In this document: positions 1 through 64,000 of the stretch, piece by piece
How positions within the stretch are numbered: the first letter of the stretch is position 1
Layout: the number at the start of each line of letters is the position of its first letter
Assembly: GCA_938014885.1 (NCBI GenBank)
Contig: CALLQI010000022.1
Location: forward strand, 121,679 to 185,678
Length of the DNA stretch: 64,000 nt
Source of the DNA: an uncultured bacterium
GTDB lineage: Bacteria > Planctomycetota > UBA8742 > UBA2392
Reading direction: 5' to 3'
Program-made: the position numbers and the translations under genes
The notes under the pieces: generated by a model
Database searches by the model: none
The model's input: only the letters and a program-made list of their open reading frames with translations
Told to the model about the DNA's origin: nothing

Positions 1-432
1 TGCGCGCGTTCAGCTTCTCGTTCAGGTCGCGCACGAAGTCGCGGAAGTCCACGCGGTCTTCGCTGCTGAAGTAGACAATCGTCTTATCGCCGGCGAGCAG
101 CGTCTCGGTCAACTCGTAGCGCATCGGCAGCCGGTGCTTGGCCACCAGTTCACGGAATGCGCGCTTGATGTGCCGGTAATCAGCACCACGTGCCTGCCGG
201 AACTTTTCGGAATCTTCGCTGGTGCAGCGGCGCAACACTTCGCCGGCGACGCTGTCGCGGGGGCCGAGGTTGGGGTCGCCGGGCAACGTCTTCACCTGGC
301 CGACTTCAGTGCCGCGACGGGTGCGCAGCACGACGACGTCATTCACCTTGAGTGTCAGGTCCTTGGGGACCTTGAAGTACTCATGGGTGCGCAAAGCCGA
401 GTATCGTGCGAGGACCAGTGCCATGAAGATGT
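1..432 (-). CDS. PSP1 C-terminal domain protein (RicT-like), partial; start codon at 432, 3' end beyond the window
   Basis: Minus-strand translation from ATG (complement 430-432): MALVLARYSALRTHEYFKVPKDLTLKV...TIVYFSSEDRVDFRDFVRDLNEKL. Matches the PSP1-domain signature (rvDFReLvrdL). Not in the ORF track because it runs off the window. Confidence 0.55.
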
Positions 433-571
433 GGACAATTCCTGTCTGCGATTTCCAAGCCTAGAACCATACGCGGTTTGCATCGAAGGCACAAGCGCCG
501 GAAGGGGGTGACGCCTCGCACTATGCCTTCTATACTCTTTCGCTCACGTTTCCGGACTACAGAACCCCGCC

Positions 572-2521
572 ATGCAGAAATGCCCCGCTTGCGCCACCGA
601 GAATCCTGACAAGGCCAAGTTCTGCATTAATTGCGGCGCTGCCCTGTCCGACAGCGCGCCGGGATCAGCCAAGACACCCGACGCCCCCGATGAAATCGGC
701 CGCGTCATCCCCGGCGACGACCTCGTGTTCGAAGCTGAGGCCGTCAGCTACGACCCCGGCACCCTCGTCGCCGAACGTTATCAGGTCGAGCGCGAACTGG
801 GCCGCGGCGGCATGGGCACCGTGCTGCTGTGCCGCGACAAGTTCCAGGAAGATGAATTCTGCTGCCTGAAGGTGATCAACCCGCAGCTGATCGACAACGA
901 AGAACTGGTTGAACGCTTCAAAAGTGAAGGGCGCATCGCCCGCAAGATCCGCCATGCCGCGATCATCGCGACCCACGACATCTTCGAGTGGAAGGGTCGC
1001 TGGCACATCAGCATGGAGTTTTTCCCGGGCATCGTGCTGCGCAAGGTCATCAACGACGCGGACAGCACCGGCCAGGCCGTGCCGCTGAACGACGCCGTGA
1101 CCATGATCGACAAGATTCTGGACGGCCTTACGGCGGCGCACGAAGTGACCGTCCACCGCGACCTGAAGCCCGAAAACCTGATGCTGAAGGGCCAGCCCGG
1201 CACGCCCGATTTCGCGGTGAAGATCCTGGATTTCGGCATCGCCAAGAACTTCGAAGTCAGCAACGCGACCATGGCCGAGGTCGCCATGGGCACCACCGGC
1301 TACATGGCACCGGAGCAAGCGCGCGACGCCGCCAACGTGGACAAGCGCGCCGACCTGTACGCGATTACCGTGATTTTCTACGAGCTGCTGACTGGCCTGC
1401 TGCCCGTCGGCAACTACGAACACCCGACCGCGCTGCGGCCTGACCTGCCGGCCTGGGTTGACGCCTTTGTTGACAAGGGCCTGAAGTCGCGCCCCGACTC
1501 GCGCTACAGCAGCGCCGAAGAAATGCGCCGCGCGCTGCTTACCGGCGGCCTGACTGACCCCAAGTCTGCGCCCATCCACACCGGCGAAATCCACACCAGC
1601 CCGCTGGTGGACGAAAAGAAGGCCGAGGAAAAGGAAGGCCGCTGGCTGCGCGTGAAGCTCATGGACAGTCGCCAGGGCCTGGTGCACGCCGTGGCCTACG
1701 CACCCGACGGCACCTGCTTTGCCAGCGCCGGTGAAGACAACACGATCAAGATCTGGGACGCCAAACGCCTGAAAGTCACCGCTGAATTGCGCGGCCACAC
1801 GGCATGGGTGAAATCGCTGCACTTCAGCCCGGACTCGCGCCTGCTGGCCAGCGGCAGCGGCGACACCAAAGTCCGCCTGTGGGACACCCGCACCTGGCGT
1901 GAGGCTGCCGTCATCGAAGGCCATGAAACACCGGTAATCGGCGTGCGCTTCAGCCCCGATGGCCACTTCCTGGCAAGCTCCGGTGCGGACCAGACGGCCG
2001 TGCTGTGGGACGTCAGCAACTTTGAGCCCGTGCGCGACGTGCACGGCGGTGGCATCGCAGCGCTGAGTTTCAGCCCCGACGGCCTGCTTCTGGCCAGCGG
2101 CACACTGAACCAGAGTGTCGTGGTGTGGGACATGATGACCGGCGACGTGCTGGTTGAGTTGAAGGGGCACCGCGGCACGATCACGAGCCTGAGCTTCAGC
2201 CCCGACGGCCGCTTTTTGCTGACGGGCAGCGACGACACAACCATCCGCGTGTACGAGATACCGGGGTTTGAACGCACGCTCAAGATCCGCGACCACAGCA
2301 GCCTGGTGTGGTCGATCGCCTTCAGCCAGGACTCGCGGATCATGGCCAGCGCCGGCGAAGACCGCATCCTGGTGCTGCGCCGCCTGCCGGACTGGGACGA
2401 AATCGCCACCTTTGCCGACCACCCCAAAGGCGTCAGCGGCGTGGCATTTGCACCCGACGGCCGACAGATGGTCAGCGCCGGGCGCGAGGGCGGCATCGCG
2501 GTCTACTCATTACAGGTCTGA
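572..2521 (+). CDS. Ser/Thr protein kinase with N-terminal zinc-ribbon and C-terminal WD40 beta-propeller
   Basis: CPACATEN..CINCG zinc ribbon; Hanks kinase motifs HRDLKPENL, DFGIAK, GTTGYMAPE; at least 7 WD40 repeats (GEDNTIKIWD, GSGDTKVRLWD, GADQTAVLWD, ...). Confidence 0.9.
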   Translation: MQKCPACATENPDKAKFCINCGAALSDSAPGSAKTPDAPDEIGRVIPGDDLVFEAEAVSYDPGTLVAERYQVERELGRGGMGTVLLCRDKFQEDEFCCLKVINPQLIDNEELVERFKSEGRIARKIRHAAIIATHDIFEWKGRWHISMEFFPGIVLRKVINDADSTGQAVPLNDAVTMIDKILDGLTAAHEVTVHRDLKPENLMLKGQPGTPDFAVKILDFGIAKNFEVSNATMAEVAMGTTGYMAPEQARDAANVDKRADLYAITVIFYELLTGLLPVGNYEHPTALRPDLPAWVDAFVDKGLKSRPDSRYSSAEEMRRALLTGGLTDPKSAPIHTGEIHTSPLVDEKKAEEKEGRWLRVKLMDSRQGLVHAVAYAPDGTCFASAGEDNTIKIWDAKRLKVTAELRGHTAWVKSLHFSPDSRLLASGSGDTKVRLWDTRTWREAAVIEGHETPVIGVRFSPDGHFLASSGADQTAVLWDVSNFEPVRDVHGGGIAALSFSPDGLLLASGTLNQSVVVWDMMTGDVLVELKGHRGTITSLSFSPDGRFLLTGSDDTTIRVYEIPGFERTLKIRDHSSLVWSIAFSQDSRIMASAGEDRILVLRRLPDWDEIATFADHPKGVSGVAFAPDGRQMVSAGREGGIAVYSLQV

Positions 2522-2674
2522 TTGGCCGCGAATGCGCTTGCGGCGCGGGTTTTGGGCGTTACAAAGGCATCTCGGTATTGGAGTCGGCTGAAAGGCGGGG
2601 GCGTGCTACCTTCCCGCAACGAAGCAATCCGCAGAGATGGCGGCCAGGCTTCGAGGGTTTGACAGGAGCCACAC

Positions 2675-3220
2675 ATGGAAACCGCACTCATCATCATCGG
2701 CACAGTCTCAACCGCGCTGTTTGCCGTTCGCCTGATCATGATGTTCATCGGCGTGGACGGCCACGACGGCGACGTGATGCACGCGCCCGAAAGCGCCAGC
2801 GCCGCCGACGTCGCGGACTTCAAGATCTTCACCCTGCTGACCGGTATCGTGACGCTGATGGTCGGCAGCTGGACCGCCCTGCTGTTCGACAGCCTGCAAT
2901 GGCCGATCTGGATCAGCCTGGGCGCCGGCTACGCGATCGGCTTCGCGGCCGCGCTGGCCACCGGCTACGCGCTGTTCAGCATGCGCCGGCTCGAAAGCGA
3001 CGGCACGATCCGCGACTTTGAAGCCTCGGGTCTGAAGGGCACCTGCTACGTCTCAATTCCTGAGGCCGGGCAGGGCAAGGGCCAGGTGCAGATTACGGTG
3101 CAGGGCAGGCTGCGCACCTTTGACGCGGTAAGTGACGGGCCGGCCATCGAAAGCTTCAAGCCGATCGTGGTGATGAGCCGGATTGACAACAACACGCTGC
3201 GGGTCTGCCAGACCGAGTAG
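2675..3220 (+). CDS. NfeD-like membrane protein (YuaF/YqiJ type), N-terminal TM helices plus C-terminal OB-fold
   Basis: Hydrophobic N-terminal half and beta-rich C-terminal QVQITVQGRLRTFDAVS; sits directly upstream of flotillin genes, the conserved NfeD-SPFH arrangement; TTGACA and AGGAG ahead of the ATG. Confidence 0.65.
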   Translation: METALIIIGTVSTALFAVRLIMMFIGVDGHDGDVMHAPESASAADVADFKIFTLLTGIVTLMVGSWTALLFDSLQWPIWISLGAGYAIGFAAALATGYALFSMRRLESDGTIRDFEASGLKGTCYVSIPEAGQGKGQVQITVQGRLRTFDAVSDGPAIESFKPIVVMSRIDNNTLRVCQTE

Positions 3221-3243
3221 CGAAGTACGGGCAGGAGAAGCCA

Positions 3244-3813
3244 GTGCTGGCCAGCCAGGACCCGGTCGTCACATTGATCGTCCTTGCGTCGATCCTGCTG
3301 GGGCTGATGTTGAGCACAGGGGTCATGCTGGCCCTGCGTTTCAAGCGCTGCCCGCCGGACAGCCTGCTGGTGGTGTTCGGGCAGGGAGTACCGGACGGAT
3401 TGAAGGTGGTGTCATCGGGCGGAACGCTGGTGTGGCCGTTGATCCAGGACTGCGCGCTGCTATCGCTGAAACCTGTGCCGGTGTCGCTGACCATGGATGG
3501 GCTGTTCTCGCGCAGCAACGAGCGCGTTGATGTAAAAGCTGACGTGCTGGTGGCAATCGGTACGGATCCGGTCCGGACAAAGAACGCGGCAGAAAGGCTG
3601 CTGGGGTACGACGAACGGCTGATTGAAGAAGTTGCCCGGGACTTGCTGATCGGCAACCTGCGCATGGTTGTCGCGACGCTCGAAGTGCCGCAGATGAAGG
3701 CAGATCAAGAGGCGTTCAGCAGCAAGGCGATTCAGGAAGCCGAACCAGAGTTGCAGAAGGTCGGGCTGGAGATCATCAGCTACAAGTTTGAGCGGGTGTA
3801 CCAAAAGCCATAG
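3244..3813 (+). CDS. short SPFH/band-7 (flotillin-like) protein lacking the coiled-coil tail
   Basis: N-terminal TM anchor then SPFH core (KRCPPDSLLVVFGQG..LVWPLIQD..AAERLLG) about 45% identical by eye to the N-terminus of the downstream flotillin; GTG start. Confidence 0.65.
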   Translation: MLASQDPVVTLIVLASILLGLMLSTGVMLALRFKRCPPDSLLVVFGQGVPDGLKVVSSGGTLVWPLIQDCALLSLKPVPVSLTMDGLFSRSNERVDVKADVLVAIGTDPVRTKNAAERLLGYDERLIEEVARDLLIGNLRMVVATLEVPQMKADQEAFSSKAIQEAEPELQKVGLEIISYKFERVYQKP

Positions 3814-3878
3814 CCGCAGGACTCATCAAGCTTCACGACGGAACTCAATCAGGCAGAAAGCAAAAAAGGAGCGGGCCT

Positions 3879-5447
3879 ATGTTCTTGGGTGTCGACACAG
3901 TCACGGTAATCATCGTGCTGTCGCTGATTTTCATCGGCATTTTCATCTTCCTGGTGATGTTCCTGGCCCAGCGCTACAAGCGCTGCCCCAGTAACAAGAT
4001 CCTGGTGGTTTACGGTAAGGGCGTCGGCGGCGGTACGGCAAAGACGATCCACGGTGGCGCGGCGCTGGTGTGGCCGCTGATCCAGGATTACGCCTACCTA
4101 AGCCTTGAGCCGATCACGGTCGAAATCGACCTGCGCGCGGCCCTGAGCAAGAAGAACATCCGCGTCAACGTGCCCGCCAGCTTCACCATCGGTATCGGCA
4201 CCACGCCTGAGCTGATGTCCAACGCCGCCGAACGTCTGCTGGGGCTAGATGACCGCGGCATCCACGGCCAGGCCCAGGACATCATCATGGGTCAGCTGCG
4301 ACTCGTGGTGGCGACCCTGGCGATCGAAGAAATCAACCAGGACCGTGAAAAGTTCCTTAAGCTGGTGAACGAAAACGTCGCCACGGAAATGAACAAGATC
4401 GGCCTGGAAGTGATCAACGTGAACATCCGCGACATCACGGATGAAAGCGGATACATCGAGGCCATCGGTAAGCGCGCCGCCAGCGAAGCCATCAACCAGG
4501 CGCGCGTCGAAGTGGCCGAGCAGGAAAAGATCGGTGCCACGGGTGAAGCCCGCGAAAGCCGCGAACGCGTCATCAACGTCGCCGCTGAACAGGCCGCAGC
4601 CACCGAAGGTAAGAAGAAGGCCGAACGCGACCAGCGTATCGCCGTCGCCCGCCTTGAAGCGGAAGGTCGCGCGGCAGAAGCTACCGCCAGCAGGCAGCAG
4701 GAAGTGGCCGTGGCCCGCGAAGCAGCCGAAACCGACAAGGGCCGCAAAGAAGCGGAAATGCAACGACGCGTCGCGCTGGCCGACTTCGAAAGCAAGGCCA
4801 TCGAGGGCGAAAACACCAGCAAGGCCGAAATTGCCACCCGCAACGCGACCCTGGCCGAAGCCGAAGCCGAGGCCCGCCGCCGCGCCGAAGTGGCCCGCGC
4901 CGAAGCCCAGCGCCAGGTGTTCGAGAAGGAACGCGAACTCGAAAACGCGCGCATGGAAAAGGAAATCATCGTCCACGAAGAAATCGCACGCAAGCGCGTC
5001 GAGATCGAAGCCGCAGCGCACGCCGAACAGCGCCGCATCGAAGCCCGAGGCGAAGCAGACGCCATCCTGGCCAAGTACGAGGCCGAAGCCGAAGGTATCC
5101 GCAAGGTGCTTGAAGCCAAGGCGCAGGGCTATACCGCGTTGGTCAAGGCCTGTGCGGAACGCCCGGACATCGCCCCGACCCTGCTGTTGATCGAAAAGAT
5201 GCCGGAACTGGTGGCCGAACAGGTCAAGGCCATCCAGAACCTCAAGATCGACAAGATCACGGTGTGGGACGGTGGCAACGGCGGCGGAAATGGCAACGGC
5301 AAGAGTGGTGCCGCCGGCTTCCTCAGCAGCCTGATCGGTGCCCTCCCCCCGGTGCATGAGCTGGCGCAGCAGGCCGGTGTCGAGCTGCCGGGCTACCTCG
5401 GCAAGCTGGGCAAGAACGAAAAGGACGGCCTGAACCCCAAGGCCTAG
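3879..5447 (+). CDS. flotillin (FloT/YqiK family SPFH protein)
   Basis: TM anchor, SPFH domain (KRCPSNKILVVYGKG..ALVWPLIQD), long Ala/Glu-rich coiled-coil (EAEARRRAEVARAEAQRQ) and Gly-rich C-terminus. Confidence 0.85.
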   Translation: MFLGVDTVTVIIVLSLIFIGIFIFLVMFLAQRYKRCPSNKILVVYGKGVGGGTAKTIHGGAALVWPLIQDYAYLSLEPITVEIDLRAALSKKNIRVNVPASFTIGIGTTPELMSNAAERLLGLDDRGIHGQAQDIIMGQLRLVVATLAIEEINQDREKFLKLVNENVATEMNKIGLEVINVNIRDITDESGYIEAIGKRAASEAINQARVEVAEQEKIGATGEARESRERVINVAAEQAAATEGKKKAERDQRIAVARLEAEGRAAEATASRQQEVAVAREAAETDKGRKEAEMQRRVALADFESKAIEGENTSKAEIATRNATLAEAEAEARRRAEVARAEAQRQVFEKERELENARMEKEIIVHEEIARKRVEIEAAAHAEQRRIEARGEADAILAKYEAEAEGIRKVLEAKAQGYTALVKACAERPDIAPTLLLIEKMPELVAEQVKAIQNLKIDKITVWDGGNGGGNGNGKSGAAGFLSSLIGALPPVHELAQQAGVELPGYLGKLGKNEKDGLNPKA

Positions 5448-5464
5448 TCATACCCGCAAAATCA

Positions 5465-5510
5465 CCCGGCAGGCCTGGTCGAAAGACCAAGCCTGCCGGG
5501 TTCGCTTTTA
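5465..5510. terminator. bidirectional rho-independent terminator between convergent genes
   Basis: Hairpin cccggcaggc-N16-gcctgccggg followed by ttcgctttta; lies between flotillin stop (5447) and the minus-strand gene end (5522). Confidence 0.55.
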
Positions 5511-5521
5511 AAGCGCACATG

Positions 5522-7570
5522 CTACTTCCGCCGACGGCGCAGCATCGGCAGCAGCAGGCCCAGCAGCATGATTCCGCCGGCGCTGCTTCCGGCCACGCAA
5601 CCGCCGCCGCCTTCGCCGCCGCCGCTGTCGTCGTCGTTGCCCCCACCGCCGCTGCCGGCTACGTTGCCGCTGACGGTGAACGCGTAGGGCATCGCCGTGG
5701 GATCATCGCTGGCGATCACCACCTGGAATGACCACGCCGCCTGCGACTGCGGCACCACGCTGAAAGTGAAGTCGCTGGTCGCACCCTGCGCGATCTGTGT
5801 GGCCGGCGTCTGCGTCAGCACCACGTTGCAGTTGCTAAGCGCGTTGGCCTGCACCACCGGCGTGCCCGGCAGGTTCAGCGGCACCGGGCTGGTGTTGGTG
5901 ATGGTCCAGGTGTACGAAGCGCCGCTCATGGAGATCGACGGGACATCGTCGGTGCTGCCCTTGTCGATTACCACTGTGCCGCGCCGCACGAGCATGGCCG
6001 GGTCGGTGTAGTCGCGGGCCACGAACACGTCAAAGGCACCATTCAGGTCGTTGGCGACAATGTTGTGCGCCTTGCTGTCGAACAACATGACGCTGCCGTC
6101 GAGATTCAGCGCCACGTTCAGGCTTTCGTTGTTGGCGGCGATGTTGGGTGCGGCCGCACTGGCAAGCTGCATCGCGCCTGTTGCGCGGGTGTACTTGAAG
6201 GCGTCGGCCTTGGTGTTCCAGTCGGTCATCGGGCTGATCAGGTTGTTGGCCAGTGAGGTGAAGGCGATGACTTCACCGGCGGCGCTGATCACGGGCAGGT
6301 TGCATTCGCCGCTGCCGGCGGTGCCGGGCGTGCTGCCCATGTCGCTGACCAGTGTGATGGCCCCCGTGCTGCGTTCGATCAAGTACACGTCGTAGAAACC
6401 GTTGGCGTCGGTGGCCCCGGGCACCAGGTCGGTGTCAGGGATGATCGCGGCGATCCAGTTGCCGTCTTCGCTGATCACGCCGTCGGCTGAGCCAAACCCG
6501 GTCTGCAGCATCGCGCTGTTCGGCGTGGTGCTGCTGGGCGTCAGCAGCTGCATGCTTGAGCTGGCGCGACGGTACAGGAACAGGTCGTTCTTGGTGTTGG
6601 TGTCGGTGATGCCGGGGACAAGGTCCGTGGCGCGCGATGAAATCAATACGAACGCGCCGTCGGCGCTGATGCTCTTGACCCAGGTGTTGCCGTCGCTCGT
6701 GATGGCGCCCGCGCTGCTGCGGCTCATCAGGATCGTTTCACCGCTCGCGACCGAATACAGGAACGAGTCGTACAGGTTGTTGGCGTCCGCGATGCCGTCC
6801 ACCAGGTCGGTCGCGATTGAGTCGTAGGCCACCCACAGCCCGTTCTTGCTGATCACCGCGTTGCCCGAGTTGCCGTTGGCAGCATTGGCCGCGGCGCCGC
6901 TGGCATGGCTTACCAGCGTGTTGCCGGTGGTGACGCGGTTGTACAGGTACACGTCGCCGGCGCTGTTGGTGTCGGTCAGGTTGACCACAAGGTTCGTTGA
7001 GGAAGTGACGTACACGACGTAGCCGCCGTCGGCGCTGATCACCGGGTCAATGCTGCCGCCGTTGCCGGTAGTGACGTCCGAAGCGGCGACGTGGCTGACC
7101 AGTGAAATCGTGCCGCTGGCAACCTCATACAGGAAGATGTCTGAGGTGCTGGGGTAATCCACCTGCCCGGTGACGAGGTTGTTGGCAGTGCTCTGGAACA
7201 CCACCCACGCGCCGTCGGCGCTTATGTTCGCGCGGCTGCTGGTACCGGCCGCTGTGACGTAGGCACTGGCGGCTGAGCGCGAAATCAAGGTCGTGGTGCC
7301 GGTCTGGCGATCGTGCAGAAACACGTCGTTGGCGCCGTTGTTGTCGGTCACGAAGTTCACCAGCGTCGTGGCCGTGCTCTCGAACACCAGATAGCGGCCG
7401 TCATCGCTGACCTTCCGCGCGCCCTTCTGCGTCGTGGCCTGCAGCATGCTGGGGCCGTTGGCAGCCATGTCCTGCGCGTGGTGGCGCGTTGGCGAACTTA
7501 CCTGCAAGGCCTGCGCGGCCAGTGTGCAGGGAAACAGGATCAGGCAGGCGATCAGGGCGGGGCGGGGCAT
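5522..7570 (-). CDS. secreted repeat protein (about 11 PD40/TolB-like beta-propeller-type repeats) with MYXO-CTERM/PEP-CTERM-like C-terminal sorting signal
   Basis: Signal peptide MPRPALIACLILFPCTLAAQA (start taken at internal Met); recurring motif NLV..xTDxNxxxDVFLYxxxxGxxxLVS; C-terminus GGGGNDDDSGGGEGGGGCVAGSSAGGIMLLGLLLPMLRRRRK. Confidence 0.7.
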   Translation of the reverse strand: MPRPALIACLILFPCTLAAQALQVSSPTRHHAQDMAANGPSMLQATTQKGARKVSDDGRYLVFESTATTLVNFVTDNNGANDVFLHDRQTGTTTLISRSAASAYVTAAGTSSRANISADGAWVVFQSTANNLVTGQVDYPSTSDIFLYEVASGTISLVSHVAASDVTTGNGGSIDPVISADGGYVVYVTSSTNLVVNLTDTNSAGDVYLYNRVTTGNTLVSHASGAAANAANGNSGNAVISKNGLWVAYDSIATDLVDGIADANNLYDSFLYSVASGETILMSRSSAGAITSDGNTWVKSISADGAFVLISSRATDLVPGITDTNTKNDLFLYRRASSSMQLLTPSSTTPNSAMLQTGFGSADGVISEDGNWIAAIIPDTDLVPGATDANGFYDVYLIERSTGAITLVSDMGSTPGTAGSGECNLPVISAAGEVIAFTSLANNLISPMTDWNTKADAFKYTRATGAMQLASAAAPNIAANNESLNVALNLDGSVMLFDSKAHNIVANDLNGAFDVFVARDYTDPAMLVRRGTVVIDKGSTDDVPSISMSGASYTWTITNTSPVPLNLPGTPVVQANALSNCNVVLTQTPATQIAQGATSDFTFSVVPQSQAAWSFQVVIASDDPTAMPYAFTVSGNVAGSGGGGNDDDSGGGEGGGGCVAGSSAGGIMLLGLLLPMLRRRRK

Positions 7571-7725
7571 TGTGTCTCCTTTGGGTGGTGGTGCCGCGCT
7601 CATTGATACCGCGCACACCTGCCGGCGCGAAGCATCGCTGACAGGTAGCTATGCAACCCGGAGAGACAATTTTCGCTTATGCGTATACGCAACAGGCGGC
7701 AATCGGCGCTTATTGCGAAGTCGCG

Positions 7726-10700
7726 CTATGGGCGACGCTTGCGCGGGGCCACGCCACGCGGGCGCCGCTGCGAAGACTCTTTGCCCGGCAGCTTTGGTTT
7801 GGCGTGCGGGCCTGACACCGGCTTGCCCGGCGCGGCCTTGGCAAGGGCCGGGCTACTGAGTTTGCGGGGGGCAGGTGCGGGCACAGTCGCCGGTGCCGGC
7901 ACGGTCGCCGGGGCCGGGGGCGGCGCGGCCACGATCGACGGGGCACTGGGCGGGCGTTTGGGCACCATCACGCCCGTCGGCGCGGTGGGCTTTGCAACCG
8001 GCGTAAAACCCGTGCGCGGGAACGGTACTTTGGGGCGCGCGGGGTCTGAGGCCTTTTCCAGTTTCACGCGCTTGCGCCGGCCCGAACGCGGCAGGTTGGG
8101 CTCAAGCTCTTCCAGCAGGTCGTCGGCCTCATCTTCAAGTTTGCGGCTGAGGTCATTGCCCAGCTCATGCAGCGAGGCCTTGGCCATTTCGATGATCTTG
8201 CGGGCTTCGTCTTTCTGGCCGACTTCGATCAGTGCTTTCGCGAGGCCGAGTTCCGACTCGGCCATCGGTTCAAAGCCATTGGCGCGGCGACCGGCGCAGC
8301 CGGTGCGCAGCAGGTCGATCCCCTTCAGGATGTCGCGGCGGTTGCGGGCTTCGCGGCCTTTCTCGATCCACGCGTTGCCGAGATTGCCCTGCACAACACT
8401 GACCGTGCGCAAATCCTTCACTTCCAAGCTCAGCTTCAGGGCATTCTCCAGTGCTTCAATGGCCGGGCCCGCGCGCTTCAGCTGCAACAGCATCGCTGCC
8501 ACGTTGCTTTCGGATATGGCCTCGGTCTGCTTTGAGCCCAGGTCGCGCGACAGTTCGCGGGCGCGCATGGCCACGCGAAGGGCCTCTTCGTCGCGATCCT
8601 GTTCGTGGTAGATGCGGGTCAGCGTGTTCAGGTGCTGCGCTTCCAGGTTGGTTGCGCCGACTTCGCGGGCTACACGCATCGCGCGCAGCAGGCTGGCTTC
8701 ACTGACCTGCTTGTCGCCCAGAAGGTGCGCGTTCAGGCCGATGCAGGCAAGCGCCTGGCTTTCAATTTGGTGATCGGCGTCTTCTTGCGCCAGCTTCAGC
8801 GCCTGCTGGTGATGCTCAAGCGCCTCGGCGTGCCGCCCGCCGCGCTGCAGGAACCAGCCCATCGAGTAATGCGCCTGCGAAAGTGTCGCGATGTCGCCCG
8901 ACTCCCGCGCATACCGCAGCGCCAGCTGGAAGTGTTCCATCGCTTCGGCCTTGTCACCGCCGGTGGCGATGTACGTGCCCAAGCGGTCGTGGCCGCGCGA
9001 AAGCAGCGTCGGCGAAAGCCCCTTGATCGCAAGCGCCTGCAGGGCCCGTTCGCGCGCGCGCTCGACGTTGCCGCTTTTGCTGTACCCGTAGCTCATGATC
9101 AGCAGCTTGCGGTACAGCGCAATGCCGTCGCACTTAATGCCCTCCAGCATCTCCAGCACGGACTCGGTCGAGGTGAAGATGCGCAGGGTGCCGTCGATGA
9201 TGTGCACCCACACCCACTCTTCGCTGCCTTCTTGAATGCCCGCCAGCGAGCGTCGCACCAGCTCAAGCGCCAGGTCTTTCTCGCCCAGGCTGTTCTGCAC
9301 GGGCGCCGCGATGACGGCCGCCCAGGCGCGCCATTCGGGCCGGTGTGTACGCCGCGCCACCTGCAGCAGGCCCTGCATTTCAAGCCGTGTGCGCCTGCGG
9401 CCTTCCAGTGAGCCCTCACGGGTGTTCTTCCACCACCACTTGCGCACGTACTCGATCAGCGACTTTTCAAACAGCTGCTCGGTCGGTTCCATCGCGCCCA
9501 TCGATTGCAGCCTCGCCAGCGCGAACAGGCGCACGGACTCATACAGCCGGAAGCGCCGCTCGCCCTCCAGCTCTGTCAGCCGGTCAAACGTGATCAGATT
9601 GTGCCGCAGCAGCGCGCGCACCAGTTCTTCGGGGCTGGCACCGGGCAGCACCTTCAGCATCAGCTCAGCAACATCAAGCTGGAAGCCGTCGGGGAACACG
9701 GACAGCATCATCAGCGCCCGCTGCTCGGTGTCATCCAGCAGCTCGAAACTCCAAGCCAGCGTGCCTTCAAGCGTGTCGCGTGAGGCCGCGCCGTCACGCT
9801 TCAGCAGCTCAAAACGCTGGTCCAGCTTTTCCAGTATCTGGCGCGGCGACATCACGGCCACGCGGGCAGCCGCCAGCTCAATCGCCTGCGGGATGCCATC
9901 CAGACGCGCCACGATGGCGGCAATGTCGCGGACATTGCCGCCATCGACGCGGAACGACGGGTCGTTCTCCTGCGCGCGCTGCGTGAACAGCGCGACACTG
10001 GGCAGCGACATCAGCTCGGCACTGGGGCGCTTTTCGCCTTCGCGCGGGGTGTCCAGCGGCTTCAGCACCACGCTGGTTTCACCGGGAAACTCAAGCGCAA
10101 AGCGGCTGGTCAGCACCACCCGCAGCGTTTTCACCCGCGACAGCCACTCCTGCACGCAGCGGCTGACTGAGTCGGCACTGGCCTCACAGTTATCCAACAA
10201 CAGCAGCGTCGCCGAACCCGCACCCTCCAGCGCCGCCGCGATGCGCAGCCCAAGACTTGCGGTACCCTCACCCACGCGCAAAGCCTGCGCGGTCAGGTTG
10301 CATACGCTGGCCACGTCACGGGCGTTGGCGAGGTCCACATACACCATGCCGCCGGGGAAACGTTCCTGCACCTGCTCGGCAGCGGCCACGGCAACGCGAG
10401 TCTTGCCGGCGCCGGCGGGGCCCGAAACGGTGATCGCACGGGCCTGGTCCGACCGCAGCAGCGCCACCACCTGCTCCATGTCGCGGTCGCGACCCACCAA
10501 AGTCGTGTCGTAGCGCGGCAGGTTGTCTTTGGAGTCGCGGGTCTCTGCCACCAGCGGCTTAAACTTCGGCGGCGGCTGCAACACGTGCAGCGCCAACAGC
10601 GTTTCGTCGTCGGATTGCGTGGCCCCCGCGCGGAACCCGTCAACGTCCGCGCGGATGGCCTCAACCATGCCGTGCAGCGGCATGCCCTGCCTTGCGCCGA

Positions 10701-11343
10701 TCGTGCGGTACAGGCGTTCTTCGCCGTACATCTCTTTCTTGTGGTTGAAGGCTTCGGTGATGCCGTCGGTGTACAGCAGCAGTAAATCGCCGGGGGTCAG
10801 CTGGAAGAACTCTTCGCGCAGATGCTTTTTCAGCTCCGTCGATTGCAGCACGCCCAGCACCGGCGCGTTGCCGTGGGTCCACTTGTCGCGCAGCTTGCCG
10901 CCGCGCATCAGGATTGGCGGGTTGTGCCCCGCACTGGCAAAGCAGAAGCGCCGGTTGCGGATGTCCAACATGCCGTACAGCGCCGACAAGAACATCCCGC
11001 GCGGTAAGTCGGCCCGGATGCTGTCATTCACCTCAAGCAGCACCTGTTTGGGCGAAAGGCAGCCACGGCCACAGATCTGGAGTACTTTCTTGGCCGCCGC
11101 CATCAGCAATGCTGCCGCGGCGCCGTGCCCGCTGACGTCAGCCATCACGATGCCGAGTCGCCAGCTATCGACCATGATGAAGTCGTAGAAGTCGCCGCCC
11201 AAAAGGTCGCAGGGCCGGTACGAAGCCGCCAGCTCAAGGCCCGAAACGTTGGGCACTTCAGGAAGCATGGACAACTGCACCTTCCGGGCGCGTTCGAGCT
11301 CGGAGGCGCTGTTGCCCATCATCGCGGATCGTTCAAGTCCCAT
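7726..11343 (-). CDS. PP2C/SpoIIE-type phosphatase - STAND (NB-ARC-like) P-loop NTPase - TPR protein with basic Pro-rich C-terminal tail
   Basis: N-terminal PPM motifs GGDFYDF, ADVSGHG, YTDGITE, QSDDETL; Walker A GPAGAGKT and Walker B LLLLDNCE; 8 or more TPR-like helical repeats; tail PKRPPSAPSIVAAPPPAPATVPAPATVPAPAPRK...PRKRRP. Confidence 0.85.
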   Translation of the reverse strand: MGLERSAMMGNSASELERARKVQLSMLPEVPNVSGLELAASYRPCDLLGGDFYDFIMVDSWRLGIVMADVSGHGAAAALLMAAAKKVLQICGRGCLSPKQVLLEVNDSIRADLPRGMFLSALYGMLDIRNRRFCFASAGHNPPILMRGGKLRDKWTHGNAPVLGVLQSTELKKHLREEFFQLTPGDLLLLYTDGITEAFNHKKEMYGEERLYRTIGARQGMPLHGMVEAIRADVDGFRAGATQSDDETLLALHVLQPPPKFKPLVAETRDSKDNLPRYDTTLVGRDRDMEQVVALLRSDQARAITVSGPAGAGKTRVAVAAAEQVQERFPGGMVYVDLANARDVASVCNLTAQALRVGEGTASLGLRIAAALEGAGSATLLLLDNCEASADSVSRCVQEWLSRVKTLRVVLTSRFALEFPGETSVVLKPLDTPREGEKRPSAELMSLPSVALFTQRAQENDPSFRVDGGNVRDIAAIVARLDGIPQAIELAAARVAVMSPRQILEKLDQRFELLKRDGAASRDTLEGTLAWSFELLDDTEQRALMMLSVFPDGFQLDVAELMLKVLPGASPEELVRALLRHNLITFDRLTELEGERRFRLYESVRLFALARLQSMGAMEPTEQLFEKSLIEYVRKWWWKNTREGSLEGRRRTRLEMQGLLQVARRTHRPEWRAWAAVIAAPVQNSLGEKDLALELVRRSLAGIQEGSEEWVWVHIIDGTLRIFTSTESVLEMLEGIKCDGIALYRKLLIMSYGYSKSGNVERARERALQALAIKGLSPTLLSRGHDRLGTYIATGGDKAEAMEHFQLALRYARESGDIATLSQAHYSMGWFLQRGGRHAEALEHHQQALKLAQEDADHQIESQALACIGLNAHLLGDKQVSEASLLRAMRVAREVGATNLEAQHLNTLTRIYHEQDRDEEALRVAMRARELSRDLGSKQTEAISESNVAAMLLQLKRAGPAIEALENALKLSLEVKDLRTVSVVQGNLGNAWIEKGREARNRRDILKGIDLLRTGCAGRRANGFEPMAESELGLAKALIEVGQKDEARKIIEMAKASLHELGNDLSRKLEDEADDLLEELEPNLPRSGRRKRVKLEKASDPARPKVPFPRTGFTPVAKPTAPTGVMVPKRPPSAPSIVAAPPPAPATVPAPATVPAPAPRKLSSPALAKAAPGKPVSGPHAKPKLPGKESSQRRPRGVAPRKRRP

Positions 11344-11455
11344 GAGCCCTACAGTTTAGGAACTGTCAGAAACGATTGTCATCACCAATGCGTCATATTC
11401 CAGCACCTATCGATCAAGACTTCGCGTGGCCGTCGGCTACCGGTAGAATACCCCC
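11344..11455. promoter_or_regulatory. divergent intergenic region shared by the STAND-phosphatase gene (minus) and the AAA ATPase operon (plus)
   Basis: 112-bp gap between the two start codons; lower GC than flanks (tcagaaacgattgtcatcaccaatgcgtcatattccagcacctatcgatcaag). No promoter motif confirmed. Confidence 0.35.
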
Positions 11456-12952
11456 ATGGAACGCGCCGACCCGGTCTCCGAACTTGCGCTGCTGATCCGC
11501 ACCCGGCACCCGCTGATCACCATCGAAACCGTGGAAGAAGCCCGCGCGTTCGAGTTCGTGATGCGCGCCTGCCACCGCGTCAACCTGCACAAGTTCCGCT
11601 GGAGTGTCACGCGCGGCCTGCACCGCACCCGCCCCCAGTTTGCAGAGCCGGTGATGGAGACCGAAGAACCCCGCCGCGCGCTGGCACACCTGCTGCACGG
11701 CGACCTGCCCGGCATATACGTGTTCGCCGACCTGATGCCGCACCTGACCACTGCCGTGGACCAACGCCTGCTGCGCGAAGTCGTCGAACACGCGGAACGC
11801 AAAGGCCAGACCATTATCCTGATTGAGCAACGATTGAATCTGCCGCCGGCCCTTGAGCGTCTGGCTGTACCCTTCGACCTCGCGTTACCCGACGAAGCTG
11901 CCATACGCGACCTGGCGTCGCGCACCTTCAAGGAAATCGGCGAGATCGCTCATGTGAAGGTCGAAATCAAGCGCTCGGAACTGGACGACCTGCTGCGCAA
12001 CCTGCGCGGCCTGACCACCAATGAAGTACGGCGCGCGATCTGGCGCGCCGCACTGGATGATGGCCGCATCGACGCCGCCGACGTAAAGGGCGTGCTGCAG
12101 CTCAAGCAAGAGAAGCTGCGCGAAGGCGGCATGCTGGAGTACATCGAGCCCGGCATCAAGCTCGACGACATCGGCGGGCTGAACCGGCTGAAAGAGTGGC
12201 TGCGCCTGCGTGAGCGCGCACTGACGCCCGAAGCCCGCGAGTTCGGCCTGGCCCCGCCGCGCGGCATTCTGCTGCTGGGTGTGCAGGGCGCGGGCAAAAG
12301 CATGTGCGCCCGCGCCGTGGCCGCGGCCTGGAACCTGCCGCTGCTGCGCATGGACCCGGGTGCCCTGTACGACAAGTACGTCGGCGAGTCCGAGAAGCAG
12401 CTTCGGCGCGCATTGCGCACCGCCGAGGCCATGGCGCCGCTGGTGCTGTGGATCGACGAGATTGAGAAGGGATTCGCCAGTGCGGCCTCGCAAAGCACCG
12501 ACGGCGGGCTTTCGCAGCGCATGTTCGGGACGCTGCTTTCCTGGATGCAGGACAACCGCGCGCCGATTTTTCTGGTGGCCACAGCCAATGACATCTCCGC
12601 GCTGCCGCCTGAGTTGATGCGCAAGGGCCGCTTTGACGAAATCTTTTTCGTGGACCTTCCTGACGCGCCCGCCCGCGAGCAGATACTCGCGGTGCACCTA
12701 GAGCGCCGCAAACGCGACCCCAAGAACTTTGATCTCAAGGCGCTTGCTGCCGCATCCGACGGTTTCAGCGGCGCTGAGCTGGAACAGGCCATTGTCAGCG
12801 CCCTGTACGCAGCGTTTGCGGCCGGCACGGAACTCAGCACGCAAGGCTTGCTGGATGAGCTCGGCCGCACACGCGCGATCAGCGTTACCATGGCAGAGCG
12901 CATCACCGAGTTGCGCGACTGGGCCGCCGACCGCTGCGTGCCCGCCAACTGA
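11456..12952 (+). CDS. AAA+ family ATPase (classic clade) with about 230-aa N-terminal domain of unknown function
   Basis: Walker A LLLGVQGAGKS, Walker B VLWIDEIE, second region of homology with Arg fingers ATANDISALPPELMRKGRFDE, sensor-2 SGAELEQA. Confidence 0.85.
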   Translation: MERADPVSELALLIRTRHPLITIETVEEARAFEFVMRACHRVNLHKFRWSVTRGLHRTRPQFAEPVMETEEPRRALAHLLHGDLPGIYVFADLMPHLTTAVDQRLLREVVEHAERKGQTIILIEQRLNLPPALERLAVPFDLALPDEAAIRDLASRTFKEIGEIAHVKVEIKRSELDDLLRNLRGLTTNEVRRAIWRAALDDGRIDAADVKGVLQLKQEKLREGGMLEYIEPGIKLDDIGGLNRLKEWLRLRERALTPEAREFGLAPPRGILLLGVQGAGKSMCARAVAAAWNLPLLRMDPGALYDKYVGESEKQLRRALRTAEAMAPLVLWIDEIEKGFASAASQSTDGGLSQRMFGTLLSWMQDNRAPIFLVATANDISALPPELMRKGRFDEIFFVDLPDAPAREQILAVHLERRKRDPKNFDLKALAAASDGFSGAELEQAIVSALYAAFAAGTELSTQGLLDELGRTRAISVTMAERITELRDWAADRCVPAN

Positions 12953-13013
12953 TGACCGATTGCCCGGCCTTAGCTAAGCTGCCCGGGAACACCACTCCAG
13001 CCACAGGAGCCCC

Positions 13014-13388
13014 ATGTCGTCCACCCAGCTTGACCAGTTTGCCGCCGCCGCGCTGCAAGGCCTGCTTACCCGCGGTGGCTTCACAGACTACGACGAACTT
13101 GCGCGTGAGGCCTTCCAGATCGCCCGGGCGATGATGGCTGAGCGCCTGCGCCAGTCGGAATTGCCGGATAGTGAAGGCGAGGCCGGAGACCTGATGGAAG
13201 CCGCGATTGACTCGCTGGAGCTGCCGCTGCGCGTGATCAAGAAGCTGCGTGCGCTGGGTGTGAGCACTGTGCGCGACCTGACGCTGACTACGGAGAAAGC
13301 GATCCGCGCCACCGGCCTGAAGGACGAGAGCATGGACGAAATCCGCCAGGCGCTGCACCGGCTGGGGCTCAACATCGCCAGCTCGTAG
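13014..13388 (+). CDS. free-standing RNA polymerase alpha-subunit C-terminal-domain (alphaCTD)-like protein
   Basis: C-terminal 55 aa IDSLELPLRVIKKLRALGVSTVRDLTLTTEKAIRATGLKDESMDEIRQALHRLGL matches the alphaCTD helix-hairpin-helix consensus (compare E. coli RpoA LELSVRSANCLK..GIHTVGDLV..LLKTPNLGKKSLTEIK). Confidence 0.6.
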   Translation: MSSTQLDQFAAAALQGLLTRGGFTDYDELAREAFQIARAMMAERLRQSELPDSEGEAGDLMEAAIDSLELPLRVIKKLRALGVSTVRDLTLTTEKAIRATGLKDESMDEIRQALHRLGLNIASS

Positions 13389-13433
13389 GCCACGCGGTCT
13401 GGCACGGTGCACTGGCCTTGCTAAACCCTCCGC

Positions 13434-14333
13434 ATGGCGATGCGCATTGTGGTGGCCGGGGCAACGGGCAGCGTGGGACGGGCGGTGATTCGCCTCGCCC
13501 GCGCGCGTGGCCTGCACACCGTCGCGATTGGCCGCGATGCCGCACGCCTGCAAACTGCCGGTGCCGACGAAGCGCGCGAAGTCAGCTTCCAGCAACCCGA
13601 ATCCCTGCGCGCCGTGATGCTTCCCGGCGATGTCGTCTTTTCATCCCTTGGGGCCAGCGCTTCGCCCAGCCCCTTCATGGGGCGCAAACGCTATCGCGAC
13701 GTGGACGTGCCGCTGAACATGGCGCTTCTTGAATCCGCGAAGCAGGCCAGCGCGGCCCGCTTCTTGTACGTGTCGTTGGCCTTTGGCCGCGATTTGCGCC
13801 AGTACGCCTTTGCCGACGCCCACGAACAGGTCGTTGATGCCGTGGTCGCCTCCGGGCTGCGCTATACGATCCTGAGGCCGACCGGCATATTCAGCACGTT
13901 CCGCCGCCTGTGGGGCTTTGCCAAGCTGGGCGTATTCCCTATCCCCGGCAACCCGGATTGCCGCAGCAACCCGATCCATGAAGACGACATCGCGTCCAAC
14001 GCGCTGGATTCATTGGCCCGGGGCGATGAGCAACTCGAGATCGGCGGGCCGGAAGTCTTCACCCGCCGCGAAATCGGCCTGCAGATGTGCCAGGCAGCCG
14101 GCTGGAAGCACGGAAGCACGCTGCGCATCCCGAAGTGGGTGCACCTTGGCAGCGCGCATCTGCTGGCGATCATCAGCCCGCGCGTGCTGGACATGCTGCG
14201 TTTTTACTGGGCGATCTCGGTCTTCGACAACATCGCGCCCGTGGCCGGGCAGCGTCGGCTGGCCGACTACTACACCGAGGCAGCGCGCCACAAGCCGGGC
14301 GTGCTGGGCGGCCTGCATCGTTCAGGCTGGTAG
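13434..14333 (+). CDS. NAD(P)H-binding NmrA-like / atypical SDR family protein
   Basis: N-terminal Rossmann motif MRIVVAGATGSVGRAV; size and overall pattern typical of NmrA/HSCARG-like reductases. Confidence 0.7.
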   Translation: MAMRIVVAGATGSVGRAVIRLARARGLHTVAIGRDAARLQTAGADEAREVSFQQPESLRAVMLPGDVVFSSLGASASPSPFMGRKRYRDVDVPLNMALLESAKQASAARFLYVSLAFGRDLRQYAFADAHEQVVDAVVASGLRYTILRPTGIFSTFRRLWGFAKLGVFPIPGNPDCRSNPIHEDDIASNALDSLARGDEQLEIGGPEVFTRREIGLQMCQAAGWKHGSTLRIPKWVHLGSAHLLAIISPRVLDMLRFYWAISVFDNIAPVAGQRRLADYYTEAARHKPGVLGGLHRSGW

Positions 14334-14343
14334 CTGTCGTTGG

Positions 14344-17300
14344 CTATCCGATGCGCGGCGGGCGGCGACGCTTGCGCGGCACCTTTCCGGTGGGGCTTGC
14401 GCCCTTGCGCTTCACGGGCAGCGGGGCCCTTGCCGGGGTCGGGGCCTGCGCCGGACTTGATTCCACCATCGAATCCAGCAGTTTTCGCGCGCGTTCGGCC
14501 AGTGACGTGCCGTACTGGTCGCCGCGATGTGCAGCCGCATCCAGTGCCTGCTGCGCGAAGGTCTTGGCCTCTTGCTTCTTGCCCGACTCAAGCAGCAGCT
14601 CCGCCAGTGAAACTTCGCCGTTGATCAGCGGGTCGAAACCCAGCCGCCTGCGCTCGGTACAGGCGCGCTGCAGCGCGTCGGTCGCGGCCAGCAGATCTTT
14701 CTTGTCGCGATCGGCACGCCAGCGAATCGCGTGGACTTCACCGATGTTGCTCAGCACACCCAGCGCCGTACGCAGGTCCTTCAACTCAAGCAATGTCTGG
14801 TAGGCCTGCTTTAGTGATTCCAGTGCTGAGCTGCTGTCGCCCAGCTCGACCTTGATTGCCGCGATGTTGCTCTCGGCCACGGCCTCAACAACGCGGTCGC
14901 CGAATTCGCGGGCGACGTCGCGGGCCTGCACACACGAATTCAGGGCTTCCTGCACGCGTCCTTGTTCGAAGTACACGTTGGCCGCGCCATTCAGGCACTT
15001 GGCCAGCGTGCCCGGGCTGCCGGCCTCGCGCGCGATGCGGATGCTGCGCTGGATTGCGGCTTCAGCCTGGTGGCGCTCGCCGATCAGGTTGCTTGCACCC
15101 GCGAGTCCGGCCAGTGCCTGCGCTTCCTGCACCCGCATGCCGCGGTCCTGTGCGATGCGGATCGCGTCGGTGAAGTGCGGCAGCGCGCCGGAAGGATCGC
15201 CGGTGCGCTGGTGCCACTGCCCGAACTGGATCAGCAGCCGCACGTGCAGCTCGCGATACTTCTTGTCGATGCAGACCTTCAGCGCTGACTCAAGACAGGC
15301 GTGCGCCTCGCGGTGGCGGCCGATGCGCTCATACAGGGTGCTCATGTACGAATTCACCCGCGCGCCGTTAATCGCGCCCAGCAGGCCCGAGTTCATTGCC
15401 GCGGTGAAGCAGCGCGCCGAGTCCGACATGCGCCCAAGCTGCATCAGCGCGCGGCCGCGCAGAATGTTGGCGTGGCACAGCGCGAGGCCATCGCCTTTGA
15501 ACTCGGACAGCAGCCGCTCGGTCTCTTCGGGCGATGAGGCCAGCTTCAGCTCGGCCTCGGTAACTTTCAGCCAGTGCCACTCTTCGCAGCCGGGCAGCAG
15601 GCCGTCGTGGGCCTTGAGCACCATTTCCGTGGCGCGCTGGGTTTCGCCCTGCGTTTGCAACGCGGGGGCCAGCATCACGGTGGCGGTGGCGCGGGCCTCA
15701 GGCAGGCTGGTCGAGCGCGAGATTTCTTCCAGGCCCGCGGCTTCCATGCGCAGGCGCTCTTCGGCCTGCACGTGGCCTTCTCGCTTGTCGGTGCTCCACC
15801 AGCGCAGTGCGTAGCCAAGCAGCGCGGCCTCTTGCCGCCGCCGCGTGGCGTCAAGCTGGCCGGCGGCCTTCAGTTTCTCGAGCATGAACAGCCGGAAGGT
15901 CTCAAACAGCGCGTAACGCGGCTCGTTCTCAAGTTCATGGATCGCGTCGGTGTACAAAAGGCTATGGCGCGAAAGGCGCTGCAGCAGCTCGGGCGGTTTG
16001 GCCGGTGCCAGGGCTTTCAACAGTTCGGCGGCGACATCGGGGCCGAACCCGTCGGGGCAGCAGGCAAGCATGCCGGCGGCCGCGCGTTCCGTTTCATCGA
16101 GCAGCTCGTAACTCCAGGCCAAGGCGCCGCGCAGGGTTCCCTTCTCGCCTTCGGCCCGCAGCAGGTCCAAACGCTCATCCAGACGGTCAATGATCTGGCG
16201 CGGGCTCAGCAGGCCGGCGCGCACGGCGGCAAGTTCAATGGCGTGCGGGATGCCATCGAGGCGCTGGCAGATTTCGACCACCTCGCGATAGTTGCTGTCG
16301 GTGATGGCAAAGCCCGGGTCTTCCCGACGCGCGAACTCCGCGAACAGCATCACGGCGGGCAGCGCACGTGCTTCCTCAAGTGAGAAACGAATCTTGCGGG
16401 TGCCGGAAAGCTGCATCAGGGGCTTCACCGCGATGCTGCTTTCACCGGGCAAATCCAGTTGCGCGCGGCTGGTGGCAATCACGCAAACACCGGGGGCGCG
16501 CTGGCGCCACTCTTCGACGCAGCGGGCAACGGCCTTCGTGCAGCCCTCACAGTTGTCGAGCAACAGCAGGATCGGCCCGGGCGCGTTGCCCAGCGCCACG
16601 CCTACGCGATAGCCAAGGCTGGCATCTTCCTGGCCCAGGTGCAGCACGTTGGCCACGCGCCGGCAGATGTCGGCGACGGTCTTGGCCGCTTGCAACTCGA
16701 CGTAGCACACGCCGCCCTTGAAGTGATCGCGCGCGCGCGCGGCCACGTGAATCGCCAGCCGCGTTTTGCCTACGCCGGCGGGGCCGGTCAGCGTGACCAC
16801 CGTACCGGGCTTGCCGGTCAGCAGGGCCAGCAGCGCTTCTACGTCGCGTTCGCGGCCGATCAGCGGGGTGCGGTATTCGGGCAGCCATGTCGGCGCCACG
16901 GTCACGGGCGGGGTCAGTGCGGTTTCGGGCGCACCCTCGACGCGGATGGCGACAAGCGTTTCGTCGTCGGTCAGCGGGGTGCCCGCGCGCAGCGCGTCGG
17001 TAGTGCGGGCCAGCCGTGTCAACAGTTCAGCGGCTTTGCCTGACTGGCGCATGGTCTCATGCAGTTTCTCGCGACCAAGCGTGTTGCCATTCCGATCTGC
17101 CGCCAGCAGCAGGCCGTCAGTGTACAGCAACAGCATGTCGCCCGGTTCAAGTTGCAGCGAATGCTCAGCCAGCTTGCCCTCAAGAATCCGCGATGGAAAC
17201 AGGCCCAGTGCCGGGCCGGCCGCACCGGGCGCGACGTCGGCCACTCCCCGCCGCAGCAGGCTTGGCAGGTGGTGCCCGGCGCTGACCCAGGTGATGCGGT

Positions 17301-17742
17301 GGGTCTGCGTGTCCAGAATGGCGTACAAGATGGTGACGAACATTTCGCGCGGCAGGTCCGCGCGGATCGCCTCGTTCACTTCCGACAGCGCCTTCAGCGG
17401 CGACAGGCAGCCCCGCGCGCAGATCTGCAGTGCCTTCTTGGTTGAGGCCATCATCAGGGCTGCCGCCGCGCCCTGGCCTGAAACGTCGGCCACGGCGATC
17501 CCGAGGTGACGCTCGTCGATGCGGATGAAGTCGTAGAAGTCGCCGCCCAGGCGTTCGCTGGTGCGGTACTCGGCCGCGAACTCAAGTCCTTTGGCGTGGG
17601 GCAGGTCGGGCAGCATGGTGCGCTGCACATCGCGCGCGCGCTCGATGCTGCGTGTGTGGTGCCCCTTGCCGTCGCGACTGTCTGCCATGCACGCTCGGTT
17701 TGCCCAGGGACTTCGATTGGATAAGGCCGCGAAGCCTAGCAC
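14344..17742 (-). CDS. PP2C/SpoIIE phosphatase - STAND NTPase - TPR protein, paralog of 7726..11343
   Basis: GGDFYDF, ADVSGQG (His to Gln), YTDGLL, TDDETL; Walker A GPAGVGKT, Walker B ILLLLDNCE; TPR array; tail PVKRKGASPTGKVPRKRRRPPRIG. About 60% identity to the other copy across the phosphatase domain by eye. Confidence 0.85.
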   Translation of the reverse strand: MLGFAALSNRSPWANRACMADSRDGKGHHTRSIERARDVQRTMLPDLPHAKGLEFAAEYRTSERLGGDFYDFIRIDERHLGIAVADVSGQGAAAALMMASTKKALQICARGCLSPLKALSEVNEAIRADLPREMFVTILYAILDTQTHRITWVSAGHHLPSLLRRGVADVAPGAAGPALGLFPSRILEGKLAEHSLQLEPGDMLLLYTDGLLLAADRNGNTLGREKLHETMRQSGKAAELLTRLARTTDALRAGTPLTDDETLVAIRVEGAPETALTPPVTVAPTWLPEYRTPLIGRERDVEALLALLTGKPGTVVTLTGPAGVGKTRLAIHVAARARDHFKGGVCYVELQAAKTVADICRRVANVLHLGQEDASLGYRVGVALGNAPGPILLLLDNCEGCTKAVARCVEEWRQRAPGVCVIATSRAQLDLPGESSIAVKPLMQLSGTRKIRFSLEEARALPAVMLFAEFARREDPGFAITDSNYREVVEICQRLDGIPHAIELAAVRAGLLSPRQIIDRLDERLDLLRAEGEKGTLRGALAWSYELLDETERAAAGMLACCPDGFGPDVAAELLKALAPAKPPELLQRLSRHSLLYTDAIHELENEPRYALFETFRLFMLEKLKAAGQLDATRRRQEAALLGYALRWWSTDKREGHVQAEERLRMEAAGLEEISRSTSLPEARATATVMLAPALQTQGETQRATEMVLKAHDGLLPGCEEWHWLKVTEAELKLASSPEETERLLSEFKGDGLALCHANILRGRALMQLGRMSDSARCFTAAMNSGLLGAINGARVNSYMSTLYERIGRHREAHACLESALKVCIDKKYRELHVRLLIQFGQWHQRTGDPSGALPHFTDAIRIAQDRGMRVQEAQALAGLAGASNLIGERHQAEAAIQRSIRIAREAGSPGTLAKCLNGAANVYFEQGRVQEALNSCVQARDVAREFGDRVVEAVAESNIAAIKVELGDSSSALESLKQAYQTLLELKDLRTALGVLSNIGEVHAIRWRADRDKKDLLAATDALQRACTERRRLGFDPLINGEVSLAELLLESGKKQEAKTFAQQALDAAAHRGDQYGTSLAERARKLLDSMVESSPAQAPTPARAPLPVKRKGASPTGKVPRKRRRPPRIG

Positions 17743-17778
17743 ATGCGGGCGGCGCGGTTAAGGGGCTTGGAGCCGCCC

Positions 17779-18803
17779 TCAAGCCTTGTTGAGCGCGTGC
17801 AGCTCGCGCAGGGTCTGCGGGTCGCATTCGAGCGTCAGGATGTCGCCCGCCTGCACCGTGTTGCTGGTTGGCGGGTGAAACACGGCGCCTTCGCCGCGCT
17901 TTTGGCTGATCACGACCAGCTGGAAGCGCTTGACCATGTCCCCCACCGTCAGCTTCGTCATCTCGCAGTCGTTGACCACGGTGATGCGCGCGACCACCAG
18001 CAGGCGGCCGTCGACGTAGAAGCTGTTGATCACGCAGGGGTCGATGCTGGCCGTGGCGAACAAAGGTGCCGATAGCATGGCCGTGCTGAACGCCAGGTGG
18101 ATGTTCATGGTGTCGCGGATTTTCTCGGCCAGTTCCTGGTCGTACATGCGCAGCACCACCCGGATGTCCGGCTTGACCTTGCGGGCATCGATGGCGAGCT
18201 CGAGGTTTGCCAAGTCGTCGTCGGTGCAGCAGATTACGCTGCGCGCGCGCTCGACGCCCATTTCTTCGAGGATGCCTTCTTCGCGATGGGTGCCGACGCG
18301 CACCGGCACGCCGTGATGGCGCGCGTAGGCGAAGTTGGGGCTGTGCTCGTTCTTTTCGATCACCACAACTTCCTGCTTCAGCTCCACCAGCTGCTGCAAC
18401 ACGCGAAAGCCGACCTTGCCGAGGCCGAACAGGATGACGTGGTTATGCAGAGTTGAAGTCATGGCTCGCACCCATTCCGGAGACTTTTCATCGCGCCGAA
18501 ACGCGTAGTAGGAAAACCGCACCAGGCCGTCCAGCACCACGACAATCCCGGTCAGCGGCAGCAAGTAGTACAGCACTTCAAGCAGCCAGTGGCTGGGCCA
18601 ATCCAGCACGGGCTCGCCGGTCAGCAACGCAAACGTGGTCCAGATTGACTGCGACAGTGACAGCGGCTGGTCATACAGGTTGTGAAACGCGACGCCGCCC
18701 AGCAGCACCACCGCCACCGCAAAGAAGAACAGCGGCAGAAACTGCCGTATCGGCCGGCGCAGGTAGTACAGCCAGGCCTGAAGTCTGCGTTTGCGTGTGC
18801 GCA
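17779..18803 (-). CDS. RCK/TrkA-N plus TrkA-C domain membrane protein (putative ion channel with non-canonical pore region)
   Basis: Start taken at internal ATG (MRTRKRRLQAW...); 2-3 TM segments, then NAD-binding-like RCK fold (VILFGLGKVGFRVLQQL) and a TrkA-C-like tail; no canonical TVGYGD filter. Confidence 0.65.
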
Positions 18804-18830
18804 TGTTTGCCCGCCGGGATAACCCGTGCC

Positions 18831-19475
18831 CTACCCGGCCCACTTTGCCCGAAGTTGGTCGTTGATGCCAATGCGCGTCACCTCGCGCCCGCCGATCGAC
18901 ACCCCGGCCTGCGAGTTCAGTACCGTCAGCACCAGCGCCGGCCGCGCCATGCTGGCGGCGAAGTCGTGTACCGTGGCGCGTTCGCGCTGGGCCAACAGGG
19001 CGGCGATGCCGCCGGCAAGTTCCGACTCGGACACTTTTGCGGCCGCGCGCCACAGGCGCAGTTCGCGCCAGGCCTGCACTGTGGCCCAGCCCGCGAACAG
19101 CAGCACGACGCGACTTAGCTTGATGAGGAAGATCTCAATCCAGACCCATGCTTCTGCCGGCGCGTAGGCGTCGCCTTCTTCGCCGATCTCGATCGTTTTC
19201 AGCCACAGCGGCCCATCGGCGAGTGCAAGGCGCTTCACGTTGCGCCAGTTGACCCAGGTGCCGATGACCCAAAAGACAATCACCAGCGCGTAGCCAGCCG
19301 GGATAATCCACGGCTCCGAGCGCAGCAGCAGCGCTAGCAAGTACACAAACAGCAGCCCCGTGAAACCGCCCGCAAGCAGCCCCACAAACGAGTAAAACGC
19401 CGCCCCCACCAGCGCATGGTGGCGCGCGTCCTGCTTCATGACCCGCGCGGCGTGGAAGTGGTCGTCCGGGTTCAT
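18831..19475 (-). CDS. membrane protein, unknown function
   Basis: ORF with 4 predicted TM helices; start overlaps the upstream gene stop by 4 bp (ATGA), suggesting translational coupling. Confidence 0.5.
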   Translation of the reverse strand: MNPDDHFHAARVMKQDARHHALVGAAFYSFVGLLAGGFTGLLFVYLLALLLRSEPWIIPAGYALVIVFWVIGTWVNWRNVKRLALADGPLWLKTIEIGEEGDAYAPAEAWVWIEIFLIKLSRVVLLFAGWATVQAWRELRLWRAAAKVSESELAGGIAALLAQRERATVHDFAASMARPALVLTVLNSQAGVSIGGREVTRIGINDQLRAKWAG

Positions 19476-20203
19476 TGCAGCATCCGCTCCAGGTCAGAAC
19501 GCAGGTCGCTGTTCAGAGCAACACACGGGAAGCCGCGCGCCGTGAACAGCACGCCCGGGATGTGCTGCAACGCCTTTAATGCCGCCGCCAGTTGCGGCTC
19601 GTTCACTTCGGCCTCAAGGTCATACAGGCTTATCCGCCGCGCCGCCGTGTACAGGAAAATCAGCACTCGTGTGGCCGGCCACGGATCAGCGGCGCGCAAG
19701 GCTCCGGCATCCCAGAAGTGCTGTACAGCAAGGCCGAACAGCCAGGCCGGGATCGTGAGCAGATTGACCAGCGTGTTGCCTTCTTCGGCCTCGCGGGTGT
19801 CCTGGGTTTCAACCAGCGCGCTTGGCGTGAACTGTTCGTCGATGATGCGCACTGTGCCTGAGGCGAGCTTCGTGACATGGCCCTTCTTGCGCCCCCATAT
19901 CCAGTACACGGGATGCATGAGTATCAGAACCACCAGAGGAAGGATGAAGACCCAGACGCCCAGCACATCGCCCGCATGCGCACCCGCATAGCGACCACCC
20001 CTGGCGACGACCGCGACGGACAGCCACACCAGAATCACGTACACAACCACATGCGCGACAACAGACAGCGCCGTCAACGCCGCCACCGAATACAGGCTGT
20101 GCAAGGCATGTTTGCGAAGCTCGCGCGTCAGCCAGCCATGCACAAACTCGGTGGCCTCGCCACGCCGCAAGCCTTCCATCGTCTGGGAGGTGCCCCCTGC
20201 CAT
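19472..20203 (-). CDS. membrane protein, unknown function
   Basis: Long hydrophobic segments (VVAHVVVYVILVWLSVAVV; ILPLVVLILMHPVYWIW); first gene of a same-strand four-gene cluster ending with the STAND phosphatase. Confidence 0.5.
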   Translation of the reverse strand: MAGGTSQTMEGLRRGEATEFVHGWLTRELRKHALHSLYSVAALTALSVVAHVVVYVILVWLSVAVVARGGRYAGAHAGDVLGVWVFILPLVVLILMHPVYWIWGRKKGHVTKLASGTVRIIDEQFTPSALVETQDTREAEEGNTLVNLLTIPAWLFGLAVQHFWDAGALRAADPWPATRVLIFLYTAARRISLYDLEAEVNEPQLAAALKALQHIPGVLFTARGFPCVALNSDLRSDLERMLQ

Positions 20204-20580
20204 GCAGACATTCTGCGAATCGCCGCGCGACCAGGCCGCTACAAAACCAGACCCGATTTCGCCGCCCGGTCAAAGGCGCGCAGCGCCGGGCAACGATACG
20301 CTGTCCGCTTTGCGGGCTTCCCGCGATGCAGGCCGCCACAGCCGGGTCGCTCCTCCGTGGCTTCTGTGCTCTCTGCTGTGAACGCTGTTAAAGGAGGGCG
20401 GGCGCGGTTTGCCTTGTCTTGCAAGGCTCTCCGCGCCCGTTCTTGGCCTGTCCCCGGGTCGTTTGCGGCCCTGGTCGCCACGTTGCCGGGGGAGGCAACG
20501 GTAGGTGGCGGGAGCCGCCTCGCCTGAGGCAGGGTCGGGTGTTTCCCGACACCCCTACAGTACGGCCTCAGGTCCCCGGC

Positions 20581-20620
20581 CGCGATTACAACGCACCCCG
20601 GCATTTATACCGGGGTGCGC
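20581..20620 (-). terminator. candidate rho-independent terminator downstream of the GspE-family gene
   Basis: Hairpin gcaccccgg-cattta-ta-ccggggtgc; on the minus strand it is followed by GTTGTAATCG. Confidence 0.4.
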
Positions 20621-20644
20621 TGCAAGAACCGACCGCATATTGTT

Positions 20645-22348
20645 CTAGAAGGTGTCGCGCTGGGTGATGCTGGCGATTTCGGCCAGTGTTGTCTGACCGA
20701 GCATCGACTTGCGAATCCCGTCCATACGCAGGGTACGCAGCCCGCCGTTCTTCACCGCCAGGCGCTTGATCTCGCCGGCGGGGGCCTTGTCGATGATCTG
20801 CTGCTTGATTGTTTCCGAAATCGGCATCACTTCGTGAATCGCGGTTCGCCCCGTGTAGCCGGTCTTGAAGCACACCTCACACCCGCGGCCGTGCCAGAGG
20901 TGCCCGCCCGGGATGTCCGACATCTGCAAGTCAAAGGCCCGCAACTGCGCGTCATCGGGCACGTACTCAGCGCGGCATTCCTTGCAGATGCGGCGCACAA
21001 GGCGCTGCGCGGCCACGAAGATAACCGACGACGAAACCAGGAAGGGCTCAACGCCAAGGTCCACCAGACGCGTGACGGTGCTGGGTGCGTCGTTGGTGTG
21101 CAGCGTGCTGAACACCAAGTGACCGGTCAACGCGGACTGGATCGCGATCTGGCCGGTTTCAAGGTCGCGGATTTCGCCGACCAGGATCACGTCCGGGTCC
21201 TGTCGCACGAAGCTGCGCAGTGCCTTGGCGAACGTCAGGCCCTTCTTCTCATTCACTTCCACCTGGGAAGCACCGGGCATCTGGTACTCAATCGGATCCT
21301 CAATCGTGAGGATGTTGATGTCCGGCCGGTTGATGCTGCCGATGGCGGCGTACAGCGTGGTCGTCTTGCCGCTGCCCGTGGGGCCCGTCAGCAGGATGAT
21401 GCCGTTGCTGTATTCAAGGTACGTGCGGAAGGCTTCTTCGTTGTCGGGCATGAAGCCGATGTCGGCGAGGTTGAAAGTCTTGTTCGTCTTCTCCAACAGA
21501 CGAATCACCGCGCGCTCGCCGTGGTTGGTCGGGATCGTGCTGATACGCAAGTCCACTTCGTTGTCGCCCATCTTCACGCTTGCGCGGCCGTCCTGCGGCA
21601 GGCGGCGCTCGGCAATGTCCATGCGGCCCATGACCTTGATGCGCGCGATGATCGCGTCCTGCAGCTTCTTGCTGGGCGTCATCACGTCGTACAGCACGCC
21701 GTCAACGCGATAACGGATCTGGAGTTTGTGTTCGCTGGGCTGGATGTGAATGTCGCTGGCCCGCATGCGAAGCGACTGGCTGAAGATGGTGTTCACCAGC
21801 TTGATGATCGGCGCCGCGGTGGCGATGTTGAGGATGTCTGTCTTTTCATCGAACTCGATGTCGGTGTCGAGCATGCCCTCCTTCTCAAGCTCGGCCTCGA
21901 CTTCGTCGCTGACTTCGGTTTTCTGCGCGTAGGTGCGGTTGATCAGCTCGCTGATTTCGCTGCGTGATGCCAGCACCGGCTCAATCGGCTGGCGCAGCAT
22001 GCCTGCCAGTTCGTCCATCGGGTACAGGTCAAGCGGGCGGCAGGTGGCGACGCGCATGCTGCCGCGCGTTTCATCCAGCGCAACCAGATTGTAGTTGCGC
22101 GCGAAGTTTACGGGTACGCGCTCAGCAAAGCGCGGGTTGGGCTTGTACTTGGTCAGGTCGGCTTCAAGAGTCAGCCCAAGCTGTGTGGCGAAAAACTCGA
22201 GCATCTCGTGCTCGGTCAAAATGCCGCTTTCGACCAGTGCGGTGTCCAGGTGGTCGCCGCTTTCGCGCGCCTTGGCCAGCATGGACTGCACTTTGTCTTC
22301 GCGTACGCCGCGTTCATCAATCAGGTACTTGGTCAGCAGTTGCGACAT
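20645..22348 (-). CDS. gspE: type II secretion / type IV pilus assembly ATPase (GspE/PilB family)
   Basis: N-terminal T2SS-E N domain, Walker A LLTGPTGSGKTTTLYA, Asp and His boxes, C-terminal tetracysteine CKECR...GRGCEVC. Confidence 0.9.
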   Translation of the reverse strand: MSQLLTKYLIDERGVREDKVQSMLAKARESGDHLDTALVESGILTEHEMLEFFATQLGLTLEADLTKYKPNPRFAERVPVNFARNYNLVALDETRGSMRVATCRPLDLYPMDELAGMLRQPIEPVLASRSEISELINRTYAQKTEVSDEVEAELEKEGMLDTDIEFDEKTDILNIATAAPIIKLVNTIFSQSLRMRASDIHIQPSEHKLQIRYRVDGVLYDVMTPSKKLQDAIIARIKVMGRMDIAERRLPQDGRASVKMGDNEVDLRISTIPTNHGERAVIRLLEKTNKTFNLADIGFMPDNEEAFRTYLEYSNGIILLTGPTGSGKTTTLYAAIGSINRPDINILTIEDPIEYQMPGASQVEVNEKKGLTFAKALRSFVRQDPDVILVGEIRDLETGQIAIQSALTGHLVFSTLHTNDAPSTVTRLVDLGVEPFLVSSSVIFVAAQRLVRRICKECRAEYVPDDAQLRAFDLQMSDIPGGHLWHGRGCEVCFKTGYTGRTAIHEVMPISETIKQQIIDKAPAGEIKRLAVKNGGLRTLRMDGIRKSMLGQTTLAEIASITQRDTF

Positions 22349-22403
22349 GGCGGCCTCACGGAGTTTCAGCCCGGTTTAACGTACGGGCCGGCAAGCGGTT
22401 GGG

Positions 22404-23510
22404 CTAATTCGCGGGGGCTTCCGGTGCGGCCGCGACAGGTGTCGGCTCTGCGGCCTGCTGCGCGTCGTGGCGCTTGCGGGCCTCTTCGGCCTGTTCGGCG
22501 GTCTGCTTGGGCGTCAGCACGGACTCAAGCTTTTCGCGCGCGACCATGATCTGGCTGAAGACGATGCCGTCGCAGTGGTATCGCATCAGCAGGTAAACAA
22601 TCAGGTCGCACACCAGCGCCACCACCAGCAGCCACGCCACTACCAGCACTACGCTGGACCAGAACAGCGTCGCCATGCCCATGGCCATGGTGTTGCCCGA
22701 AGGTTTACCGCGCACCGCTGCGGCAACGTCGGTCACCAGGCCCTCAGGCCCCACCATCCACACCGCGCCGGCCGCACAGCCCCAGGTGACAGCCAGCACC
22801 AGCAAGCCCAGCGCCGCCGCCAGCAGCGTCACGCAGACTTTGCAGCCCATGTACAGGGCATAGCGCCCGGGTTGCTGGATCAGGTAGCTGACGGGGCGCG
22901 ACGCGGCCTCAAAGTAATCGCGGCCTTCGACCATGGCCGTCGGTGCCATCATCGGCGCGGCGGCAATCGCGGACAGCAGCATCAAAGCACCCAGCAGCGC
23001 CACAATCGTGACCGGCAGCAGCAGCAGCACGGCGATCCCGGCGCCGATATCTCCCGGCAGGTGCGTCAGCAGGGCCCCGGGCAGCAGAAGCAGCAAGGCG
23101 CCGGCGCCCGGCAGGCACGCCATGGCAGGGGCGAAGGCCGCTTGCCGGCAAAGGTACGGGTGCGGCAGGCCCTTTTCGCGTTCATCACGGGCGATGTCAT
23201 AGGCCGCGCTGCGCAGGATCGGCGACGACAGGTAGGCGAATCCCAGCCACCAGCCCGAAAGCGCCAGCAGCAGGTAGGCAGCCCTGCCGGGCGTCATCGG
23301 CAACTCAAGCAGCGTGTGAATCGCCCAGGCCGGGCCGTCGGTCCACATCGACTCGCCGGCGTCAACACGCCAGGCAAGCACGGTCATCACGCCGATCACA
23401 ACCAGCGAAGTCCACACCAGGGCAGCGCCGGCGTGTACGATGCGGCGCACATCCAAGGCCAGCCCAAAGGCGAGCTTGAAATCGCGCAAATCGTGGCGAT
23501 GAAACCGCAT
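22404..23510 (-). CDS. polytopic inner-membrane protein of unknown function, immediately upstream of gspE
   Basis: 8 or more hydrophobic helices; C-terminal soluble tail KQTAEQAEEARKRHDAQQAAEPTPVAAAPEAPAN; 56-bp gap to gspE on the same strand. Confidence 0.5.
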   Translation of the reverse strand: MRFHRHDLRDFKLAFGLALDVRRIVHAGAALVWTSLVVIGVMTVLAWRVDAGESMWTDGPAWAIHTLLELPMTPGRAAYLLLALSGWWLGFAYLSSPILRSAAYDIARDEREKGLPHPYLCRQAAFAPAMACLPGAGALLLLLPGALLTHLPGDIGAGIAVLLLLPVTIVALLGALMLLSAIAAAPMMAPTAMVEGRDYFEAASRPVSYLIQQPGRYALYMGCKVCVTLLAAALGLLVLAVTWGCAAGAVWMVGPEGLVTDVAAAVRGKPSGNTMAMGMATLFWSSVVLVVAWLLVVALVCDLIVYLLMRYHCDGIVFSQIMVAREKLESVLTPKQTAEQAEEARKRHDAQQAAEPTPVAAAPEAPAN

Positions 23511-23592
23511 CGGCGGAAGTCTACGGGCAGCAAGTAGGGATGCAAGCGGTGTTGACCCAAAGCAAGGCCGCGCCTACAGTTTCAGCCCGCCC

Positions 23593-24699
23593 ATGGCCAA
23601 ACCAAACTCCAAGCGCAAGTCAGGTCCCATAACCAAAGCCTTCCTTAAGGGCCTATCGATCCTGCTGCCGGCGGTGATCACGATTGCGATTTTCGCGTGG
23701 GCCTGGGACATCCTGCGCACGAACGTGGTTGAGCTGACCATTTCGGGCGTGGACATGATCGCCGTGTTCCCTGAGCGCGAACTGTCCAGCGCGGAAATTG
23801 AACACCTGCGCGTCAACCGGCCCGCCAAGTACGACGTGTACCAAGCCTGGATCAAGGGCGAACAGCCTATCCCTTCCGGCATCAACGGCGAACGCACCCA
23901 GCGCATGGTGCTGGTTGGCGACCTGCCCGAAGAGTCATGGGGCTACTCACCGCCCATGAAGCCACGCGGCCTGCTGCAATACATCCTGGATGCCAACCAG
24001 TGGCGGCGCGAGTACCACCCCGTCACCGGCCGCCCAGAGCGCTATCACTGGTTTGATTATCTGCTGGCCAGCGTGCTGGGCCTTGTTCTGGTTGTGCTGC
24101 TGGGCTTTCTGGCGCGTAACTTCATCGGCCGCAGGTTTGTGTCGCTGCTGGAATGGTTCGTGACGCGGGTTCCTGTTGTGAAGTCGATCTATCCGCACGC
24201 CAAGCAGCTTGTGGACTTCTTCTTCACAGACAACAAGCCGATTGAGTTCGACACCGTCGCCATCGTTGAGTACCCGCGCGTGGGGCTGTGGTCGATCTGC
24301 TTCGTGACGGGCTCAGGCCTGAAGACGCTGCAGGACACCACCAAGCGCCGCCTGGTTACGATTTATGTGCCCAGCAGCCCGGCACCGATGACCGGCTACA
24401 CCATGCTGGTGGCCGCGGAAGAAGTAATCCCCGTGGACATGAGCGTCGAAGACGCGATGAAGTTCGTGATCAGCGGCGGTGTGCTGGCACCGAAAGAAGA
24501 GCTGGTCAAGCCCGCCAGCGGCGCGCAGTACGCGCTGTCGCACACGATCAACGAACAGATCCGCAAGCGCCAGACCACAATGCTGAAGAAGGTCGAAAAG
24601 GAAGTAACGCAGGCGGCCTCAGAGGCCGAAGCGGACAGCAACCGGCAGGAAGCCGCGACCGACAAGCTGCCCGAGCAATCCACCGACAAAAAATCGTAG
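23593..24699 (+). CDS. DUF502-family membrane protein (extended form)
   Basis: N-terminal TM, then KSIYPHAKQLVDFF..FDTVAIVEYPRVGLWSICFVTG, the DUF502 signature (compare ..FRQVVLVEYPRRGIWSIGFVTG). Confidence 0.6.
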   Translation: MAKPNSKRKSGPITKAFLKGLSILLPAVITIAIFAWAWDILRTNVVELTISGVDMIAVFPERELSSAEIEHLRVNRPAKYDVYQAWIKGEQPIPSGINGERTQRMVLVGDLPEESWGYSPPMKPRGLLQYILDANQWRREYHPVTGRPERYHWFDYLLASVLGLVLVVLLGFLARNFIGRRFVSLLEWFVTRVPVVKSIYPHAKQLVDFFFTDNKPIEFDTVAIVEYPRVGLWSICFVTGSGLKTLQDTTKRRLVTIYVPSSPAPMTGYTMLVAAEEVIPVDMSVEDAMKFVISGGVLAPKEELVKPASGAQYALSHTINEQIRKRQTTMLKKVEKEVTQAASEAEADSNRQEAATDKLPEQSTDKKS

Positions 24700-24704
24700 G
24701 GGTT

Positions 24705-24934
24705 TCAGCTGCGGCCGCCGGGGACACGAATCTCGTGGGCCACGTCGCCGCGCGGGGTGCTTTCGACCAGGAACTCAACTTCCTGGCCCGGCTTCAGTTG
24801 AATCAGGCCATCACCGCGAAACGCGCCGTAGTGCAGGAACACGTCAGGCGCGCCGCGCCGGGCCGCATAGCCATAGCCTTTGCGCGGGTCGTACCATTTC
24901 ACAGTGCCGGATGTCTGAAGGCGGGTTGTGGGCA
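24705..24934 (-). CDS. cold-shock domain protein (CspA family)
   Basis: GTVKWYDPRKGYGYAARRGAPDVFLHYGAF (RNP1/RNP2-like motifs); start placed at the internal ATG giving about 76 aa. Confidence 0.8.
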
Positions 24935-25320
24935 TCGCGCAATTGTTGCTTGCCCTGATTCGAAAGTCCACAAAGCGCAGAACAAGAGCCCGAAGCAGCT
25001 TGCGCAGCAAGCGCACCGCAGGCAACGCAACGCGGTGCCGAGGAGGCGAAGGGTAGACGCGCAAGCACGTCGCCAGAATACGATTGCACTACCCCGTGTG
25101 CATTCGTGTAAATCATTCTTATCAAGATGGTTACGAAACCAGGTGCAGTCTGCTTTTCGTCCACTTGGATTGAACTTCAAGCTTGAACCACCGTTCATAT
25201 ATGTCGGACTGGCAGCGTGGTTGGCTGCCGGCAACGGAATTTGTGCGCGCCTGTCAGGTTGCACTGTCCTGCGCGTACTACGTGTGCTTGGTGTACTCGT
25301 GCTTTGACTGGCTGGCTGAC

Positions 25321-27654
25321 ATGACCCCTGACTTCGGCAACCTTGTGGACTTCCTGCGTGGCGAGCTTGACTCGCCTGGCGCTGAGGCCGTCCGCCGGCG
25401 CCTGGAGTCCGACGCCGAATACTTCGCCTTGTTCCAGCGCCTGCGCCGCACTTACGCCGTGCTGCGTTCGCTGCCGCGCATTGGCCATGCCACCGCTGCC
25501 GCCAACCCGGCGGCCGCGATCCCGCTGACGCAGCCAACACCTGAATTCATCGCCGACGTGCGCCGCGAATTTGAAGCCCGCCACTGGCACGGCCTGTTGC
25601 CGTTGCTGCTGCCGGCACCCGCGTTTGTTTCCGCGCTGCGCGCCGAGTTTTCGGTGCGCGGCCTGCTGGCTTCGATCCCGATGTTGCTGCCGCCCGCGCA
25701 ATGGATGGCGCTGCTGCGCGCCGAGTACGGCATGCGCGCAGCCACGGCTAGCCTGCCACTGATCCGCGCCCGCGCGGCCTGGGTCGGCGAGTTGCGCCGC
25801 GAATTCAGCATCCGTGCGCTTGTGGCAAGCATCCCCGAAATCGCCGTGCGGCCGGAATTCGCCGCCGCCCTGCGCGCCGAGTTCAAGCAGCGCGCGCTGC
25901 ACGCCAGTGTGCCGCAACTTTCGGTGCGCGACGGCTTCCGTCGCAAGCTGGCGGTGGCACTGTTCGAGACCGGCAGCCCGATCGCGGCCGATCACGCGCC
26001 CGTCGCAGGCGCATCGCCCGTTACTGCTTTGCCGGTGACAGCCTTGCCGGTGGTTGAAGCGCGCGATTCATTCCGGCGGCGCCTCTTCCGCAAGCTCAGC
26101 ATGGCCGGCCGGCGCTCGCCCCGTGCGGAACCCCGGCGCGTCAACGTGGCCGAGTATCACTGGGGTCGCGAAATCTCACGCGGGGTGCGCAGCTCGCGCA
26201 AGTCACTGGCGATCACGTCGGCATTGCACGTTATTGCAATCACCATCATGTTGTTCGTGTTCGTTCGCCCGGACAGCCTTTCCGGCGAACCGCGCATCGC
26301 GCAGATGACCGGCGAATCCGTGGCCATGCCTCAGCTTCCCGGCGAAGTGGGCGACCCGCCGCGCTTCACGGCCGACTCGGGCCTGAACTTGTCGGGTGCC
26401 AACCCGGACTGGTCTTCGATCAATGAAGTGGACGCGATCGGCCTGGACAGTTCGGATCTGCTGCCGCCCAGCCGCGAAGTGACTGAGCCCGAGGCCGAAC
26501 AACCGGTTCCGATACCCGACACCCTGCACGGCAGCCCGTTGGCGCAACCAGACGTGCTGCGCGACAACGTCGCCGGTTTCTTCCGCCTGCGTGGCTCAAG
26601 CCGCGAACAGAAGGTGGCCTACTTGGGCAGCGAAGAGCTGTACGCGGCACTTGACCGCGCCCTGTTGTGGCTGCAGCGCAACCAGCAGGCTGAGGGCAAC
26701 TGGGGCCACGTCGGCGTCGCCGACATGCGTACCATCCCGCAGGACCCCGACCTGCTTGAAGTCGCGCAGCTTGAACTGACCAGCGTGGCACTGCTTGCGT
26801 TCCTCGGCGACGGCCACAGCAGCACGACTTCACCGATGCAGTACGACGTTTCGGTGCGGCGCGGCCTGGCATGGCTTCTGAAATCGCAGCGCGCCAACGG
26901 CCAGTTCGGGCCTGAGGCCAAAGGCAGCGTGCTTGTGCACGCCATGGCCACGCTGGCACTTGCCGAAGAGTTCGGCCTGACGCGCGACGCCCGTTTGCGT
27001 GAGCCTTTGCGCGCGGCCTGCCGCTGGCTGTGCGCGGTGCAGTCCGTGGGCCCCGATGGCAAAGCCAACGGCGGCTTCCCGTTCCTGATCGGACAAAGGG
27101 CCAGCTTGATGACCAGCGTGTGGGCCTACATGGCGCTGGCAACCGCGCGCCACGTGCGCGTGCCGCCCATCGACCTGCCACAGCAGCGCCTGGATGCGTT
27201 CCTGACCTGGTATGATCGCGAGACCCGCGGTGCGCTGCTCACTGACGAAGCCGCGCTGCTGGTGCAGTCTGACCTGCTGCCCTCGGCGGCAGCCGGCGCG
27301 CTTTCACTGTTTGCCGTGGACGCGGGCTTTGACAACCTGGGCCCGAACTTTGCCCAGCGCGTCGGGCGCGAATTGCCTACCTTGGACCCCAAGGCCTCAC
27401 GCCGCAGTGACAATTCCGACGTGCGCTATCACTTCTTCGGCAGCCTGACATGCGCACTAAACGCCCAACGCGGCGGGGCCAAGGCAGCCGAATGGCAGTC
27501 AACCTTCGCCGCCACGGTGCTGAAGCACCAGAATCAACAAGGCTGGTTTGAAGCCACCAGCGACTACGGCAGCCTGTACGGCCGCGTGCTGGGCACGGCC
27601 ATGACCGCGCTGGCCATCGAGAACGCTTACCGCGTCAGCATCCTCAGCAAGTAG
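25321..27654 (+). CDS. membrane-anchored protein: anti-sigma-factor-like N-terminus, about 5 tandem 22-aa repeats, single TM helix, periplasmic prenyltransferase/squalene-oxidase-like repeat domain
   Basis: N-terminus MTPDFGNLVDFLRGELDSPGAEAVRRRLESDAEYFALF; repeats ..LRAEFxxRxLxASxPxL..; TM SLAITSALHVIAITIMLFVFV; C-terminal QxxxGxW-type repeats (QQAEGNWGH, QRANGQFGPE, PDGKANGGFPF). Confidence 0.55.
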   Translation: MTPDFGNLVDFLRGELDSPGAEAVRRRLESDAEYFALFQRLRRTYAVLRSLPRIGHATAAANPAAAIPLTQPTPEFIADVRREFEARHWHGLLPLLLPAPAFVSALRAEFSVRGLLASIPMLLPPAQWMALLRAEYGMRAATASLPLIRARAAWVGELRREFSIRALVASIPEIAVRPEFAAALRAEFKQRALHASVPQLSVRDGFRRKLAVALFETGSPIAADHAPVAGASPVTALPVTALPVVEARDSFRRRLFRKLSMAGRRSPRAEPRRVNVAEYHWGREISRGVRSSRKSLAITSALHVIAITIMLFVFVRPDSLSGEPRIAQMTGESVAMPQLPGEVGDPPRFTADSGLNLSGANPDWSSINEVDAIGLDSSDLLPPSREVTEPEAEQPVPIPDTLHGSPLAQPDVLRDNVAGFFRLRGSSREQKVAYLGSEELYAALDRALLWLQRNQQAEGNWGHVGVADMRTIPQDPDLLEVAQLELTSVALLAFLGDGHSSTTSPMQYDVSVRRGLAWLLKSQRANGQFGPEAKGSVLVHAMATLALAEEFGLTRDARLREPLRAACRWLCAVQSVGPDGKANGGFPFLIGQRASLMTSVWAYMALATARHVRVPPIDLPQQRLDAFLTWYDRETRGALLTDEAALLVQSDLLPSAAAGALSLFAVDAGFDNLGPNFAQRVGRELPTLDPKASRRSDNSDVRYHFFGSLTCALNAQRGGAKAAEWQSTFAATVLKHQNQQGWFEATSDYGSLYGRVLGTAMTALAIENAYRVSILSK

Positions 27655-27885
27655 CCTCGTCGTGACACCCGCACCTGCCTGCAACATTCCCGTTCTCGTG
27701 ATCGGGATTCCGGTCATTTCTCGAAAGCACACAGGCCAGTCAATTCATGCCCCTGTTTGGGAAGTAAGTCTGAGTCTGCAATCGTTACCTATCCTATGGT
27801 GGCGTTATGATTTGACGTCACTATCGTCTTTGTGAACTTGCACGGGCGCATACTCGTCCGGACCCTGAGCACGAAAGCCATCACC

Positions 27886-29259
27886 ATGAAAGAGTTCCTC
27901 ACCGCGCTGGCTAAGAAGGCTGACGCTGACTACTGCGAAATCCGCCTCGAAGACAGCATGCAGACCAGCCTTGCCTATCTGGGCGAAGACCTCGAGAACG
28001 TGCAGGAGTCCCACATGTACGGCGGCAACGTCCGCGTCGTCGTAGACGGCTGCTGGGGCTTCGTGACGTTCAACAACGTCGATGAAATCGAACGCCGCAT
28101 GCGTGAGGCCGTCACCAACGCCCGCGCCGCCGCCCGCCACGCCAAGGACCGCAGTGTGCTGGCGCAAGTACAGCCAGTGGAAGCCACAGTCAAGCTGAAC
28201 GTGCGCACCGACCCGCGCAAGGTCTCGCTGGACGACAAGATCGCGCTGTTCGGCGGCTACAATCAGATCCTGCTGCGCCACCCCGGCGTCACCAGCACCA
28301 ACCTGCGTTACTTCGACAAGTACAGCCGCATCTACTTTGCCAACAGTGAAGGTACGTGGCTGGATCGCGAAGCCATCGACATGGGTATGGGAGCCAGCGC
28401 GATTTCGCGTAAAGACGGCACCACCGCCCGCGGCAGCGCCAGCCAGGGCGGCCGCGCGGACTTTGACATCTTCCGCGGCATGGAAGCCGAGATGCATGAG
28501 GCTGCGAAGACCGCCGTCGAAGGCGCATCAGCCAGCGTAATTGAAGGCGGCAACTATACGGTGGTCTGCGACCCCAACCTGGCAGGCGTGTTCGTGCACG
28601 AAGCCTTCGGGCACCTTAGTGAAGGCGACAACGTCGCCGACGACCCGCGCATGCAGGAAGTGCTGAAGCTCGGGCGCAAGTTCGGCGACGGCTACCTCAA
28701 CATCTACGACACCGGCCTCGATGAAGGACTGCGCGGCTATCTCGCGTACGACGACGAAGGCGTGAAGACGGAAAAGACCTGGCTGATCCGCGAGGGCGAG
28801 CTGGTAGGCCGCCTGCACAGCCGCGAAACCGCAGGCCGCATGGGCGAAAAGCCCACCGGCAACGCCCGCGCCATCAGCTACAAGTTCCCGCCGATTCCGC
28901 GCATGCGCAACACCTGCATCGGCAACGGCCCGCACGGCAGCTTTGACGACCTGATCAAGGACGTGAAGCTGGGCGTCTACGCCATCGACAGCGCCGGCGG
29001 CCAGACCAACGGCGAACTGTTCACCTTCACGGCCGGCGAGGCCTTCATGATCCGCAACGGCAAACTGGCCGAACGCGTCCGCGACGTAACCCTCGGCGGC
29101 AACGTGTTCGACACACTCCGCAACATCACCGGTGTGGCCGGCGACTACAACGTCCACGACAGCGCCGGCGGCTGCGGCAAAGGCGGCCAGATGCCGCTGC
29201 CCGTAAGCCACGGAAGCCCGCACATCAAGATCAAGGACGTGGTAATCGGCGGCAGGTAG
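27886..29259 (+). CDS. tldD: metalloprotease TldD
   Basis: HEAFGHLSEGD zinc-binding motif and overall TldD/PmbA-family pattern; start placed at MKEFLTALAKKADADYCEIRLED. Confidence 0.85.
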   Translation: MKEFLTALAKKADADYCEIRLEDSMQTSLAYLGEDLENVQESHMYGGNVRVVVDGCWGFVTFNNVDEIERRMREAVTNARAAARHAKDRSVLAQVQPVEATVKLNVRTDPRKVSLDDKIALFGGYNQILLRHPGVTSTNLRYFDKYSRIYFANSEGTWLDREAIDMGMGASAISRKDGTTARGSASQGGRADFDIFRGMEAEMHEAAKTAVEGASASVIEGGNYTVVCDPNLAGVFVHEAFGHLSEGDNVADDPRMQEVLKLGRKFGDGYLNIYDTGLDEGLRGYLAYDDEGVKTEKTWLIREGELVGRLHSRETAGRMGEKPTGNARAISYKFPPIPRMRNTCIGNGPHGSFDDLIKDVKLGVYAIDSAGGQTNGELFTFTAGEAFMIRNGKLAERVRDVTLGGNVFDTLRNITGVAGDYNVHDSAGGCGKGGQMPLPVSHGSPHIKIKDVVIGGR

Positions 29260-29262
29260 TAT

Positions 29263-29338
29263 CAGGTGCTCGGTGCCCAGTGCTCGGTGCTCGGGACGGC
29301 TTGCAACTGCGGAACTTCTTAACTGCGGGAACTGCGTT
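29263..29338. repeat. left arm of a long imperfect inverted repeat flanking the four-helix-bundle gene
   Basis: caGGTGCTCGGTGcccaGTGCTCGGTGCTCGGg...AACTGCGgaacttcttAACTGCGggAACTGCG; the reverse complement recurs at 29765..29853. Confidence 0.7.
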
Positions 29339-29354
29339 GTCTTGAGGGACTGGG

Positions 29355-29750
29355 ATGGCTGCGCTTGATCCTGAGGACTTGGATGTTTGGAAGCTGTCTA
29401 TGAGTCTTGTGACGGCGCTCTATCGCGAGACCGCGCAATGGCCAGATTCAGAACGCTTCGGATTGATCAGTCAGATTCGGCGAGCGGCGGTATCGGTGCC
29501 CACGAACATTGCGGAAGGACACGGCAGGAGTACCACTCGTGAGTACCTGCGTTTCCTGGACATTGCAGACGGCTCGCTGGCTGAAGTGCGGACCCTGCTG
29601 CAGATCGCATGCAGCATCGAGTTCGCAACGGCAGAATCGACCGAGAAGTACCTGACAGAAGCACGCCAAGTAGGCCGCCTACTCGGCGGTCTAAAGAGGG
29701 CGCTAAGGAAGAAGCTAAGAGGCCCAGAACAGCAAGGCCCAACGCAATAG
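29355..29750 (+). CDS. four-helix-bundle protein (23S rRNA intervening-sequence protein family)
   Basis: Size and sequence MAALDPEDLDVWKLSMSLVTALYRETAQWPDSERFGLISQIRRAAVSVPTNIAEGHGRSTTREYLRFLDIADGSLAEV are typical of this family. Confidence 0.75.
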   Translation: MAALDPEDLDVWKLSMSLVTALYRETAQWPDSERFGLISQIRRAAVSVPTNIAEGHGRSTTREYLRFLDIADGSLAEVRTLLQIACSIEFATAESTEKYLTEARQVGRLLGGLKRALRKKLRGPEQQGPTQ

Positions 29751-29764
29751 GCCAAGGCAGAAGG

Positions 29765-29853
29765 CAATCAGCAGTTGGCCTCACGCAGTTGGCAGTCCGC
29801 AGTAGCCGTTCGCAGTTCACCACCGAGCACCGAGCACCAAACACCGAGCACTG
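29765..29853. repeat. right arm of the inverted repeat flanking the four-helix-bundle gene
   Basis: CGCAGTTggcctcaCGCAGTTggcagtCCGCAGTagccgttCGCAGTTcacc ACCGAGCACCGAGCACcaaaCACCGAGCACtgg equals the reverse complement of the left arm (GTGCTCGGTG and AACTGCG modules in the same order). Confidence 0.7.
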
Positions 29854-29863
29854 GAGAAAACAC

Positions 29864-31174
29864 ATGGTCGGCAAAAACACCACCCAGCTTGGCGCGCGCA
29901 GTGAGGCCTATGAGATGTTCCAGCAGGAAGGCCGCAGCCTGAACGTGTCCTATGAAAACGACCGGCTGAACGAGATTCGCCAGAATGAATCCAGCGGCAT
30001 CAGCATCCGCGCGGTCAAGTCCGGCAAGATCGGCTTTTCGTACTCGAGCAAGATGGACGAGTTCGACTTCGTAGCCGATTCCGCCATTCGCCTCGCCCCC
30101 TACGGCAAGCCTTACGACTACAAGTTTGCCGACAAGGCGGCCGCGCGCGGCGAAGCCCCCGTCAACCCCGCCTGCGGCGAGCTGTCCGTGGAACAGATTG
30201 TCGAAACCGGCAACCGCCTGCGCGACATGATCAAGCAGGCCCACCCGGAAGCGCTGGCGGAATGCAGCATCGGCGGCGGCATCGGCCGCACGCGCATCGT
30301 CACCAGCGGGGGGCAGGAATCAATCGAAGACAGCAGCAGCTTCGGTTATTACGTCGGCGTCAAAATCGCCGAGGAAGGCAATTTCCTGTTCGCCTACCGC
30401 GGCCGCAGCAGCAGCCAGCCCATCGCCGAGTCCGAGATGATGCAGAACGCCCGCGAGGCCTGCGACGAGTTTGCGGCCGCGCGCAAGACTCTGCCGTTCA
30501 AGTCAGGCAGCTACCCGGTGCTGCTGACACCTTCGGCACTCAGCGACATCCTGATGCCGATTGAGGTATCGGTGAACGGCATCAACATTGCCAAGAAGAC
30601 CAGCAGCTTCGTGGACGCGATGGGCAAGCAGCTGTTCGACAAGCGCCTCACGATCACCGACGACCCCTTCCACGCCGAAGGCCCCAGCGGCACCACCTTT
30701 GACGGCGAAGGCGTGCCCGCATCCAAGCGCGCTATCATCGACGCCGGCGTGCTGAAGGGTTTCGTGCACACACTCAGCACGGCCCAGAAAAGTGGCCACA
30801 CGCCCACGGGCAACGCGCAACGCAGCGTAAGTTCGCTGCCGATGCCGGGCTGGCACAACATGATCATGGACGCCGGCACCGACGACTTGGCCGAGATGTA
30901 TCGCCGCGCCGAAGGCGGCTTGTGCATCCGCCAGATGCTGGGCACATTCACCAGCAACTTCCTGGCGGGGCAGGTAAGCGGAAACATTTCGCTGGGGTTT
31001 GCGGTGCACGAAGGCCGCAACGCCGGCCGCGTGAAGAATTGCGCCCTGAACGTGAACGCATTTGAGCTGCTGAAAGACCGCATCCTCGCCATCAGCAGCA
31101 AGCGCGAATGGGCCGGCGGAGCCTACCTGCCCTACGTCCTTGTGGACGCAGTAAGCATCAGCGCCCGCGACTAA
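29864..31174 (+). CDS. pmbA: metalloprotease PmbA/TldE
   Basis: TldD/PmbA-family protein immediately after tldD; start placed at the ATG preceded by GGAGAAAACAC (MVGKNTTQLGARSE...). Confidence 0.8.
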   Translation: MVGKNTTQLGARSEAYEMFQQEGRSLNVSYENDRLNEIRQNESSGISIRAVKSGKIGFSYSSKMDEFDFVADSAIRLAPYGKPYDYKFADKAAARGEAPVNPACGELSVEQIVETGNRLRDMIKQAHPEALAECSIGGGIGRTRIVTSGGQESIEDSSSFGYYVGVKIAEEGNFLFAYRGRSSSQPIAESEMMQNAREACDEFAAARKTLPFKSGSYPVLLTPSALSDILMPIEVSVNGINIAKKTSSFVDAMGKQLFDKRLTITDDPFHAEGPSGTTFDGEGVPASKRAIIDAGVLKGFVHTLSTAQKSGHTPTGNAQRSVSSLPMPGWHNMIMDAGTDDLAEMYRRAEGGLCIRQMLGTFTSNFLAGQVSGNISLGFAVHEGRNAGRVKNCALNVNAFELLKDRILAISSKREWAGGAYLPYVLVDAVSISARD

Positions 31175-31340
31175 CCGCGGAAACAAACCCACACTTTACA
31201 TCGGCATACTTGCCGATGGCGTGGGCATGCGTTTCCAGGGCATGCACCGGCCGAAACTGATTTCTCAAGCCTCCGCCTTCCACTTAGAAACCTTTCCACG
31301 TTCTTGACGTGTCAATACTTTCCCCGTGGAAAGGGGGTGC

Positions 31341-32657
31341 ATGATGTTCCCTCACCGCAAGTTCAAGATTGCTGACCATGAGCTGGGCCTGAAGTTCGTT
31401 GACGGCCGCTTTGCCGACGTGCTTCCGGCCGGTGAGCACCGCGAGTTCGACCCGCTGCGCCGCGTCACGGTTGAGACCGTGAACCTGCGCGACGTCTTCT
31501 TCCGTCACCCGCAGATCGACGTGCTGGCCAAGGCATTCCGCAACCGCGGCGCGCTAGCCCACGTGTTTGACCTGGCGGACTTCCAGCGCGCGTTCGTGTT
31601 CGTGGACGGCCGCTTCGAGCGCATGCTGGGCCCGGGCACGCACATGCTGTGGGTTGCGCTGCGCAACGTCCGCGTCGAGTTCGCTGACATGCGCGAGGCC
31701 GTGTTCGCCAGCGCCGAGCTGCCGCGCGTCGTTCAGAGCGGCGGCTTTGAGGACTTTGCGACGGTGCTTGACCTGGCCGACACGCAGCGCGCGCTGGTCT
31801 GGGTCAACGGCCGCTTCCTGAAGGCGCTGAAGCCGGGCCTGTTCCTGCTGTGGAAGGGCCTGCAGGACGTGCGCGTCGAAGTGCTTGACGCCACGGGCGT
31901 GAAGCTTACGCACCGCCAGCTTCCGGCGATCGTCAACAGCCCGGGCGCGCACGGCGTCCTGCAGCTGCTGGTGGTTGAGCCGGGCCAGGTGGGCCTGTGG
32001 TTCCAGGACGGTACGTTCACCGCTGAACTGAAGCCGGACGTGCACGCCTTCTGGACCGGCGTCGGCCGCAGCACCTTCAAGCTGGCCGAGCTGCGCGAGC
32101 AGGCGATGGACGTCGCGGGCCAGGAAATCATGACCCGCGACCACGTCACCCTGCGCCTGAACGCCACGCTGGCGTTCCGTGTGGCCGACGCGTTGCGCAG
32201 CGTCAGCGCCGTGAACGACGCCAACGCGGCGCTGTACCGCGAGGCACAGCTTGCGCTGCGCGCCGTGATCGGCGGCCGCGAGCTTGATGCGCTGCTGACC
32301 GAGAAGGACGCGGTCGCGGCGGAGCTGCAGGCAATTGTCGCCGGCAAGGCTGCAGCGATGGGCCTTGAGGTGATCAGCCTTGGCATCCGCGACATCATCC
32401 TGCCGGGTGAGATGCGCGAGCTGCTGAACAAGGTCACGGAGGCCCGCAAGGCCGCCGAGGCCAGCCTGATCACCCGTCGCGAGGAGACGGCGGCAGCCCG
32501 CATGCAGGCCAACACGGCACGTATCCTTGAGGGCAACCCGGTGCTGATGAAGCTGCGCGAGCTTGAGGTGCTGGAAAAGGTCGCCGGCAAGACCAACCTG
32601 AAGGTCGTACTGGGCGAGCAGGGCGGCCTGACCGAGAAGGTGATGAAGCTGCTGTAG
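31341..32657 (+). CDS. SPFH/band-7 domain protein with four N-terminal tandem approx 38-aa repeats
   Basis: Repeats (LK)FVDGRF..L.PG.H..W....V.VE..D four times; C-terminal SPFH core LAFRVADALRSVSAVNDANAALYREAQLALRAVIGGRELDALLTEKDAVAAELQ plus GEMRELLNKVTEARKAAEA; ATGATG start after AAGGGGG. Confidence 0.75.
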   Translation: MMFPHRKFKIADHELGLKFVDGRFADVLPAGEHREFDPLRRVTVETVNLRDVFFRHPQIDVLAKAFRNRGALAHVFDLADFQRAFVFVDGRFERMLGPGTHMLWVALRNVRVEFADMREAVFASAELPRVVQSGGFEDFATVLDLADTQRALVWVNGRFLKALKPGLFLLWKGLQDVRVEVLDATGVKLTHRQLPAIVNSPGAHGVLQLLVVEPGQVGLWFQDGTFTAELKPDVHAFWTGVGRSTFKLAELREQAMDVAGQEIMTRDHVTLRLNATLAFRVADALRSVSAVNDANAALYREAQLALRAVIGGRELDALLTEKDAVAAELQAIVAGKAAAMGLEVISLGIRDIILPGEMRELLNKVTEARKAAEASLITRREETAAARMQANTARILEGNPVLMKLRELEVLEKVAGKTNLKVVLGEQGGLTEKVMKLL

Positions 32658-32699
32658 CAACTTGTCGGCTTCCAGTTGTCAGTTGTCGGCTTGCTTGAG

Positions 32700-32740
32700 C
32701 GAACCGGGAAGGCTAACGCCTTCCCGGTTTTGCCTTGGAA
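32700..32740. terminator. bidirectional terminator hairpin overlapping the AraC-family gene stop
   Basis: aaccgggaaggc-taac-gccttcccggtt followed by ttgcctt; lies between convergent genes. Confidence 0.5.
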
Positions 32741-33810
32741 GCATTGATGGCCAGATCGGCGTTGCCGGGGGATGTTCGCCACTGTGATGGCGATTTTCCG
32801 GTCAGCTTCTTGAAGGCTCGGCTGAAAGCGGCTTCAGCTTCGTAGCCTACTTCGCGGGCTATGGTTGCGATCTTGGTTGTGCCCGTTGCCAGCAGGTTTG
32901 CAGCCAACTGCATGCGCCAGCGGGCGAGGTACTGCATGGGTGGCACGCCTACAAGCTCGGCAAAGCGTTGTGCCATGACGCTGCGTGATAACCCGCTGCG
33001 GTCCGCCAGCAGCTCAATGGTCCAGGGTGCGGCGGGCTGGGCGTGCAACAGACCAAGCGCGTTGCCAACTGCCGGGTCGCGCAGGCTGGCCAGCCAGCCG
33101 GTTGTTTCTGCGGACAATGCGGCCACATGGCGGCGCACAGCTTCGATGAACAACAGTTCACTCAGCCGCGCAAGGACAGTTTCGCCGCCCGGGGTCGGCG
33201 ACGAACACTCCGCAAGTGCGGTTTGGACGAACGACCCAAGCCAGTTGCCGCCGGTTCCGGAGTCGCCGCGCAACAGCATCACCGGCGGCAGCGTTTCCAG
33301 CAGCGGGTTGAATGGCCGCGAATCGCAGCCTAGGAAGCCGCAGATCAAGTGCGCCTTGGGGTCGCCCCCTTGCCCTTGCGAGATTCGCACCGGCAGGCGC
33401 GGGTGCGCGTCACGACGGAACAGGGCCAGGTCAGCAGGGGCCCGCAGGCCGGGCTCGCTTGCCAGGCAGTGCGCGTGGCCTTGCGGAAAAATCACCAGAT
33501 CGCCCGCCGACAGTGCAAGCGGCTCCTGCCCCACCTGCCAGGCGTGGCAGCGGCCGCTGGTGAGCACGTGAAACGAAATCACGTGTTGCGAGCCGGGCAT
33601 CAGGCCCTCGGCTACTGAGGCTGAAAGGGGCGACTCCGCCACCCACGGTGCCGATGCGTGCACGTCAAAGAAGACCGCGCCGTTCAGGCGCACGGCCCGC
33701 AGAACGTCGGAGAGCACGTCCACGCGCGGGCCGGACGATTGGTCAACGGGTGCGGACGGGCGGTCATTCACGGGCCGGGTCCCCGGGGGTACCACTGAGA
33801 AGTCGCGCAT
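32713..33810 (-). CDS. AraC-family transcriptional regulator with N-terminal cupin-like sensor domain
   Basis: C-terminal double HTH (ELLADRSGLSRSVMAQRFAELVGVPPMQYLARWRMQLAANLL..IATIAREVGYEAEAAFSRAFKKLTGKSP). Confidence 0.85.
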   Translation of the reverse strand: MRDFSVVPPGTRPVNDRPSAPVDQSSGPRVDVLSDVLRAVRLNGAVFFDVHASAPWVAESPLSASVAEGLMPGSQHVISFHVLTSGRCHAWQVGQEPLALSAGDLVIFPQGHAHCLASEPGLRAPADLALFRRDAHPRLPVRISQGQGGDPKAHLICGFLGCDSRPFNPLLETLPPVMLLRGDSGTGGNWLGSFVQTALAECSSPTPGGETVLARLSELLFIEAVRRHVAALSAETTGWLASLRDPAVGNALGLLHAQPAAPWTIELLADRSGLSRSVMAQRFAELVGVPPMQYLARWRMQLAANLLATGTTKIATIAREVGYEAEAAFSRAFKKLTGKSPSQWRTSPGNADLAINASKAKPGRR

Positions 33811-33832
33811 ACTTCAACAAGGAGACCGATAC

Positions 33833-34657
33833 ATGTCCAACACCGCCACCGTAACCGAGCCAGGCCAGTACGATGCCCTGCGCGCCCGCCAGAAGGCCAC
33901 ATGGGCCTCGGGCGACTATGCCCGCATCGGCGTCACGCTGCAGATCGTCGGCGAAACCCTGTGCGAGGCCATGGACTTGAAGCCCGGCAGCCGCGTGCTC
34001 GATGTGGCCGCCGGAAACGGAAACGCCACGCTGGCGGCCGCACGCCGCTTTTGCGATGTCGTCTCTACCGACTACGTGCCCGCGTTGCTGGCAGGTGGCC
34101 AGAAGCGCGCTGAGGCTGAAGGCCACCCGGTTGCGTTCATTGAGGCGGCCGCCGAGGCACTGCCGTTTGACGACCACTCGTTCGATGCCGTGCTATCGAC
34201 GTTCGGTGTGATGTTCGCGGCCGACCATGCCACGGCCGCGCGGGAGATGCTGCGCGTGACCCGGCCCGGTGGTGTGATCGGCCTGGCGAACTGGACGCCG
34301 GGCGGGTTCATCGGCGCACTGTTCAAGGTGATCACGGGACACGTGCCCCCGCCGGCGGGCGCGGTATCGCCCTTGCGCTGGGGAACTGAGGCCGGGCTGG
34401 CCGAACTGTTCGGCGCAAAGGACGTTCGCGTGGCGTCGCGGCACTACAACTTCCGCTATCGGTCGGCCGCCCACTTTGTCGAGATGTTCCGGACGTGGTA
34501 CGGGCCCGTGCTCCGCGCCTTTGAGGCCATGCCGGCAGACAAGCGCCCTGCGCTCGAGGCTGACCTGCTGGAGCTGGTAGCGCAGTGGAATCGCTCGGGC
34601 GATGAGACGGTGGTGGTGCCCTCGGAATACGTCGAGGTACTGATCGAGCGCGCCTAA
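33833..34657 (+). CDS. class I SAM-dependent methyltransferase (Methyltransf_11-like)
   Basis: Motif I VLDVAAGNGNATLAAA, post-I DVVSTD, motif II/III region; divergent from the AraC regulator. Confidence 0.8.
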   Translation: MSNTATVTEPGQYDALRARQKATWASGDYARIGVTLQIVGETLCEAMDLKPGSRVLDVAAGNGNATLAAARRFCDVVSTDYVPALLAGGQKRAEAEGHPVAFIEAAAEALPFDDHSFDAVLSTFGVMFAADHATAAREMLRVTRPGGVIGLANWTPGGFIGALFKVITGHVPPPAGAVSPLRWGTEAGLAELFGAKDVRVASRHYNFRYRSAAHFVEMFRTWYGPVLRAFEAMPADKRPALEADLLELVAQWNRSGDETVVVPSEYVEVLIERA

Positions 34658-34669
34658 GCGATGAATGCA

Positions 34670-34705
34670 AACACCCCCGGCTTGCCGGGGGTGTTTTGTT
34701 TGTGC
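34670..34705. terminator. bidirectional rho-independent terminator
   Basis: aacacccccggc-ttg-ccgggggtgtt followed by ttgtttgtg, between convergent methyltransferase and gdhA. Confidence 0.6.
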
Positions 34706-34729
34706 GGCCGGGATGGCAACGGCCCTATG

Positions 34730-36001
34730 CTAGTTGCCGCGTTGGGCTTCGGCTTCGCCTACTCGCTTGATGGCGGCCACAAAGGCTGCAGTACGCATGC
34801 TGCACTTTTCTTTCTTGGCGAGTTCCTGCACTTCGCGCACGGCTTTGCGCATCTTGCGGTCAAGCTCAGCGTTGACCTTGTCTTCTTCCCAATAGAACTG
34901 GGTCAGGTTCTGGGTCCACTCGAAGTAGCTGACCGTCACGCCGCCCGCGTTGGCGAGAATGTCGGGGATCACTTCAATCCCGCGCTCGTGCAGCTCGTCG
35001 TCGGCTTCGGGCATGGTCGGGTGGTTGGCGGCTTCGATGATGAGCGGCGCCTTGATGCTGCTGGCGTTGGACGGCGTGATCACGTCGCCAAGCGCCGCCG
35101 GGATCAGGCAGTCCACGTTCAGGCCGAACAGGTCCTGGTTGTTCATCACCTCGGCCTTGGGGAATCCGGCCACAGTGCGTTTTTCGCGGAACCAGTCCCA
35201 TAGGGCCGGAATATCCAGCCCGTTCTTGTTGTAGACGCCACCCTTCACGTCCGTGATGGCGACAACCTTGCCCCCACGTTCGTGCCAGAACTTGGCGGTG
35301 TAGCTGCCCACGTTGCCGAAGCCCTGGATCGCGCAGGTCTTGCCCGCCAGCTTGTCGTTGCGGCGCAGGTAGTACTCGTCAGCGCAGCTCAGCACACCGA
35401 ACGCTGTGGCCGTAACACGGCCCTGGCTGCCGCCGAGCGTGACCGGCTTGCCGGTGACTACGCCGGGGCTGTAGCCACGGCGGCTGCTGTATTCGTCCAT
35501 CAACCAGGCCATCACGTTGCCGTCGGTGCCCATATCGGGTGCCGGAATGTCGCGCTGCGGGCCGAGCACAATGGCGATGCGTGCCGTGAACTTGCGGGTC
35601 AGGCGCTCAAGCTCCAGCGCGCTCATGTTCATGGGGTCGCAGGCCACGCCACCTTTGGCGCCACCGAACGGGACGTCAAGCAACGCGGTCTTCCACGTCA
35701 TCAGGCTGGCCAGCGCGCGGACTTCGTCTTTGTCTACTTCGGGGTGATAGCGGATACCGCCCTTCCAGGGGCCGCGCGCGCCATTGTGCTGGATGCGATA
35801 GCCCGTGTAGACGTGGATCTTGCCGCTGTCCATACGCACCGGCACCGAAACTGTGACTTCGCGGAACGGCGTCTTCAGTATCTCGCGCAGCGACTGGTCC
35901 ATGCCCAGCCGGTCTGCAGCTTTGTCGAACAGTGAGTTGACGGCTTCGAAGGCGTTGTAGCGCCCGGCGGTTTTGTAGCGGCCGGTGATCTGGTTGGCCA
36001 T
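34730..36001 (-). CDS. gdhA: NAD(P)-dependent glutamate dehydrogenase
   Basis: KGGIRYHP..LMTWKTALLDVPFGGAKGGV Glu/Leu/Phe/Val dehydrogenase signature; start placed at MANQITGRYK. Confidence 0.9.
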   Translation of the reverse strand: MANQITGRYKTAGRYNAFEAVNSLFDKAADRLGMDQSLREILKTPFREVTVSVPVRMDSGKIHVYTGYRIQHNGARGPWKGGIRYHPEVDKDEVRALASLMTWKTALLDVPFGGAKGGVACDPMNMSALELERLTRKFTARIAIVLGPQRDIPAPDMGTDGNVMAWLMDEYSSRRGYSPGVVTGKPVTLGGSQGRVTATAFGVLSCADEYYLRRNDKLAGKTCAIQGFGNVGSYTAKFWHERGGKVVAITDVKGGVYNKNGLDIPALWDWFREKRTVAGFPKAEVMNNQDLFGLNVDCLIPAALGDVITPSNASSIKAPLIIEAANHPTMPEADDELHERGIEVIPDILANAGGVTVSYFEWTQNLTQFYWEEDKVNAELDRKMRKAVREVQELAKKEKCSMRTAAFVAAIKRVGEAEAQRGN

Positions 36002-36128
36002 TGCTTGTCCCTGCGTGGAATCGCGGCCAAAGACCGCGAAAGTCATGTCGCCCCTGCCATGGGAAGCAACGCTTCCCACCTCGCGCGGACTATGCATTGC
36101 GCGATGCACGGTGCAAAGGGGCCGGATT

Positions 36129-36578
36129 TCAAGTGGTCTTGGCGGTGGCGGCAATCGGCCCGGCAATGGTTGAGCGGTTGCGCTGCTGCAGGTCCGCCAG
36201 TGTGTAGCGCGAAAGCAGCTTGCCTACCTGTTCTTCCACTTCGCCGAACACGTCGCGCATCATGCAGTCGGCATAGAGCGTACAGTCACTCTCGGTGGCA
36301 AAGCACTCAAACACGCGGGTCGGGCCGTCAATCTCAACCAGCACCTCATGAAGCGTGAGTTCCGACGGATCCACCGCCAGCACAAAGCCGCCCGACGGGC
36401 CCTTGAGGCTGCGCACGACACCCTTGCGCGCCAACTGCTGCAGAATCTTGCTCAGGAACGCCTTGGGGATCAGCAGCTTCTCGGCCACTTCATTCAAGGT
36501 CACGGGGCCGCGCGTGCGGCGTTCAGCCAGATAGATGAGAGCGCGCAGACCGTAGTCACTTTTGCGGCTGAAGATCAC
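36129..36578 (-). CDS. Rrf2-family transcriptional regulator (IscR/NsrR-like)
   Basis: VIFSRKSDYGLRALIYLAERRTRGPVTLNEVAEKLLIPKAFLSKILQQLARKGVVRSLKGPSGGFVLA winged-helix signature; Cys residues C..C....C present; GTG start after AAGGA. Confidence 0.8.
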   Translation of the reverse strand: MIFSRKSDYGLRALIYLAERRTRGPVTLNEVAEKLLIPKAFLSKILQQLARKGVVRSLKGPSGGFVLAVDPSELTLHEVLVEIDGPTRVFECFATESDCTLYADCMMRDVFGEVEEQVGKLLSRYTLADLQQRNRSTIAGPIAATAKTT

Positions 36579-36776
36579 AAGGCATCCTTGCCCACGGGGG
36601 GCGTAGCACCTCAATGGATACTGGACCAATACTACATTGCAGCGGACCCAAAATGTCAACCAAAGCAATGGCCGGGACTACGGCGCAGGCCCCAGTGGTT
36701 AGGGGGTAAGTGCCCGCTTAGATAACGAACCGGGGGCACCGGCTGTTCCAGCCCCGCGACATAACCGGAGTTACCG

Positions 36777-37250
36777 ATGAAAACACATACCGAGTACCTG
36801 TACTTCAACACCAAACGCAAGCGCGAGTACATCCGCATCACTGACAAAGTCGAAGAGATCGTACAGCAGTCGGGCGTGCGCGACGGCATGGTACTGGTTT
36901 CCGCCATGCACATCACGGCCGGGGTCTGGGTCAATGACGCCGAGAACGGCCTGCTTGACGACATCGACCACTGGCTCGAAAGCCTGACGCCATACGGCAG
37001 CTACCCGGAAATCAAGTGGCCGGAGAAGGGCCAGGAAGGCCCGGTCAACGCCGTGCGCCACGAGTACAAGCACCACATGACCGGCGAAGACAACGGCGAC
37101 AGCCACCTGAAAAGCATACTGGTACACCACCAGGTGATTCTGCCGATCACCGAGGGCAGGCTTGATCTGGGCACCTGGCAGCAGGTGTACTACGCCGAGT
37201 TTGACGGCCAGCGCCGCAAGCGCGTGATCGTGAAAGTGATGGGTGCGTGA
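36777..37250 (+). CDS. YjbQ/UPF0047 family protein (secondary thiamine-phosphate synthase-like)
   Basis: Conserved pattern ITD...[25 protein letters not shown]....L....P....Y.H....[12 protein letters not shown]....V.LPI..G.L.LGTWQ.VY..EFDG. Confidence 0.75.
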
Positions 37251-37450
37251 TGGGTTTCTTTGTCTGGTGGTACGAGCGACCGTGGTGGCTTCGCTGGGGC
37301 ATCGCCTTGCTGCCGATCGTGGCCGGGCTCATCCGGCTTGCAACTGGCGTGATCTGGCTTTGGGCCTTCGCAATCGGGATTACGCTGGTCTTGATCAACC
37401 TGTACGACCTGGTGCGCAAGAAGAAGCCTGAAGACACGCTGCCCTGGTAG
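37247..37450 (+). CDS. small membrane protein (67 aa, two TM helices)
   Basis: ATGA overlap with the upstream gene stop; Trp-rich hydrophobic sequence. No family recognised. Confidence 0.35.
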
Positions 37451-37469
37451 ATGCCCCGGCACATGCCTT

Positions 37470-38318
37470 TCAACGCAGCTTCCAGGGAATCGGGTTCATG
37501 ATCTCGCGGACTTCGCCCACGGTCTGCGCGTGGCATGCAGCGCAGATACCGGTCATGCGCACGTAGGCGTCTTTCATGCTGCCGTTGGCGTCTTCACGCT
37601 TTTCGGCCTGGGCGTAGCGGATCATGGTTTCGGCCTCAGTGACCAGGCCCTTCCACCAGATGCTGTTCTTGCGCGCCACTTCGATCATCTTGGGCGTTTC
37701 GGACTTGATGGTCGGCAGGTCCCAGGTCGTGATGGCTGTGCGCACGGACTGGTAGTTGACCCACAGCTCTTGCATCACCCGGCGGAACGGCAGGTCTGGC
37801 GGCGGCGTACCCGTGAGTTCGTCTTCCTCCATGGGCGTGGGCATGCCCTTGAGCCAAGCACCTACGACGCCTTTGGTGACGTGCAGGTACGCGGGGGACC
37901 ACACCGCCATGTGGCAGCTGTCGCAGCCGGCACCCGCGGTGCGCAGCTCATAGGCTGCACCGATGCGGTCGTCTTCCTCGGCGCAGACCAGCACTTCTTC
38001 CAGGTGCGTGTGGATCTGCTCCCAGTAGCGGTGCATGTCGCTGGCGCGGCGGCGGATGTCTTCGGCTGCGGCCCAGACCTCGTCATAGGTCGGCCGCGCA
38101 TCGCCCTGGGTGGCGCTCCAGATGCGGTTGGCATCGATCCACATATGGCGCATCAGCGTCTTGAGCTGGTTGCGGTCCAGCCATTCGCGGTTGGCCTGTT
38201 CGTCGTGTTCGTTGCGGACGGGCTTGGCCGGGGCATTGCCGTCGTCCGGCCGGGCCACGCACGATGCAATCACCGCGCAACTCAGCGCCAGGGTGGCAAA
38301 CAGGATGCAGATACGCAT
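37470..38318 (-). CDS. putative lipoprotein di-haem c-type cytochrome
   Basis: Signal peptide plus lipobox-like LSCAVIASC; two CxxCH motifs (GCDSCH, CAACH). Confidence 0.55.
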   Translation of the reverse strand: MRICILFATLALSCAVIASCVARPDDGNAPAKPVRNEHDEQANREWLDRNQLKTLMRHMWIDANRIWSATQGDARPTYDEVWAAAEDIRRRASDMHRYWEQIHTHLEEVLVCAEEDDRIGAAYELRTAGAGCDSCHMAVWSPAYLHVTKGVVGAWLKGMPTPMEEDELTGTPPPDLPFRRVMQELWVNYQSVRTAITTWDLPTIKSETPKMIEVARKNSIWWKGLVTEAETMIRYAQAEKREDANGSMKDAYVRMTGICAACHAQTVGEVREIMNPIPWKLR

Positions 38319-38405
38319 GTTGTGTCCCGTACTGAGCAGCGTTCCTTCGCACCTAAAACAACACAGGGCGGCGTTTGGCGCCGCCCTGCGCGAACTTCGT
38401 CGTGC

Positions 38406-38936
38406 TTAGTTCTGTGTACGGGCCTTGGCAAGAGCCGCGTCGATGTCAGCCGCCAGCGACGTGCCGGCGTAACGCTTCGACAGCACCTCAAGCTTTTTGG
38501 CGTCCGTGCCGGCAGCCTCAAACTCTTTGCGGCCGGCATCCAGCACCGTCGTCGCCAACTTGGCGGCGGCCTCAGACTCTTCGTAGCCCACCAGCTTCAG
38601 TGCAAAGCCTGCACGCAGCGCGGTCATCGCCGCGTCGCGGTCGCCTTTGTCCAAGGCGGCCTGCGCCTCGTTGGTGAACTTCTTGAGCTGCTTGCGCTGG
38701 GCGCGGATGTGCGAGCTGACCTTCTTGGTGTGCTCGGCCAGTTCGCAGCTTTCCGTGCGCAGATATTCGTTGCCGAACTTGTCGGTCACGATGAAGGTGT
38801 CAGCCTTCTCGACTCCGTAGGCCGACCACAGGTCCGCGGCCGCCAGGCGGTTCGCTGGCACAAAGCTGTCAGCAAAGGGCGTGGCCTTTTCGGGCTTGGG
38901 CAGCCGGACGCACGAAACCAGCTCTGCCTTGGCCAT
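38406..38936 (-). CDS. hypothetical protein; ATG-to-stop segment of a possibly disrupted secreted-protein gene
   Basis: Open frame continues upstream without a start codon to three TGA codons and a perfect signal-peptide ORF (see findings). Confidence 0.45.
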   Translation of the reverse strand: MAKAELVSCVRLPKPEKATPFADSFVPANRLAAADLWSAYGVEKADTFIVTDKFGNEYLRTESCELAEHTKKVSSHIRAQRKQLKKFTNEAQAALDKGDRDAAMTALRAGFALKLVGYEESEAAAKLATTVLDAGRKEFEAAGTDAKKLEVLSKRYAGTSLAADIDAALAKARTQN

Positions 38937-39224
38937 GTCGCCAAGGTCGATCTTGGAGAAGTAGGCATCGTCATCAGCCCTGTCACCGAAGTACAGGACG
39001 ATGATCTGCGACTTCTCAACGGCATAGTCAAAGTTGACTTTGCCGGCGCTCAGCCAGGTTACGGTGCTTACAGCACCGCGTTCAGCCTGGCCTCACGTCT
39101 TCGTCCGACCGGACGGATCGCCTGTCTGTCAGGATGCTCAGCCAAACACGTTGGAAGGCGTGGCCAGCTGGATCGCCATGGTGGCGACCATCGCAGCGGC
39201 CATCAAAAGGAAGGGCTTTTTCAT
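38406..39224 (-). pseudogene. candidate disrupted (or recoded) secreted-protein gene: signal peptide and mature domain share one frame, interrupted by three TGA codons
   Basis: MKKPFLLMAAAMVATMAIQLATPSNVFG-TGA-AS-TGA-QTGDPSGRTKT-TGA-GQAERGAVSTVTWLSAGKVNFDYAVEKSQIIVLYFGDRADDDAYFSKIDLGDMAKAELVS... Confidence 0.3.
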
Positions 39225-39479
39225 GAGTCGGTCTCCTCAGCCTCAGCGGCACCGTTAGCACTATAACGGAAAGTGGGCCCGTAGTGTTCTGTTAAAATCG
39301 ACACCGACGGGCCCAACACTTCCGTAAGTCACGTTACGGCAACTATTTCGGACCTAACGGGCCGACGCTGTCCGCCTTGTGCGGACGTACTTAGGCAGAG
39401 GGGGTGCACCCAGACCCCGCGCGGCGGCAGGGACTGCACTGGTGCTGGAAGCATGCTCTAATGATGCAAAGGAGCTGAT

Positions 39480-40562
39480 ATGGCTGGCGCCGTGATGCCA
39501 TCCCCGATCCGGGTTGAAGAAGACGAAGCCGAAAACATCGCGCGGATTCATGAGCTCAAGAAGGCCCGTGGCGACAGCCTTTTGATCCTGGCCCACCATT
39601 ACCAGCGCCTGGGCGTGCATGCCTGTGGCGACATCACCGGCGACAGCTACCACCTTTGCAAGGCCGCTGCCAATGCGGGCAAAGCCCGTGACATCGTGTT
39701 TTGTGGCGTGCGCTTCATGGTCACCAGTGCGGCCACACTCTGCCGGCCGGATCAGGTCGTGTACCACCCCGATCGCAACGCCGGCTGCCCGATGGCCGAC
39801 ATGGCCAACCTGCCGCAGGTGATGACCAGTTGGGGCGAACTGGCGGGTATCGTGGACGCCAGCAAGGTCGTGCCGGTCGTGTACATGAACAGCGATCTTG
39901 ACCTTAAGAGTTTCTGCGGCGAACGCGGGGGCATCGTCTGCACCAGCAGCAACGCTCGCAAAGTGTTCGACTGGTGTTTCGCGCGCGGCGAGAAGATCTT
40001 CTTCTTTCCCGACGAGCATCTCGGCCGCAACACCGCCAACGCCTACGGCATCCCGCGCGAGCAGATTGTGCTGTGGGACCCGAAGCTGCGCGACGGCGGC
40101 TTGACACGTCAACAGACATTGGACGCGCGCGTAATCCTGTGGAAGGGCTACTGCCACGTGCACACACGCTTCACGGTCGCGATGATCGAAAAGGCCCGTG
40201 CAGAGCACCCGGGCATCAAGGTGATCGTGCATCCAGAGTGCGAAGAAGCCACCGTGGCCGCCGCCGATTACAGCGGCAGCACCGGCTTCATCCAGGATTA
40301 CGTGATCAAAACGATGAAGCCCGGCGACAAGGTCGCCATCGGCACCGAAGTGAACATGATCCACCGGCTGAGCGTGCAGCACCCGGACCGGCTGGTGATC
40401 CCGCTGGTGCGCAGCCTGTGCCCGAACATGTTCAAGATCAGCACCGGCGACCTGCGGGCCTGCCTCGAAAACCTCGAAACATGGGAACCCGTGAGGCCGG
40501 ACCCGCGCGAGATGCACTTCGCCAAGCAAGCGCTCGACAACATGCTGGCGTGTGTGGGGTAG
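39480..40562 (+). CDS. nadA: quinolinate synthase NadA
   Basis: ILAHHYQ, DITGDSYHLCKAA, VFCGVRFMVTSA, PDRNAGCPMADM, GYCHVH motifs. Confidence 0.9.
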   Translation: MAGAVMPSPIRVEEDEAENIARIHELKKARGDSLLILAHHYQRLGVHACGDITGDSYHLCKAAANAGKARDIVFCGVRFMVTSAATLCRPDQVVYHPDRNAGCPMADMANLPQVMTSWGELAGIVDASKVVPVVYMNSDLDLKSFCGERGGIVCTSSNARKVFDWCFARGEKIFFFPDEHLGRNTANAYGIPREQIVLWDPKLRDGGLTRQQTLDARVILWKGYCHVHTRFTVAMIEKARAEHPGIKVIVHPECEEATVAAADYSGSTGFIQDYVIKTMKPGDKVAIGTEVNMIHRLSVQHPDRLVIPLVRSLCPNMFKISTGDLRACLENLETWEPVRPDPREMHFAKQALDNMLACVG

Positions 40563-40574
40563 CGGAAGGCGGGG

Positions 40575-40705
40575 CAGGACTTCAGGTCAGGACTTTGGAA
40601 CTGCGGAGATGTGGTTGCAGGTCAAGTCTCTGTTGCCAAGCTTCCTGACCTTGACCTGCAGCCTTGACCTGCAACCTTGACCCTAACCCCTGACCTGCAA
40701 CCCAG
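40575..40705. repeat. cluster of short direct and inverted repeats (CCTTGACCTGCA(G/A) units) in the nadA-trxA intergenic region
   Basis: ttgcaggtcaag (40614-40626) is the reverse complement of ccttgacctgca, which then recurs in tandem: ccttgacctgcagccttgacctgcaaccttgaccctaacccctgacctgcaaccc (40649-40703); caggtcagg also at about 40583. Confidence 0.5.
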
Positions 40706-40830
40706 CCTCTTCCCCTGCGGGGTGTGCTTCGGAATAATGCCCGCTGACCTGATGTTATGCAGGCGTAGGCGCCCGAGGGCGCGAAGAAATTGCCCTTGGG
40801 GCGGCTGATTCACTTCGACGGAGAACGACC

Positions 40831-41154
40831 ATGGCTGGACCGGATACCCTGACTGTTGGCTCAGACAACATCAACGACATCAAGAACGGCGTCAGCGTGG
40901 TTGACTTCACCGCCACCTGGTGCGGCCCCTGCAAAGTCCTTGGCCCGATCGTGGACAAGCTGGCCACCGAATTCAAAGGCAAGGTCAAGGTCGGCAAGTG
41001 CGACATTGACCAGAACCCCGAAGTCGCGGCCGAGTACGGCATCATGGGCGTGCCCACGCTGATCTTCTTCAAGAACGGCGAAATGGTTGACCAGCACGTC
41101 GGCCTGCTGCCCGAAGGCGCCCTGCGCCAGAAGCTGTCGCAGCTTGCCACCTGA
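40831..41154 (+). CDS. trxA: thioredoxin
   Basis: WCGPCK active site, 107 aa, canonical thioredoxin pattern. Confidence 0.9.
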   Translation: MAGPDTLTVGSDNINDIKNGVSVVDFTATWCGPCKVLGPIVDKLATEFKGKVKVGKCDIDQNPEVAAEYGIMGVPTLIFFKNGEMVDQHVGLLPEGALRQKLSQLAT

Positions 41155-41187
41155 TAACAAGTTGGCCCGAAGCAAACACGCCCCCGG

Positions 41188-41215
41188 GAAACCGGGGGCG
41201 TTACGTTGAATCCCC
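41188..41215. terminator. bidirectional terminator hairpin between trxA and rsmJ
   Basis: cgcccccgg-gaaa-ccgggggcg followed by ttacgttg. Confidence 0.5.
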
Positions 41216-41220
41216 AAGCC

Positions 41221-41916
41221 CTAGGCCCCAAGCCCCAGATAGACGTCGAAGCGCACGGTCTTGCCGGGGATGCTGTGGTTCACGCCCGGCAGCAGCGGCG
41301 GGGCCTTGGCATGCCGCTTCAGCACCACGCGCTCTGTCGCGTGTCGCAGCGCGGCCTGCAACAACGTGAGCTCATCTTCGTCGGGCGGCATCAGTTCGCG
41401 GAAGTACTGCATTTCCTTACGTGCCTTGGCGCTGCCGCGTTCCGGGAACATCGGGTCCAGCAGCACCACCTGCGCGCGCGCAGCAGTTGCCATGTATGCG
41501 ATCGCGTCGGCCGCAACCAGCGTGATTCGTGAGGCTGCGGGGTCGCCTTCGGCGCGTGCCAGCGCGTCGCGCAGCAGGGCCGCAATCGCCGGGTGGCGCT
41601 CAACGGCCGTGACTTGGCAGCCCAGCAGCGCCAGCGAATAGGCGTCGCGCCCCAGCCCAGCCGTTGCGTCCAGCACAGTTGGGGTGTGTGCGCGCCGCAC
41701 CCCGGCGGCACGGGCCAGCGGCAGTTTCAAACCGGCGGCACCGCGCTTGCCTTCGCCGAACGAAATCTGCAGCGGCCCCGGCGCGCCCGGGCCTGTGTCG
41801 GCCAGCTCGAGGCCGTCGCGACCGTGGCGCAGGACGAATGCAGCGTTGGGTTCGTGGGGCAGGCCTGTGCTTTGGGCAAGGCCCGGGTCAGCGGCACCGA
41901 CGGTCGCGCGCATCAT
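41221..41916 (-). CDS. rsmJ: 16S rRNA (guanine1516-N2)-methyltransferase RsmJ-like SAM-dependent methyltransferase
   Basis: VLDATAGLGRDAYSLALLGCQVTAVERHPAIAALLRDALARA, VLLDPMFPER, VVLKRHAKAPPL, GKTVRFDVY align with E. coli RsmJ motifs. Confidence 0.7.
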   Translation of the reverse strand: MMRATVGAADPGLAQSTGLPHEPNAAFVLRHGRDGLELADTGPGAPGPLQISFGEGKRGAAGLKLPLARAAGVRRAHTPTVLDATAGLGRDAYSLALLGCQVTAVERHPAIAALLRDALARAEGDPAASRITLVAADAIAYMATAARAQVVLLDPMFPERGSAKARKEMQYFRELMPPDEDELTLLQAALRHATERVVLKRHAKAPPLLPGVNHSIPGKTVRFDVYLGLGA

Positions 41917-42755
41917 CCGCCGGCGGCCTCGGCCTTGGTCGCGGCCTCATGGAACTCTTTGCGCTTGGCCTCGTCGCGAGTTGCCTGCGCCGCCTGCAGG
42001 AAGTCCTGGCGGGCGCCCGTAAAGTCCCCCAGCTGCTGACGGGCGTAGCCGCGCCAGCCGTGCACATCCAGGTCGGTGTAGCCTTCGTTGATGATCGTGG
42101 TCAGTGTCGCCTCAGCAGTCGAGTACTCCTTCAACCAGTACTGCGACTGGCCCAACCAGCACATTGCCTCGTGCCGCTTCACACCACTGAGCACGTCCGA
42201 AGCGAGCTGAAACGAAGCCTGCGCGGCCGCGTAATCCTTCATCCGGAACTCGACCCAGCCTTGCAGCATGGCGGCCTCACCGTGGCCGGGGCGCAGCACC
42301 AGCGAATCGCGGATGTGCTCAAGTGCCAGTTTGTCTTCCTTGATGCGGTAGGCCTCAACGGCCATGCTGTGGCTGCACTCGGCGGCGAGGTTGCGCAGGC
42401 GTGGCCGTTCGTCGGGCGTGGCGTGGCGTGCCGCCAGCAGATAGTGCTCGCGCGCTTCGGAGAAGCGCCGCAACTTCTGGCATGCGGCCGCAAATTGCTC
42501 ATGCCAGGCGGGGTTGCCGGGCGCAAGTTCCACCACCTCGGCCAGCAGTTCAGCGGCCTTGACCGTGCCGCCGCTTCGCATTTCTTCTGCCGCCTGCTTC
42601 TGCAACTCAGCGGCGCGGGCGCGGGCCTCGGCATCGTCCAGCTTGCGCGGCGCGGGGGCCGGTGCCGGAGGGTTGGCCGGGACGTTATTCGACGCGGGCG
42701 AACAGGCGCCCAGCATGATCGCGGCAAACAGGCACAGGCTAAGGGTCAGTTTCAT
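41913..42755 (-). CDS. TPR-repeat lipoprotein
   Basis: Signal peptide with lipobox LGAC; TPR-like helical repeats; ATGA overlap with rsmJ. Confidence 0.65.
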   Translation of the reverse strand: MKLTLSLCLFAAIMLGACSPASNNVPANPPAPAPAPRKLDDAEARARAAELQKQAAEEMRSGGTVKAAELLAEVVELAPGNPAWHEQFAAACQKLRRFSEAREHYLLAARHATPDERPRLRNLAAECSHSMAVEAYRIKEDKLALEHIRDSLVLRPGHGEAAMLQGWVEFRMKDYAAAQASFQLASDVLSGVKRHEAMCWLGQSQYWLKEYSTAEATLTTIINEGYTDLDVHGWRGYARQQLGDFTGARQDFLQAAQATRDEAKRKEFHEAATKAEAAGG

Positions 42756-42758
42756 AGG

Positions 42759-44030
42759 TCAGGCCAGTCTAAGCTCATGGGCGCGGCGGGCCAGTGCCTC
42801 TCGGTGATCGGGGTGCGCAATCGCGATCAGGGCATGCGCGCGCTCGCGCGTGGTGCGGGCGTACAGGTCGGCCACACCGTACTCGGTGGCCACGAAGTGC
42901 ACATCACCGCGGCTGGTCACGACCCCGGCGCCTTCGGCCAAGGTAGGCACGATGCGACTGATGCCGCCGCGCGCTGTGCTGGGCAGCGCGATGATCGGTT
43001 TGCCGCCGCGGCTGCGGCTGGCACCCCGAATGAAGTCAACCTGGCCGCCAATGCCCGAGTACGCCCGCGTGCCGAACGAATCCGCGTTCACTTGACCGGT
43101 CAAGTCCACCTGGATCGCGCTGTTGACGGCGACCATGCGATCGTTGCGGCTGATGTTGAACGGGTCATTCACGAACTCATTGCCGTAGAACTCGACGAAC
43201 GGGTTGTCATCGACGAACTCGTACAGCGCACGTGTGCCCATGGCGAAACTGCAGATCGCCTTGCCCGGGTGGTAATTCTTGCGCGAGCAGTCAATCGCGC
43301 CGCTTTGAACCAGCGCCACAATCCCGTCGCTGAGCATCTCTGTGTGCACGCCCAGGCGCGTGTGCGTTGCCAGCGCCTTCAGTACCGCGTTGGGCACGGT
43401 GCCGATGCCCAGTTGCAGGCAGTCACCGTCGTCGATCAGCCCGGCGACATAGCGCCCGATGGCGTCGCTGACTTCGTCGGTGGGCTCCGGGCGCAACTCT
43501 GGCAGGGGCGTGTCTACATCGACCATCGCGTGAAGGCTGCTGACGTGAATGATCGTGTTGCCCCAGGTCCGTGGCATGCGCGGGTTGATCTCGGCGATGA
43601 CGTATCGCGCGCCGCGAATTGCCGCCATCACGACGTCGGCGCTGACACCGACGCTGCACCAGCCGTGCTTGTCAGGCGGTGAAAGCTGTACCAGCGCTAC
43701 GTCAGGCCGCAGGCGGGTCTCGAGCACGGCGGGAATCTCGCCCAGGAAGATCGGCATGAAGTCCGCGCGGCCGTCCTGCACCGCCTGGCGCACGTTGTGG
43801 CCGATGAAGAATGCGGTGTGCCGGAAGTTATCGGCGTACTCGGGCGCGACGTAGGGCGCTTCGCCCAAAGTCAGGATGTGAAACACCTGCACCCCGCGCA
43901 ACTCAGGCGCGCGGTCGGTCATAGCGCGCACCAGCGTCGAGGGCTCGGCCGCACCGCTGCCGATGAAGACGCGCTGTCCGCTGGCGATGATCGAGACTGC
44001 TTCGTGCGGGGTGAGGGTTCGTGGCGCCAT
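42759..44030 (-). CDS. acetyl-CoA hydrolase/transferase family protein (4-hydroxybutyrate/succinyl-CoA:acetate CoA-transferase-like)
   Basis: Family signature SGIGGQVDFIRGA and overall domain pattern; start placed at the internal Met (MAPRTLTPHEAV). Confidence 0.75.
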   Translation of the reverse strand: MAPRTLTPHEAVSIIASGQRVFIGSGAAEPSTLVRAMTDRAPELRGVQVFHILTLGEAPYVAPEYADNFRHTAFFIGHNVRQAVQDGRADFMPIFLGEIPAVLETRLRPDVALVQLSPPDKHGWCSVGVSADVVMAAIRGARYVIAEINPRMPRTWGNTIIHVSSLHAMVDVDTPLPELRPEPTDEVSDAIGRYVAGLIDDGDCLQLGIGTVPNAVLKALATHTRLGVHTEMLSDGIVALVQSGAIDCSRKNYHPGKAICSFAMGTRALYEFVDDNPFVEFYGNEFVNDPFNISRNDRMVAVNSAIQVDLTGQVNADSFGTRAYSGIGGQVDFIRGASRSRGGKPIIALPSTARGGISRIVPTLAEGAGVVTSRGDVHFVATEYGVADLYARTTRERAHALIAIAHPDHREALARRAHELRLA

Positions 44031-44246
44031 GGGTGCCAAGGATAGTGCAAGTCGTAACCCTGTCACATGTTTAGTTACCACGCAAAGTTACCGCTTGGCG
44101 ACGAAGGCACGGTGCAGAGGCCCGAATGGCCTTGGCACGACCGTTGCTTTAGTCGTGTGCACGAGACTCGAGAGGACAGTCGCCCCTACGACTGCGAGCC
44201 CCGTGAAAGCCCCTGGAAGCAGGTGCGGCACAAACGGAGGAGTACC

Positions 44247-46247
44247 ATGCAATCACGGAAGTGGAACGTAGGCGCATTGTCGCGCTGGCGGGCGGGCCTG
44301 ATTCCCGCGGTACTATGCGCGGCGGCCCTTGGCGGCTGCGGTGGCGAGGCCGGGCTGTACTCGTCGGCGCTCGCTGATGACAACACGATCAACCCGCCTG
44401 TGGACACGCCCGACGCCAACTGGGCAGCCTACGGCGATGCGGCCGTTACCTCGCAGATGTCGATTCTTGAGGTGTCGGCCAAGGACCCGTTCAACGGCAG
44501 GCTCAACACCGGCCCGCTGGGCGGCGGAACAATCAACCTTGGCTACCAGTACACGACGCCGTCTGACTTGCCAATCGAGTTCACGATCACGGCGCGCAGC
44601 CCCGGCAACGAAGGCGCGGTGTCGATCACCCTTGTGCACGCGATGGCGGGCGGTTCGATGCCGAATGGAGGCATCGAAACGATCTTCATGGAAGGGCTGG
44701 ACGTGGAAGCACCGGCACTTGAGCTGATACCTGGTGGCGCGCTGGTGACCGGCGACGGCCTCGCACGGGTCGCGATTCGCGGCACCGTCTGGCGCCAGAA
44801 CGACTTCCTGTTCCGATGCGAAAGCAGCGCGGGCGTGGACATCATCGCGTTTCGCGTGGCGCTGGGCTCCATCAGCGACATTAACCTGGGTGTGATGAGC
44901 ACATCGACCATCCCGCTGAAGTCCGAAACGCTGGTCTATAGCAGCAACGAGCAGGGTTTCGGACTGCCCGCGATTGGCGTCTCGGGTGATCGCTACAGCC
45001 TTGTCGCCTATGAAGGAAGCTACGCCGCGCGCAGCCGCCGCTGGCTGCAACTGGATGCGCAAACTGGTGCAGTCACAGGCGGCTTGAACCTGTACGCCGG
45101 CAACGACGTCGGTGGCTGGCGCGACCAGGAAATCGCGGCCAAAGACAACGTGCTGGCCGTGTCGCACACCGGCAACGCTGCCGTGCAGCTCGAGATCAGC
45201 CTGGACCGCGGGGCCAGCTTTGGCGTCACGCAGACCCTGGCCGAAAGCGCCATCAACGTGACGGGACAACGCCTGGTACAGGTGGCAATCTCGCCCAGCT
45301 ATCGCATCGCGGTGGCCTATTGGCGCACCACGACCGACTGGAGCAACCCCTGGAACATGCAGCACGAGACGCACCTGGTCTTGTCCGAGCACGTGCCGCT
45401 GGGCTTTGACAGCAACGGCACGCCCACGGGTTACACCGCCGGCACCCAGAACGTGATTCTGGCGCGCAATGAGTGGGTGACACCCTTCATTATGGGCCTT
45501 GAGTACTCGGTGGCCGATGACCTGGTGCTGGGTTATGCCTACAGCACCTTCAGTGCGGCCGGCAACTTCACAGAATTCCGCTGCGCCACGCGCCTTGGCA
45601 CCGGCGGCAGCTTTACGCACACCCTGGTGGATTCCGAACTGGACATGTGGCCGGAAGACCCCAGCGTTGCGCTGCTGGGCAGCGGGCCCACTATGCGGAT
45701 CCTGTATGTGTACGAGCGCGCCGACGGTATCCATATGCACCAGAGCCAGGACGGCGGTCAAAGCTTCAGCTGGGTGACGCGGGTTGGCGGCCCAGGGGCG
45801 TACCTGCCCAGCGTGCACGCCCGCGTGCAGAACGGCCAGACCCGCGTCGATGTGTTGTGGCTGCAGCCCTACGCAGGTGGCGTGGGCGCTCACCTGTGCA
45901 TCGCCCAGTGGACGGACTTCCCCAACATTCCGATCTCCACACAGGGCCAGTTGTACGTGGCCCATGAGCTGGCCATCGGCACCCGCCCGTTCAACTTGCC
46001 GGCGAGAACGGTCAATTCCGTGGCTTGGATGGGCTATGACTCGGTAACCGTCGGCGACGACGTGGCCGTGGTGGTGCACGTGCACACGATTGACGTGTAC
46101 GCCCCCTGGGGCGGCCCGACCACCGGCGGCTTCATGGGTGCACCCGCACCGCAGGCGCCTCCGGTGCTGTTGCCCGGAATGACGGGCCCGGTACCGCCCG
46201 CCAACACCAATGATGTGCACAAGCTGCACGTCATGATCGTGGACTGA
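44247..46247 (+). CDS. lipoprotein with Asp-box (BNR/sialidase-like) beta-propeller repeats
   Basis: GGAGG RBS before ATG; lipobox LGGCGG; Asp-box-like SLDRGASFG, SQDGGQSFS; ends VLLPGMTG. Confidence 0.65.
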   Translation: MQSRKWNVGALSRWRAGLIPAVLCAAALGGCGGEAGLYSSALADDNTINPPVDTPDANWAAYGDAAVTSQMSILEVSAKDPFNGRLNTGPLGGGTINLGYQYTTPSDLPIEFTITARSPGNEGAVSITLVHAMAGGSMPNGGIETIFMEGLDVEAPALELIPGGALVTGDGLARVAIRGTVWRQNDFLFRCESSAGVDIIAFRVALGSISDINLGVMSTSTIPLKSETLVYSSNEQGFGLPAIGVSGDRYSLVAYEGSYAARSRRWLQLDAQTGAVTGGLNLYAGNDVGGWRDQEIAAKDNVLAVSHTGNAAVQLEISLDRGASFGVTQTLAESAINVTGQRLVQVAISPSYRIAVAYWRTTTDWSNPWNMQHETHLVLSEHVPLGFDSNGTPTGYTAGTQNVILARNEWVTPFIMGLEYSVADDLVLGYAYSTFSAAGNFTEFRCATRLGTGGSFTHTLVDSELDMWPEDPSVALLGSGPTMRILYVYERADGIHMHQSQDGGQSFSWVTRVGGPGAYLPSVHARVQNGQTRVDVLWLQPYAGGVGAHLCIAQWTDFPNIPISTQGQLYVAHELAIGTRPFNLPARTVNSVAWMGYDSVTVGDDVAVVVHVHTIDVYAPWGGPTTGGFMGAPAPQAPPVLLPGMTGPVPPANTNDVHKLHVMIVD

Positions 46248-46267
46248 AGCACTGTACCCCAAACAAC

Positions 46268-46320
46268 TTGAGGCGACGTCGGCACAACACGCCGGTGTCG
46301 CCTCAAAGTTGCTTTGGAGG
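46268..46320 (+). terminator. candidate terminator hairpin after the first propeller lipoprotein gene
   Basis: ttgaggcgac-gtcggcacaacacgccggt-gtcgcctcaa followed by agttgctttgg. Confidence 0.35.
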
Positions 46321-46408
46321 AGCCTTGGCCGCGTGCTATGCTTTGGGGGCGTAGAAATCCTGCAAAACAGCCGGTCTGAACAAGGTAAGTCCTGTCGAAG
46401 GGGTTGCC

Positions 46409-48400
46409 ATGAAACGCGTGATACCGGCTTTGATCGCCTGTGCGTTGATTGCCTCGTGCGGGATTGAGTTTCCTGAGCTGACCACGCCGCAGCCTCAGCC
46501 CTGGCCGGGACCGTGGCCGGGCCAGACACCGACGACAACCGAAGTAACACTGGCTGCCGGCCTGACTGAGCTGCAGCCCGAGGCCATCGACACCATCAGC
46601 GCCACCGTGAACTTGTCGCGATTCGGCATCACCAGCTTTGATCGTGTCTATGACCTCGAAACGCCGGCCGGTGAGGACTTCATGTTCAGCGCCGTCGGCC
46701 GCGGTGCCGGCAACTTCGGCCTGACGCAGGTTTCGCTCGGCCACGTCGCCGACGGCGGCAACGTACCGCTTACCGGCATCGAAAGCATCGCCGCGGCCGG
46801 TATGACGCTTGAGGCCACGGGCATCAACAGCAACGGCAACCTGGCACAGGTCAACGGCGATGGCTTCGCTCGCGCCACGATTCGCGGCCGCATCAGCGCT
46901 GAGCAGGTGCTGCTGCTGGAAGTTCCGCGCGCCAACGACACGCTGCACATCGGCGTGCGGGTTCGGATCGGCAACCAGAGTGCCATCAACCTCGGCAGCG
47001 CGCTGCCGGGCGGGCTGCGGCCCGGCATCACGCGCACGCCGGTGTTCTCAAGCGACGCGTGGCAGTTCGGCCTGCCTTCGATTGCGGTTTCGGGCGACCG
47101 GTACAGTCTGGTCAGCTACGACGGCAACAGCAGCACCAGCAGCTACACCGATCGCCAGCGGCGCTGGTTGCAATATGACGCGCAGCTGGGCAGTGTGACG
47201 GGCGGCAGCGCCTCGTCCATGACGCAGGATTCAGGCAACTGGCGAGATCAGGAGATCACGGCGCTGGGCAACGTGCTGGCTGTGGCCTGCGTTGCGGGCG
47301 GTGAGTTGCGCGCCGAGATCAGCCTGGATCGCGGCGCCAGCTTCGGGCTGACACGTGTGCTGGACCCCTATGCCTGGAGTGGTCAACGCCTGGTGCAGAT
47401 CGCGATTGCTCCGGATTATCGCATCGGCGCGCTGTGGTGGCGCACGATGTACCCGTCGTCCAGCAACCCGGTATCTGAGCTGGTTTTGCTTGAGGCCACC
47501 CCCACCGGCTTCGATTCGAACAACACACCAATCGGCTATAATTGGGGTGCGCTGACAGTCCTGCACCAGCCCTTTGCCGACGTCACGCCCCTGCTGATGC
47601 ACCTTGAGTACAGCAGTGCCGGCGATCTCGCGGTTGGATATGGGTACACGCTGGTCGATTTCCTGCCAGGCACGTGGCAGATGCGCAGCAGCGCGCGCTT
47701 CCGTTGCGCGGTGCGCCTCAGCGGGCAGGCCTTTGTGGATGCCGAGCTGGACCGCGAAGACAACATCATGCCTGCAGACCCCCACGTGTGCGTACTCGGC
47801 AGCGGAAGCAGCATGGAAATCTTCTACGCCTACGAAAAGTCCAACGGCATTCACCTGCTTCACAGCACCGACGCGGGTCAAACCTTTGCGCAGGCCGCCT
47901 ACGTCCCCCACCCGGGTGCATTCCAGCCATCCGTGCACGCCCGCATGCAGGGTACGGAGAAGCGGGTAGACCTGCTGTTCGTGGCCCCGGTAGGCTTTGG
48001 CGCAGAGGTACAGTGCGTGCACTGGCAGGACTTCGGCGTCTCGACGCCCGCTGTCTCACGCATCACGGAGTGCGTGGCCGTCGTCGGCGGCTCACCTTCC
48101 GGCATGCCACCGGGCTACGATGTCACTTCGGTAGCCTGGTTCGGGTATGACTCGGTGATCAAGGGCGACGACGTGGCCGTGGTGGTGCACGAAGTAACCT
48201 TCAACACCTACGAGTACTCGACGATGTGGGGCTGGACCTGGTGGACGCCCGCGGTCGGAGTAGCCGCCGGCGCGTCTGGTGGTTCGGGCGGTTCTTCGGC
48301 ACCGCCTCCGCCGGTCGTGCTGCTGCCCGGGATGACCGGCACGGTCGCCGCGCCCAATGCAGCGCACCGCAACCAGCTTGCGGTCATCGTGCTGGACTAA
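46409..48400 (+). CDS. lipoprotein with Asp-box beta-propeller repeats, paralog of 44247..46247
   Basis: Lipobox LIASCG; colinear shared blocks GLPSIAVSGDRYSLVSYDG, RRWLQYDAQLG, EISLDRGASFG, FRCAVRL, IFYAYEKSNGIH, STDAGQTF, PSVHARMQ, GDDVAVVVH, VLLPGMTG. Confidence 0.65.
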   Translation: MKRVIPALIACALIASCGIEFPELTTPQPQPWPGPWPGQTPTTTEVTLAAGLTELQPEAIDTISATVNLSRFGITSFDRVYDLETPAGEDFMFSAVGRGAGNFGLTQVSLGHVADGGNVPLTGIESIAAAGMTLEATGINSNGNLAQVNGDGFARATIRGRISAEQVLLLEVPRANDTLHIGVRVRIGNQSAINLGSALPGGLRPGITRTPVFSSDAWQFGLPSIAVSGDRYSLVSYDGNSSTSSYTDRQRRWLQYDAQLGSVTGGSASSMTQDSGNWRDQEITALGNVLAVACVAGGELRAEISLDRGASFGLTRVLDPYAWSGQRLVQIAIAPDYRIGALWWRTMYPSSSNPVSELVLLEATPTGFDSNNTPIGYNWGALTVLHQPFADVTPLLMHLEYSSAGDLAVGYGYTLVDFLPGTWQMRSSARFRCAVRLSGQAFVDAELDREDNIMPADPHVCVLGSGSSMEIFYAYEKSNGIHLLHSTDAGQTFAQAAYVPHPGAFQPSVHARMQGTEKRVDLLFVAPVGFGAEVQCVHWQDFGVSTPAVSRITECVAVVGGSPSGMPPGYDVTSVAWFGYDSVIKGDDVAVVVHEVTFNTYEYSTMWGWTWWTPAVGVAAGASGGSGGSSAPPPPVVLLPGMTGTVAAPNAAHRNQLAVIVLD

Positions 48401-49535
48401 CGGTCTTTCCAGCTGCTGGTGCGGCGGGCGCGCCCTGAATGGTCTCGGCGATCTGCTTGGCGTACACGGGTGCCAGTGCCACGCCCATGCCGCCAAAGCC
48501 CGCTGCCAACTCTGTTGACGTGTCAATAGACTGTCGCGGGCTGCCACCCAGGTGACTGCCGCCTCGAAACCCCATGATCCCGGCCCAGTGGTAGTCCACC
48601 GTAAACTGGTCGTGCCCCAAGATTGCGGCCGCCAGCGACTTCAGGTGGGCCAGTACGTTCTGTGTGGTCGCGATTTCGTCGGTCTGCTCCTGCGTGCGAA
48701 ACAGATTGCGTCCTCCGCCCAGCAGCAGCCTTCCGTCCACGAAGCGGAAGTAGTCGTACCCCGCATTGAGGTATCCAAGCGTGCGGTCCGTGGCGGTATT
48801 CACCGGCGAGGTCACGATCACCTGCCCGCGCCCCGGCACCACGTCGCACTCGGCCAGCTTCGCCGCAAACGCGTTCACGCACACAAACGCGCGGCCGTAA
48901 CGCACCACGTGTTCGCCCCGACTGTCGCGAGTGCGGCACTCGCCGCCGCTCACGGACTCGACTTGCACGCCAAACCGGAAGTCAGCGCGGGATGCCTGCT
49001 GCAACATCCGCAGCAGCTTGACCGGGTGAACGCCCGCGTCGGCGCGGTTGAAGCTGGCTGCCCGACGACGGCCGCCCAGGTTGACCTCGCGTTCAACGTA
49101 AAGCGCCTCGCCCGCGTGGGCGTTGAGCGCTTGCATCAACGCACGCCCGGCGTCGGTGAGTTCGTCGTGATCGACCGAGCCGCAGGGGTCAACCTCAAGC
49201 AGCGGAAACTCGGCGCGGGCAATGGCGATTCCGCGCCGGCGCTGCTCGAACACTTCGAGCACTCGGGGCAGGCCGTGCTCGGCCGCGTCGGCCAGCATCT
49301 CGCTGACCTGGCCGCAGGTCAGGAAACCCGCGTTGCGGCTGCTGGCGCCGTAGCTGAACTGGTCGCGCTCAAGAACCAGCACCCTGAGTTGCGGCTGCAA
49401 CTTGCCCAGGAAGTACGCCAGCCAGCGCCCCATGAAGCCGGCGCCGACGATCAGCACGTCAACCCGCTCGGGCAGCGGCTCGGCGGGCATCGCGGGCGGT
49501 AGATTTCCGACTTCCCAGTAGCTGGGTTGGCGCAT
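48384..49535 (-). CDS. FAD-dependent oxidoreductase (DAO/glycine-oxidase-like)
   Basis: N-terminal dinucleotide-binding motif VDVLIVGAGFMGRWLAYFL; start placed at MRQPSYWEV; 3' end overlaps the convergent propeller gene by 17 bp. Confidence 0.75.
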   Translation of the reverse strand: MRQPSYWEVGNLPPAMPAEPLPERVDVLIVGAGFMGRWLAYFLGKLQPQLRVLVLERDQFSYGASSRNAGFLTCGQVSEMLADAAEHGLPRVLEVFEQRRRGIAIARAEFPLLEVDPCGSVDHDELTDAGRALMQALNAHAGEALYVEREVNLGGRRRAASFNRADAGVHPVKLLRMLQQASRADFRFGVQVESVSGGECRTRDSRGEHVVRYGRAFVCVNAFAAKLAECDVVPGRGQVIVTSPVNTATDRTLGYLNAGYDYFRFVDGRLLLGGGRNLFRTQEQTDEIATTQNVLAHLKSLAAAILGHDQFTVDYHWAGIMGFRGGSHLGGSPRQSIDTSTELAAGFGGMGVALAPVYAKQIAETIQGAPAAPAAGKTVSPAR

Positions 49536-49608
49536 GGACAAAGCTTGCCCGAAGTGCCCGCGACATTCCAGTTCTGGCATCTGCCGCGCTGGGCTGTACA
49601 TTCTAGGC

Positions 49609-50532
<924 letters not shown>

Positions 50533-50540
50533 CGCAGCTG

Positions 50541-51167
50541 CTATCGAAGCGGCTGGTACTCGGGCGCTTTCTCGGCTTCTTCGGGTTTGAACGGCTTGGT
50601 ATCGCGCAGCTGCTCAGCACGGGCGACCACCAGTCTCTTCCAGGCCTTGGACAGCAACTCCACTGCTTCGGCCGGGTGGCCGCCGTTCATGTGCACATTC
50701 CAGAGTTCATCGCCAACGCGCAGGCTCAGCTTCCATTCGCGAGTACCGTTGCCGCTGTAGGATTCGCGCAGTCGCAGCGCGCCGCTATCGATTACCGCCC
50801 GGCGCATTTCGTCCTGGTCGGTGTCATCTAGCTTGAACTCGAGCTTGCGCGTGACGGCCCGCATGATTGCGCCGTCCTGCCAGTACTCGGTAATCACAAA
50901 GTAGCCGCTGCCATCGGGCTTCAAGTGCATCACACGCAACGGCAGGCCATTGAGCAGTTCGATCCACTTGAACTCGAGCGGGTCTTGCCCCTGCAGCACC
51001 AGCTGATGGTTCGCGCTGCCCTCAGCGAAAAAGTTGTCGTCTTCGGCGGCTTTGGGTGTGTCGCCGTCCAGTTCAGCAGTCCACCAGCCCGGCGCGCGTT
51101 CCGGCGGACCGGACGCACAACCTGCAAGCAGCAGCAAGCACAGGCACAAGGCGCAATGGATTTTCAT
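50541..51167 (-). CDS. lipoprotein, unknown function
   Basis: Signal peptide plus lipobox LLAGCASG. Confidence 0.5.
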   Translation of the reverse strand: MKIHCALCLCLLLLAGCASGPPERAPGWWTAELDGDTPKAAEDDNFFAEGSANHQLVLQGQDPLEFKWIELLNGLPLRVMHLKPDGSGYFVITEYWQDGAIMRAVTRKLEFKLDDTDQDEMRRAVIDSGALRLRESYSGNGTREWKLSLRVGDELWNVHMNGGHPAEAVELLSKAWKRLVVARAEQLRDTKPFKPEEAEKAPEYQPLR

Positions 51168-51258
51168 GGTTTCCCCCGTGACGGGATCATACGCCCTCGA
51201 TACCTCGAAAGGCAGTCACTTTTGTCGGCGCGCGGCCGCTGCATACTGCGTGCGCATG

Positions 51259-52356
51259 GACGCCGAACAAGCCTACCTGTTTCGCCACGCGCTGCTGCGG
51301 CAGGCCGCGTACCAGTTGCAGACACCGCTGCAGCGCGCGCAGGTGCACCGCTTGGCGCTTGAGATCCTGGAACAGTTGCCAGGCCTGAACCTGCGGGCCA
51401 TGGCCAACGAACTGGCCGAACACGCCGAGGCCGCTTTGCCCGAACTGCCCGAGGTCGAGCGCGCGGGGCTGCAACAGCGTCTGGTGCACCACCTTGAGGT
51501 CTGGGCCGACCACGCGCGCTTCAACTACCAGTACGAAGCCAGTCGCACGGCGCTGGAGAAACTGCTGCCGCTGCTGGGCCGGGACCGGTCGCGTACGATC
51601 CGGGCCATCGACATCATGGCCGATGTCATGCAACGCAGCGGCCGCCACGCTGAGGCCATGCACTGGTTTGCGCGCTTGCACGATGCTGCGGCATCCTCAG
51701 GCCCTGAGGCCGGCTACAAGGGCCGCGCGCTGGTGCACCTGGCCTGGGATTCGCATGAGCGTGGCCAACTTGAGGCGGCAGATGCGTACGCGCGCGAAGG
51801 CGAGGACCTGCACGCCGCACAGCCTGACCCGCGCCTGGCAATCGCGTTTACACTTTTCAGAGCCAAAGAGCGCGCCGGCCTTGGCGACCACGACGGCGCG
51901 ATCGCTTTGCAGGAGAAAGCACTTCAACTCGCGCGCGAAACAAACGACCTGCTGCAGACCATTGTCGCGCACATGAACCTGGCTGAGGCATTGATGCTCG
52001 CCGGTCGTCTTGAGGCCGCGGCAGAACAGCTTGACAGCGCGCAATCGCTGGCACAGCCGGCGCGGCTGGCCTACTGGCTTGCACAGGTCAGGCTGGCGCG
52101 CGCGGAGGTGTGCCGCCGCGAAGGCAAGCATTCCGAGGCTTCCGCTGAGTTGTCCCAGGTGTCCACGTTCGCGCGCCAGACGGGCTCAATCGGCTTGCTT
52201 GCGCTGAGCCTTTGCCGGCAGGGGCAAGCGGCACTGGACATTGGCGATCATGCGCAGGCGCGGCGCTGCGCCTTGGAGGCGCACGAGATGGCGGCAGAGC
52301 ACGGAGACGCCTACGGTCTGCGCGAGTCCGAGCGGTTGCTGGAGGAGTGCCGTTAA
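51259..52356 (+). CDS. TPR-repeat protein
   Basis: Start placed at MDAEQAYLFRHALLRQAAY because the upstream ORF extension overlaps the opposite-strand lipoprotein gene; multiple TPR-like repeats. Confidence 0.55.
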   Translation, partial: DAEQAYLFRHALLRQAAYQLQTPLQRAQVHRLALEILEQLPGLNLRAMANELAEHAEAALPELPEVERAGLQQRLVHHLEVWADHARFNYQYEASRTALEKLLPLLGRDRSRTIRAIDIMADVMQRSGRHAEAMHWFARLHDAAASSGPEAGYKGRALVHLAWDSHERGQLEAADAYAREGEDLHAAQPDPRLAIAFTLFRAKERAGLGDHDGAIALQEKALQLARETNDLLQTIVAHMNLAEALMLAGRLEAAAEQLDSAQSLAQPARLAYWLAQVRLARAEVCRREGKHSEASAELSQVSTFARQTGSIGLLALSLCRQGQAALDIGDHAQARRCALEAHEMAAEHGDAYGLRESERLLEECR

Positions 52357-52404
52357 ACGTAAGGGCCCGCGCCGTGGCGCGGGCCCTCGGCAGCTTGCCC
52401 TAAC

Positions 52405-53439
52405 TTAGACCCAGCGGCCGGACCAGCTGAATCCGAGAGTAAGCGTGAAGCGGAAGTCGTGGTGCTTGAATCCCGGGGGCGGCAGGTTGTCCCATGCGTG
52501 TTCAATCAAAATGCCGGCAGTGAAGTACTCCATGAACTTGTACTCCGCCAGCAGCGAGCTGTTGGAGGTCAGGTTCTTGGTTTCGTCGAAGTCGAACAGC
52601 AGTTCCGACTTGAAGTTCACATGCAGTGCATCGCTAAGCGTGACCCAGTCAAACTCGGTGCGCAGGCGGGCGCCGAAGTAACCGCGGTCTTCCGCCCCGA
52701 ACATCTGGTCTTCATACGTGTAAGTCGCATGGGCCGCGACATGCCACGACATCTTGGGTTCGCGGATGATGTAGTAGCCGGGGCCGATGCCGGTGATGCT
52801 GCGATAGTGGTAGCCCGCGAACTCGTTGAAGTAGAAGTCCTGGGTCAGGTCGATCGTCAGGTTGAAGTCGAAGATGTAGCGGTACAGGTATCCCACATGG
52901 TGCTGGCGGACGCGAACCTGGTCTTCCAGCAGCAGGCGGTCCTGGAAATAGGTGCCGCGCGCAAACAGCGTCTGGTAGTTGTGCTTGGTGGTGCGCTTGA
53001 TGTCGAAGCGATATCCCAGCGTGTAGGTCTTGGTGTTGCCATCGGTCCACGAGAACGAGCCCAGGCCCGACAGTTCCCACAGAGCGCGTTCGTCCGGCAG
53101 CGTTTCGTCTACACCCACGAGGCCGGCAAAGTCGGCCTCGCGCTCGCCCAGTTCGTCGGTGATCAGGAGCTTGCCATCGCGGGTGGCGAGTTTGACGTTC
53201 TTCTGGTCTTTGATGTCGCCGGTGGTGCGGATGCGCGCATCGCGGGCGGCGTCGAGGGTCAGGCTGGCGACCTTGGCCGCGGGCACCTTCAACGCGCCTG
53301 CTGACAGGCTGGTGAAGTGGACTTCGCCGTTCTCAAGTTTGTCAAACTTGCCGATGAAGGTGTCGCCATCGGTAGTGACCAGCGTGTCCGCGATCAACGG
53401 CGCGGCAAACACGAACAACAGCAGCAGCAGGATTCGCAT
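52405..53439 (-). CDS. outer-membrane beta-barrel protein (DUF481-like)
   Basis: Signal peptide; alternating hydrophobic beta-strand pattern with aromatic girdle; ends GFSWSGRWV. Confidence 0.55.
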   Translation of the reverse strand: MRILLLLLFVFAAPLIADTLVTTDGDTFIGKFDKLENGEVHFTSLSAGALKVPAAKVASLTLDAARDARIRTTGDIKDQKNVKLATRDGKLLITDELGEREADFAGLVGVDETLPDERALWELSGLGSFSWTDGNTKTYTLGYRFDIKRTTKHNYQTLFARGTYFQDRLLLEDQVRVRQHHVGYLYRYIFDFNLTIDLTQDFYFNEFAGYHYRSITGIGPGYYIIREPKMSWHVAAHATYTYEDQMFGAEDRGYFGARLRTEFDWVTLSDALHVNFKSELLFDFDETKNLTSNSSLLAEYKFMEYFTAGILIEHAWDNLPPPGFKHHDFRFTLTLGFSWSGRWV

Positions 53440-53538
53440 TCTGTTGGTTTCCTAGGAAAGTGAGCCCCCGACCGCGCGGCACGTTACGCAGCAATCGAGA
53501 CGGCGCAACAAGGCGCGTGGGGATGATTCAGCCGTGAT

Positions 53539-54069
53539 CTATTCGCCGTTGGCAGGTGGCTGCGGCGCGTTACCCGGCGCAGGCGTGTTGCCCGGCGGCG
53601 GATTGTTCTGCGCGTTCTGGGCTGCCGCATACTCGGCCTTGGCTTTGTTGGTTTCGGCGGCGCTGAAGCGCCATGTGCCGTCGGTGTGCTTGACGATCAC
53701 CAACGGTACCCGTACGGGGTCCTTCTCGACACCGTTCTCAGAGATAACCCAGGTGACCCACGTAACTGTGGTGTTGTCGTCGATGAGCTGACCATTTTTG
53801 TCCAGCGTAACTCTCGTGGTGATCTTGCGTGCCTTGGATGCGCGCACGTTGTCACGAAAGCGCAACAGCTCAGTGTCCTTCTCAGTGGGCAAGAACAGCT
53901 GGGCGGCGACTTCGTCGTCGTGGTTCTCGACCGCGTACTTCCATGCGTCGGCAGTTCCTGCGGGTGAAGACAGGTCCACGGTGTAGGGCGGCTTTTCTTG
54001 CTCGTTACCGCCGCCGCAGCCGGCCAGCAGCAGTGCCAAAGCGAAAGCAAGAAGGGCAACTCGTGACAT
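53539..54069 (-). CDS. lipoprotein, unknown function
   Basis: Signal peptide plus lipobox LLAGCGGG; C-terminal Pro/Asn-rich low-complexity tail. Confidence 0.5.
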
Positions 54070-54121
54070 GAGGGCTCCGTGTGGTCTGGACCGGAAAGCC
54101 CGAGTTACCGGGCTTTCCGGA

Positions 54122-54198
<77 letters not shown>

Positions 54199-54261
54199 AT
54201 TGAGCCGCGAAGCTAACGCCCACAGGTTGCAGCGTCAAGGTAAGGAGCAGCAGGGCACCGC

Positions 54262-54714
54262 TCATCCAGCATCGGCAGACTCAGCTGCCCACGCCAGCGC
54301 CTGCGCTTCATCCCAGAACGTGCGAAACTGGATCACCTTGCCCTCGCGAAACTCGAACACGTCTGCAACGTGCCCTTCGCGCCATTCGGGCTCAGCCTTC
54401 AGCCTGACGCGCACGTGAACTGACACCAAGATCCTGTCGCCGAAGAACCTGAACTGTTGCGGCTCGCAGCCTCCCTCAGCCCAGTTCCCACGATGGTGGG
54501 CGACATGTGCCTTCACAGCTTCGATCCCGCGAAAAGTGCCATCATCGGGGACTTCGGCGGGCTCGATGCGCAACACCTGTGGATCAAAGTCTTTGACAAA
54601 CCCGCTGACATCGCCGTGATTCAGGGCGGAATAGGCTTGCCGCAACACAGCAATCTCCGCGGCACGCGACGACAACTGCTGGTCCATACTTTCCCCGTGC
54701 GAGTTCGTGCTCAT
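54262..54714 (-). CDS. SnoaL-like / NTF2-like (ketosteroid-isomerase fold) protein
   Basis: About 150 aa; pattern [11 protein letters not shown]...FDP.V..IE.....P..G.F.G.EAV.....H..G typical of the SnoaL_2 family; ATGA overlap with mtnA. Confidence 0.6.
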
Positions 54715-55709
54715 GCGCTTTGCGCCAGCCAGCTTGCAAGCTGCGGCTGGGAGAATACTCCGTCTTCCGTAATCCAGCCTGCAATCAAGTGGTGCGGCGT
54801 CACGTCAAACGCGGGGTTAAACACGCGCGCGGCATCAGGCACGGTCTGCGTGCCGCCGGGGCGGCGCACTTCGGCGCCGTCGCGTTCTTCAATCGGGATC
54901 GCGCTGCCGTCGGCCAGTGCTGCATCAAATGTGCTGCGTGGTGCCGCGATGTAAAACGGAATGCCGTGTGCCTTGGCCGCGAGCGCGACACCATAAGTGC
55001 CGATCTTGTTGGCGCTGTCGCCATTGGCGGCGACGCGGTCGGCACCGGTGATCACCAGTTGCACTCTGCCCAGCTTCATCACCCAGGCCGCCATGTTGTC
55101 GGTGATCACTGTGACATCCAGCCCGTTGCCAGCGGCCTCAAAGGCAGTAAGGCGCGCGCCCTGCAGCAGCGGCCTGGTCTCATCCGCATACAGCTTGAAA
55201 CGCCGACCCTGTTCATGGGCCACATACAAAGGGGCCAGGGCCGTGCCCATGCCTGCCGTGGCCAATGCGCCTGCGTTGCAGTGGGTCAGCACACCCATGC
55301 CGTCTTTCACCAGTGAAGCCCCGTGCTGGCCGATGCGGCGGCACGAGTCCTGATCTTCCGCATGGATGCGCCGGGCCTCCGCCAATGCGGCCTCTGGCCT
55401 GCCCCCTGCGGCCTTGGCCGTGCGCTCAACGGCCCAGCGCAGGTTGACGGCCGTGGGTCGCGCGTCGGCCAGCGCCGCGATGCCTTGCTCGCCCAAGCCC
55501 TGCCGCAGCGCGATCACGACGCCGTAGGCCCCGGCCACACCGATAGCGGGCGCGCCGCGCACGCAAAGGCGGCGAATTGCATCAATGACCTGGGGCAACG
55601 TGGACAGGCGCATCAACTCAAGCCGCAGCGGCAGCAGAGTCTGGTCGATCAGCACAAGCTCGCCGTCGGTCGCGGAGCCTTGCCAATCCACGGTGGGAGG
55701 CATTGCCAT
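54711..55709 (-). CDS. mtnA: S-methyl-5-thioribose-1-phosphate isomerase (eIF-2B alpha/beta/delta family)
   Basis: LVLIDQT.LP..LEL..L....QVIDAIRRL.VRGAPAIGVAGAYGV and downstream GADRV..NGD..NKIGT blocks. Confidence 0.85.
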   Translation of the reverse strand: MAMPPTVDWQGSATDGELVLIDQTLLPLRLELMRLSTLPQVIDAIRRLCVRGAPAIGVAGAYGVVIALRQGLGEQGIAALADARPTAVNLRWAVERTAKAAGGRPEAALAEARRIHAEDQDSCRRIGQHGASLVKDGMGVLTHCNAGALATAGMGTALAPLYVAHEQGRRFKLYADETRPLLQGARLTAFEAAGNGLDVTVITDNMAAWVMKLGRVQLVITGADRVAANGDSANKIGTYGVALAAKAHGIPFYIAAPRSTFDAALADGSAIPIEERDGAEVRRPGGTQTVPDAARVFNPAFDVTPHHLIAGWITEDGVFSQPQLASWLAQSA

Positions 55710-55762
55710 GGTAGTTCCTGTATGAACGCTGGTAGTGCTTACGCCGGGGGGGCACTGATACT

Positions 55763-55792
55763 ATATTGAAGTACTTACATTGAAGTACCTTC
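55763..55792 (+). promoter_or_regulatory. direct-repeat candidate operator/promoter element upstream of the HTH-protein gene
   Basis: ATTGAAGTACTtac ATTGAAGTACCtt: two 11-bp direct repeats 3 bp apart, in the only AT-rich spot, 20 bp upstream of the ATG at 55810. Confidence 0.35.
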
Positions 55793-55809
55793 CTGCTCAG
55801 GACCCCGCC

Positions 55810-56394
55810 ATGGCGAAATCCAACGCCGCACCAGAACCGCAGTCAGACGACGCCCTGCTTGAGCAGGAACTGGCAGCCGATGAGGCCGTCCTCGAAGGCA
55901 TGCTGGACGAAACCCACCGCATCATGAAGCAAGCCGTGGACCGCGCCGGCCCCAAGCGAATTGCCCGCGCCCTCGATGTGAGCCTGAGCCTCGTCTACAA
56001 GTGGACGCAGCAGCCTCGCACCAAGCGCAACCCCACAGCCAGTGGCGCTCGCAACCCGCTGGACAAGCTGGTTACGATTTTTCACCTCAGCCAGGACCTT
56101 GAGACCATCCACTTCCTGTGCCGCGTGGCCCGGGGCTACTACACGCCCAACCCGCTGCTGAAGGGCAAGGCAGGTACCAGCTTCGTCAGCGCCACAGTCA
56201 GCGCGCTGAACGACTTCGCCGACCTGTTGCAGTACGCTGAGAAAGCACTGACCAACGACGGCGAAATTGACGACAGCGAGGCCACCAAACTGCGCCTGCA
56301 CTGGGACAAGTTGAAGGGACGCCTTGAGCACTTCATCGTGGCGTGCGAGGAGGGCCAGTTCAATGCCAACCGCGGCGACAGCGAAGAAGAGTAG
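55810..56394 (+). CDS. hypothetical protein with predicted helix-turn-helix
   Basis: KRIARALDVSLSLVYKWTQ resembles a Cro/CI-type HTH; acidic C-terminus; start at the ATG (MAKSNAAPEPQ). Confidence 0.5.
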   Translation: MAKSNAAPEPQSDDALLEQELAADEAVLEGMLDETHRIMKQAVDRAGPKRIARALDVSLSLVYKWTQQPRTKRNPTASGARNPLDKLVTIFHLSQDLETIHFLCRVARGYYTPNPLLKGKAGTSFVSATVSALNDFADLLQYAEKALTNDGEIDDSEATKLRLHWDKLKGRLEHFIVACEEGQFNANRGDSEEE

Positions 56395-56430
56395 TCGCTC
56401 GCCACATGAACAAGGAGCAGCGCCGCAGCA

Positions 56431-56856
56431 ATGAGTGACCGGCTACCCATCCCCGAGTTCGACGACGAAAACCTGCGCAACCACATCTTGAAGCTGCGCG
56501 GGCTGGTAGCCGAAGAAACCATCGACACCCTCAAGATGGTGCGGCTGGACCACATCGTGAACCCGCGCGGCAAAATGGTCGAGTACGACCAGCAGGCATT
56601 CCGCGCCTGGGTGATCGCCTGGTTGAACGCGCTGGAAACGGTGCTGTGCGCGCACATGGCGCTGCTGACCAAGCAGGTTTTCCGCCAGAACGACGAGCTT
56701 GAGCCGATCGTGGCGCACCCCAAGATGCTGCTGGACCAGGTCGAAGACATCAAGCGCGCCCTCGAGATCATCCTGCAGGCCGAGCCAGAGATGACCCCGC
56801 AGCCCGTAACCGGCGAACATCCGAAGCTCAAAGAGACCGAGTCGGTAGACGGTTGA
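56431..56856 (+). CDS. hypothetical protein
   Basis: 141-aa ORF immediately downstream of the HTH protein on the same strand; no motif recognised. Confidence 0.45.
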   Translation: MSDRLPIPEFDDENLRNHILKLRGLVAEETIDTLKMVRLDHIVNPRGKMVEYDQQAFRAWVIAWLNALETVLCAHMALLTKQVFRQNDELEPIVAHPKMLLDQVEDIKRALEIILQAEPEMTPQPVTGEHPKLKETESVDG

Positions 56857-56914
56857 CCCCGGCCCGCATTTCCAATCCTCGACATCCGCATCCAAGGTGC
56901 TAGATAGCGAGCCT

Positions 56915-57703
56915 ATGGAAACGCTTCCCAAGGCACGTGCCAAGCAACTGCGCGCACTGAAACTTCGCAAGTCGCGCGAAGAACTCGGCCTCTATGTCGC
57001 GGAAGGCCCGCTGCTGCTTGAGGAAGCGCTGAAAGCCGACGTCTTCCCGCGCTATGTGGTCGTTTGCCCCGAGCTGTTCGAAAGCACGCGCGAGAAGATC
57101 GACGCGCTGCTGGCCCGCTGCCGCGCCCACCAGATTGAGGTGTTCGAAACCGACAACGGCGAATTCATGAACGCCAGCGACACCGTCAACAGCCAGGGGC
57201 TGCTGGCAGTGTTTGGCATGCCCGCCTTTGACCTGGGCGCGCTGCTGCAAAAGCCGCGCTTGACGCTGCTGGTGCTCGACAATCTGCGTGACCCCGGCAA
57301 CCTCGGCACGATTCTGCGCCAGGCCGCGGCCTTTGACTGCGACGGGCTGCTGCTGCTGAAGGGGTGCGTCGACGCCTACAACCACAAAGCTGTGCGCGCC
57401 AGCATGGGCGGCGTGTTCCACGTGCCCGTCTTTGCCGACCTTACCCCACAGGAAATCGTCGAGAAGCTGACTGCCACCGGCGTGTGGCCGTACGTCACGG
57501 GCACGAAAGGCACCAACGCATTTGCAGTTAAGTACCCGCCCAAGACAGCCTTCGTGATCGGCGGCGAAAGCGAAGGCGTGCAGCCGTTCTGGAGCGAAAG
57601 CGACGTGATCCAGGTAAGCATCCCGCAAAGCGACAAGGTCGAAAGCCTGAATGCCGCTGTCGCCGCCAGCATCCTGATGGCTTATCGCTACCAAGCGCGC
57701 TGA
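56915..57703 (+). CDS. SpoU/TrmH-family RNA 2'-O-methyltransferase (RlmB-like)
   Basis: LLVLDNLRDPGNLGTILRQAAAFDCDGLLLL, IGGESEGV, ESLNAAVAASIL (SPOUT motifs). Confidence 0.85.
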   Translation: METLPKARAKQLRALKLRKSREELGLYVAEGPLLLEEALKADVFPRYVVVCPELFESTREKIDALLARCRAHQIEVFETDNGEFMNASDTVNSQGLLAVFGMPAFDLGALLQKPRLTLLVLDNLRDPGNLGTILRQAAAFDCDGLLLLKGCVDAYNHKAVRASMGGVFHVPVFADLTPQEIVEKLTATGVWPYVTGTKGTNAFAVKYPPKTAFVIGGESEGVQPFWSESDVIQVSIPQSDKVESLNAAVAASILMAYRYQAR

Positions 57704-57787
57704 TTGGGTGCGGTGTCGGGCGTGCGGCGTGCGGGGTCTTGCGTGCGGCGGCCATCAACTATCGACCATTAACCATCGACCCGCACG

Positions 57788-58063
57788 CTACTCTTCGCCG
57801 ATGTTGAACTTGTTCTTGAACAGTTCGATCAGGCTTTTGACGGCTGCATCCGCGTCGGCCCCGTCGGCCTCAACGCGCAGGCGTGTGCCCTTTTCGGCGG
57901 CGAGCATGATCACGTCGATGATCGATTTGGCGTTGCAGCGTTGTTCGCCCTTGATCAGGTAGATCTCGCTGGCGAACTTTGAGGCTGTCTCGATAACTTT
58001 CATCGCCGGCCGCTGGTGCAGGCCGTACTTGTTCAGCAGCTCAACTTCGGCGATTACGGGCAT
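57788..58063 (-). CDS. ptsH: phosphocarrier protein HPr
   Basis: NKYGLHQRPAMKV (active-site His region) and 91-aa HPr fold pattern. Confidence 0.85.
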   Translation of the reverse strand: MPVIAEVELLNKYGLHQRPAMKVIETASKFASEIYLIKGEQRCNAKSIIDVIMLAAEKGTRLRVEADGADADAAVKSLIELFKNKFNIGEE

Positions 58064-58124
58064 TCGACAGCTTCCGAGGTGCAGCCTATGTAGGGGCTTT
58101 GCGGGCGCAGGTCAAGGTGCCGTG

Positions 58125-59126
58125 TTATCCGGCCTTGCTGCGCTCGCGGGCGATGTCGCGTTGCAGGTTGATGCAGGCCTCAGCCAGGCGCGATGCATTG
58201 TGGCGCAGGACGTGGTCCGCCTTGAGGTAATCACCCACCAGAATGCGCGGGCGCCCGGGCAGGGCTGCCAATCCGTCCATGTCGCAGGCCACCGGCTCAG
58301 AGCCTTCGGCGGCATAGGATGCGGCCAGGCGCTCGGGCACGACGGCGTTATTCACGGCCACAAAGTCCAGCATACCGGGTGCGGTGTGATCAATGATCAC
58401 CGAGGCATGGCGGCTTGCGGTGAATCCGCCCGTCTCACCAGGCTGGGTCATGATGTTGCAGATGTAGCCTACGACCGCTGGCGTGGCGTTCAGCGCCTCG
58501 CCAATCTGGGGTATCAGCAGGCTAGGCAGGACGCTCGTATACAGGCTGCCGGGGCCCAGCAGCACCAGGTCAGCCTGCATGATTGCGTCCACAACGTCGC
58601 GGCCGGCGGGCGCGTCGTGGGGCTTGATGCTGAGGCGCTTGACCGGCTTCTGCACTTTGCCGACGAGTGATTCACCTGTCGTCTTGCTGCCGTCTTCGTG
58701 TTCGGCCACGAGGCTGAGCTTGCTGGTAGTTGCTGGCAGCACCCGGCCGCGCACGGCCAGCACGCGGTTTGCCTCTTTGACGGCCAACTCAAAGTCGCCG
58801 GTTACCTTGGTAAGGGCCGCCAGGAAGATGTTGCCGAAGGGGTGGCCCTTGAGGTCGCCTTCTTCGAAGCGGTACTGGAACAGCTTCTCGAGTACCGGCC
58901 CGCCGTCAGACAATGCGGCCAGGCAGTTGCGTATGTCGCCCGGCGGCAACATGCCGAATTCTTTGCGGAAGCGGCCGCTGCTGCCGCCGTCGTCAGCAAC
59001 GGTGACGACGGCAGTCAGCTTGTCGGTGTGTTCTTTCAGTCCGCGCAGCAGGCCCGACGCGCCGGTGCCGCCGCCGATGGCGACGATGCTGGGCGAGCGC
59101 CGGAACAGTCGCGGAAACAGCGCCAT
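58125..59126 (-). CDS. YvcK/UPF0052-family gluconeogenesis factor (CofD-like)
   Basis: IVAIGGGTGASGLLRGLK..LTAVVTVADDGGSSGR signature. Confidence 0.85.
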   Translation of the reverse strand: MALFPRLFRRSPSIVAIGGGTGASGLLRGLKEHTDKLTAVVTVADDGGSSGRFRKEFGMLPPGDIRNCLAALSDGGPVLEKLFQYRFEEGDLKGHPFGNIFLAALTKVTGDFELAVKEANRVLAVRGRVLPATTSKLSLVAEHEDGSKTTGESLVGKVQKPVKRLSIKPHDAPAGRDVVDAIMQADLVLLGPGSLYTSVLPSLLIPQIGEALNATPAVVGYICNIMTQPGETGGFTASRHASVIIDHTAPGMLDFVAVNNAVVPERLAASYAAEGSEPVACDMDGLAALPGRPRILVGDYLKADHVLRHNASRLAEACINLQRDIARERSKAG

Positions 59127-59129
59127 GGG

Positions 59130-59528
59130 CTACTCGTTCTTGGCGTCTTCGTAGCTCTGGTCTTCCACGCGGGGCAGGCGCTGGGTCAGGCGCTTCACGT
59201 CGCGCCCGAGTTTCTTGCGCTTCTCGCGGCCCTTGTGGCCCTTGAGCTTCTCTTTGATCTTGCCGAGCTGGCGGTGGATCTTGTCGAGGCACAGGTCCAC
59301 GGCGGCATGCATGTCTTCGCGGTTGTGCACCACGGCCGAAAGCTGGTTGTGGGTATCGGTGTGCACGTTGACTTCGCAGACGTGGTCGGCACCGTCCTGG
59401 TTCAGGACGACCTTGATCGTGTCGATGCGGTCAAAGTAACGGTCCAGCCGCTCGAGCTTTTCGCGCGCGTAGTCCTTCATCTTGTCGGTGACTTTGGCGT
59501 GTTTGGCCGTGATGGTGATGCGTGCCAT
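59130..59528 (-). CDS. hpf: ribosome hibernation-promoting factor / sigma-54 modulation protein
   Basis: MARITITAKHAKVTDKMKDYAREKLERLDRYFDRIDTIKVVL..HVCEVNVH: typical HPF/RaiA beta-alpha-beta-beta-beta-alpha pattern with basic C-terminal extension. Confidence 0.85.
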   Translation of the reverse strand: MARITITAKHAKVTDKMKDYAREKLERLDRYFDRIDTIKVVLNQDGADHVCEVNVHTDTHNQLSAVVHNREDMHAAVDLCLDKIHRQLGKIKEKLKGHKGREKRKKLGRDVKRLTQRLPRVEDQSYEDAKNE

Positions 59529-59579
59529 TGGGTTTCCTGTTCGTGCGTGATCGTCCGGTAAGCCTGCGTTTTGCCGCGT

Positions 59580-60356
59580 TCAGACGCCCTGTTCAAGGCG
59601 GTCTGCGTTGTAATCGTCAAGTTCTTTCAGTGCGCGAATTTTGCGCGCGGTGCCGGTCACATCATATTCGACGCGGCGCCAGATGAAGCGTTTGTCGTCC
59701 CAGATCACGTAGCAGGCGCGCACGTCGCGATCGCGGGGCTGGCCGACACTGCCGACGTTGATGACGTACTTCTGCCCCTTCTCGGGCTTAAACTCATAGT
59801 TCATGTCCTTGTCGGACATGTACTGGCATTGCTCGGTGATCACGCACGGGATATGCGTGTGCCCGACCATGCACAAGTTTTCGAACTGGCTGAAGATGTC
59901 CTGCATCTTCCTCACGGCCTCGGGCACGTTCTGTGCGGCCGCCTGGGCGTCGTGCTTGAGGATGTATTCGGTCGTCGGTTCGCGCGGGCTGCCGTGGACC
60001 ATCAGCGCGCCGTCTTCACGGTGGGTCAGCTTCATTGACTTCAGGAAGCTCATGCGCTTCTTGTTCTTGAAGCCGAAGATGCCGCCCTGCAGGCTCTTCT
60101 TCGTCCAGCGGATGGCTGTGAGTGCGCGATAGTTGAAGCCCACGGGCTCGAACACAACAGCTTCATCGTGGTTGCCCATCAGGTTGATGCGGAACTCCAT
60201 GGCCTCGTCGATGATCTCGACGGGTTCAGGACCGTAGCCAACCAGGTCGCCCAGCGAAATGATGTCGCTGATGCCGTGGGACTTGATGTCCTTCTTCACG
60301 GCTTCCCAAGCGGCCACGTTGGCATGGATGTCTGAGACAATGGCCTTCACGCTCAA
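59580..60356 (-). CDS. calcineurin-like metallophosphoesterase
   Basis: Motifs DIH (VSDIHAN), GDLVGYGP, GNHDE, GHTH. Confidence 0.8.
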   Translation of the reverse strand: MSVKAIVSDIHANVAAWEAVKKDIKSHGISDIISLGDLVGYGPEPVEIIDEAMEFRINLMGNHDEAVVFEPVGFNYRALTAIRWTKKSLQGGIFGFKNKKRMSFLKSMKLTHREDGALMVHGSPREPTTEYILKHDAQAAAQNVPEAVRKMQDIFSQFENLCMVGHTHIPCVITEQCQYMSDKDMNYEFKPEKGQKYVINVGSVGQPRDRDVRACYVIWDDKRFIWRRVEYDVTGTARKIRALKELDDYNADRLEQGV

Positions 60357-60401
60357 CCTTTGGTAGTTGCACGGCTTACGCTAACGCCCAAGCGGGGGGT
60401 G

Positions 60402-61316
60402 TCAAGCTGACCCGTAACTATCGGCGCGGCCTTCAAAGGGCTCTGCGGGGTAGTCTACACCAAGCAGGGTCAAACCGTGAGGTGGCAGATTCGCCCCGGC
60501 CTCGCGACGGTCGCGGAGTTGCAGCAAGTCACGAATCCATCCCGGGGGCCGCTTGCCAAGGCCGACTTCAACCAGGCTTCCGGCAACTGCGCGCACCATG
60601 CCGCGCAGGAAGCCGTCACCCCGCAACTCAAGCAGCAGCAGGCCATCTTTCTGGTACACGCTGGCGCCGAAGATTGTGCGCACGGTGCCCGCGGGGCGCG
60701 GCTTGCGCCACGGTGGCGGCGTGAAATCGCCATGCTGCACGGCGGCGGGTCCGTACAGGTCTGCCGTGGTGGCGGGCTGCTCGGCGTCGTCTGGGCTGTC
60801 CTCAGCTTCCGCAGCGTCTCCATCGGAGCCTTCCTCCGGATTGGTGCGAAAGCTGGCAAAGTCGTGCTTGCCGACCAGCATCGCCGCGGCCTCAAGCATG
60901 TCATCCAGATCGAGCGGCCGGGGTACTTGGTGCGCGCGATCGCCGAGCATGGGGCTGCGGGCGCGCGTGTTCAGGATGGTGTAGCGATACGTTTTGGCCA
61001 GCGCGTCAAAGCGCGCGTGAAAGCGCGGGTCCACGTCGCGAACACGCTTCACGGCCACATCGCGCGGCAAGCGGTGGTTCAGCGCGGGCAATAGTTCGCG
61101 AGGCTCAAGCCGCGAGTCAATGTCCACGTGCGCTGGCATGGCCAATGCATGCACGCCGCGGTCCGTGCGGCCGGCCGACTGCACCGAAACAAGCGTCCCG
61201 ACCAGATCGGCAACGGCAACCTCCACAGTGGCCTGCACTGTGCGGTTAGGCCCCTGCCGCTGCCAGCCAAAGAAGCCCTTGCCGTAGTACTCAAGCTCAA
61301 GGAGAACCCGCCGCAT
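60402..61316 (-). CDS. truA: tRNA pseudouridine(38-40) synthase TruA, with an acidic insertion
   Basis: LLELEYYGKGFFGWQRQ, SAGRTDRGVHA (catalytic Asp), GDGFLRGMVR; start placed at MRRVLLELEY. Confidence 0.8.
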   Translation of the reverse strand: MRRVLLELEYYGKGFFGWQRQGPNRTVQATVEVAVADLVGTLVSVQSAGRTDRGVHALAMPAHVDIDSRLEPRELLPALNHRLPRDVAVKRVRDVDPRFHARFDALAKTYRYTILNTRARSPMLGDRAHQVPRPLDLDDMLEAAAMLVGKHDFASFRTNPEEGSDGDAAEAEDSPDDAEQPATTADLYGPAAVQHGDFTPPPWRKPRPAGTVRTIFGASVYQKDGLLLLELRGDGFLRGMVRAVAGSLVEVGLGKRPPGWIRDLLQLRDRREAGANLPPHGLTLLGVDYPAEPFEGRADSYGSA

Positions 61317-61521
61317 GCCAAGAGGGTCGTAGCGGACCGGCCCGACGTCAACAGGGATCGGAACCGAGTGCACGGTCGCGAAGCCGATTCCACGGACCGC
61401 GGGCCTTTGGCCCGCAGCCGCTTCCCGTGTCCAACTGTGTCCACCCGTGGTTCAAATGCCTGTCGCGGCTTCGCCCTGCTTCGACCCTACCGGCTCCGGC
61501 CGCAAGCCCTACCATGCACTC

Positions 61522-61845
61522 ATGCCCAACCGGTTCGTGATTCTGCGGCATGAGGTTTCGGGTGCCGTGCACTTTGACTTGATGCTGGAAGTCCCCGGCC
61601 AGGAAAAACTGCGCACGCTGCAGCTCGCCAAGTGGCCGCTGGCCCCGAGCGAAAGCTGCCCCTGCATCGAGATCGCGCCGCACCGTGCCGAGTACCTGCG
61701 CTACGAAGGCGAAGTAACCGGCAACCGCGGCACTGTCACCCGCGTCGCTGAAGGCAACTGGACCGGTGACGGTGCCGGACTCACGCTTGATCCGCCAGGC
61801 GTGGCGCTGGTGATCCAGGGTGCATCAGTGACTCGCCGGCGTTGA
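61522..61845 (+). CDS. stand-alone LigD-type 3'-phosphoesterase (PE) domain protein
   Basis: RFVILRHE...HFDLMLE...L.T..L.KWP......I..H...YL.YEGEV.G.RG.V matches the LigD PE-domain pattern (FVVQKHDA..LHYDFRLE..LKSWAVPKGP...DH...Y..FEG.IP.G.YG.G.V). Confidence 0.55.
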   Translation: MPNRFVILRHEVSGAVHFDLMLEVPGQEKLRTLQLAKWPLAPSESCPCIEIAPHRAEYLRYEGEVTGNRGTVTRVAEGNWTGDGAGLTLDPPGVALVIQGASVTRRR

Positions 61846-61937
61846 TCCCCTGAAGGACGCCCCGATCTGCGGTGTTTCTGTTGCGCCCGTTTCCGGCTAC
61901 ACTGGGCTGGCTCACAGCTTGGGTTGGGTTTATGGGG

Positions 61938-62342
61938 ATGGTTCCTTTCACTTTGGCGCGGGTGATCCTTTCTGAGGCCCACCCGAACCAGCGGCTTATC
62001 CTGCGCGAAATCGGCGGTCAGCGGCACTTCACCATTGATATCGGTGAGCCTGAGGCCGTGGCGATTTACCGCCGCGCCACCAAGCGCGCGCATCCTCGGC
62101 CGCTCACGCACGACCTGCTCGACAACGTCATTGCGGGCATGGGCGGCACGGTCAAGGCCGTTGAGATCACTGACCTGAAAGACTCAACCTACCACGCAAA
62201 CCTCGTGATCCAGACCGCCGACGGCGAAGTCCGCGTCGATGCCCGCCCCAGTGACGCGCTTGCGATCCTGGTCGGTGCCGGTGTGGACCTTTTCGTTGAC
62301 GAGGCTCGCGTGCTGGACCCCCTGTATGAAGAAGGCAAGTGA
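61938..62342 (+). CDS. bifunctional nuclease (BFN, DNase/RNase) family protein
   Basis: ILSEAHPNQRLILREIGGQRHFTIDIGEPEAVAI...PRPLTHDLLDNVI...EVRVDARPSDALAILVGAGVDLFVDEARV matches the BFN-domain pattern; start at internal Met. Confidence 0.65.
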   Translation: MVPFTLARVILSEAHPNQRLILREIGGQRHFTIDIGEPEAVAIYRRATKRAHPRPLTHDLLDNVIAGMGGTVKAVEITDLKDSTYHANLVIQTADGEVRVDARPSDALAILVGAGVDLFVDEARVLDPLYEEGK

Positions 62343-62393
62343 CCCACCCCGCGATACACGGCCGCATGGGCCGGGAAAGTCATTGAGGCTTAT

Positions 62394-64000
62394 ATGACAC
62401 GACTTGGCGCGTGTTTCACGTTGATGCTCGCGGCGGCCTCACTGGCCTCAGCGCTGACGGCCGAAGAATGGATTGATTTCTCGGCGCCGATGGTGGGCGC
62501 GGGCGGCACGGGCACCGCCATGGGACGCGGGGGCTCCGCGGGCTATTACAACCCGGCTGGTGTGGCCAGCCGCCCGTGGGAAGAGAACTACCTGCAGATC
62601 CAGTTCGACATCCCGGTCACGTTCGGGGCTTCACTCCACGGCAACAGTATCCGGCACATCTTCGATACGGTGGAGCTCGCCAACGACCTGTTCGACCGCT
62701 TTGAAGAAGGCGCGTTCAACACTGGTGGCGGCGTGGACCAGGACGACTTCAAGTTCGCGCTGGGTGTGTTCGCCGCGCTGGATTCACTCGACAGCTTGAA
62801 TGGCGAAGGCCTTTATGCCACCACGGGCGCTGGCATTGCCGGGCGCTTCGGCAAGCTGCTTCTGCCGCGCGATGCCATCGGCTTTCACATCGGCGGCTTC
62901 GGCATCGGCTCAATCAACCCGATCGTGGATCTCGACAGCCTGCGCGGCTATCGCCTCACCGACGAGTCCGCGGCCGGCTTTGAATCCATCATCGGTGAAG
63001 CCATCGCGGCCTCAGGCAGCGGCCAGACACCCAGCAGCAGCGGCGGCCAGCAGTTCAGCGCCGACTTGCAGGCGGCCGGTTACAGCGCCGCGAGTGCCGA
63101 TGCGCTGGCGGCCTGGGCTGAGGACTCGGGGTTGAACTTTGGCGGCGCGGCCGCGGACATCCTGTTTGACTTTCTCGTGAACACGCTCAACGGCACGGGC
63201 ACCAGCCTGGAAAGCGGCGCCAACCCGCTTGAGGGCAACGGCTCGGGCTTCCTGATTCGCGGTCTTTCGTACTACGAAGTAGGGCTCAGCTATGGCTTCG
63301 GCCTTCCGATTCCGCTGCTTGAGGACTGGTTCAGCTTCGGCGTGACCGTGAAGCTGATGCAGGGGTACGTGTACAGTGAACTGCTGCGCATCGAAGACAT
63401 GGACGAAGACGGCATCCAAGACACGCTGGATCGCCTGCAGCAGAAAGCCACCGACGCCTATCGCCTCGATGGCGCGGCCCGCACCACGGTCGGCATTGAC
63501 CTGGGCTTCACCTTTACGCCGCAGTTGCCCGGCCTGAACACGCTGGCGATCAGCCTGGTCGCGCGCAACGTGAACGGCCCCGAGTTCCGCTGGAAAAGCC
63601 CGCCGCCGGGCGACCCGAACCTGATTCGCTTCGACACGCAGGTGCGGGCCGGTGCCGCGTACACGCTGTTCGGCTTCATCGGCCTGCCGCTGACGTTTGC
63701 GATTGACATGGACCTGAACCGCGTGGCCAGCGACATCATGCCCACCTACCACACCCAGTTCGTGCGCGCGGGCATTACCTTTGAGCCGCAGTTCGGGTTC
63801 TTCGGATTCGGTGTACGCATCGGCGCATTGCAGAACCTTGCCGACGCGGAACAGGCGACGACATTAACCGCCGGATTCGGCCTGAGGCTGTTCGTGATTC
63901 ACCTTGACTTCGCGGGCCAGATGGCCGTGGACACCCAGAACTTCGGCACCACGCTCGACTTTGAACCGTTGCCGCAGAGGGCCGGGTTTGCGATCCAGCT
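62394..64000 (+). CDS. secreted / putative outer-membrane protein, partial (continues past window end)
   Basis: ATG at about 62394 then signal peptide MTRLGACFTLMLAAASLASALTA; open frame with no stop to position 64000; Gly/aromatic-rich with beta-strand-like alternation. Absent from the ORF track because it is incomplete. Confidence 0.5.
   Translation, partial: MTRLGACFTLMLAAASLASALTAEEWIDFSAPMVGAGGTGTAMGRGGSAGYYNPAGVASRPWEENYLQIQFDIPVTFGASLHGNSIRHIFDTVELANDLFDRFEEGAFNTGGGVDQDDFKFALGVFAALDSLDSLNGEGLYATTGAGIAGRFGKLLLPRDAIGFHIGGFGIGSINPIVDLDSLRGYRLTDESAAGFESIIGEAIAASGSGQTPSSSGGQQFSADLQAAGYSAASADALAAWAEDSGLNFGGAAADILFDFLVNTLNGTGTSLESGANPLEGNGSGFLIRGLSYYEVGLSYGFGLPIPLLEDWFSFGVTVKLMQGYVYSELLRIEDMDEDGIQDTLDRLQQKATDAYRLDGAARTTVGIDLGFTFTPQLPGLNTLAISLVARNVNGPEFRWKSPPPGDPNLIRFDTQVRAGAAYTLFGFIGLPLTFAIDMDLNRVASDIMPTYHTQFVRAGITFEPQFGFFGFGVRIGALQNLADAEQATTLTAGFGLRLFVIHLDFAGQMAVDTQNFGTTLDFEPLPQRAGFAIQ

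Follow-up and report, generated by a model that had tools for sequence, protein, structure and literature searches.

Paired Planctomycetota proteins with a predicted PP2C phosphatase as the N-terminal effector of an AfsR/MalT-like STAND switch

Transcription factors, cyclases, caspase recruitment and cell-death effectors are all known to be under the control of STAND ATPases. These ATPases switch between closed and open states and are autoinhibited through their TPRs (PMC6468293); in AfsR, the N-terminal effector is inhibited by the NOD-TPR portion and ATP relieves this inhibition (PMC10936776). AfsR and the other 'large SARP' or COG3903-type STANDs, a group that also takes in mycobacterial cyclase-ATPase-LuxR and kinase-STAND proteins, are laid out as an effector (about 270 aa), then a NOD (about 350 aa), an arm and a TPR region (PMC10936776), and PH0952 (PDB 6mfv) and MalT join a TPR or SUPR sensor to a DNA-binding effector. 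In RsbU, RsbP, SpoIIE, SiaA, RssB(Pa) and Rv1364c, an N-terminal sensor or regulatory domain leads through a coiled-coil linker to a C-terminal PP2C domain (PMC12143880), and regulated dimerisation via alpha0-alpha2 has recently been proposed to activate RsbU-type PPMs (PMC12143880).

Here we describe two genes, A and B, in a 64,000-nucleotide stretch of DNA from an uncultured member of the Planctomycetota (hereafter, the window). Our analysis indicates that their products are probably signal-transducing phosphatases, in which an RsbU/SpoIIE-class PP2C serves as the N-terminal effector of an AfsR/MalT-like STAND switch that is ligand-gated and activated by oligomerisation. The layout is identical to that of AfsR and its COG3903-type relatives, but a PP2C phosphatase takes the effector place that is filled there by a DNA-binding SARP, cyclase, LuxR or kinase domain, the predicted output is protein dephosphorylation rather than transcription or cAMP, and the proteins belong to Planctomycetota, not Actinomycetota. 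PH0952 and MalT resemble A and B as STAND ATPases with a repeat sensor, though they differ in their DNA-binding effectors and are only 12-16% identical in sequence.

A sequence-only reading of this DNA had recognized two giant, paralogous proteins here, and both the reading frames and the paralogy are confirmed. Gene A encodes 1205 aa (7726..11343, minus strand) and gene B is an open reading frame of 1132 aa (14344..17742, minus strand); codon-position GC in the two (GC3 0.81 against GC2 0.46-0.49) follows the pattern of real genes, and the two proteins are 39% identical over an end-to-end alignment. Since all close orthologs start with M[AT]DSRDGKG (P0032, P0033, P0121-P0124), translation of gene B probably begins at Met19 (position 17688), giving a protein of 1114 aa. 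AlphaFold modelled gene A (aa 1-1100) with a pLDDT of 90.8 and gene B with a pLDDT of 88.9 and a pTM of 0.71. Pfam matches and predicted folds agree that the order proposed from the sequence, PPM/SpoIIE phosphatase, STAND NTPase and then TPR, holds in both proteins.

The N-terminal phosphatase domain had been called apparently intact in both copies, and every metal-binding motif is indeed present. In gene A the domain, a SpoIIE/RsbU-class PPM, spans aa 15-255 including an N-terminal alpha-0 helix (10579..11301, minus strand) and matches SpoIIE PF07228 over aa 61-254 (E 1.1e-45, 156.4 bits); in gene B it spans aa 29-268 in ORF numbering (16939..17658, minus strand), with a PF07228 match over aa 77-268 (E 2.2e-43, 148.9 bits; cutoff 25 in both cases). 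Gene A carries the motifs GGDFYD, ADVSGHG, SAGH, YTDG and DDET. The metal-coordinating Asp motifs (GGDFYD, ADVSGxG, YTDG and DDxT) are kept in A and B and invariant across 68 homologs, and residues D51, D54, D69, G72, G74, D193, G194, D245 and D246 do not vary in either the 37- or the 68-sequence alignment. Foldseek matched the gene A domain to SiaA (TM 0.87) and RssB (TM 0.83). The PP2C regions of both AlphaFold models, which resemble SiaA, RssB and SpoIIE, adopt the PP2C beta-sandwich fold with alpha1/alpha2 switch helices, preceded by a short alpha-0 helix (residues 2-25 in A and 29-42 in B). By their conserved residues, the PP2C domains of A and B are apparently catalytically competent and are predicted to be phospho-Ser/Thr phosphatases.

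The two copies do differ, as had been noted, in carrying ADVSGHG (A) and ADVSGQG (B). We rejected the GQG of gene B as a sign of an inactive enzyme, since active Bacillus subtilis SpoIIE has Asn at this position. Escherichia coli RssB has a degenerate PP2C fold that acts as a protein-binding module, and gene B, or both proteins, might likewise be a pseudo-phosphatase adaptor. We regard this as extremely unlikely: along with the SpoIIE precedent, every metal-binding Asp is intact in B, and conservation along the protein peaks in PP2C.

Placing PP2C first is, as the earlier reading held, the opposite of the classical RsbU/SpoIIE order. Among stand-alone PP2C domains, the nearest (42-46% identical) are all C-terminal, behind N-terminal sensor regions, whereas in A and B only an alpha-0 helix of 14-24 residues precedes PP2C and the NTPase regulator lies C-terminal to it. 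A and B differ further from RsbU-type systems in having no adjacent STAS, RsbW-type or SiaB/SiaC-type partner gene.

The NOD, comprising a nucleotide-binding domain (NBD), a helical domain and a winged helix, occupies aa 281-640 of gene A (9424..10503, minus strand) and aa 293-655 of gene B (15778..16866, minus strand). The proposed motifs, GPAG(A/V)GKT and hhhhDNCE, were found in both: gene A has Walker A GPAGAGKT, Walker B LLLLDNCE, the sensor TSR and the GxP motif DGIPQAIELAA, and gene B has GPAGVGKT, LLLLDNCE, TSR and DGIPHAIELAA. Pfam matches to AAA_16, AAA_22 and NB-ARC at about aa 282-414 fall mostly under their gathering scores, with AAA_22 alone exceeding its cutoff. The Walker residues G311, G313 and K314 are invariant in the 37- and 68-sequence alignments, and D384 is invariant in the former and at least 90% conserved in the latter; R414 is retained in clades I and II, and the sensor-1 Arg is missing from some members of clade III. 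Both models contain the tripartite NBD-HD-WHD fold of STAND proteins, with an arm and a repeat sensor after it, and the best Foldseek match to the NOD was PH0952 (6mfv; E 7.6e-17), with NRC2, MalT, Apaf-1 and CED-4 also matched.

AfsR/COG3903-type proteins are the best sequence relatives outside the family, 30-40% identical over the NOD, and share with A and B the Walker B DNCE and the GxP motif 'G-[ILVM]-P-x-A-[ILV]'. Among the 50 next-best relatives, none with a PP2C domain, Walker B hhhhDN[CFA]E occurs without exception and 49 have the GxP motif, and the next-best NOD relatives bear N-terminal SARP, adenylate cyclase, LuxR, XRE or kinase effectors. What is common to AfsR is the NOD-TPR portion only: scores against the NCBIfam AfsR model, 45-61 bits, fall far below its cutoff of 1430, and Pfam searches of A and B gave no Trans_reg_C (PF00486) or BTAD (PF03704) match at E <= 0.01. 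The NOD-TPR of A and B thus falls within a clade that swaps N-terminal effectors, for which effector-first order is normal. The earlier emphasis on this order was therefore right in its frame, the STAND logic of sensor, nucleotide switch and effector, though the arrangement is not unusual for this NOD clade.

The arm and TPR superhelix, the putative sensor, follow at aa 641-1080 of gene A (8104..9423, minus strand) and aa 656-1094 of gene B (14461..15777, minus strand). TPR_12 matched both proteins, exceeding its gathering score only in B, and weak TPR_MalT matches lie in the C-terminal third of each; the gene A region is modelled as an all-helical hairpin array, and in comparisons of the AlphaFold models the superhelix of both proteins matches MalT domain III. 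Conservation between orthologs declines along the protein, from about 66% in PP2C through about 47% in the NBD to 35-42% in the arm and TPR, the least conserved region of gene A. The Lys/Arg/Pro-rich basic tail described earlier is evident from composition in both proteins, whose last 70 residues include 14 K/R and 18 P in A and 15 K/R and 9 P in B, and is predicted to be disordered. In gene A it spans aa 1081-1205 (7729..8103, minus strand), is modelled with pLDDT <50 over aa 1084-1100, and ends in RRPRGVAPRKRRP, a terminal motif conserved across clade I; in gene B it spans aa 1095-1132 (14347..14460, minus strand) and ends in KVPRKRRRPPRIG. C-terminal ends differ by clade (basic tail, Zn ribbon or none), and the clade-I tail may anchor the protein at an anionic surface, either membrane or nucleic acid.

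Established STAND and PPM biology suggests how such a phosphatase might be switched. At rest, A and B would be closed, ADP-bound monomers with the NOD held shut by the TPR-arm. A ligand (small molecule, peptide or protein) would bind the fast-evolving TPR superhelix, leading to ADP/ATP exchange, opening and multimerisation. Multimerisation could in turn gather the N-terminal PP2Cs into the alpha0/alpha1/alpha2 dimer that activates RsbU-type phosphatases. Classical RsbU-type proteins receive their dimerising signal through an N-terminal coiled-coil linker; the regulator of A and B is C-terminal, so the geometry of activation may differ. Since the oligomeric state of AfsR is unchanged by ATP binding in vitro (PMC10936776), release of autoinhibition without multimerisation is an equally possible route to activation in A and B. 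The active form would then dephosphorylate a phospho-Ser/Thr substrate of the partner-switching type, encoded elsewhere in the genome.

Partner-switching substrate and kinase genes are frequently unlinked. No STAS or anti-sigma protein was found among the scanned neighbours and small ORFs of the window, as the sequence-only reading had said, and no HATPase_c-type kinase adjoins A or B. Its further statement that no kinase partner is adjacent needs qualifying, because a gene for a Hanks Ser/Thr kinase-WD40 protein (572..2521, plus strand) lies 5.2 kb past the 3' end of gene A. This gene belongs to a conserved syntenic block found in the window, a close relative and five other loci; it was recovered by Pfam in all five and is 81% identical in three distant loci compared by tblastn. 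By inference only, it is a candidate opposing kinase.

Such a kinase raises the possibility that PP2C acts mainly on phosphosites in its own NOD and TPR, in cis or in trans within an oligomer. The Hanks kinase-WD40 would write these sites, the phosphatase would be a built-in regulator, and the true output would be scaffolding through the TPR or basic tail. The precedent is AfsK, which phosphorylates AfsR (of the same NOD-arm-TPR layout) on conserved NOD and TPR residues including the Walker A Thr, altering ATPase activity (PMC10936776); the recurrence of the kinase in the block at six clade-I loci besides the window also fits, as do the clade-specific C-terminal ends, which suggest an additional output or localisation function. 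We nonetheless find this self-directed role doubtful, because SpoIIE/RsbU-class PP2Cs normally oppose GHKL (RsbW-type) rather than Hanks kinases, and an RsbW-like HATPase_c_2 was the sole kinase domain fused to the PP2C of a near relative (one of eight scanned). Moreover, the Hanks kinase gene lies beyond the flotillin genes and is not co-oriented, and no such kinase occurs near those paralogs of clades II and III that lie at other sites. A ligand-gated phosphatase acting on a separate substrate remains our preferred interpretation.

A and B had also been described as bracketing a small operon. Three plus-strand genes do sit between them, encoding an AAA+ protein (11456-12952), an RNA polymerase alpha-CTD-like protein (13014-13388) and an NmrA-like protein (13434-14333), but these genes (11456..14333) are divergent from A and convergent with B, and the opposite strands mean that they share no operon with either. 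The suggestion that the pair and these genes form one signalling or immunity unit draws on several features: A and the AAA+ gene diverge across 112 bp, an arrangement retained in the closest relative; an alpha-CTD-like gene is present in every clade-I block and, in two genomes, directly follows a clade-III paralog (gap 0-3 bp); and the AAA+ protein weakly matches IetA/IteA models. Comparison across loci did not sustain it. Outside the window, only that closest relative (74% identical), whose contig stops short of gene B's position, has the AAA+ gene next to gene A, and the five clade-I loci that are more distant lack it; other genomes carry the alpha-CTD-like and NmrA-like genes at different places in the conserved syntenic block; and in one locus (L002) the two paralogs form a direct tandem without any intervening gene. 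In loci lacking a paralog, the alpha-CTD-like gene simply follows a T2SSE gene, and so tracks the syntenic block rather than the family, while the IteA score (85 bits against a cutoff of 510) reflects generic AAA similarity. Together with the opposite strands, these observations make a single unit unlikely; the intervening genes may instead have arrived through lineage-specific rearrangement and would not be obligate partners.

The position of the phosphatase genes themselves is more stable. Upstream of gene B and co-directional with it, 90 bp from its probable start, is a channel-like 2TM-RCK gene (TrkA_N/TrkA_C with two hydrophobic helices; about 341 aa; 17779..18804, minus strand). The order RCK gene, PP2C-STAND, flotillin recurs in the window and all five other main clade-I-group loci, with RCK in the same upstream position in L002, L083, L085, L091 and L092; a seventh, deep-branching clade-I locus is without this context. 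Genes of this main group are vertically inherited at a fixed chromosomal site beside 2TM-RCK and flotillin genes.

This setting bears on whether A and B are anti-phage or conflict sensors with NLR-like (Avs or bNACHT) logic and a protein phosphatase as effector, an interpretation we consider very unlikely. They do share with Avs and bNACHT the effector, NOD and repeat-sensor layout and a sensor whose evolution outpaces that of the effector; repeated duplication has given the family at least three paralog clades per genome, and the NOD structurally resembles those of plant NLR NRC2 and Apaf-1. The TPR would on this account sense an invader protein and PP2C reversibly rewire host phospho-signalling instead of killing the cell, a mode of action to which we give very little credence; to our knowledge, no protein phosphatase effector has been described for prokaryotic STAND immunity. 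The locus differs from those of Avs and bNACHT in having a fixed, syntenic place among housekeeping genes, shared by the window and five other loci, and in lacking island context; no integrases or defence genes lie nearby. The divergence of gene A (44-49%) is inside the range of its non-essential neighbours (29-84%), and PP2C is a reversible, non-toxic signalling enzyme rather than a cell-killing effector. PADLOC matched A and B to no STAND, Avs or NLR model, returning only generic TPR hits and marginal mad8 (E 0.002) and TRIP13 (E 0.006) hits in the NTPase region, and viral and phage collections held no full-length relative of the family. The immunity-like reading is accordingly not upheld, with no indication that these genes define a new immune system.

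Among 1.84 billion protein representatives, contiguous PP2C-NOD fusions fall into about 40 clusters when grouped at 50% identity, and all named members are from Planctomycetes or Planctomycetota. The family is small, vertically inherited, uncharacterised and confined so far to this phylum. The same pairing of a SpoIIE PP2C with a COG3903-like NOD-TPR recurs in other proteins in different forms: P0156 (HTH_31-AAA_16-TPR-SpoIIE) and P0159 (NB-ARC-TPR-GerE-SpoIIE) differ from A and B in their C-terminal PP2C and added DNA-binding domain, and P0056 (SpoIIE-STAND-TPR-Sigma54_activat-HTH_8) in its extra sigma-54 activator. These represent independent fusion events, indicating that the pairing arose more than once.

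A and B therefore present known kinds of NOD-TPR and PPM in a new combination, within an entirely uncharacterised family. If our interpretation is correct, a PP2C-gating STAND would add reversible protein dephosphorylation to the known STAND outputs. These proteins would also provide a natural test of the recently proposed activation of RsbU-type PPMs by regulated dimerisation, with the regulator being an NTP-driven oligomerisation engine on the opposite end of the catalytic domain. Signalling in Planctomycetes is poorly understood, and the fixed site between an RCK channel and flotillin offers a concrete place to seek the physiological signal in these organisms.

The two large open reading frames proposed in the sequence-only reading, gene A (7726–11343, 1205 aa) and gene B (14344–17742, 1132 aa), are both present on the minus strand, and their third-position GC of 0.81, against 0.46–0.49 at second positions in a window of 64% GC, indicates that they are genuine genes. 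B probably starts at Met19 (position 17688), the start found in all close orthologs, which would give a protein of 1114 aa. The two proteins share 39% identity over their whole length, as expected of the paralogs they were taken to be, and tblastn found no third copy within the window. Pfam searches placed a SpoIIE domain (PF07228) at the N-terminus of each protein, at aa 61–254 of A (E 1.1e-45) and aa 77–268 of B (E 2.2e-43). P-loop matches at ~aa 282–430 (AAA_16, AAA_22, NB-ARC, nSTAND5, and NACHT) were weaker than those to SpoIIE, and AAA_22 alone exceeded its gathering score; TPR_12 matched the last third of both proteins, above the gathering score only in B, and TPR_MalT matched weakly. 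Every motif quoted in the initial description was recovered in A and B, as were the basic tails; these are low-complexity Pro/Lys/Arg-rich stretches, predicted to be disordered and encoded on the minus strand (7729–8103 in A and 14347–14460 in B). Neither NCBIfam nor PADLOC assigned a specific family to either protein.

Structure prediction was consistent with this architecture. AlphaFold2 models built with a 68-sequence alignment reached a pLDDT of 88.9 and a pTM of 0.71 for full-length B, and a pLDDT of 90.8 for aa 1–1100 of A. Both models begin with a short helix, a PP2C beta-sandwich, and a low-confidence linker of ~25 residues, after which come a Rossmann-like nucleotide-binding domain (NBD), a helical domain, a winged helix, an arm, and ~15 helical hairpins. 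Foldseek matched the NOD (STAND NTPase)–TPR portion to the archaeal STAND protein PH0952 (6mfv; E 7.6e-17 for B and 1e-14 for A), and further structural matches to the NOD included NRC2, MalT, Apaf-1, and CED-4.

The PPM metal-binding residues (D51, D54, D69, D193, D245, and D246 in A numbering), within the motifs GGDFYD, ADVSGxG, YTDG, and DDxT, do not vary in either the 37- or the 68-sequence alignment of the family, and neither do the Walker A core residues G311, G313, and K314. The Walker B Asp (D384) shows no variation among the 37 sequences and is conserved in at least 90% of the 68, and the sensor-1 Arg (TSR) is retained in family clades I and II. The GQG of B, where GHG is usual, is common to B orthologs down to 81% identity and is therefore a fixed change rather than an error. 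Since active B. subtilis SpoIIE carries Asn at this position (SDGMGNG, from an alignment to solved structures), the substitution does not imply a dead enzyme; that B, or both proteins, are pseudo-phosphatase adaptors is most improbable given the intact metal-binding residues. At the level of their sequences, A and B demonstrably combine a predicted intact phosphatase with a predicted intact NTPase, arranged in the STAND manner of AfsR, PH0952, and MalT.

The effector–NTPase–sensor order had been singled out as STAND-like and as the reverse of that in classical phosphatases. The reversal is real: the nearest stand-alone PP2C domains (42–46% identical) are all C-terminal, preceded by regions such as HAMP, GAF, or zinc-finger-like segments, and one of these relatives also carries an RsbW-like HATPase_c_2 kinase domain as a fusion. 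The STAND layout is likewise present, but the order is not unusual for this NOD clade. Once members of the PP2C-bearing family are set aside, the sequences most similar to A and B come from COG3903-type proteins labeled 'predicted ATPase', with N-terminal domains that include adenylate cyclase, SARP (AfsR-like), LuxR, XRE-HTH, and Ser/Thr kinase; all 50 of the non-PP2C relatives examined share with A and B the Walker B motif hhhhDN[CFA]E, and 49 of the 50 their GxP motif. AfsR consists of SARP (1–270), NOD (271–618), arm (619–777), and TPR (778–993) segments (PMC10936776), the same layout as in A and B with PP2C replacing SARP, and the effector of PH0952 is also N-terminal (PMC6468293). Because AfsR, PH0952, and the COG3903-type relatives share N-terminal effectors, the effector-first order is the rule for this STAND clade; the novel feature of A and B is their effector type (PP2C), not their domain order.

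A first sequence search returned ~70 clusters (90% identity) that combine a SpoIIE domain with NTPase or TPR domains; those bearing a name are all labeled 'SpoIIE family protein phosphatase [Planctomycetes/Planctomycetota]' or, at JGI, 'predicted ATPase'. When 1.84 billion representatives were scanned exhaustively with HMMER, using the stretch of A across the PP2C–NOD junction (aa 40–520) as query, ~40 clusters (50% identity) showed one continuous match over PP2C and NOD. A neighbor-joining tree and the C-terminal ends distinguish at least three clades, and members of several clades are found within single genomes. Clade I includes A, plus B on a long branch, and its members alone carry a Pro/Lys/Arg tail with a conserved polybasic motif at its end, of the type RPRGxAPRKRRP (examples are RRPRGVAPRKRRP, PRRRPRGY, and PRKRRRPPRIG). 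Clade-II proteins lack a tail, and those of clade III terminate in a CxxC...CxxC zinc ribbon. The same pair of modules has been fused independently in three homologs from outside the window: a 1521-aa Planctomycetaceae protein (P0056, SpoIIE-STAND-TPR-Sigma54_activat-HTH_8) and two of reverse order (P0156, HTH_31-AAA_16-TPR-SpoIIE; P0159, NB-ARC-TPR-GerE-SpoIIE). A scan of genome contigs with the family alignment settled on the generic motifs GGDFYDF and DVSGHG, so that its 80 loci were all SpoIIE genes of the ordinary kind, drawn from many phyla; of the two with long matches, L072 encodes a classical protein with a C-terminal PP2C and L034 contains SpoIIE genes in tandem. Metagenome contigs searched with the NOD of A and very specific patterns gave no confirmed match, and a family-specific DNA pattern for ERRFxxYE[ST][VI]RxF, which matches gene A in the window, had no match in metagenome or viral contigs.

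Clade-I genes occupy a fixed site. A core running from an RCK gene to a flotillin gene is shared by the window and loci L002, L083, L085, L091, and L092 of other assemblies or bins, while the outer parts of the block are variable, the T2SSE end being present in L083, L085, and L092. The composite block, assembled by tblastn among other methods, starts with DUF502, a ~368-aa protein, and a T2SSE ATPase, continues through a variable part (clade-III paralog, alpha-CTD-like protein, a sirtuin (SIR2) missing from the window, and a ~240-aa membrane protein), and ends with the 2TM-RCK gene, PP2C-STAND, flotillin and Band7 genes, a Hanks kinase-WD40 gene, PSP1, and MetRS. The RCK gene lies directly upstream of the clade-I PP2C-STAND gene and is co-directional in every case, with gaps of 36–94 bp; in the window it is B that fills this position, 90 bp separating the RCK gene from the probable start of B. 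This RCK gene (17779–18804, minus strand; ~341 aa), the 'TrkA' ORF of the window, encodes two N-terminal hydrophobic helices before its RCK domains, a layout resembling that of the channel MthK, and is preceded by a gene for a 243-aa membrane protein (19472–20203, minus strand). Since the RCK and membrane protein genes both precede a clade-I PP2C-STAND gene in the same direction at six loci, the window included, the three genes appear to form a conserved operon. The deep-branching homolog P0026 and the clade-II and clade-III paralogs sit at other sites with unrelated neighbors, and the genes in the remainder of the window have housekeeping roles (thioredoxin, HPr, hibernation factor, cold-shock protein, and tRNA). 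Directly 3' of A, on the same strand after a 107-bp gap, is a gene for a 698-aa PD40/Tricorn_N-like beta-propeller protein (5522–7618, minus strand), which the window shares only with its closest relative and which is absent from the other syntenic loci. The sequence-only statement that no kinase partner is adjacent was too strong, since the Hanks kinase-WD40 gene (572–2521) lies 5.2 kb past A within the same conserved block. A self-resetting STAND that opposes this syntenic kinase is an unlikely reading.

The genes between A and B had been viewed as a small operon forming a module with the pair. They are on the opposite strand, divergent from A (112-bp gap) and convergent with B, and their linkage to the pair is not general across loci. 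Among the loci compared, the AAA+ gene adjoins A solely in a 74%-identical relative; the alpha-CTD-like (13014–13388, plus strand) and NmrA-like (13434–14333, plus strand) genes are older residents of the block, moved and inverted in the window lineage relative to L085; and L002 has two paralogs in direct tandem. These three observations identify the 'bracketed operon' as an outcome of duplication and rearrangement. The alpha-CTD-like protein (stand-alone, 124 aa, resembling the RNA polymerase alpha-CTD) does occur in every clade-I block, at 64–91% identity where compared by tblastn (L083 6733–7104; L091 1290–1664; L085 3889–4299; L092 2106–2537; L002 3984–4358), and lies directly 3' of the clade-III (zinc-ribbon-tailed) paralog in two genomes (0–3 bp gap) and elsewhere directly 3' of T2SSE. 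A true module that includes the intervening genes is quite unlikely.

The AAA+ ATPase itself (11456–12952, plus strand; 498 aa) belongs to the classic clade (CDC48/PAN/FtsH-like), has an uncharacterized N-terminal ~230 aa, and was seen only in the window lineage (the window, the 74% relative, and near-identical contigs). The sole sigma-70-like match in the divergent region between it and A (11353–11382, minus strand), 10 bp upstream of the ATG of A, agrees with only 9 of 12 consensus positions. In two genomes, the clade-II paralog is divergent from a run of three giant ClpB-like AAA_2 ATPase genes (744–1103 aa; L086 1207–9904 and L088 147–8964), which echoes the arrangement of A and the AAA+ gene, and in a third genome (L089) a Lon gene lies upstream of the clade-II paralog. 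At all three clade-II loci examined, the paralog is followed by a gene for a conserved ~108-aa protein (L086 13242–13568, L088 13287–13613, and L089 13308–13637; 65–84% identical); this protein is weakly PTPS/T-fold-like, and kinship with the alpha-CTD-like or STAS proteins was ruled out.

Orthologs of A are 44–49% identical, which is not exceptional: the proteins encoded around it span 29–84% (tblastn), so the overall rate of change in A is unremarkable. Within the protein, identity falls from ~66% in PP2C to ~47% in the NBD and 35–42% in the TPR region, a gradient that fits a conserved output joined to a diversifying sensor. A fast-evolving sensor and paralog expansion in the family would suit the immunity-like role initially suggested, but defense-model, phage-collection, and locus evidence all argue against it. 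PADLOC returned only generic TPR matches and two marginal ones for A and B (mad8, E 0.002; TRIP13, E 0.006), and the AAA+ neighbor fell far below threshold against anti-phage IetA/IteA models (85 bits, cutoff 510). The phage collection contained no full-length relative of A or B, the family DNA pattern was absent from viral contigs, and the clade-I locus is fixed in position, with no integrase and no known defense gene alongside. An immune sensor is thus very unlikely.

The resting state of STAND proteins is a closed, ADP-bound monomer that contacts of the arm and sensor keep shut; opening and multimerization come once an inducer has bound and the nucleotide has been exchanged (PMC6468293). 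In AfsR, the NOD-TPR portion inhibits the N-terminal effector, and ATP lifts this inhibition (PMC10936776), while RsbU-type PPMs are activated by phosphatase-domain dimerization via alpha0, alpha1, and alpha2 (PMC12143880). Taken together, these precedents suggest, by analogy, that A and B most likely function through ligand-triggered, ATP-dependent PP2C activation: a ligand would bind the TPR region and cause ATP-dependent opening or oligomerization, which would pair or free the N-terminal PP2C domains, and the active phosphatase would then dephosphorylate a partner-switching-type phosphoprotein. The conserved RCK channel and flotillin neighbors and the polybasic tail hint, speculatively, at a membrane-proximal or ion-related signal.

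We found no description of a PP2C/SpoIIE fusion to STAND/NB-ARC in the searchable literature, where a single paper uses both terms and refers to PP2C in another context; the original STAND survey (Leipe et al. 2004), outside that scope, may list such proteins, and databases already label them generically. PP2C-STAND proteins add a new type of effector to a well-known family of switches, in a phylum that has received little study; they are not a new kind of system, and the interest of the family lies in its signaling mechanism.

What the first reader, a model, noticed from the sequence alone, without database searches (positions are those of the whole stretch)
11344..14333. Divergently transcribed AAA+ ATPase / free alpha-CTD / NmrA-like operon between the two STAND phosphatases
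The AAA+ gene starts 112 bp from the start of STAND phosphatase 1 on the opposite strand, so they share a regulatory region. The operon ends 10 bp from the stop of STAND phosphatase 2. The AAA+ protein has a canonical C-terminal AAA module (Walker A/B, SRH arginines) but an unrecognised 230-aa N-domain. The tight embedding suggests functional coupling, for example an unfoldase or remodeller acting on or with the STAND proteins.
Basis: inference. Interest (0 to 1): 0.65.

Follow-up and report, generated by a model that had tools for sequence, protein, structure and literature searches.

The report
Ycf46-type AAA gene beside sensor phosphatases

Summary
Observation confirmed. The genes are STAND1 (7726-11343, -), AAA+ (11456-12952, +), free alpha-CTD (13014-13388, +), NmrA-like SDR (13434-14333, +) and STAND2 (14344-17742, -). 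The gaps are 112, 61, 45 and 10 bp.

Interpretation mostly not supported. The AAA+ protein is a full-length member of the Ycf46 family (41% identity end to end to a UniRef-named cyanobacterial ycf46). Thousands of ~500-aa homologues occur across many phyla.

The five-gene arrangement appears only in two near-identical relatives (88% and 99% AAA identity). It is absent in 84 other AAA loci, including the closest outgroups at 62-68%.

Family-level relatives keep the surrounding synteny (T2SSE, TrkA, flotillin, kinase-WD40). There the STAND phosphatases are tandem, single or absent, alpha-CTD and NmrA lie elsewhere, and no AAA gene is present.

The one recurrent link is different. In three or more relatives the alpha-CTD gene sits directly downstream of a third STAND-phosphatase paralogue.

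Verdict: ordinary genes brought together by a recent local rearrangement. Interest is low to moderate.

The parts
7726..11343 (-). STAND phosphatase 1 (1205 aa): N-terminal SpoIIE/PP2C, STAND NTPase (Walker A GPAGAGKT), TPR array and a Pro/Ala/Lys-rich tail. It belongs to the orthologue group of the TrkA-adjacent STAND phosphatase of related genomes.
   Evidence: It is 43-50% identical to P0204/P0209/P0215/P0216.
11344..11455 (.). 112-bp divergent intergenic region. The STAND1-proximal half is conserved in the 88% relative; the AAA-proximal half is not.
11353..11382 (-). Sigma-70-like promoter match for STAND1 (ATGACA-18-TAAACT). Both hexamers are conserved in L001, and the -10 element ends about 9 nt before the ATG. 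It overlaps the inverted repeat ACAGTTtaggAACTGT (11351-11366).
   Evidence: This is a consensus match only; function is inferred.
11444..11449 (+). -10-like TAGAAT, 6 nt upstream of the AAA start codon, with no Shine-Dalgarno sequence. The transcript may be leaderless.
   Evidence: Read from the sequence. Inference only.
11456..12151 (+). AAA protein residues 1-232: a degenerate AAA+ module (alpha/beta core plus helical lid). The P-loop is replaced by the conserved T25-V-E-E28, and Walker B is reduced to D92-L.
12152..12952 (+). AAA protein residues 233-498: an active classic-clade AAA domain (Walker A 275-282, pore loop KYVG 307-310, Walker B D334/E335, sensor-1 N378, Arg fingers R389/R392), followed by the lid (GFSGAE) and a conserved C-terminal helix.
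13014..13388 (+). Free-standing alpha-CTD-like protein (124 aa): a conserved helical N-terminus (MSSTQLD...), an invariant ELPDS linker, and a helix-hairpin-helix alpha-CTD at residues 59-121. An AGGAG ribosome-binding site lies upstream.
13434..14333 (+). NmrA-like atypical SDR (299 aa, GATGSVG Rossmann motif). Its orthologue (79% identical) follows a TetR gene in related genomes.
14344..17742 (-). STAND phosphatase 2 (1132-aa ORF; the likely start is the ATG at codon 19). It is a paralogue of STAND1 (39% identity), more divergent than STAND1 from the orthologues in other genomes, and lies next to TrkA.

Best explanation
The 3-kb segment holds three functionally unrelated genes on the same strand.

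(1) A Ycf46-family AAA+ ATPase. It is a tandem AAA protein: the N-terminal module has lost nucleotide binding (pseudo-D1), and the C-terminal classic-clade module keeps every catalytic and pore-loop motif. It most likely forms a hexamer with two stacked rings and threads or remodels protein substrates. The ring assembly and threading are inferred from the fold and motifs.

(2) A small alpha-CTD-like helix-hairpin-helix protein.

(3) An NmrA-like NAD(P)-binding atypical SDR.

These genes came to lie between two paralogous PP2C-STAND-TPR sensor phosphatases through a recent local rearrangement. It happened in one genus-level Planctomycetota lineage, inside a chromosomal block that is otherwise syntenic. 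The AAA gene is a newcomer to this block, and its proximity to the STAND genes is incidental. The three genes may still be co-transcribed. The back-to-back promoters in the 112-bp spacer are ordinary.
For: Shown:
- Full-length homology of the AAA protein to a huge ~500-aa family. There are at least 8000 hits and at least 588 genome loci over Planctomycetota, Acidobacteriota, Myxococcota, Gemmatimonadota, Actinomycetes, Proteobacteria and Cyanobacteria.
- 41% identity over residues 1-497 to a protein that UniRef names ycf46.
- The N-domain profile finds 5288 cluster representatives. It is always N-terminal, and complete proteins are about 495-515 aa.
- The N-domain has an AAA+ fold.
- No recurrent neighbour turns up over 85 AAA loci.
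- The AAA-aCTD-NmrA arrangement next to STAND1 occurs only in L001 and L083. L083 also shows STAND2; the L001 contig ends after NmrA.
- The five closest outgroups at 62-68% identity have four different neighbourhoods.
- Synteny map: relatives keep the order T2SSE...alpha-CTD...TrkA-STAND...flotillin-kinase/WD40 but never contain the AAA. In L084 the two STAND genes are directly tandem. In L086, L087 and L118 alpha-CTD and NmrA are separated by methyltransferase and TetR genes.
- GC content is uniform across the region.

Inferred:
- Hexamer formation and substrate threading.
- The direction of the rearrangement.
Against: - The arrangement is stable within the lineage. Three assemblies keep the AAA-aCTD-NmrA block next to STAND1; only the window and L083 also show STAND2.
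- Two of 84 distant AAA loci have a GAF-SpoIIE phosphatase directly adjacent to the AAA gene (L006, L053). Only three SpoIIE genes occur in all 1.33 Mb of flanks. That is slightly more than chance would suggest.
- No transcript or interaction data exist.
- I could not find the empty ancestral AAA site in this genome. The window lacks the CarboxypepD_reg/AhpC neighbours. The AAA here could therefore be an extra paralogue recruited to the locus rather than a relocated single copy.
Confidence: 0.7

Rival explanations
1. The AAA+ is a dedicated unfoldase or remodeller that assembles, disassembles or resets the oligomeric STAND phosphatases, and it is co-regulated with STAND1 from the shared 112-bp region.
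For: - Divergent arrangement with a 112-bp spacer, and a convergent 10-bp junction.
- The arrangement is retained in L001 and L083.
- An intact pore loop and catalytic motifs.
- Two independent cases of GAF-SpoIIE phosphatases adjacent to Ycf46-like genes.
Against: - No conservation beyond 88% identity.
- STAND-phosphatase orthologues in five related genomes, and 26 PP2C metagenome loci, have no AAA neighbour.
- The family occurs in thousands of genomes that lack PP2C-STAND proteins, an architecture limited to this clade.
- The N-domain is family-wide, not specialised.
- In the comparison with L001, only the STAND1-proximal half of the spacer is conserved.
Confidence: 0.1
2. The meaningful unit is alpha-CTD plus STAND phosphatase. 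The small alpha-CTD-like protein would be a partner or output of the PP2C-STAND sensors, for example a phospho-regulated factor that engages RNA polymerase or its activators. The AAA and NmrA genes would be passengers. This can hold together with the best explanation.
For: - In L116, L117 and L119 the alpha-CTD gene lies directly downstream, on the same strand, of a third STAND-phosphatase paralogue of about 1143 aa. The spacing is a 2-bp gap, a 1-bp overlap and a 70-bp gap respectively.
- In the window lineage alpha-CTD sits between two STAND genes.
- The alpha-CTD family is strongly conserved at 59-72% identity (100% only for the window's own entry, P0121), with an invariant ELPDS linker and an invariant MSSTQLD N-terminus. 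The canonical DNA-contacting Lys (E. coli K298) is an invariant Glu, which points to protein rather than UP-element binding.
- A Ser/Thr kinase-WD40 gene lies in the same syntenic block.
Against: - All cases come from one clade with conserved synteny, so there may be as few as two independent juxtaposition events.
- In L084, L086, L087 and L118 alpha-CTD is not adjacent to any STAND gene.
- No biochemical evidence exists. The phospho-regulation idea is speculation.
Confidence: 0.3
3. The cluster is an anti-phage defence island, made of IetA-like AAA and Avs-like STAND proteins.
For: - The AAA domain matches IetA models (PADLOC E 1.5e-23; NCBIfam IteA 84.9 bits).
- STAND-TPR proteins resemble Avs sensors in general architecture.
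Against: - The IteA score is far below the cutoff (84.9 against 510), and the match covers only the generic AAA domain (residues 260-489).
- There is no IetS protease.
- The STAND proteins match only generic TPR models in PADLOC.
- The locus is a conserved chromosomal synteny block with uniform GC, and I saw no mobile-element genes among the annotated neighbours.
- Ycf46 is a housekeeping-type family.
Confidence: 0.02

Closest known systems
Ycf46 (cyanobacterial and plastid 'uncharacterized AAA domain-containing protein ycf46'; Synpcc7942_0417)
   Same: - End-to-end homology: 41% identity over 497 residues to a UniRef-named ycf46.
- Same length of about 500 aa.
- Same N-domain plus C-terminal classic AAA domain.
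- Same invariant motifs.
   Different: - The host is a non-photosynthetic Planctomycetota MAG.
- The cyanobacterial gene lies in its own three-gene stress operon. It has been linked to KaiC interaction, circadian timing and carbon concentration (bioRxiv 10.1101/2025.07.21.665879). None of those partners is evident here.
- The biochemical function of the family is unknown.
Type II (tandem D1-D2) classic-clade AAA ATPases with an inactive ring: NVL/Rix7, 55LCC (AFG2/SPATA5), PEX1/PEX6, VAT/p97, Msm0858
   Same: - The active module has a KYVG pore loop and two SRH arginines.
   Different: - D1 here has no P-loop at all; it is more degenerate than PEX6 D1.
- There is no additional N-terminal substrate- or adaptor-binding domain.
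- N-domain sequence identity to the PDB matches is only 6-16%.
- Oligomeric state is untested.
IetA (IetAS anti-phage system ATPase)
   Same: The AAA domain is similar (PADLOC PDLC02196, E 1.5e-23).
   Different: - The score is below the NCBIfam cutoff (84.9 against 510).
- There is no IetS partner.
- The N-terminal region is different.
Bacterial signal-transduction STAND proteins (MalT/AfsR type) and SpoIIE/RsbU-type PP2C phosphatases
   Same: - The flanking proteins combine an intact PP2C (motifs GGDFYD, DVSGHG, DG, DDxT) with a STAND NTPase and a TPR sensor.
- The STAND-TPR part is homologous to that of adenylate-cyclase, kinase, SARP and LuxR STAND proteins.
   Different: - In the hit list, PP2C as the N-terminal effector of a STAND protein appears only in this Planctomycetota clade. 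There are about 65 clusters and several paralogues per genome.
- No STAS or anti-sigma partner genes are seen in the annotated neighbourhood.
RNA polymerase alpha-subunit C-terminal domain (PF03118)
   Same: - Helix-hairpin-helix domain above the Pfam cutoff.
- The 29 best PDB hits are RpoA alpha-CTDs.
- The equivalent of E. coli R265 is invariant.
   Different: - Free-standing 124-aa protein with its own conserved N-terminal helices.
- The equivalents of G296 and K298 are Lys/Gly and an invariant Glu, so canonical UP-element binding is unlikely.

Membership tests
Classic-clade AAA ATPase (PF00004) | Walker A, Walker B, sensor-1 Asn, two SRH arginine fingers, aromatic-hydrophobic-Gly pore loop, and a lid with the G(F/Y)SGA(D/E) motif | tested here: met
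   PF00004 E 3.8e-30 and AAA_lid_3. PDB hits to Cdc48, VAT and p97 at E about 1e-61. All motif residues are invariant in 36 homologues.
Ycf46 family | Protein of about 500 aa with the family-specific N-domain followed by one classic AAA domain, and full-length homology to named ycf46 proteins | tested here: met
   41% identity over residues 1-497 to UniRef 'ycf46' P0184, E 7e-139. The N-domain profile hits 5288 representatives, always at the N-terminus. No match above the curated cutoff to any NCBIfam or Pfam family-level model was found, so membership rests on alignment.
Ycf46 family | Functional features reported for cyanobacterial Ycf46 (KaiC interaction, stress-operon regulation) | not testable with these tools
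   Known only from the literature. No Kai genes were looked for outside the window.
Tandem (type II) AAA ATPase | Two consecutive AAA+ modules (alpha/beta core plus lid) in one chain | tested here: met
   [not shown]
Tandem (type II) AAA ATPase | Nucleotide binding in D1 | tested here: not met
   There is no Gly-rich P-loop and no Lys. The loop after beta-1 is T25-V-E-E28, with T25 and E28 invariant. D1 is a pseudo-ATPase module.
IetA (IetAS defence) | Score above the NCBIfam equivalog cutoff, plus an adjacent IetS protease | tested here: not met
   84.9 bits against a cutoff of 510. No protease neighbour.
Conserved gene neighbourhood / functional operon with STAND phosphatases | The arrangement recurs in phylogenetically distant genomes | tested here: not met
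   Present only in L001 (88%) and L083 (99%). Absent in L002, L088, L089, L120 and 80 genome loci. Also absent on the STAND side.
Operon (co-transcription of AAA, alpha-CTD and NmrA) | Same strand, short gaps, no internal terminator, a single transcript | tested here: inconclusive
   The gaps are 61 and 45 bp, and no terminator-like site lies between the genes. However, the 99% relative has a 229-bp alpha-CTD-NmrA spacer. No transcript data are available.
RNA polymerase alpha-CTD domain (PF03118) | Pfam score above the gathering cutoff | tested here: met
   30.2 bits against a cutoff of 23.8. The 29 best PDB hits are RpoA.
RNA polymerase alpha-CTD domain (PF03118) | UP-element DNA-binding determinant (E. 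coli R265, N268, G296, K298, S299) | tested here: not met
   The R265 and S299 equivalents are kept. N268 becomes Lys, G296 becomes Lys or Gly, and K298 becomes an invariant Glu. Numbering is by hand alignment to E. coli, from my own knowledge.
NmrA-like / atypical SDR | Rossmann GxxGxxG motif, with Pfam NmrA or NAD_binding_10 above cutoff | tested here: met
   GATGSVG motif. NAD_binding_10 scores 68.5 bits against 27.2, and NmrA 36.9 against 27.
STAND NTPase (flanking genes) | NB-ARC/NACHT-type NTPase followed by a helical/winged-helix region and a repeat sensor | tested here: inconclusive
   AAA_22 is above cutoff. NB-ARC (21.5 against 23.5) and AAA_16 (31.2 against 32.6) are just below it. 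Homologues carry HTH_77, NB-ARC and TPR_MalT, and share the module with AfsR/SARP and cyclase STAND proteins. No structure was modelled.

The most novel reading that the evidence does not exclude
In this Planctomycetota clade the PP2C-STAND-TPR sensors and the free alpha-CTD-like protein form a previously undescribed signalling route to transcription: a STAND sensor controls a phosphatase, which controls an alpha-CTD decoy or adaptor acting on RNA polymerase. In the window's lineage a Ycf46 tandem-AAA remodeller has been recruited to this module, echoing the two GAF-SpoIIE/Ycf46 adjacencies seen in distant phyla.
Probability: 0.1. Interest if true: 0.65.

Novelty: new member of a known kind. 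Interest (0 to 1): 0.25.

Why it matters
As proposed, an AAA unfoldase dedicated to STAND phosphatases would be a new regulatory principle for STAND signalling. The evidence does not support it.

Three smaller points remain useful:
- Ycf46, a conserved and still unexplained AAA protein of cyanobacteria and plastids, has full-length homologues across many non-photosynthetic phyla. By predicted structure it is a tandem AAA with a dead first module. This narrows hypotheses about its mechanism and argues against a photosynthesis-specific role.
- PP2C-effector STAND proteins form an expanded, clade-restricted family.
- These STAND proteins recur next to a free alpha-CTD-like protein. That pairing is a concrete, testable lead for a new sensor-to-transcription link.

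Tried and rejected
- PADLOC scan: only generic AAA/IetA and TPR hits, so the defence reading was rejected.
- Clustering of neighbours across 85 AAA loci: no recurrent partner. The largest cluster, in 9 loci, was a generic response-regulator/GGDEF-like protein.
- Metagenome scan with STAND1: returned only PP2C-domain relatives (31-43% identity over the first ~250 residues; only L093 has several PP2C matches across ~3.6 kb). None has an AAA, alpha-CTD or NmrA neighbour. Of little use.
- Search of the window for the ancestral AAA-locus neighbours (Na_Ca_ex, CarboxypepD_reg, AhpC): none found, so relocation cannot be told apart from duplication.
- Rfam on the whole window: only one tRNA, at 54125-54198.
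- Terminator scan: nothing between the three genes.
- Literature searches for 'RNA_pol_A_CTD' and for SpoIIE+STAND+Planctomycetes: nothing relevant.
- hhalign of the N half against the C half of the AAA family: in register but not significant on its own (probability 12%).
Full report
**1. The observation**

The ORF map and translations give five genes, exactly as described:

| Gene | Coordinates | Strand | Length |
|---|---|---|---|
| STAND1 | 7726-11343 | - | 1205 aa |
| AAA protein | 11456-12952 | + | 498 aa |
| alpha-CTD protein | 13014-13388 | + | 124 aa |
| NmrA-like protein | 13434-14333 | + | 299 aa |
| STAND2 | 14344-17742 | - | 1132-aa ORF |

The spacers are 112 bp (divergent), 61 bp, 45 bp and 10 bp (convergent).

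Pfam confirms every domain call:
- SpoIIE/PP2C plus AAA_16/AAA_22/NB-ARC-like NTPase plus TPR in both flanking proteins.
- PF00004 at residues 271-400 plus AAA_lid_3 in the AAA protein, with no hit in residues 1-230.
- RNA_pol_A_CTD above cutoff in the 124-aa protein.
- NAD_binding_10 and NmrA in the 299-aa protein.

Walker A (275-282), the pore loop KYVG (307-310), Walker B D334/E335, sensor-1 N378 and the SRH arginines R389/R392 are all present. All are invariant among 36 homologues.

**2. What the AAA protein is**

The listed hits are mostly about 495-500 aa and cover 89-100% of the query at 50-98% identity.

A genome scan found at least 588 loci. The 80 that were kept span Planctomycetota, Myxococcota, Acidobacteriota, Gemmatimonadota, Actinomycetes, Proteobacteria, Nitrospirota, Verrucomicrobiota and Cyanobacteria. 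They are 41-56% identical (best tblastn segment), nearly all over almost the full length.

UniRef names the cyanobacterial member in L082 'Uncharacterized AAA domain-containing protein ycf46'. It aligns with the window protein over residues 1-497 at 41% identity, E 7e-139. The protein is therefore a member of the Ycf46 family.

The literature held here describes cyanobacterial Ycf46 as a KaiC-interacting AAA ATPase. It lies in a stress-induced three-gene operon and affects circadian timing and carbon concentration. Its mechanism is unknown (10.1101/2025.07.21.665879).

**3. The N-domain**

- AlphaFold2 models are confident: full-length pLDDT 87.3 and N-domain alone 84.6.
- A profile-profile comparison of the N half with the C half of the family is weak (E 0.0026, probability 12%). 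It is in register, though: TIILIEQ..LPPALER aligns with PIFLVATAND..LPPELMRKGR, and RGLTxxE with GFSGAE.
- The position of the P-loop is occupied by T25-V-E-E28, with no glycine-rich loop and no lysine.

The N-domain is thus a degenerate, nucleotide-free AAA+ module, and the protein is a pseudo-D1/active-D2 tandem AAA.

A profile of the N-domain finds 5288 cluster representatives (2427 at E <= 1e-10). The domain is always at the N-terminus, and complete proteins are about 495-515 aa. It is a family hallmark, not a lineage-specific adaptor for STAND proteins.

**4. Is the arrangement conserved?**

*From the AAA side.*
- L001 (AAA 88% identical) keeps STAND1-AAA-aCTD-NmrA up to the contig end.
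- L083 (99%) keeps all five genes.
- Every more distant relative differs:

| Relative | AAA identity | Neighbourhood |
|---|---|---|
| P0003 | 68% | SulP/STAS-AAA-HAD hydrolase |
| P0005 | 65% | Na_Ca_ex-CarboxypepD_reg-AAA-AhpC/TSA |
| P0008 | 63% | Na_Ca_ex-CarboxypepD_reg-AAA-AhpC/TSA |
| P0011 | 62-63% | HisKA-AAA-MutS |

- In the 80 genome loci, tblastn finds no alpha-CTD, no STAND NTPase module and only two weak NmrA-like hits within 10 kb.
- Clustering of all neighbours shows no recurrent partner.

*From the other side.* The relatives identified through the alpha-CTD protein and STAND1 share a clear synteny block with the window. Shared genes include T2SSE at 83% identity, flotillin at 78%, TrkA at 69-77% and kinase-WD40 at 81%. 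Within that block:
- L086 and L087 have no STAND gene. The order there is aCTD-methyltransferase-TetR-NmrA.
- L118 has the same order plus one TrkA-adjacent STAND gene.
- L084 has two STAND phosphatases directly in tandem next to TrkA, with alpha-CTD 5.6 kb away.
- L116 and L117 have a TrkA-adjacent STAND gene and a second STAND gene next to alpha-CTD.
- None contains a Ycf46-type gene.

STAND1 belongs to the orthologue group of the TrkA-adjacent gene (43-50% identity). STAND2 is a more divergent paralogue at 38-42%.

The simplest reading is a local rearrangement in the window's lineage. It placed alpha-CTD and NmrA, in inverted orientation, together with an incoming AAA gene, between two STAND paralogues. 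Relocation and duplication of the AAA gene cannot be told apart, because the window lacks the alternative locus.

**5. Operon and shared regulatory region**

Co-transcription of the three genes is plausible but untested.
- The genes share a strand and the gaps are short.
- An AGGAG ribosome-binding site precedes alpha-CTD.
- No terminator-like site lies between the genes.
- However, the 99%-identical relative has a 229-bp alpha-CTD-NmrA spacer where the window has 45 bp. That junction is therefore not constrained.

In the 112-bp spacer a sigma-70-like promoter match for STAND1 (11382-11353, minus strand) is conserved in L001. The AAA-proximal half of the spacer is not conserved. A TAGAAT 6 nt upstream of the AAA ATG, with no Shine-Dalgarno sequence, suggests a leaderless transcript; this is inference. 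Back-to-back promoters are ordinary and do not by themselves imply co-regulation.

**6. What does recur**

In L116, L117 and L119 the alpha-CTD gene lies immediately downstream, on the same strand, of a third STAND-phosphatase paralogue group of about 1143 aa. That group is 56-87% identical within itself and about 30% identical to STAND1 and STAND2. The spacing is a 2-bp gap, a 1-bp overlap and a 70-bp gap.

The alpha-CTD family is tightly conserved at 59-72% identity. It has an invariant N-terminal MSSTQLD, an invariant ELPDS linker and an invariant equivalent of E. coli R265. The equivalent of the DNA-contacting K298 is an invariant Glu. This points to protein-protein interaction rather than UP-element binding, which is inference.

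All these genomes belong to one clade with conserved synteny. The number of independent juxtaposition events may therefore be as low as two, and I rate this link as suggestive only.

Separately, two of 84 distant AAA loci have a GAF-SpoIIE phosphatase directly adjacent to the AAA gene, while only three SpoIIE genes occur in 1.33 Mb of flanks. This is a weak hint. It keeps a small probability on a Ycf46-PP2C connection.

**7. The flanking proteins**

The PP2C motifs are intact. The STAND-TPR part is homologous to that of adenylate-cyclase, kinase, SARP/AfsR and LuxR STAND proteins. Full-length PP2C-STAND-TPR proteins appear only in this Planctomycetota clade, as about 65 clusters with several paralogues per genome. 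With that many copies, proximity of any one gene to a STAND gene is less remarkable.

**8. Rejected readings**

A defence island (IetA-like AAA plus Avs-like STAND proteins) is rejected.
- The IteA score is 84.9 bits against a cutoff of 510, and the match covers only the generic AAA domain.
- There is no IetS protease.
- PADLOC finds only generic TPR matches in the STAND proteins.
- The locus is a conserved chromosomal block with uniform GC.

**9. Verdict**

The interpretation of functional coupling between the AAA+ protein and the STAND phosphatases is not supported by comparative evidence.

The AAA protein is a new member of the known but mechanistically unexplained Ycf46 family. The structural reading of its N-domain as a dead AAA module is a useful by-product. 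The alpha-CTD/STAND-phosphatase pairing is the lead worth following. Interest is 0.25.

Noticed in passing
L116 3299-7104; L117 1-3664; L119 1575-5451 (related loci). Window 13014-13388 for the alpha-CTD gene.: In three related genomes the free alpha-CTD gene lies immediately downstream of, and partly overlapping, a third paralogue group of PP2C-STAND-TPR genes (~1143 aa). Matching contig lengths suggest two more cases. The 64-kb window has no member of that group.
   Followed up: partly
L083 9347-9575 compared with window 13389-13433: A 99%-identical relative has a 229-bp spacer between alpha-CTD and the NmrA-like gene where the window has 45 bp. That is an indel of about 184 bp of unrelated GC-rich sequence. 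I did not identify what it is.
   Followed up: no
window 11351-11382: The STAND1-proximal half of the divergent spacer is conserved in the 88% relative. It holds a sigma-70-like promoter match and the inverted repeat ACAGTTtaggAACTGT (one arm is lost in L001), plus a TGTCA...TGTCA direct repeat. This could be an operator.
   Followed up: partly
window 11444-11458: TAGAAT lies 6 nt before the AAA ATG, with no Shine-Dalgarno sequence. STAND1's predicted -10 element ends about 9 nt before its ATG. Both genes may be expressed as leaderless or near-leaderless mRNAs.
   Followed up: no
L006 8085-9845 and L053 11698-14481: GAF-SpoIIE (586 aa) and PDZ-GAF-SpoIIE (927 aa) phosphatase genes lie directly next to Ycf46-like AAA genes in a Planctomycetota MAG and a Thermoanaerobaculia MAG. 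Only three SpoIIE genes occur in 1.33 Mb of AAA-gene flanks, and two of them are adjacent to the AAA gene.
   Followed up: partly
window 7726-8100 and 14344-14480 (C-terminal tails of STAND1 and STAND2): Both STAND phosphatases end in low-complexity Pro/Ala/Lys/Arg-rich tails. In STAND1 the tail includes the repeat APATVPAPATVPAPAP and ends in KRRP; in STAND2 it ends in KRRRPPRIG. The basic tails have no known function.
   Followed up: no
window 572-25064: A synteny block is conserved across the clade: Ser/Thr kinase-WD40, a 181-aa protein, Band_7, flotillin, then TrkA, a 243-aa protein, a T2SSE ATPase, a 368-aa protein, DUF502 and a cold-shock protein. The PD40/Tricorn_N-like gene (5522-7618, -) is, like the AAA gene, found only in the window lineage.
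   Followed up: partly
window 13014-13388 (alignment A4): The alpha-CTD family has an invariant N-terminus MSSTQLD and an invariant ELPDS motif in the acidic linker. The Ser/Thr residues sit near a kinase and phosphatases in the same block, so they are possible phosphosites. This is speculation.
   Followed up: no
L086/L087 11604-13111; L118 5468-6975: In related genomes the orthologue of the NmrA-like gene (79% identical) is immediately preceded by a TetR-family regulator gene. In the window lineage no TetR gene lies next to it, which suggests its regulation has changed.
   Followed up: no
window 54125-54198 (-): A single tRNA gene is the only Rfam match in the 64-kb window.
   Followed up: no

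Follow-up and report, generated by a model that had tools for sequence, protein, structure and literature searches.

Conserved linkage of a GYG-less RCK membrane protein operon with PP2C-STAND-TPR phosphatases in the Planctomycetota

Much is known separately about RCK-gated channels and about PP2C or STAND signalling proteins. In plants, a PP2C phosphatase docks onto Shaker K+ channels and tunes them (AKT2-AtPP2CA, AKT1-AIP1/CIPK23), opposing the kinases that phosphorylate them. Among prokaryotic channels, the closest described relative of the protein studied here is MthK, the Ca2+-gated RCK K+ channel of Methanothermobacter (PDB 1LNQ, 6OLY, 6U68). A report on a Tsukamurella protein describes how a K+-channel fold with an unusual filter can form a non-selective, Ca2+-dependent cation channel (PMC5052707). 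In the literature searched, no paper combining the terms "RCK domain" and "PP2C" and no described link between the two were found.

The locus lies in a 64,000-nt stretch of DNA from an uncultured member of the Planctomycetota (hereafter, the window), in which an earlier note had singled out four tightly clustered minus-strand genes. ORF calls confirmed that all four (A, B, RCK and STAND2) lie on this strand. The features considered here are the following, with L085 denoting a related locus.

20231..20263, minus strand: conserved block, alignable with L085, some 30-60 nt ahead of the A start
19472..20203, minus strand: gene A, orphan membrane protein of 243 aa (ORF and hydropathy)
18831..19475, minus strand: gene B, 214 aa, diverged tandem paralogue of A
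17779..18804, minus strand: RCK, 341 aa, with MthK architecture (M1, pore helix, loop, M2, TrkA_N and TrkA_C)
17689..17778, minus strand: RCK-STAND2 spacer, most likely 90 nt, with TTAACC-N17-TGcTAGGCT
14344..17688, minus strand: STAND2, 1114 aa from ATG 17688, PP2C (SpoIIE) phosphatase, STAND P-loop NTPase and TPR array
11353..11382, minus strand: promoter-like ATGACA-N18-TAAACT, 9 nt before the STAND1 ATG
7726..11343, minus strand: STAND1, 1205 aa, PP2C-STAND-TPR paralogue (Pfam)

The stop codon of A and the start codon of B have ATGA in common, reproducing the 4-nt overlap first reported, and the stop codon of B is separated from the RCK start (ATG 18804) by 26 nt, one fewer than the 27 given in the earlier note. 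Both spacings are consistent with co-transcription. The 36-nt gap previously assigned to RCK and STAND2 requires STAND2 to start at GTG 17742. In the L085 STAND2 orthologue (96% identical) this codon is replaced by CTG and the frame is broken by a 1-nt indel, and ATG 17688 and the 33 nt preceding it are the same letters in the window and in L085. STAND2 therefore most likely starts at ATG 17688, leaving a gap that is most likely of 90 nt.

Consensus scans identified neither promoter-like nor terminator-like sites in the three intergenic spacers, and the terminator-like matches obtained, all within coding sequence, were no more numerous than in shuffled sequence. Upstream of A, the block at 20231..20263 is the sole stretch of the 440-nt GspE-A spacer that can be aligned with L085, the upstream context of which otherwise differs, and it may serve the A-B-RCK operon as promoter or 5' element. 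The RCK-STAND2 spacer aligns with that of L085 with three substitutions, all of them between the two hexamers of what may be a promoter-like block ahead of STAND2, and its predicted RNA structure is not unusual (z=+0.76). In their RCK-STAND spacer 11 related loci carry, as L085 does upstream of STAND1, a GTGACA-N16/17-TTGAAT motif of the same class as the ATGACA-N18-TAAACT of the window, 7-19 nt from the ATG; such STAND-upstream sites account for 13 of the 19 matches to this motif class in the 2.66 Mb searched. Genes of the STAND1 type are hence likely to be transcribed separately from the RCK operon. The earlier note had taken a promoter or terminator between the genes as evidence against their grouping; the former is seen in part, as a promoter-like motif in orthologous RCK-STAND spacers, and no terminator-like site was detected. 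The linkage of the four genes stands; this motif and the dispensability of the STAND gene speak against a single tight operon.

RCK homologues are all about 341 aa long and share an MR(S/T)..RR N-terminus. Pfam matches to TrkA_N (5.5e-22) and TrkA_C (1e-7) were both past their cut-offs, the C-terminal RCK domain being present. The AF2 model (pLDDT 83) places helices at residues 4-43, 50-61 and 73-102, and its top Foldseek matches are to full-length MthK (E=2e-15, ~330 columns); AF2, Foldseek and phmmer all revealed the two transmembrane helices around a re-entrant pore helix that typify the MthK family. The loop following the pore helix reads LLTGEPVLDWPSH and contains neither GYG nor GFG. LTGEP occupies the filter position, with E, Q, D or N at the position of E64 across the family, and not one of the ~80 family members surveyed, from three phyla, presents a GYG or GFG. 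The absence of a canonical K+ selectivity filter, as initially noted, is thus a family-wide trait. This GYG-less family, which yielded 645 matches at E <= 1e-10 in one search, spans three phyla and is, as far as our searches show, uncharacterised. The likeliest role of RCK is that of a channel, either non-selective or for divalent cations, for which we infer ion conduction, or of a non-conducting sensor.

By hydropathy, A and B each contain a pair of strongly hydrophobic helices and a third that is weaker. The AF2 model of A (pLDDT 85.8, pTM 0.75) begins with an N-terminal helix and two transmembrane helices; a beta-hairpin and a long helix of weak hydrophobicity then lead to a winged-helix-like domain at the C-terminus. 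Searches of Pfam, NCBIfam and PADLOC returned no family assignment for A, which belongs to a tiny orphan family with 23 representatives in 1.84 billion proteins. The A-family profile aligned B over almost its full length (hmmsearch, E=5e-12), and among the related loci compared B-type copies were present only in the window, L085 and L086. Both genes evolve at 3-10 times the rate of their neighbours, with dN/dS in the range 0.1-0.5 (0.2 for A), indicating that they are real coding genes. These lineage-specific proteins would probably function as accessory or regulatory subunits of RCK, to which they are probably translationally coupled.

STAND2 matched SpoIIE (2e-43) and TPR_12 (9e-24), with AAA_16, NB-ARC, NACHT and nSTAND matches all under their Pfam cut-offs, and it presents the DVSGQG, YTDG and DDET motifs together with Walker A (GPAGVGKT) and Walker B (LLLLDN). 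STAND1 likewise matched SpoIIE (PF07228, 1e-45), and the catalytic Asp motifs DVSG(Q/H)G, YTDG and DDET are found in both. The RCK-adjacent STAND proteins of other genomes are 43-49% identical to STAND1 and 38-43% identical to STAND2; in a neighbour-joining tree, STAND1 clusters with those of L007 and L010, and STAND2 is a deep paralogue of the RCK-adjacent proteins. By identity and tree position, STAND1 is the orthologue of the phosphatase downstream of RCK in relatives, and the STAND1 type the ancestral RCK neighbour. STAND paralogues were also observed elsewhere in the region, beside GspE or an RpoA-CTD-like gene.

Across 20 Planctomycete loci with at least 60% RCK identity, an A-like gene lies directly upstream of RCK in 19 and a PP2C-STAND-TPR gene downstream in 16, at distances of 16-120 nt. 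The linkage is hence real, the earlier note having named lack of conservation as the finding that would speak against it, and the comparison identifies A-RCK as the core unit. A-B-RCK occurs without STAND in L086, and A-RCK does so in L006 (where it is tandemly duplicated), L008 and L017. Homology of L086 to the window is confined to the 2.4-kb A-B-RCK cassette (76% nucleotide identity; RCK, 93% at the amino acid level), which there occupies a different genomic context. An adjacent phosphatase is lacking in 4 of the 20 clade loci, in Myxococcales loci, in the divergent L082 and in all 29 other Planctomycete loci with 44-55% RCK identity; a profile search of the flanks of ~50 loci without an RCK-adjacent phosphatase yielded no other SpoIIE ORFs. 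No neighbours in the region are better conserved than A, RCK and STAND, whose flanking genes change, and the RCK-adjacent STAND slot persists even where it was duplicated in tandem (L013, L014) or taken over by a paralogue (window, L085). About 25 kb of surrounding sequence, including DUF502, GspE, flotillin and Ser/Thr kinase-WD40 genes, shows synteny throughout the clade, as seen in relatives whose RCK is 61-77% identical, and part of the RCK-STAND adjacency may therefore reflect inherited gene order rather than selection.

A comparable arrangement was detected in a second phylum. In 10 of 22 Chloroflexi loci, a stand-alone SpoIIE PP2C gene lies 6-147 nt upstream of RCK, and among Anaerolineae metagenome loci anchored on this PP2C, RCK follows directly downstream, and then a mini P-loop gene, in 33 of the 73 that were informative. 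The Anaerolineae RCK belongs to the same GYG-less family; the mini P-loop protein is the constant partner of the PP2C, with RCK present in fewer than half of the loci. The two PP2C-linked clades are widely separated in the RCK tree. Chance adjacency in the second phylum would be only moderately unlikely (a rough estimate of 0.05-0.1, allowing for 4-5 lineages). Because a SpoIIE-type phosphatase is also operonic with a GYG-less RCK in the Anaerolineae, the pairing is probably functional.

The reading we favour, at a probability of roughly 0.5, is that of two linked units, an A-B-RCK operon and a downstream PP2C-STAND-TPR phosphatase, operating as one membrane Ser/Thr phospho-signalling circuit. 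Of this, the anatomy of the genes, their folds and intact motifs, the conservation of the adjacency and its parallel in a second phylum are established. RCK would be an MthK-type, RCK-gated tetrameric pore protein with a non-K+ loop in place of the filter. The ancestral phosphatase would be of the STAND1 type, with its own promoter, and in the lineage of the window the paralogue STAND2 would fill the RCK-adjacent slot. We infer that the two units interact physically, and signalling could run in either direction: the phosphatase may dephosphorylate the RCK complex or its partners and thereby set gating, or it may sense whether the RCK ring has a nucleotide or ion bound. A switch operating by ligand-triggered oligomerisation would be contributed by the STAND-TPR part. 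A more specific proposal, which we regard as doubtful, is an undescribed phospho-regulated pore in which a GYG-less RCK, as substrate or membrane sensor, is dedicated to a SpoIIE-type PP2C in two phyla; equally doubtful, as part of it, are the different add-ons it would carry, a STAND-TPR switch and A/B in the Planctomycetota and a stand-alone PP2C and mini P-loop NTPase in the Anaerolineae. If the pairing is functional, it shows bacterial coupling of ion or membrane status to Ser/Thr phospho-signalling, and provides a first candidate partner for the abundant Planctomycete PP2C-STAND-TPR proteins.

The most credible alternative, possible though less probable than the circuit, is that these are neighbours without shared function, A-B-RCK being a self-contained cation channel operon and the STAND phosphatases independent proteins kept adjacent by inherited order. 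The promoter-like motif preceding STAND1-type genes, the four STAND-less loci, the majority of RCK-family members without a phosphatase neighbour, the breadth of the synteny and the STAND paralogues beside GspE or the RpoA-CTD-like gene are all in line with it, but the adjacency outlasts change in the surrounding genes, the slot is kept despite duplication and replacement, and the PP2C-RCK link in the Anaerolineae is independent. A role of A and B as winged-helix transcription regulators, tethered to the membrane and controlling the operon in line with channel state, with the STAND phosphatase as a separate output, is in turn quite unlikely. The winged-helix fold at the C-terminus comes from a high-confidence model and the position directly upstream of RCK is invariable, but matches to MarR/ArsR-type winged helices were local and non-significant (E >= 0.17), and with three transmembrane helices the C-terminal domain would be periplasmic. 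Winged helices can also mediate protein-protein contacts.

Worked out as a conflict system, the abortive-infection analogy of the earlier note would have STAND-TPR sense a phage cue and open the channel, directly or via dephosphorylation, collapsing the membrane potential, with A and B as specificity or sensor subunits. The architecture of the STAND protein, which joins the NTPase to a repeat sensor and an enzymatic N-terminus, the adjoining pore-type protein, the fast evolution of A and B, the two genomic contexts of the A-B-RCK cassette and a SIR2-family gene divergently adjacent in 10 related loci would agree with such a role. In PADLOC, however, the STAND proteins showed no more than generic TPR similarity (2e-10) and weak P-loop resemblance to TRIP13 or mad8, and RCK, A and B matched nothing; no RCK-family relatives were found on viral contigs, and no integrases, transposases or other defence genes were found near the cluster. 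The dN/dS of A and B, below 1, denotes relaxed rather than diversifying selection, the channel is widespread without STAND, and PP2C, the effector-like domain here, is not known as a toxic effector module. With no specific PADLOC matches, no viral-contig relatives and ~25 kb of conserved, apparently vertically inherited chromosomal context, the analogy is unsupported and the defence reading very improbable. The pairing, kept in related genomes and in a second phylum, looks like a chromosomal signalling module, and the best reading of A-B-RCK/STAND is a vertically inherited signalling or ion-homeostasis module rather than a defence island. For genome scans, a STAND ATPase beside a pore protein is by itself insufficient evidence of abortive infection.

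The plant Shaker-PP2C pairs offer an analogy only, as they are eukaryotic, with non-homologous regulatory domains and no genomic linkage. Like SpoIIE, RsbU and RsbP, STAND1 and STAND2 are SpoIIE-family PP2Cs with intact metal-binding Asp motifs, fused to or partnered with sensory modules, but regulation here would fall to a STAND NTPase with TPR, not to the RsbU N-domain, PAS or transmembrane segments; neither the genes scanned between 512 and 24699, which lie no farther than about 14 kb away, nor the Anaerolineae operons include a STAS substrate or an HATPase_c anti-sigma kinase. With MalT/AfsR-type STANDs and the antiviral Avs/bNACHT proteins they share the tripartite order of N-terminal output, P-loop STAND NTPase and C-terminal TPR array, and in NCBIfam the NTPase part is most similar to AfsR, though far under cut-off. 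The output here is a phosphatase rather than an HTH or toxic effector and, unlike in Avs/bNACHT, the context is core-chromosomal and syntenic, with no PADLOC defence match for the STAND. The Tsukamurella channel and NaK-type channels set a precedent of fold for a non-canonical filter; the former has no RCK domain, and its proline-rich filter is unlike that of the window RCK. MthK is of the same length as RCK and collinear in architecture, phmmer aligning RCK residues 25-333 to MthK 23-328 at only 17-20% identity. It carries a TVGYG filter where RCK presents an LTGEP..WPSH loop, and RCK is further set apart by its linkage with the A/B genes and, in two lineages, with a PP2C phosphatase.

The ORFs confirm the four clustered minus-strand genes described in the earlier note, in a Planctomycete-like window of 64% GC, together with a second phosphatase gene.

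Genes of the cluster and the STAND paralogue, by window position
19472-20203, minus strand: A, small membrane protein (243 aa)
18831-19475, minus strand: B, small membrane protein (214 aa)
17779-18804, minus strand: RCK, MthK-like protein (341 aa)
14344-17688 or 17742, minus strand: STAND2, PP2C-STAND-TPR phosphatase, starting at ATG 17688 or GTG 17742
7726-11343, minus strand: STAND1, paralogue of STAND2, with a SpoIIE-type PP2C domain, a STAND P-loop and TPRs

A and B are joined by the previously noted 4-bp ATGA overlap. The start of RCK at ATG 18804 is set by approximately 120 homologues with a similar N-terminus (335-412 aa, mostly 341-356), leaving 26 nt between B and RCK, one fewer than the 27 bp previously reported there. 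The 36-nt gap claimed between RCK and STAND2 depends on GTG 17742 and probably does not hold: in L085, a locus with a 96%-identical STAND2 orthologue, that codon is CTG and an indel breaks the reading frame, but ATG 17688 and the 33 nt preceding it are identical to the window, so the gap is most likely 90 nt. A scan with generic sigma-70 and terminator consensus sequences detected no promoter-like or terminator-like sites in the three spacers; all terminator-like matches fell within coding sequence, at a frequency no higher than in shuffled sequences, and the yield of the scan overall did not exceed chance. The RNA of the RCK-STAND2 spacer presented no unusual fold and the cluster region had no Rfam match, the only one in the window being a tRNA gene (54125-54198, minus strand). 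Directly 3' of the GspE/PilB stop codon lies a GC-rich hairpin without a T-run, GCGCACCCCGG-tataaat-GCCGGGGTGCG (20590-20620, minus strand), which may mark a transcript end parting GspE from the A-B-RCK unit.

The earlier note had made recurrence of the grouping in related genomes one of its tests. Among the window and 19 loci with an RCK at least 60% identical, drawn from one-genome-per-species and metagenome collections, the grouping is largely retained. Of the 20 loci, 19 (all except L051) have one or two tandem copies of an A-like gene upstream of RCK and on its strand, and 16 (all except L006, L008, L017 and L086) have a PP2C-STAND-TPR gene 16-120 nt downstream of RCK. Conservation of the neighbourhood is highest for A, RCK and STAND; outside them the genes differ between loci (SIR2, a 438-aa protein, NmrA, 2-hydroxyacid dehydrogenase, flotillin). 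Two natural experiments mark out A(-B)-RCK as the core unit. Locus L006 (the same as L001) carries at 7701-11023 a tandem duplication comprising an A-like gene, an N-terminal RCK fragment (~190 aa, in two frames), a second A-like gene and an intact RCK; it has lost STAND, and a flotillin gene follows RCK in its place. In L086, a locus of unrelated context lacking STAND, the sole homology to the window is a 2.4-kb A-B-RCK cassette (76% nucleotide identity; RCK 93% at the amino acid level).

Several further genes were observed around the cluster. In ten related loci (L001 6821-7639, L002 8443-9213 and eight more) the A-like gene has a divergently oriented SIR2-family gene (256-272 aa) upstream of it, which is absent at the matching position in the window. 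Positions 512-5447 (plus strand) of the window encode a Ser/Thr kinase-WD40 propeller protein (512-2521), a 185-aa protein and two Band_7/flotillin proteins; since the same genes flank the cluster downstream in L001 and L002, the kinase is a candidate for the enzyme that opposes the PP2Cs. Conserved throughout the syntenic region of the clade is a stand-alone 124-aa RpoA-CTD-like protein (PF03118, 3.7e-7; window 13014-13388, plus strand; L002 7827-8198; L017 6124-6495), with a third STAND-phosphatase paralogue a few nucleotides before its gene in L002/L020 and L017.

Searches of A and B against Pfam, NCBIfam and PADLOC, a set of models of anti-phage defence proteins, returned no family. With an A-like profile, B aligns along almost all of its sequence (E=5e-12), which marks the two as tandem paralogues that have diverged. 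AF2 models A (pLDDT 86) with two TM helices, a beta-hairpin, a long helix of weak hydrophobicity and, at the C-terminus, a winged-helix-like domain; the latter gave solely local, non-significant matches to MarR/ArsR-type domains, and a structure search with the model yielded no significant whole-protein match. Word-indexed searches recovered four proteins with the single sequence and nine with a profile. The family is genuinely tiny: a profile run exhaustively against 1.84 billion representatives identified 23 members, all of 76-252 aa (most 212-252). Sequence change is much faster in A and B than in the genes around them, with identities of 79% and 87% to L085 (neighbours 95-98%) and of 66% and 52% to L086 (RCK 93%). 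Their dN/dS values (0.1-0.5, against 0.02-0.075 for neighbours) denote purifying selection, and positive selection was rejected.

The RCK protein carries TrkA_N and TrkA_C domains and aligns collinearly with MthK, and the best structure matches of its AF2 model (pLDDT 83) were to full-length MthK (E=2e-15). The loop following its pore helix reads LLTGEPVLDWPSH. GYG is absent here and from all of the ~80 family members in Planctomycetota, Chloroflexi and Myxococcales, bearing out the earlier observation that a canonical K+ filter is lacking. Glu64 was discarded as a family-wide EEEE ring, the position being E/Q/D/N across phyla. An AFST(A/S)xLxAP loop was likewise rejected as a phospho-site, given its low AF2 confidence and its retention family-wide whether or not a PP2C is linked; we take it to be, probably, the usual KTN/RCK strand-helix crossover. 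Met115 (window ~18460-18462), which precedes the first Rossmann strand by six residues, is kept in 49 of 50 Planctomycete RCKs; Chloroflexi have M/I/V at this position and Myxococcales have L. The residue sits where MthK uses an internal start (M107) to yield soluble RCK subunits, so a second product from M115 is possible by analogy.

Both phosphatases match SpoIIE (STAND2, 2e-43; STAND1, 1e-45), and TPR_12 scores above its cut-off; AAA_16, NB-ARC, NACHT and nSTAND matches fall below theirs. PP2C Asp motifs and Walker A/B motifs are present in both. The RCK-adjacent STAND proteins of other genomes are 43-49% identical to STAND1 and 38-43% to STAND2, and a neighbor-joining tree groups STAND1 with them and places both STAND2 and its orthologue in L085 outside the group. 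RCK and STAND1 are kept apart in the window lineage by STAND2 and an inverted block (AAA ATPase, RpoA-CTD-like, NmrA-like). The RCK-STAND spacer of 11 related loci contains GTGACA-N16/17-TTGAAT, 7-19 nt before the ATG, and STAND1, both in the window (11353-11382) and in L085, has a motif of like kind before it (ATGACA-N18-TAAACT). A relaxed pattern searched over 2.66 Mb matched 19 times, and these sites account for 13 of the matches. Because the motif stands before STAND1-type ATGs, the ancestral phosphatase probably has a sigma-70-like promoter of its own, with a very short leader. The STAND2 spacer holds another conserved block, TTAACC-N17-TGcTAGGCT, a candidate promoter in which the three substitutions relative to L085 fall between the hexamers. 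The AAA ATPase of the inverted block (11456-12952, plus strand; 498 aa), divergent from STAND1, is a CDC48/PAN-like single-AAA protein; its score against the anti-phage IteA model (84.9 bits, cut-off 510) reflects generic AAA similarity.

Linkage of RCK to a PP2C was also detected in the Chloroflexi, where 10 of 22 Anaerolineae loci encode, on the strand of RCK and 6-147 nt upstream of it, a stand-alone ~235-aa SpoIIE PP2C (PF07228, 6.5e-22). These loci make up one clade of the RCK tree, well removed from the STAND-linked clade of Planctomycetes; lineages without such a link lie in between. A reverse test took this PP2C as the anchor: of 73 informative metagenome loci, 33 have RCK immediately downstream, at 24-211 nt. 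In most of the others the next gene encodes a mini P-loop protein of ~125 aa, whose AAA_18/dNK-like matches stay below threshold; where RCK is present, this gene comes after it (PP2C-[RCK]-mini-P-loop), pointing to a PP2C-RCK link that is operonic but facultative. The probability of finding such adjacency by chance in one of the four to five lineages examined is roughly estimated at ~0.05-0.1, which is supportive of the link, not decisive. Across this type of operon (L087-L166 and a subset of L053-L084), RCK is inserted in ~45% of loci; the mini P-loop NTPase carries GxCxxGK[ST], QEHS and LIYLD motifs, YajC is often upstream, and an RseP-like M50 protease or other genes lie downstream. No phosphatase or A-like neighbour was found for 29 other Planctomycete loci (RCK 44-55% identity), which have no conserved partner at all, for the divergent L082 or for the Myxococcales loci. 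The Myxococcales homologues (38-40% identity; L052, L061, L065, L078 and others) lie between a ~750-aa TfuA-like gene upstream and an M3 oligopeptidase gene downstream, a third, different conserved context of the family.

The likeliest reading, to which we assign a probability of about 0.5, is that an A/B-RCK membrane complex and a SpoIIE-type phosphatase are functionally coupled. The main rival, a real if doubtful possibility, is that A-B-RCK and the phosphatase are mere neighbours: because the whole ~25-kb segment (DUF502, 368-aa protein, GspE, cluster, flotillins, Ser/Thr kinase-WD40) is broadly syntenic, part of the adjacency could be inherited gene order. That the cluster is a defence system is very improbable: only two features would favour it, the rapid divergence of A and B and the occurrence of their cassette with RCK in two genomic contexts, but PADLOC similarity is solely generic (TPR/P-loop), no mobile-element or known defence genes were found near the cluster, no RCK relatives were found on viral contigs, and the context is syntenic, with inheritance in the clade that looks vertical. 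The earlier interpretation is hence partly supported, in that the linkage it described is real and kept in relatives, but its likening of the STAND2-RCK pairing to abortive infection is not.

Under functional coupling, the A/B-RCK complex would form an MthK-like pore with altered or absent selectivity, and the STAND-TPR part would serve as a ligand-dependent switch for the phosphatase, which might act on the channel or be controlled by its state. One report sets a precedent, in that a channel of this K+-channel fold whose filter is non-canonical can conduct cations non-selectively (PMC5052707). Our literature searches returned nothing relevant on PP2C-STAND architectures and no description of a recurrent association of RCK with PP2C phosphatases. 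The finding joins a GYG-less RCK family that is, as far as these searches show, uncharacterised, an orphan and putatively accessory family, and the recurrent association with PP2C. Among known systems, MthK shares the collinear architecture and fold of the window RCK, which differs from it in having no GYG, and the PP2C control of plant Shaker channels offers an analogy for coupling between RCK and the phosphatase.
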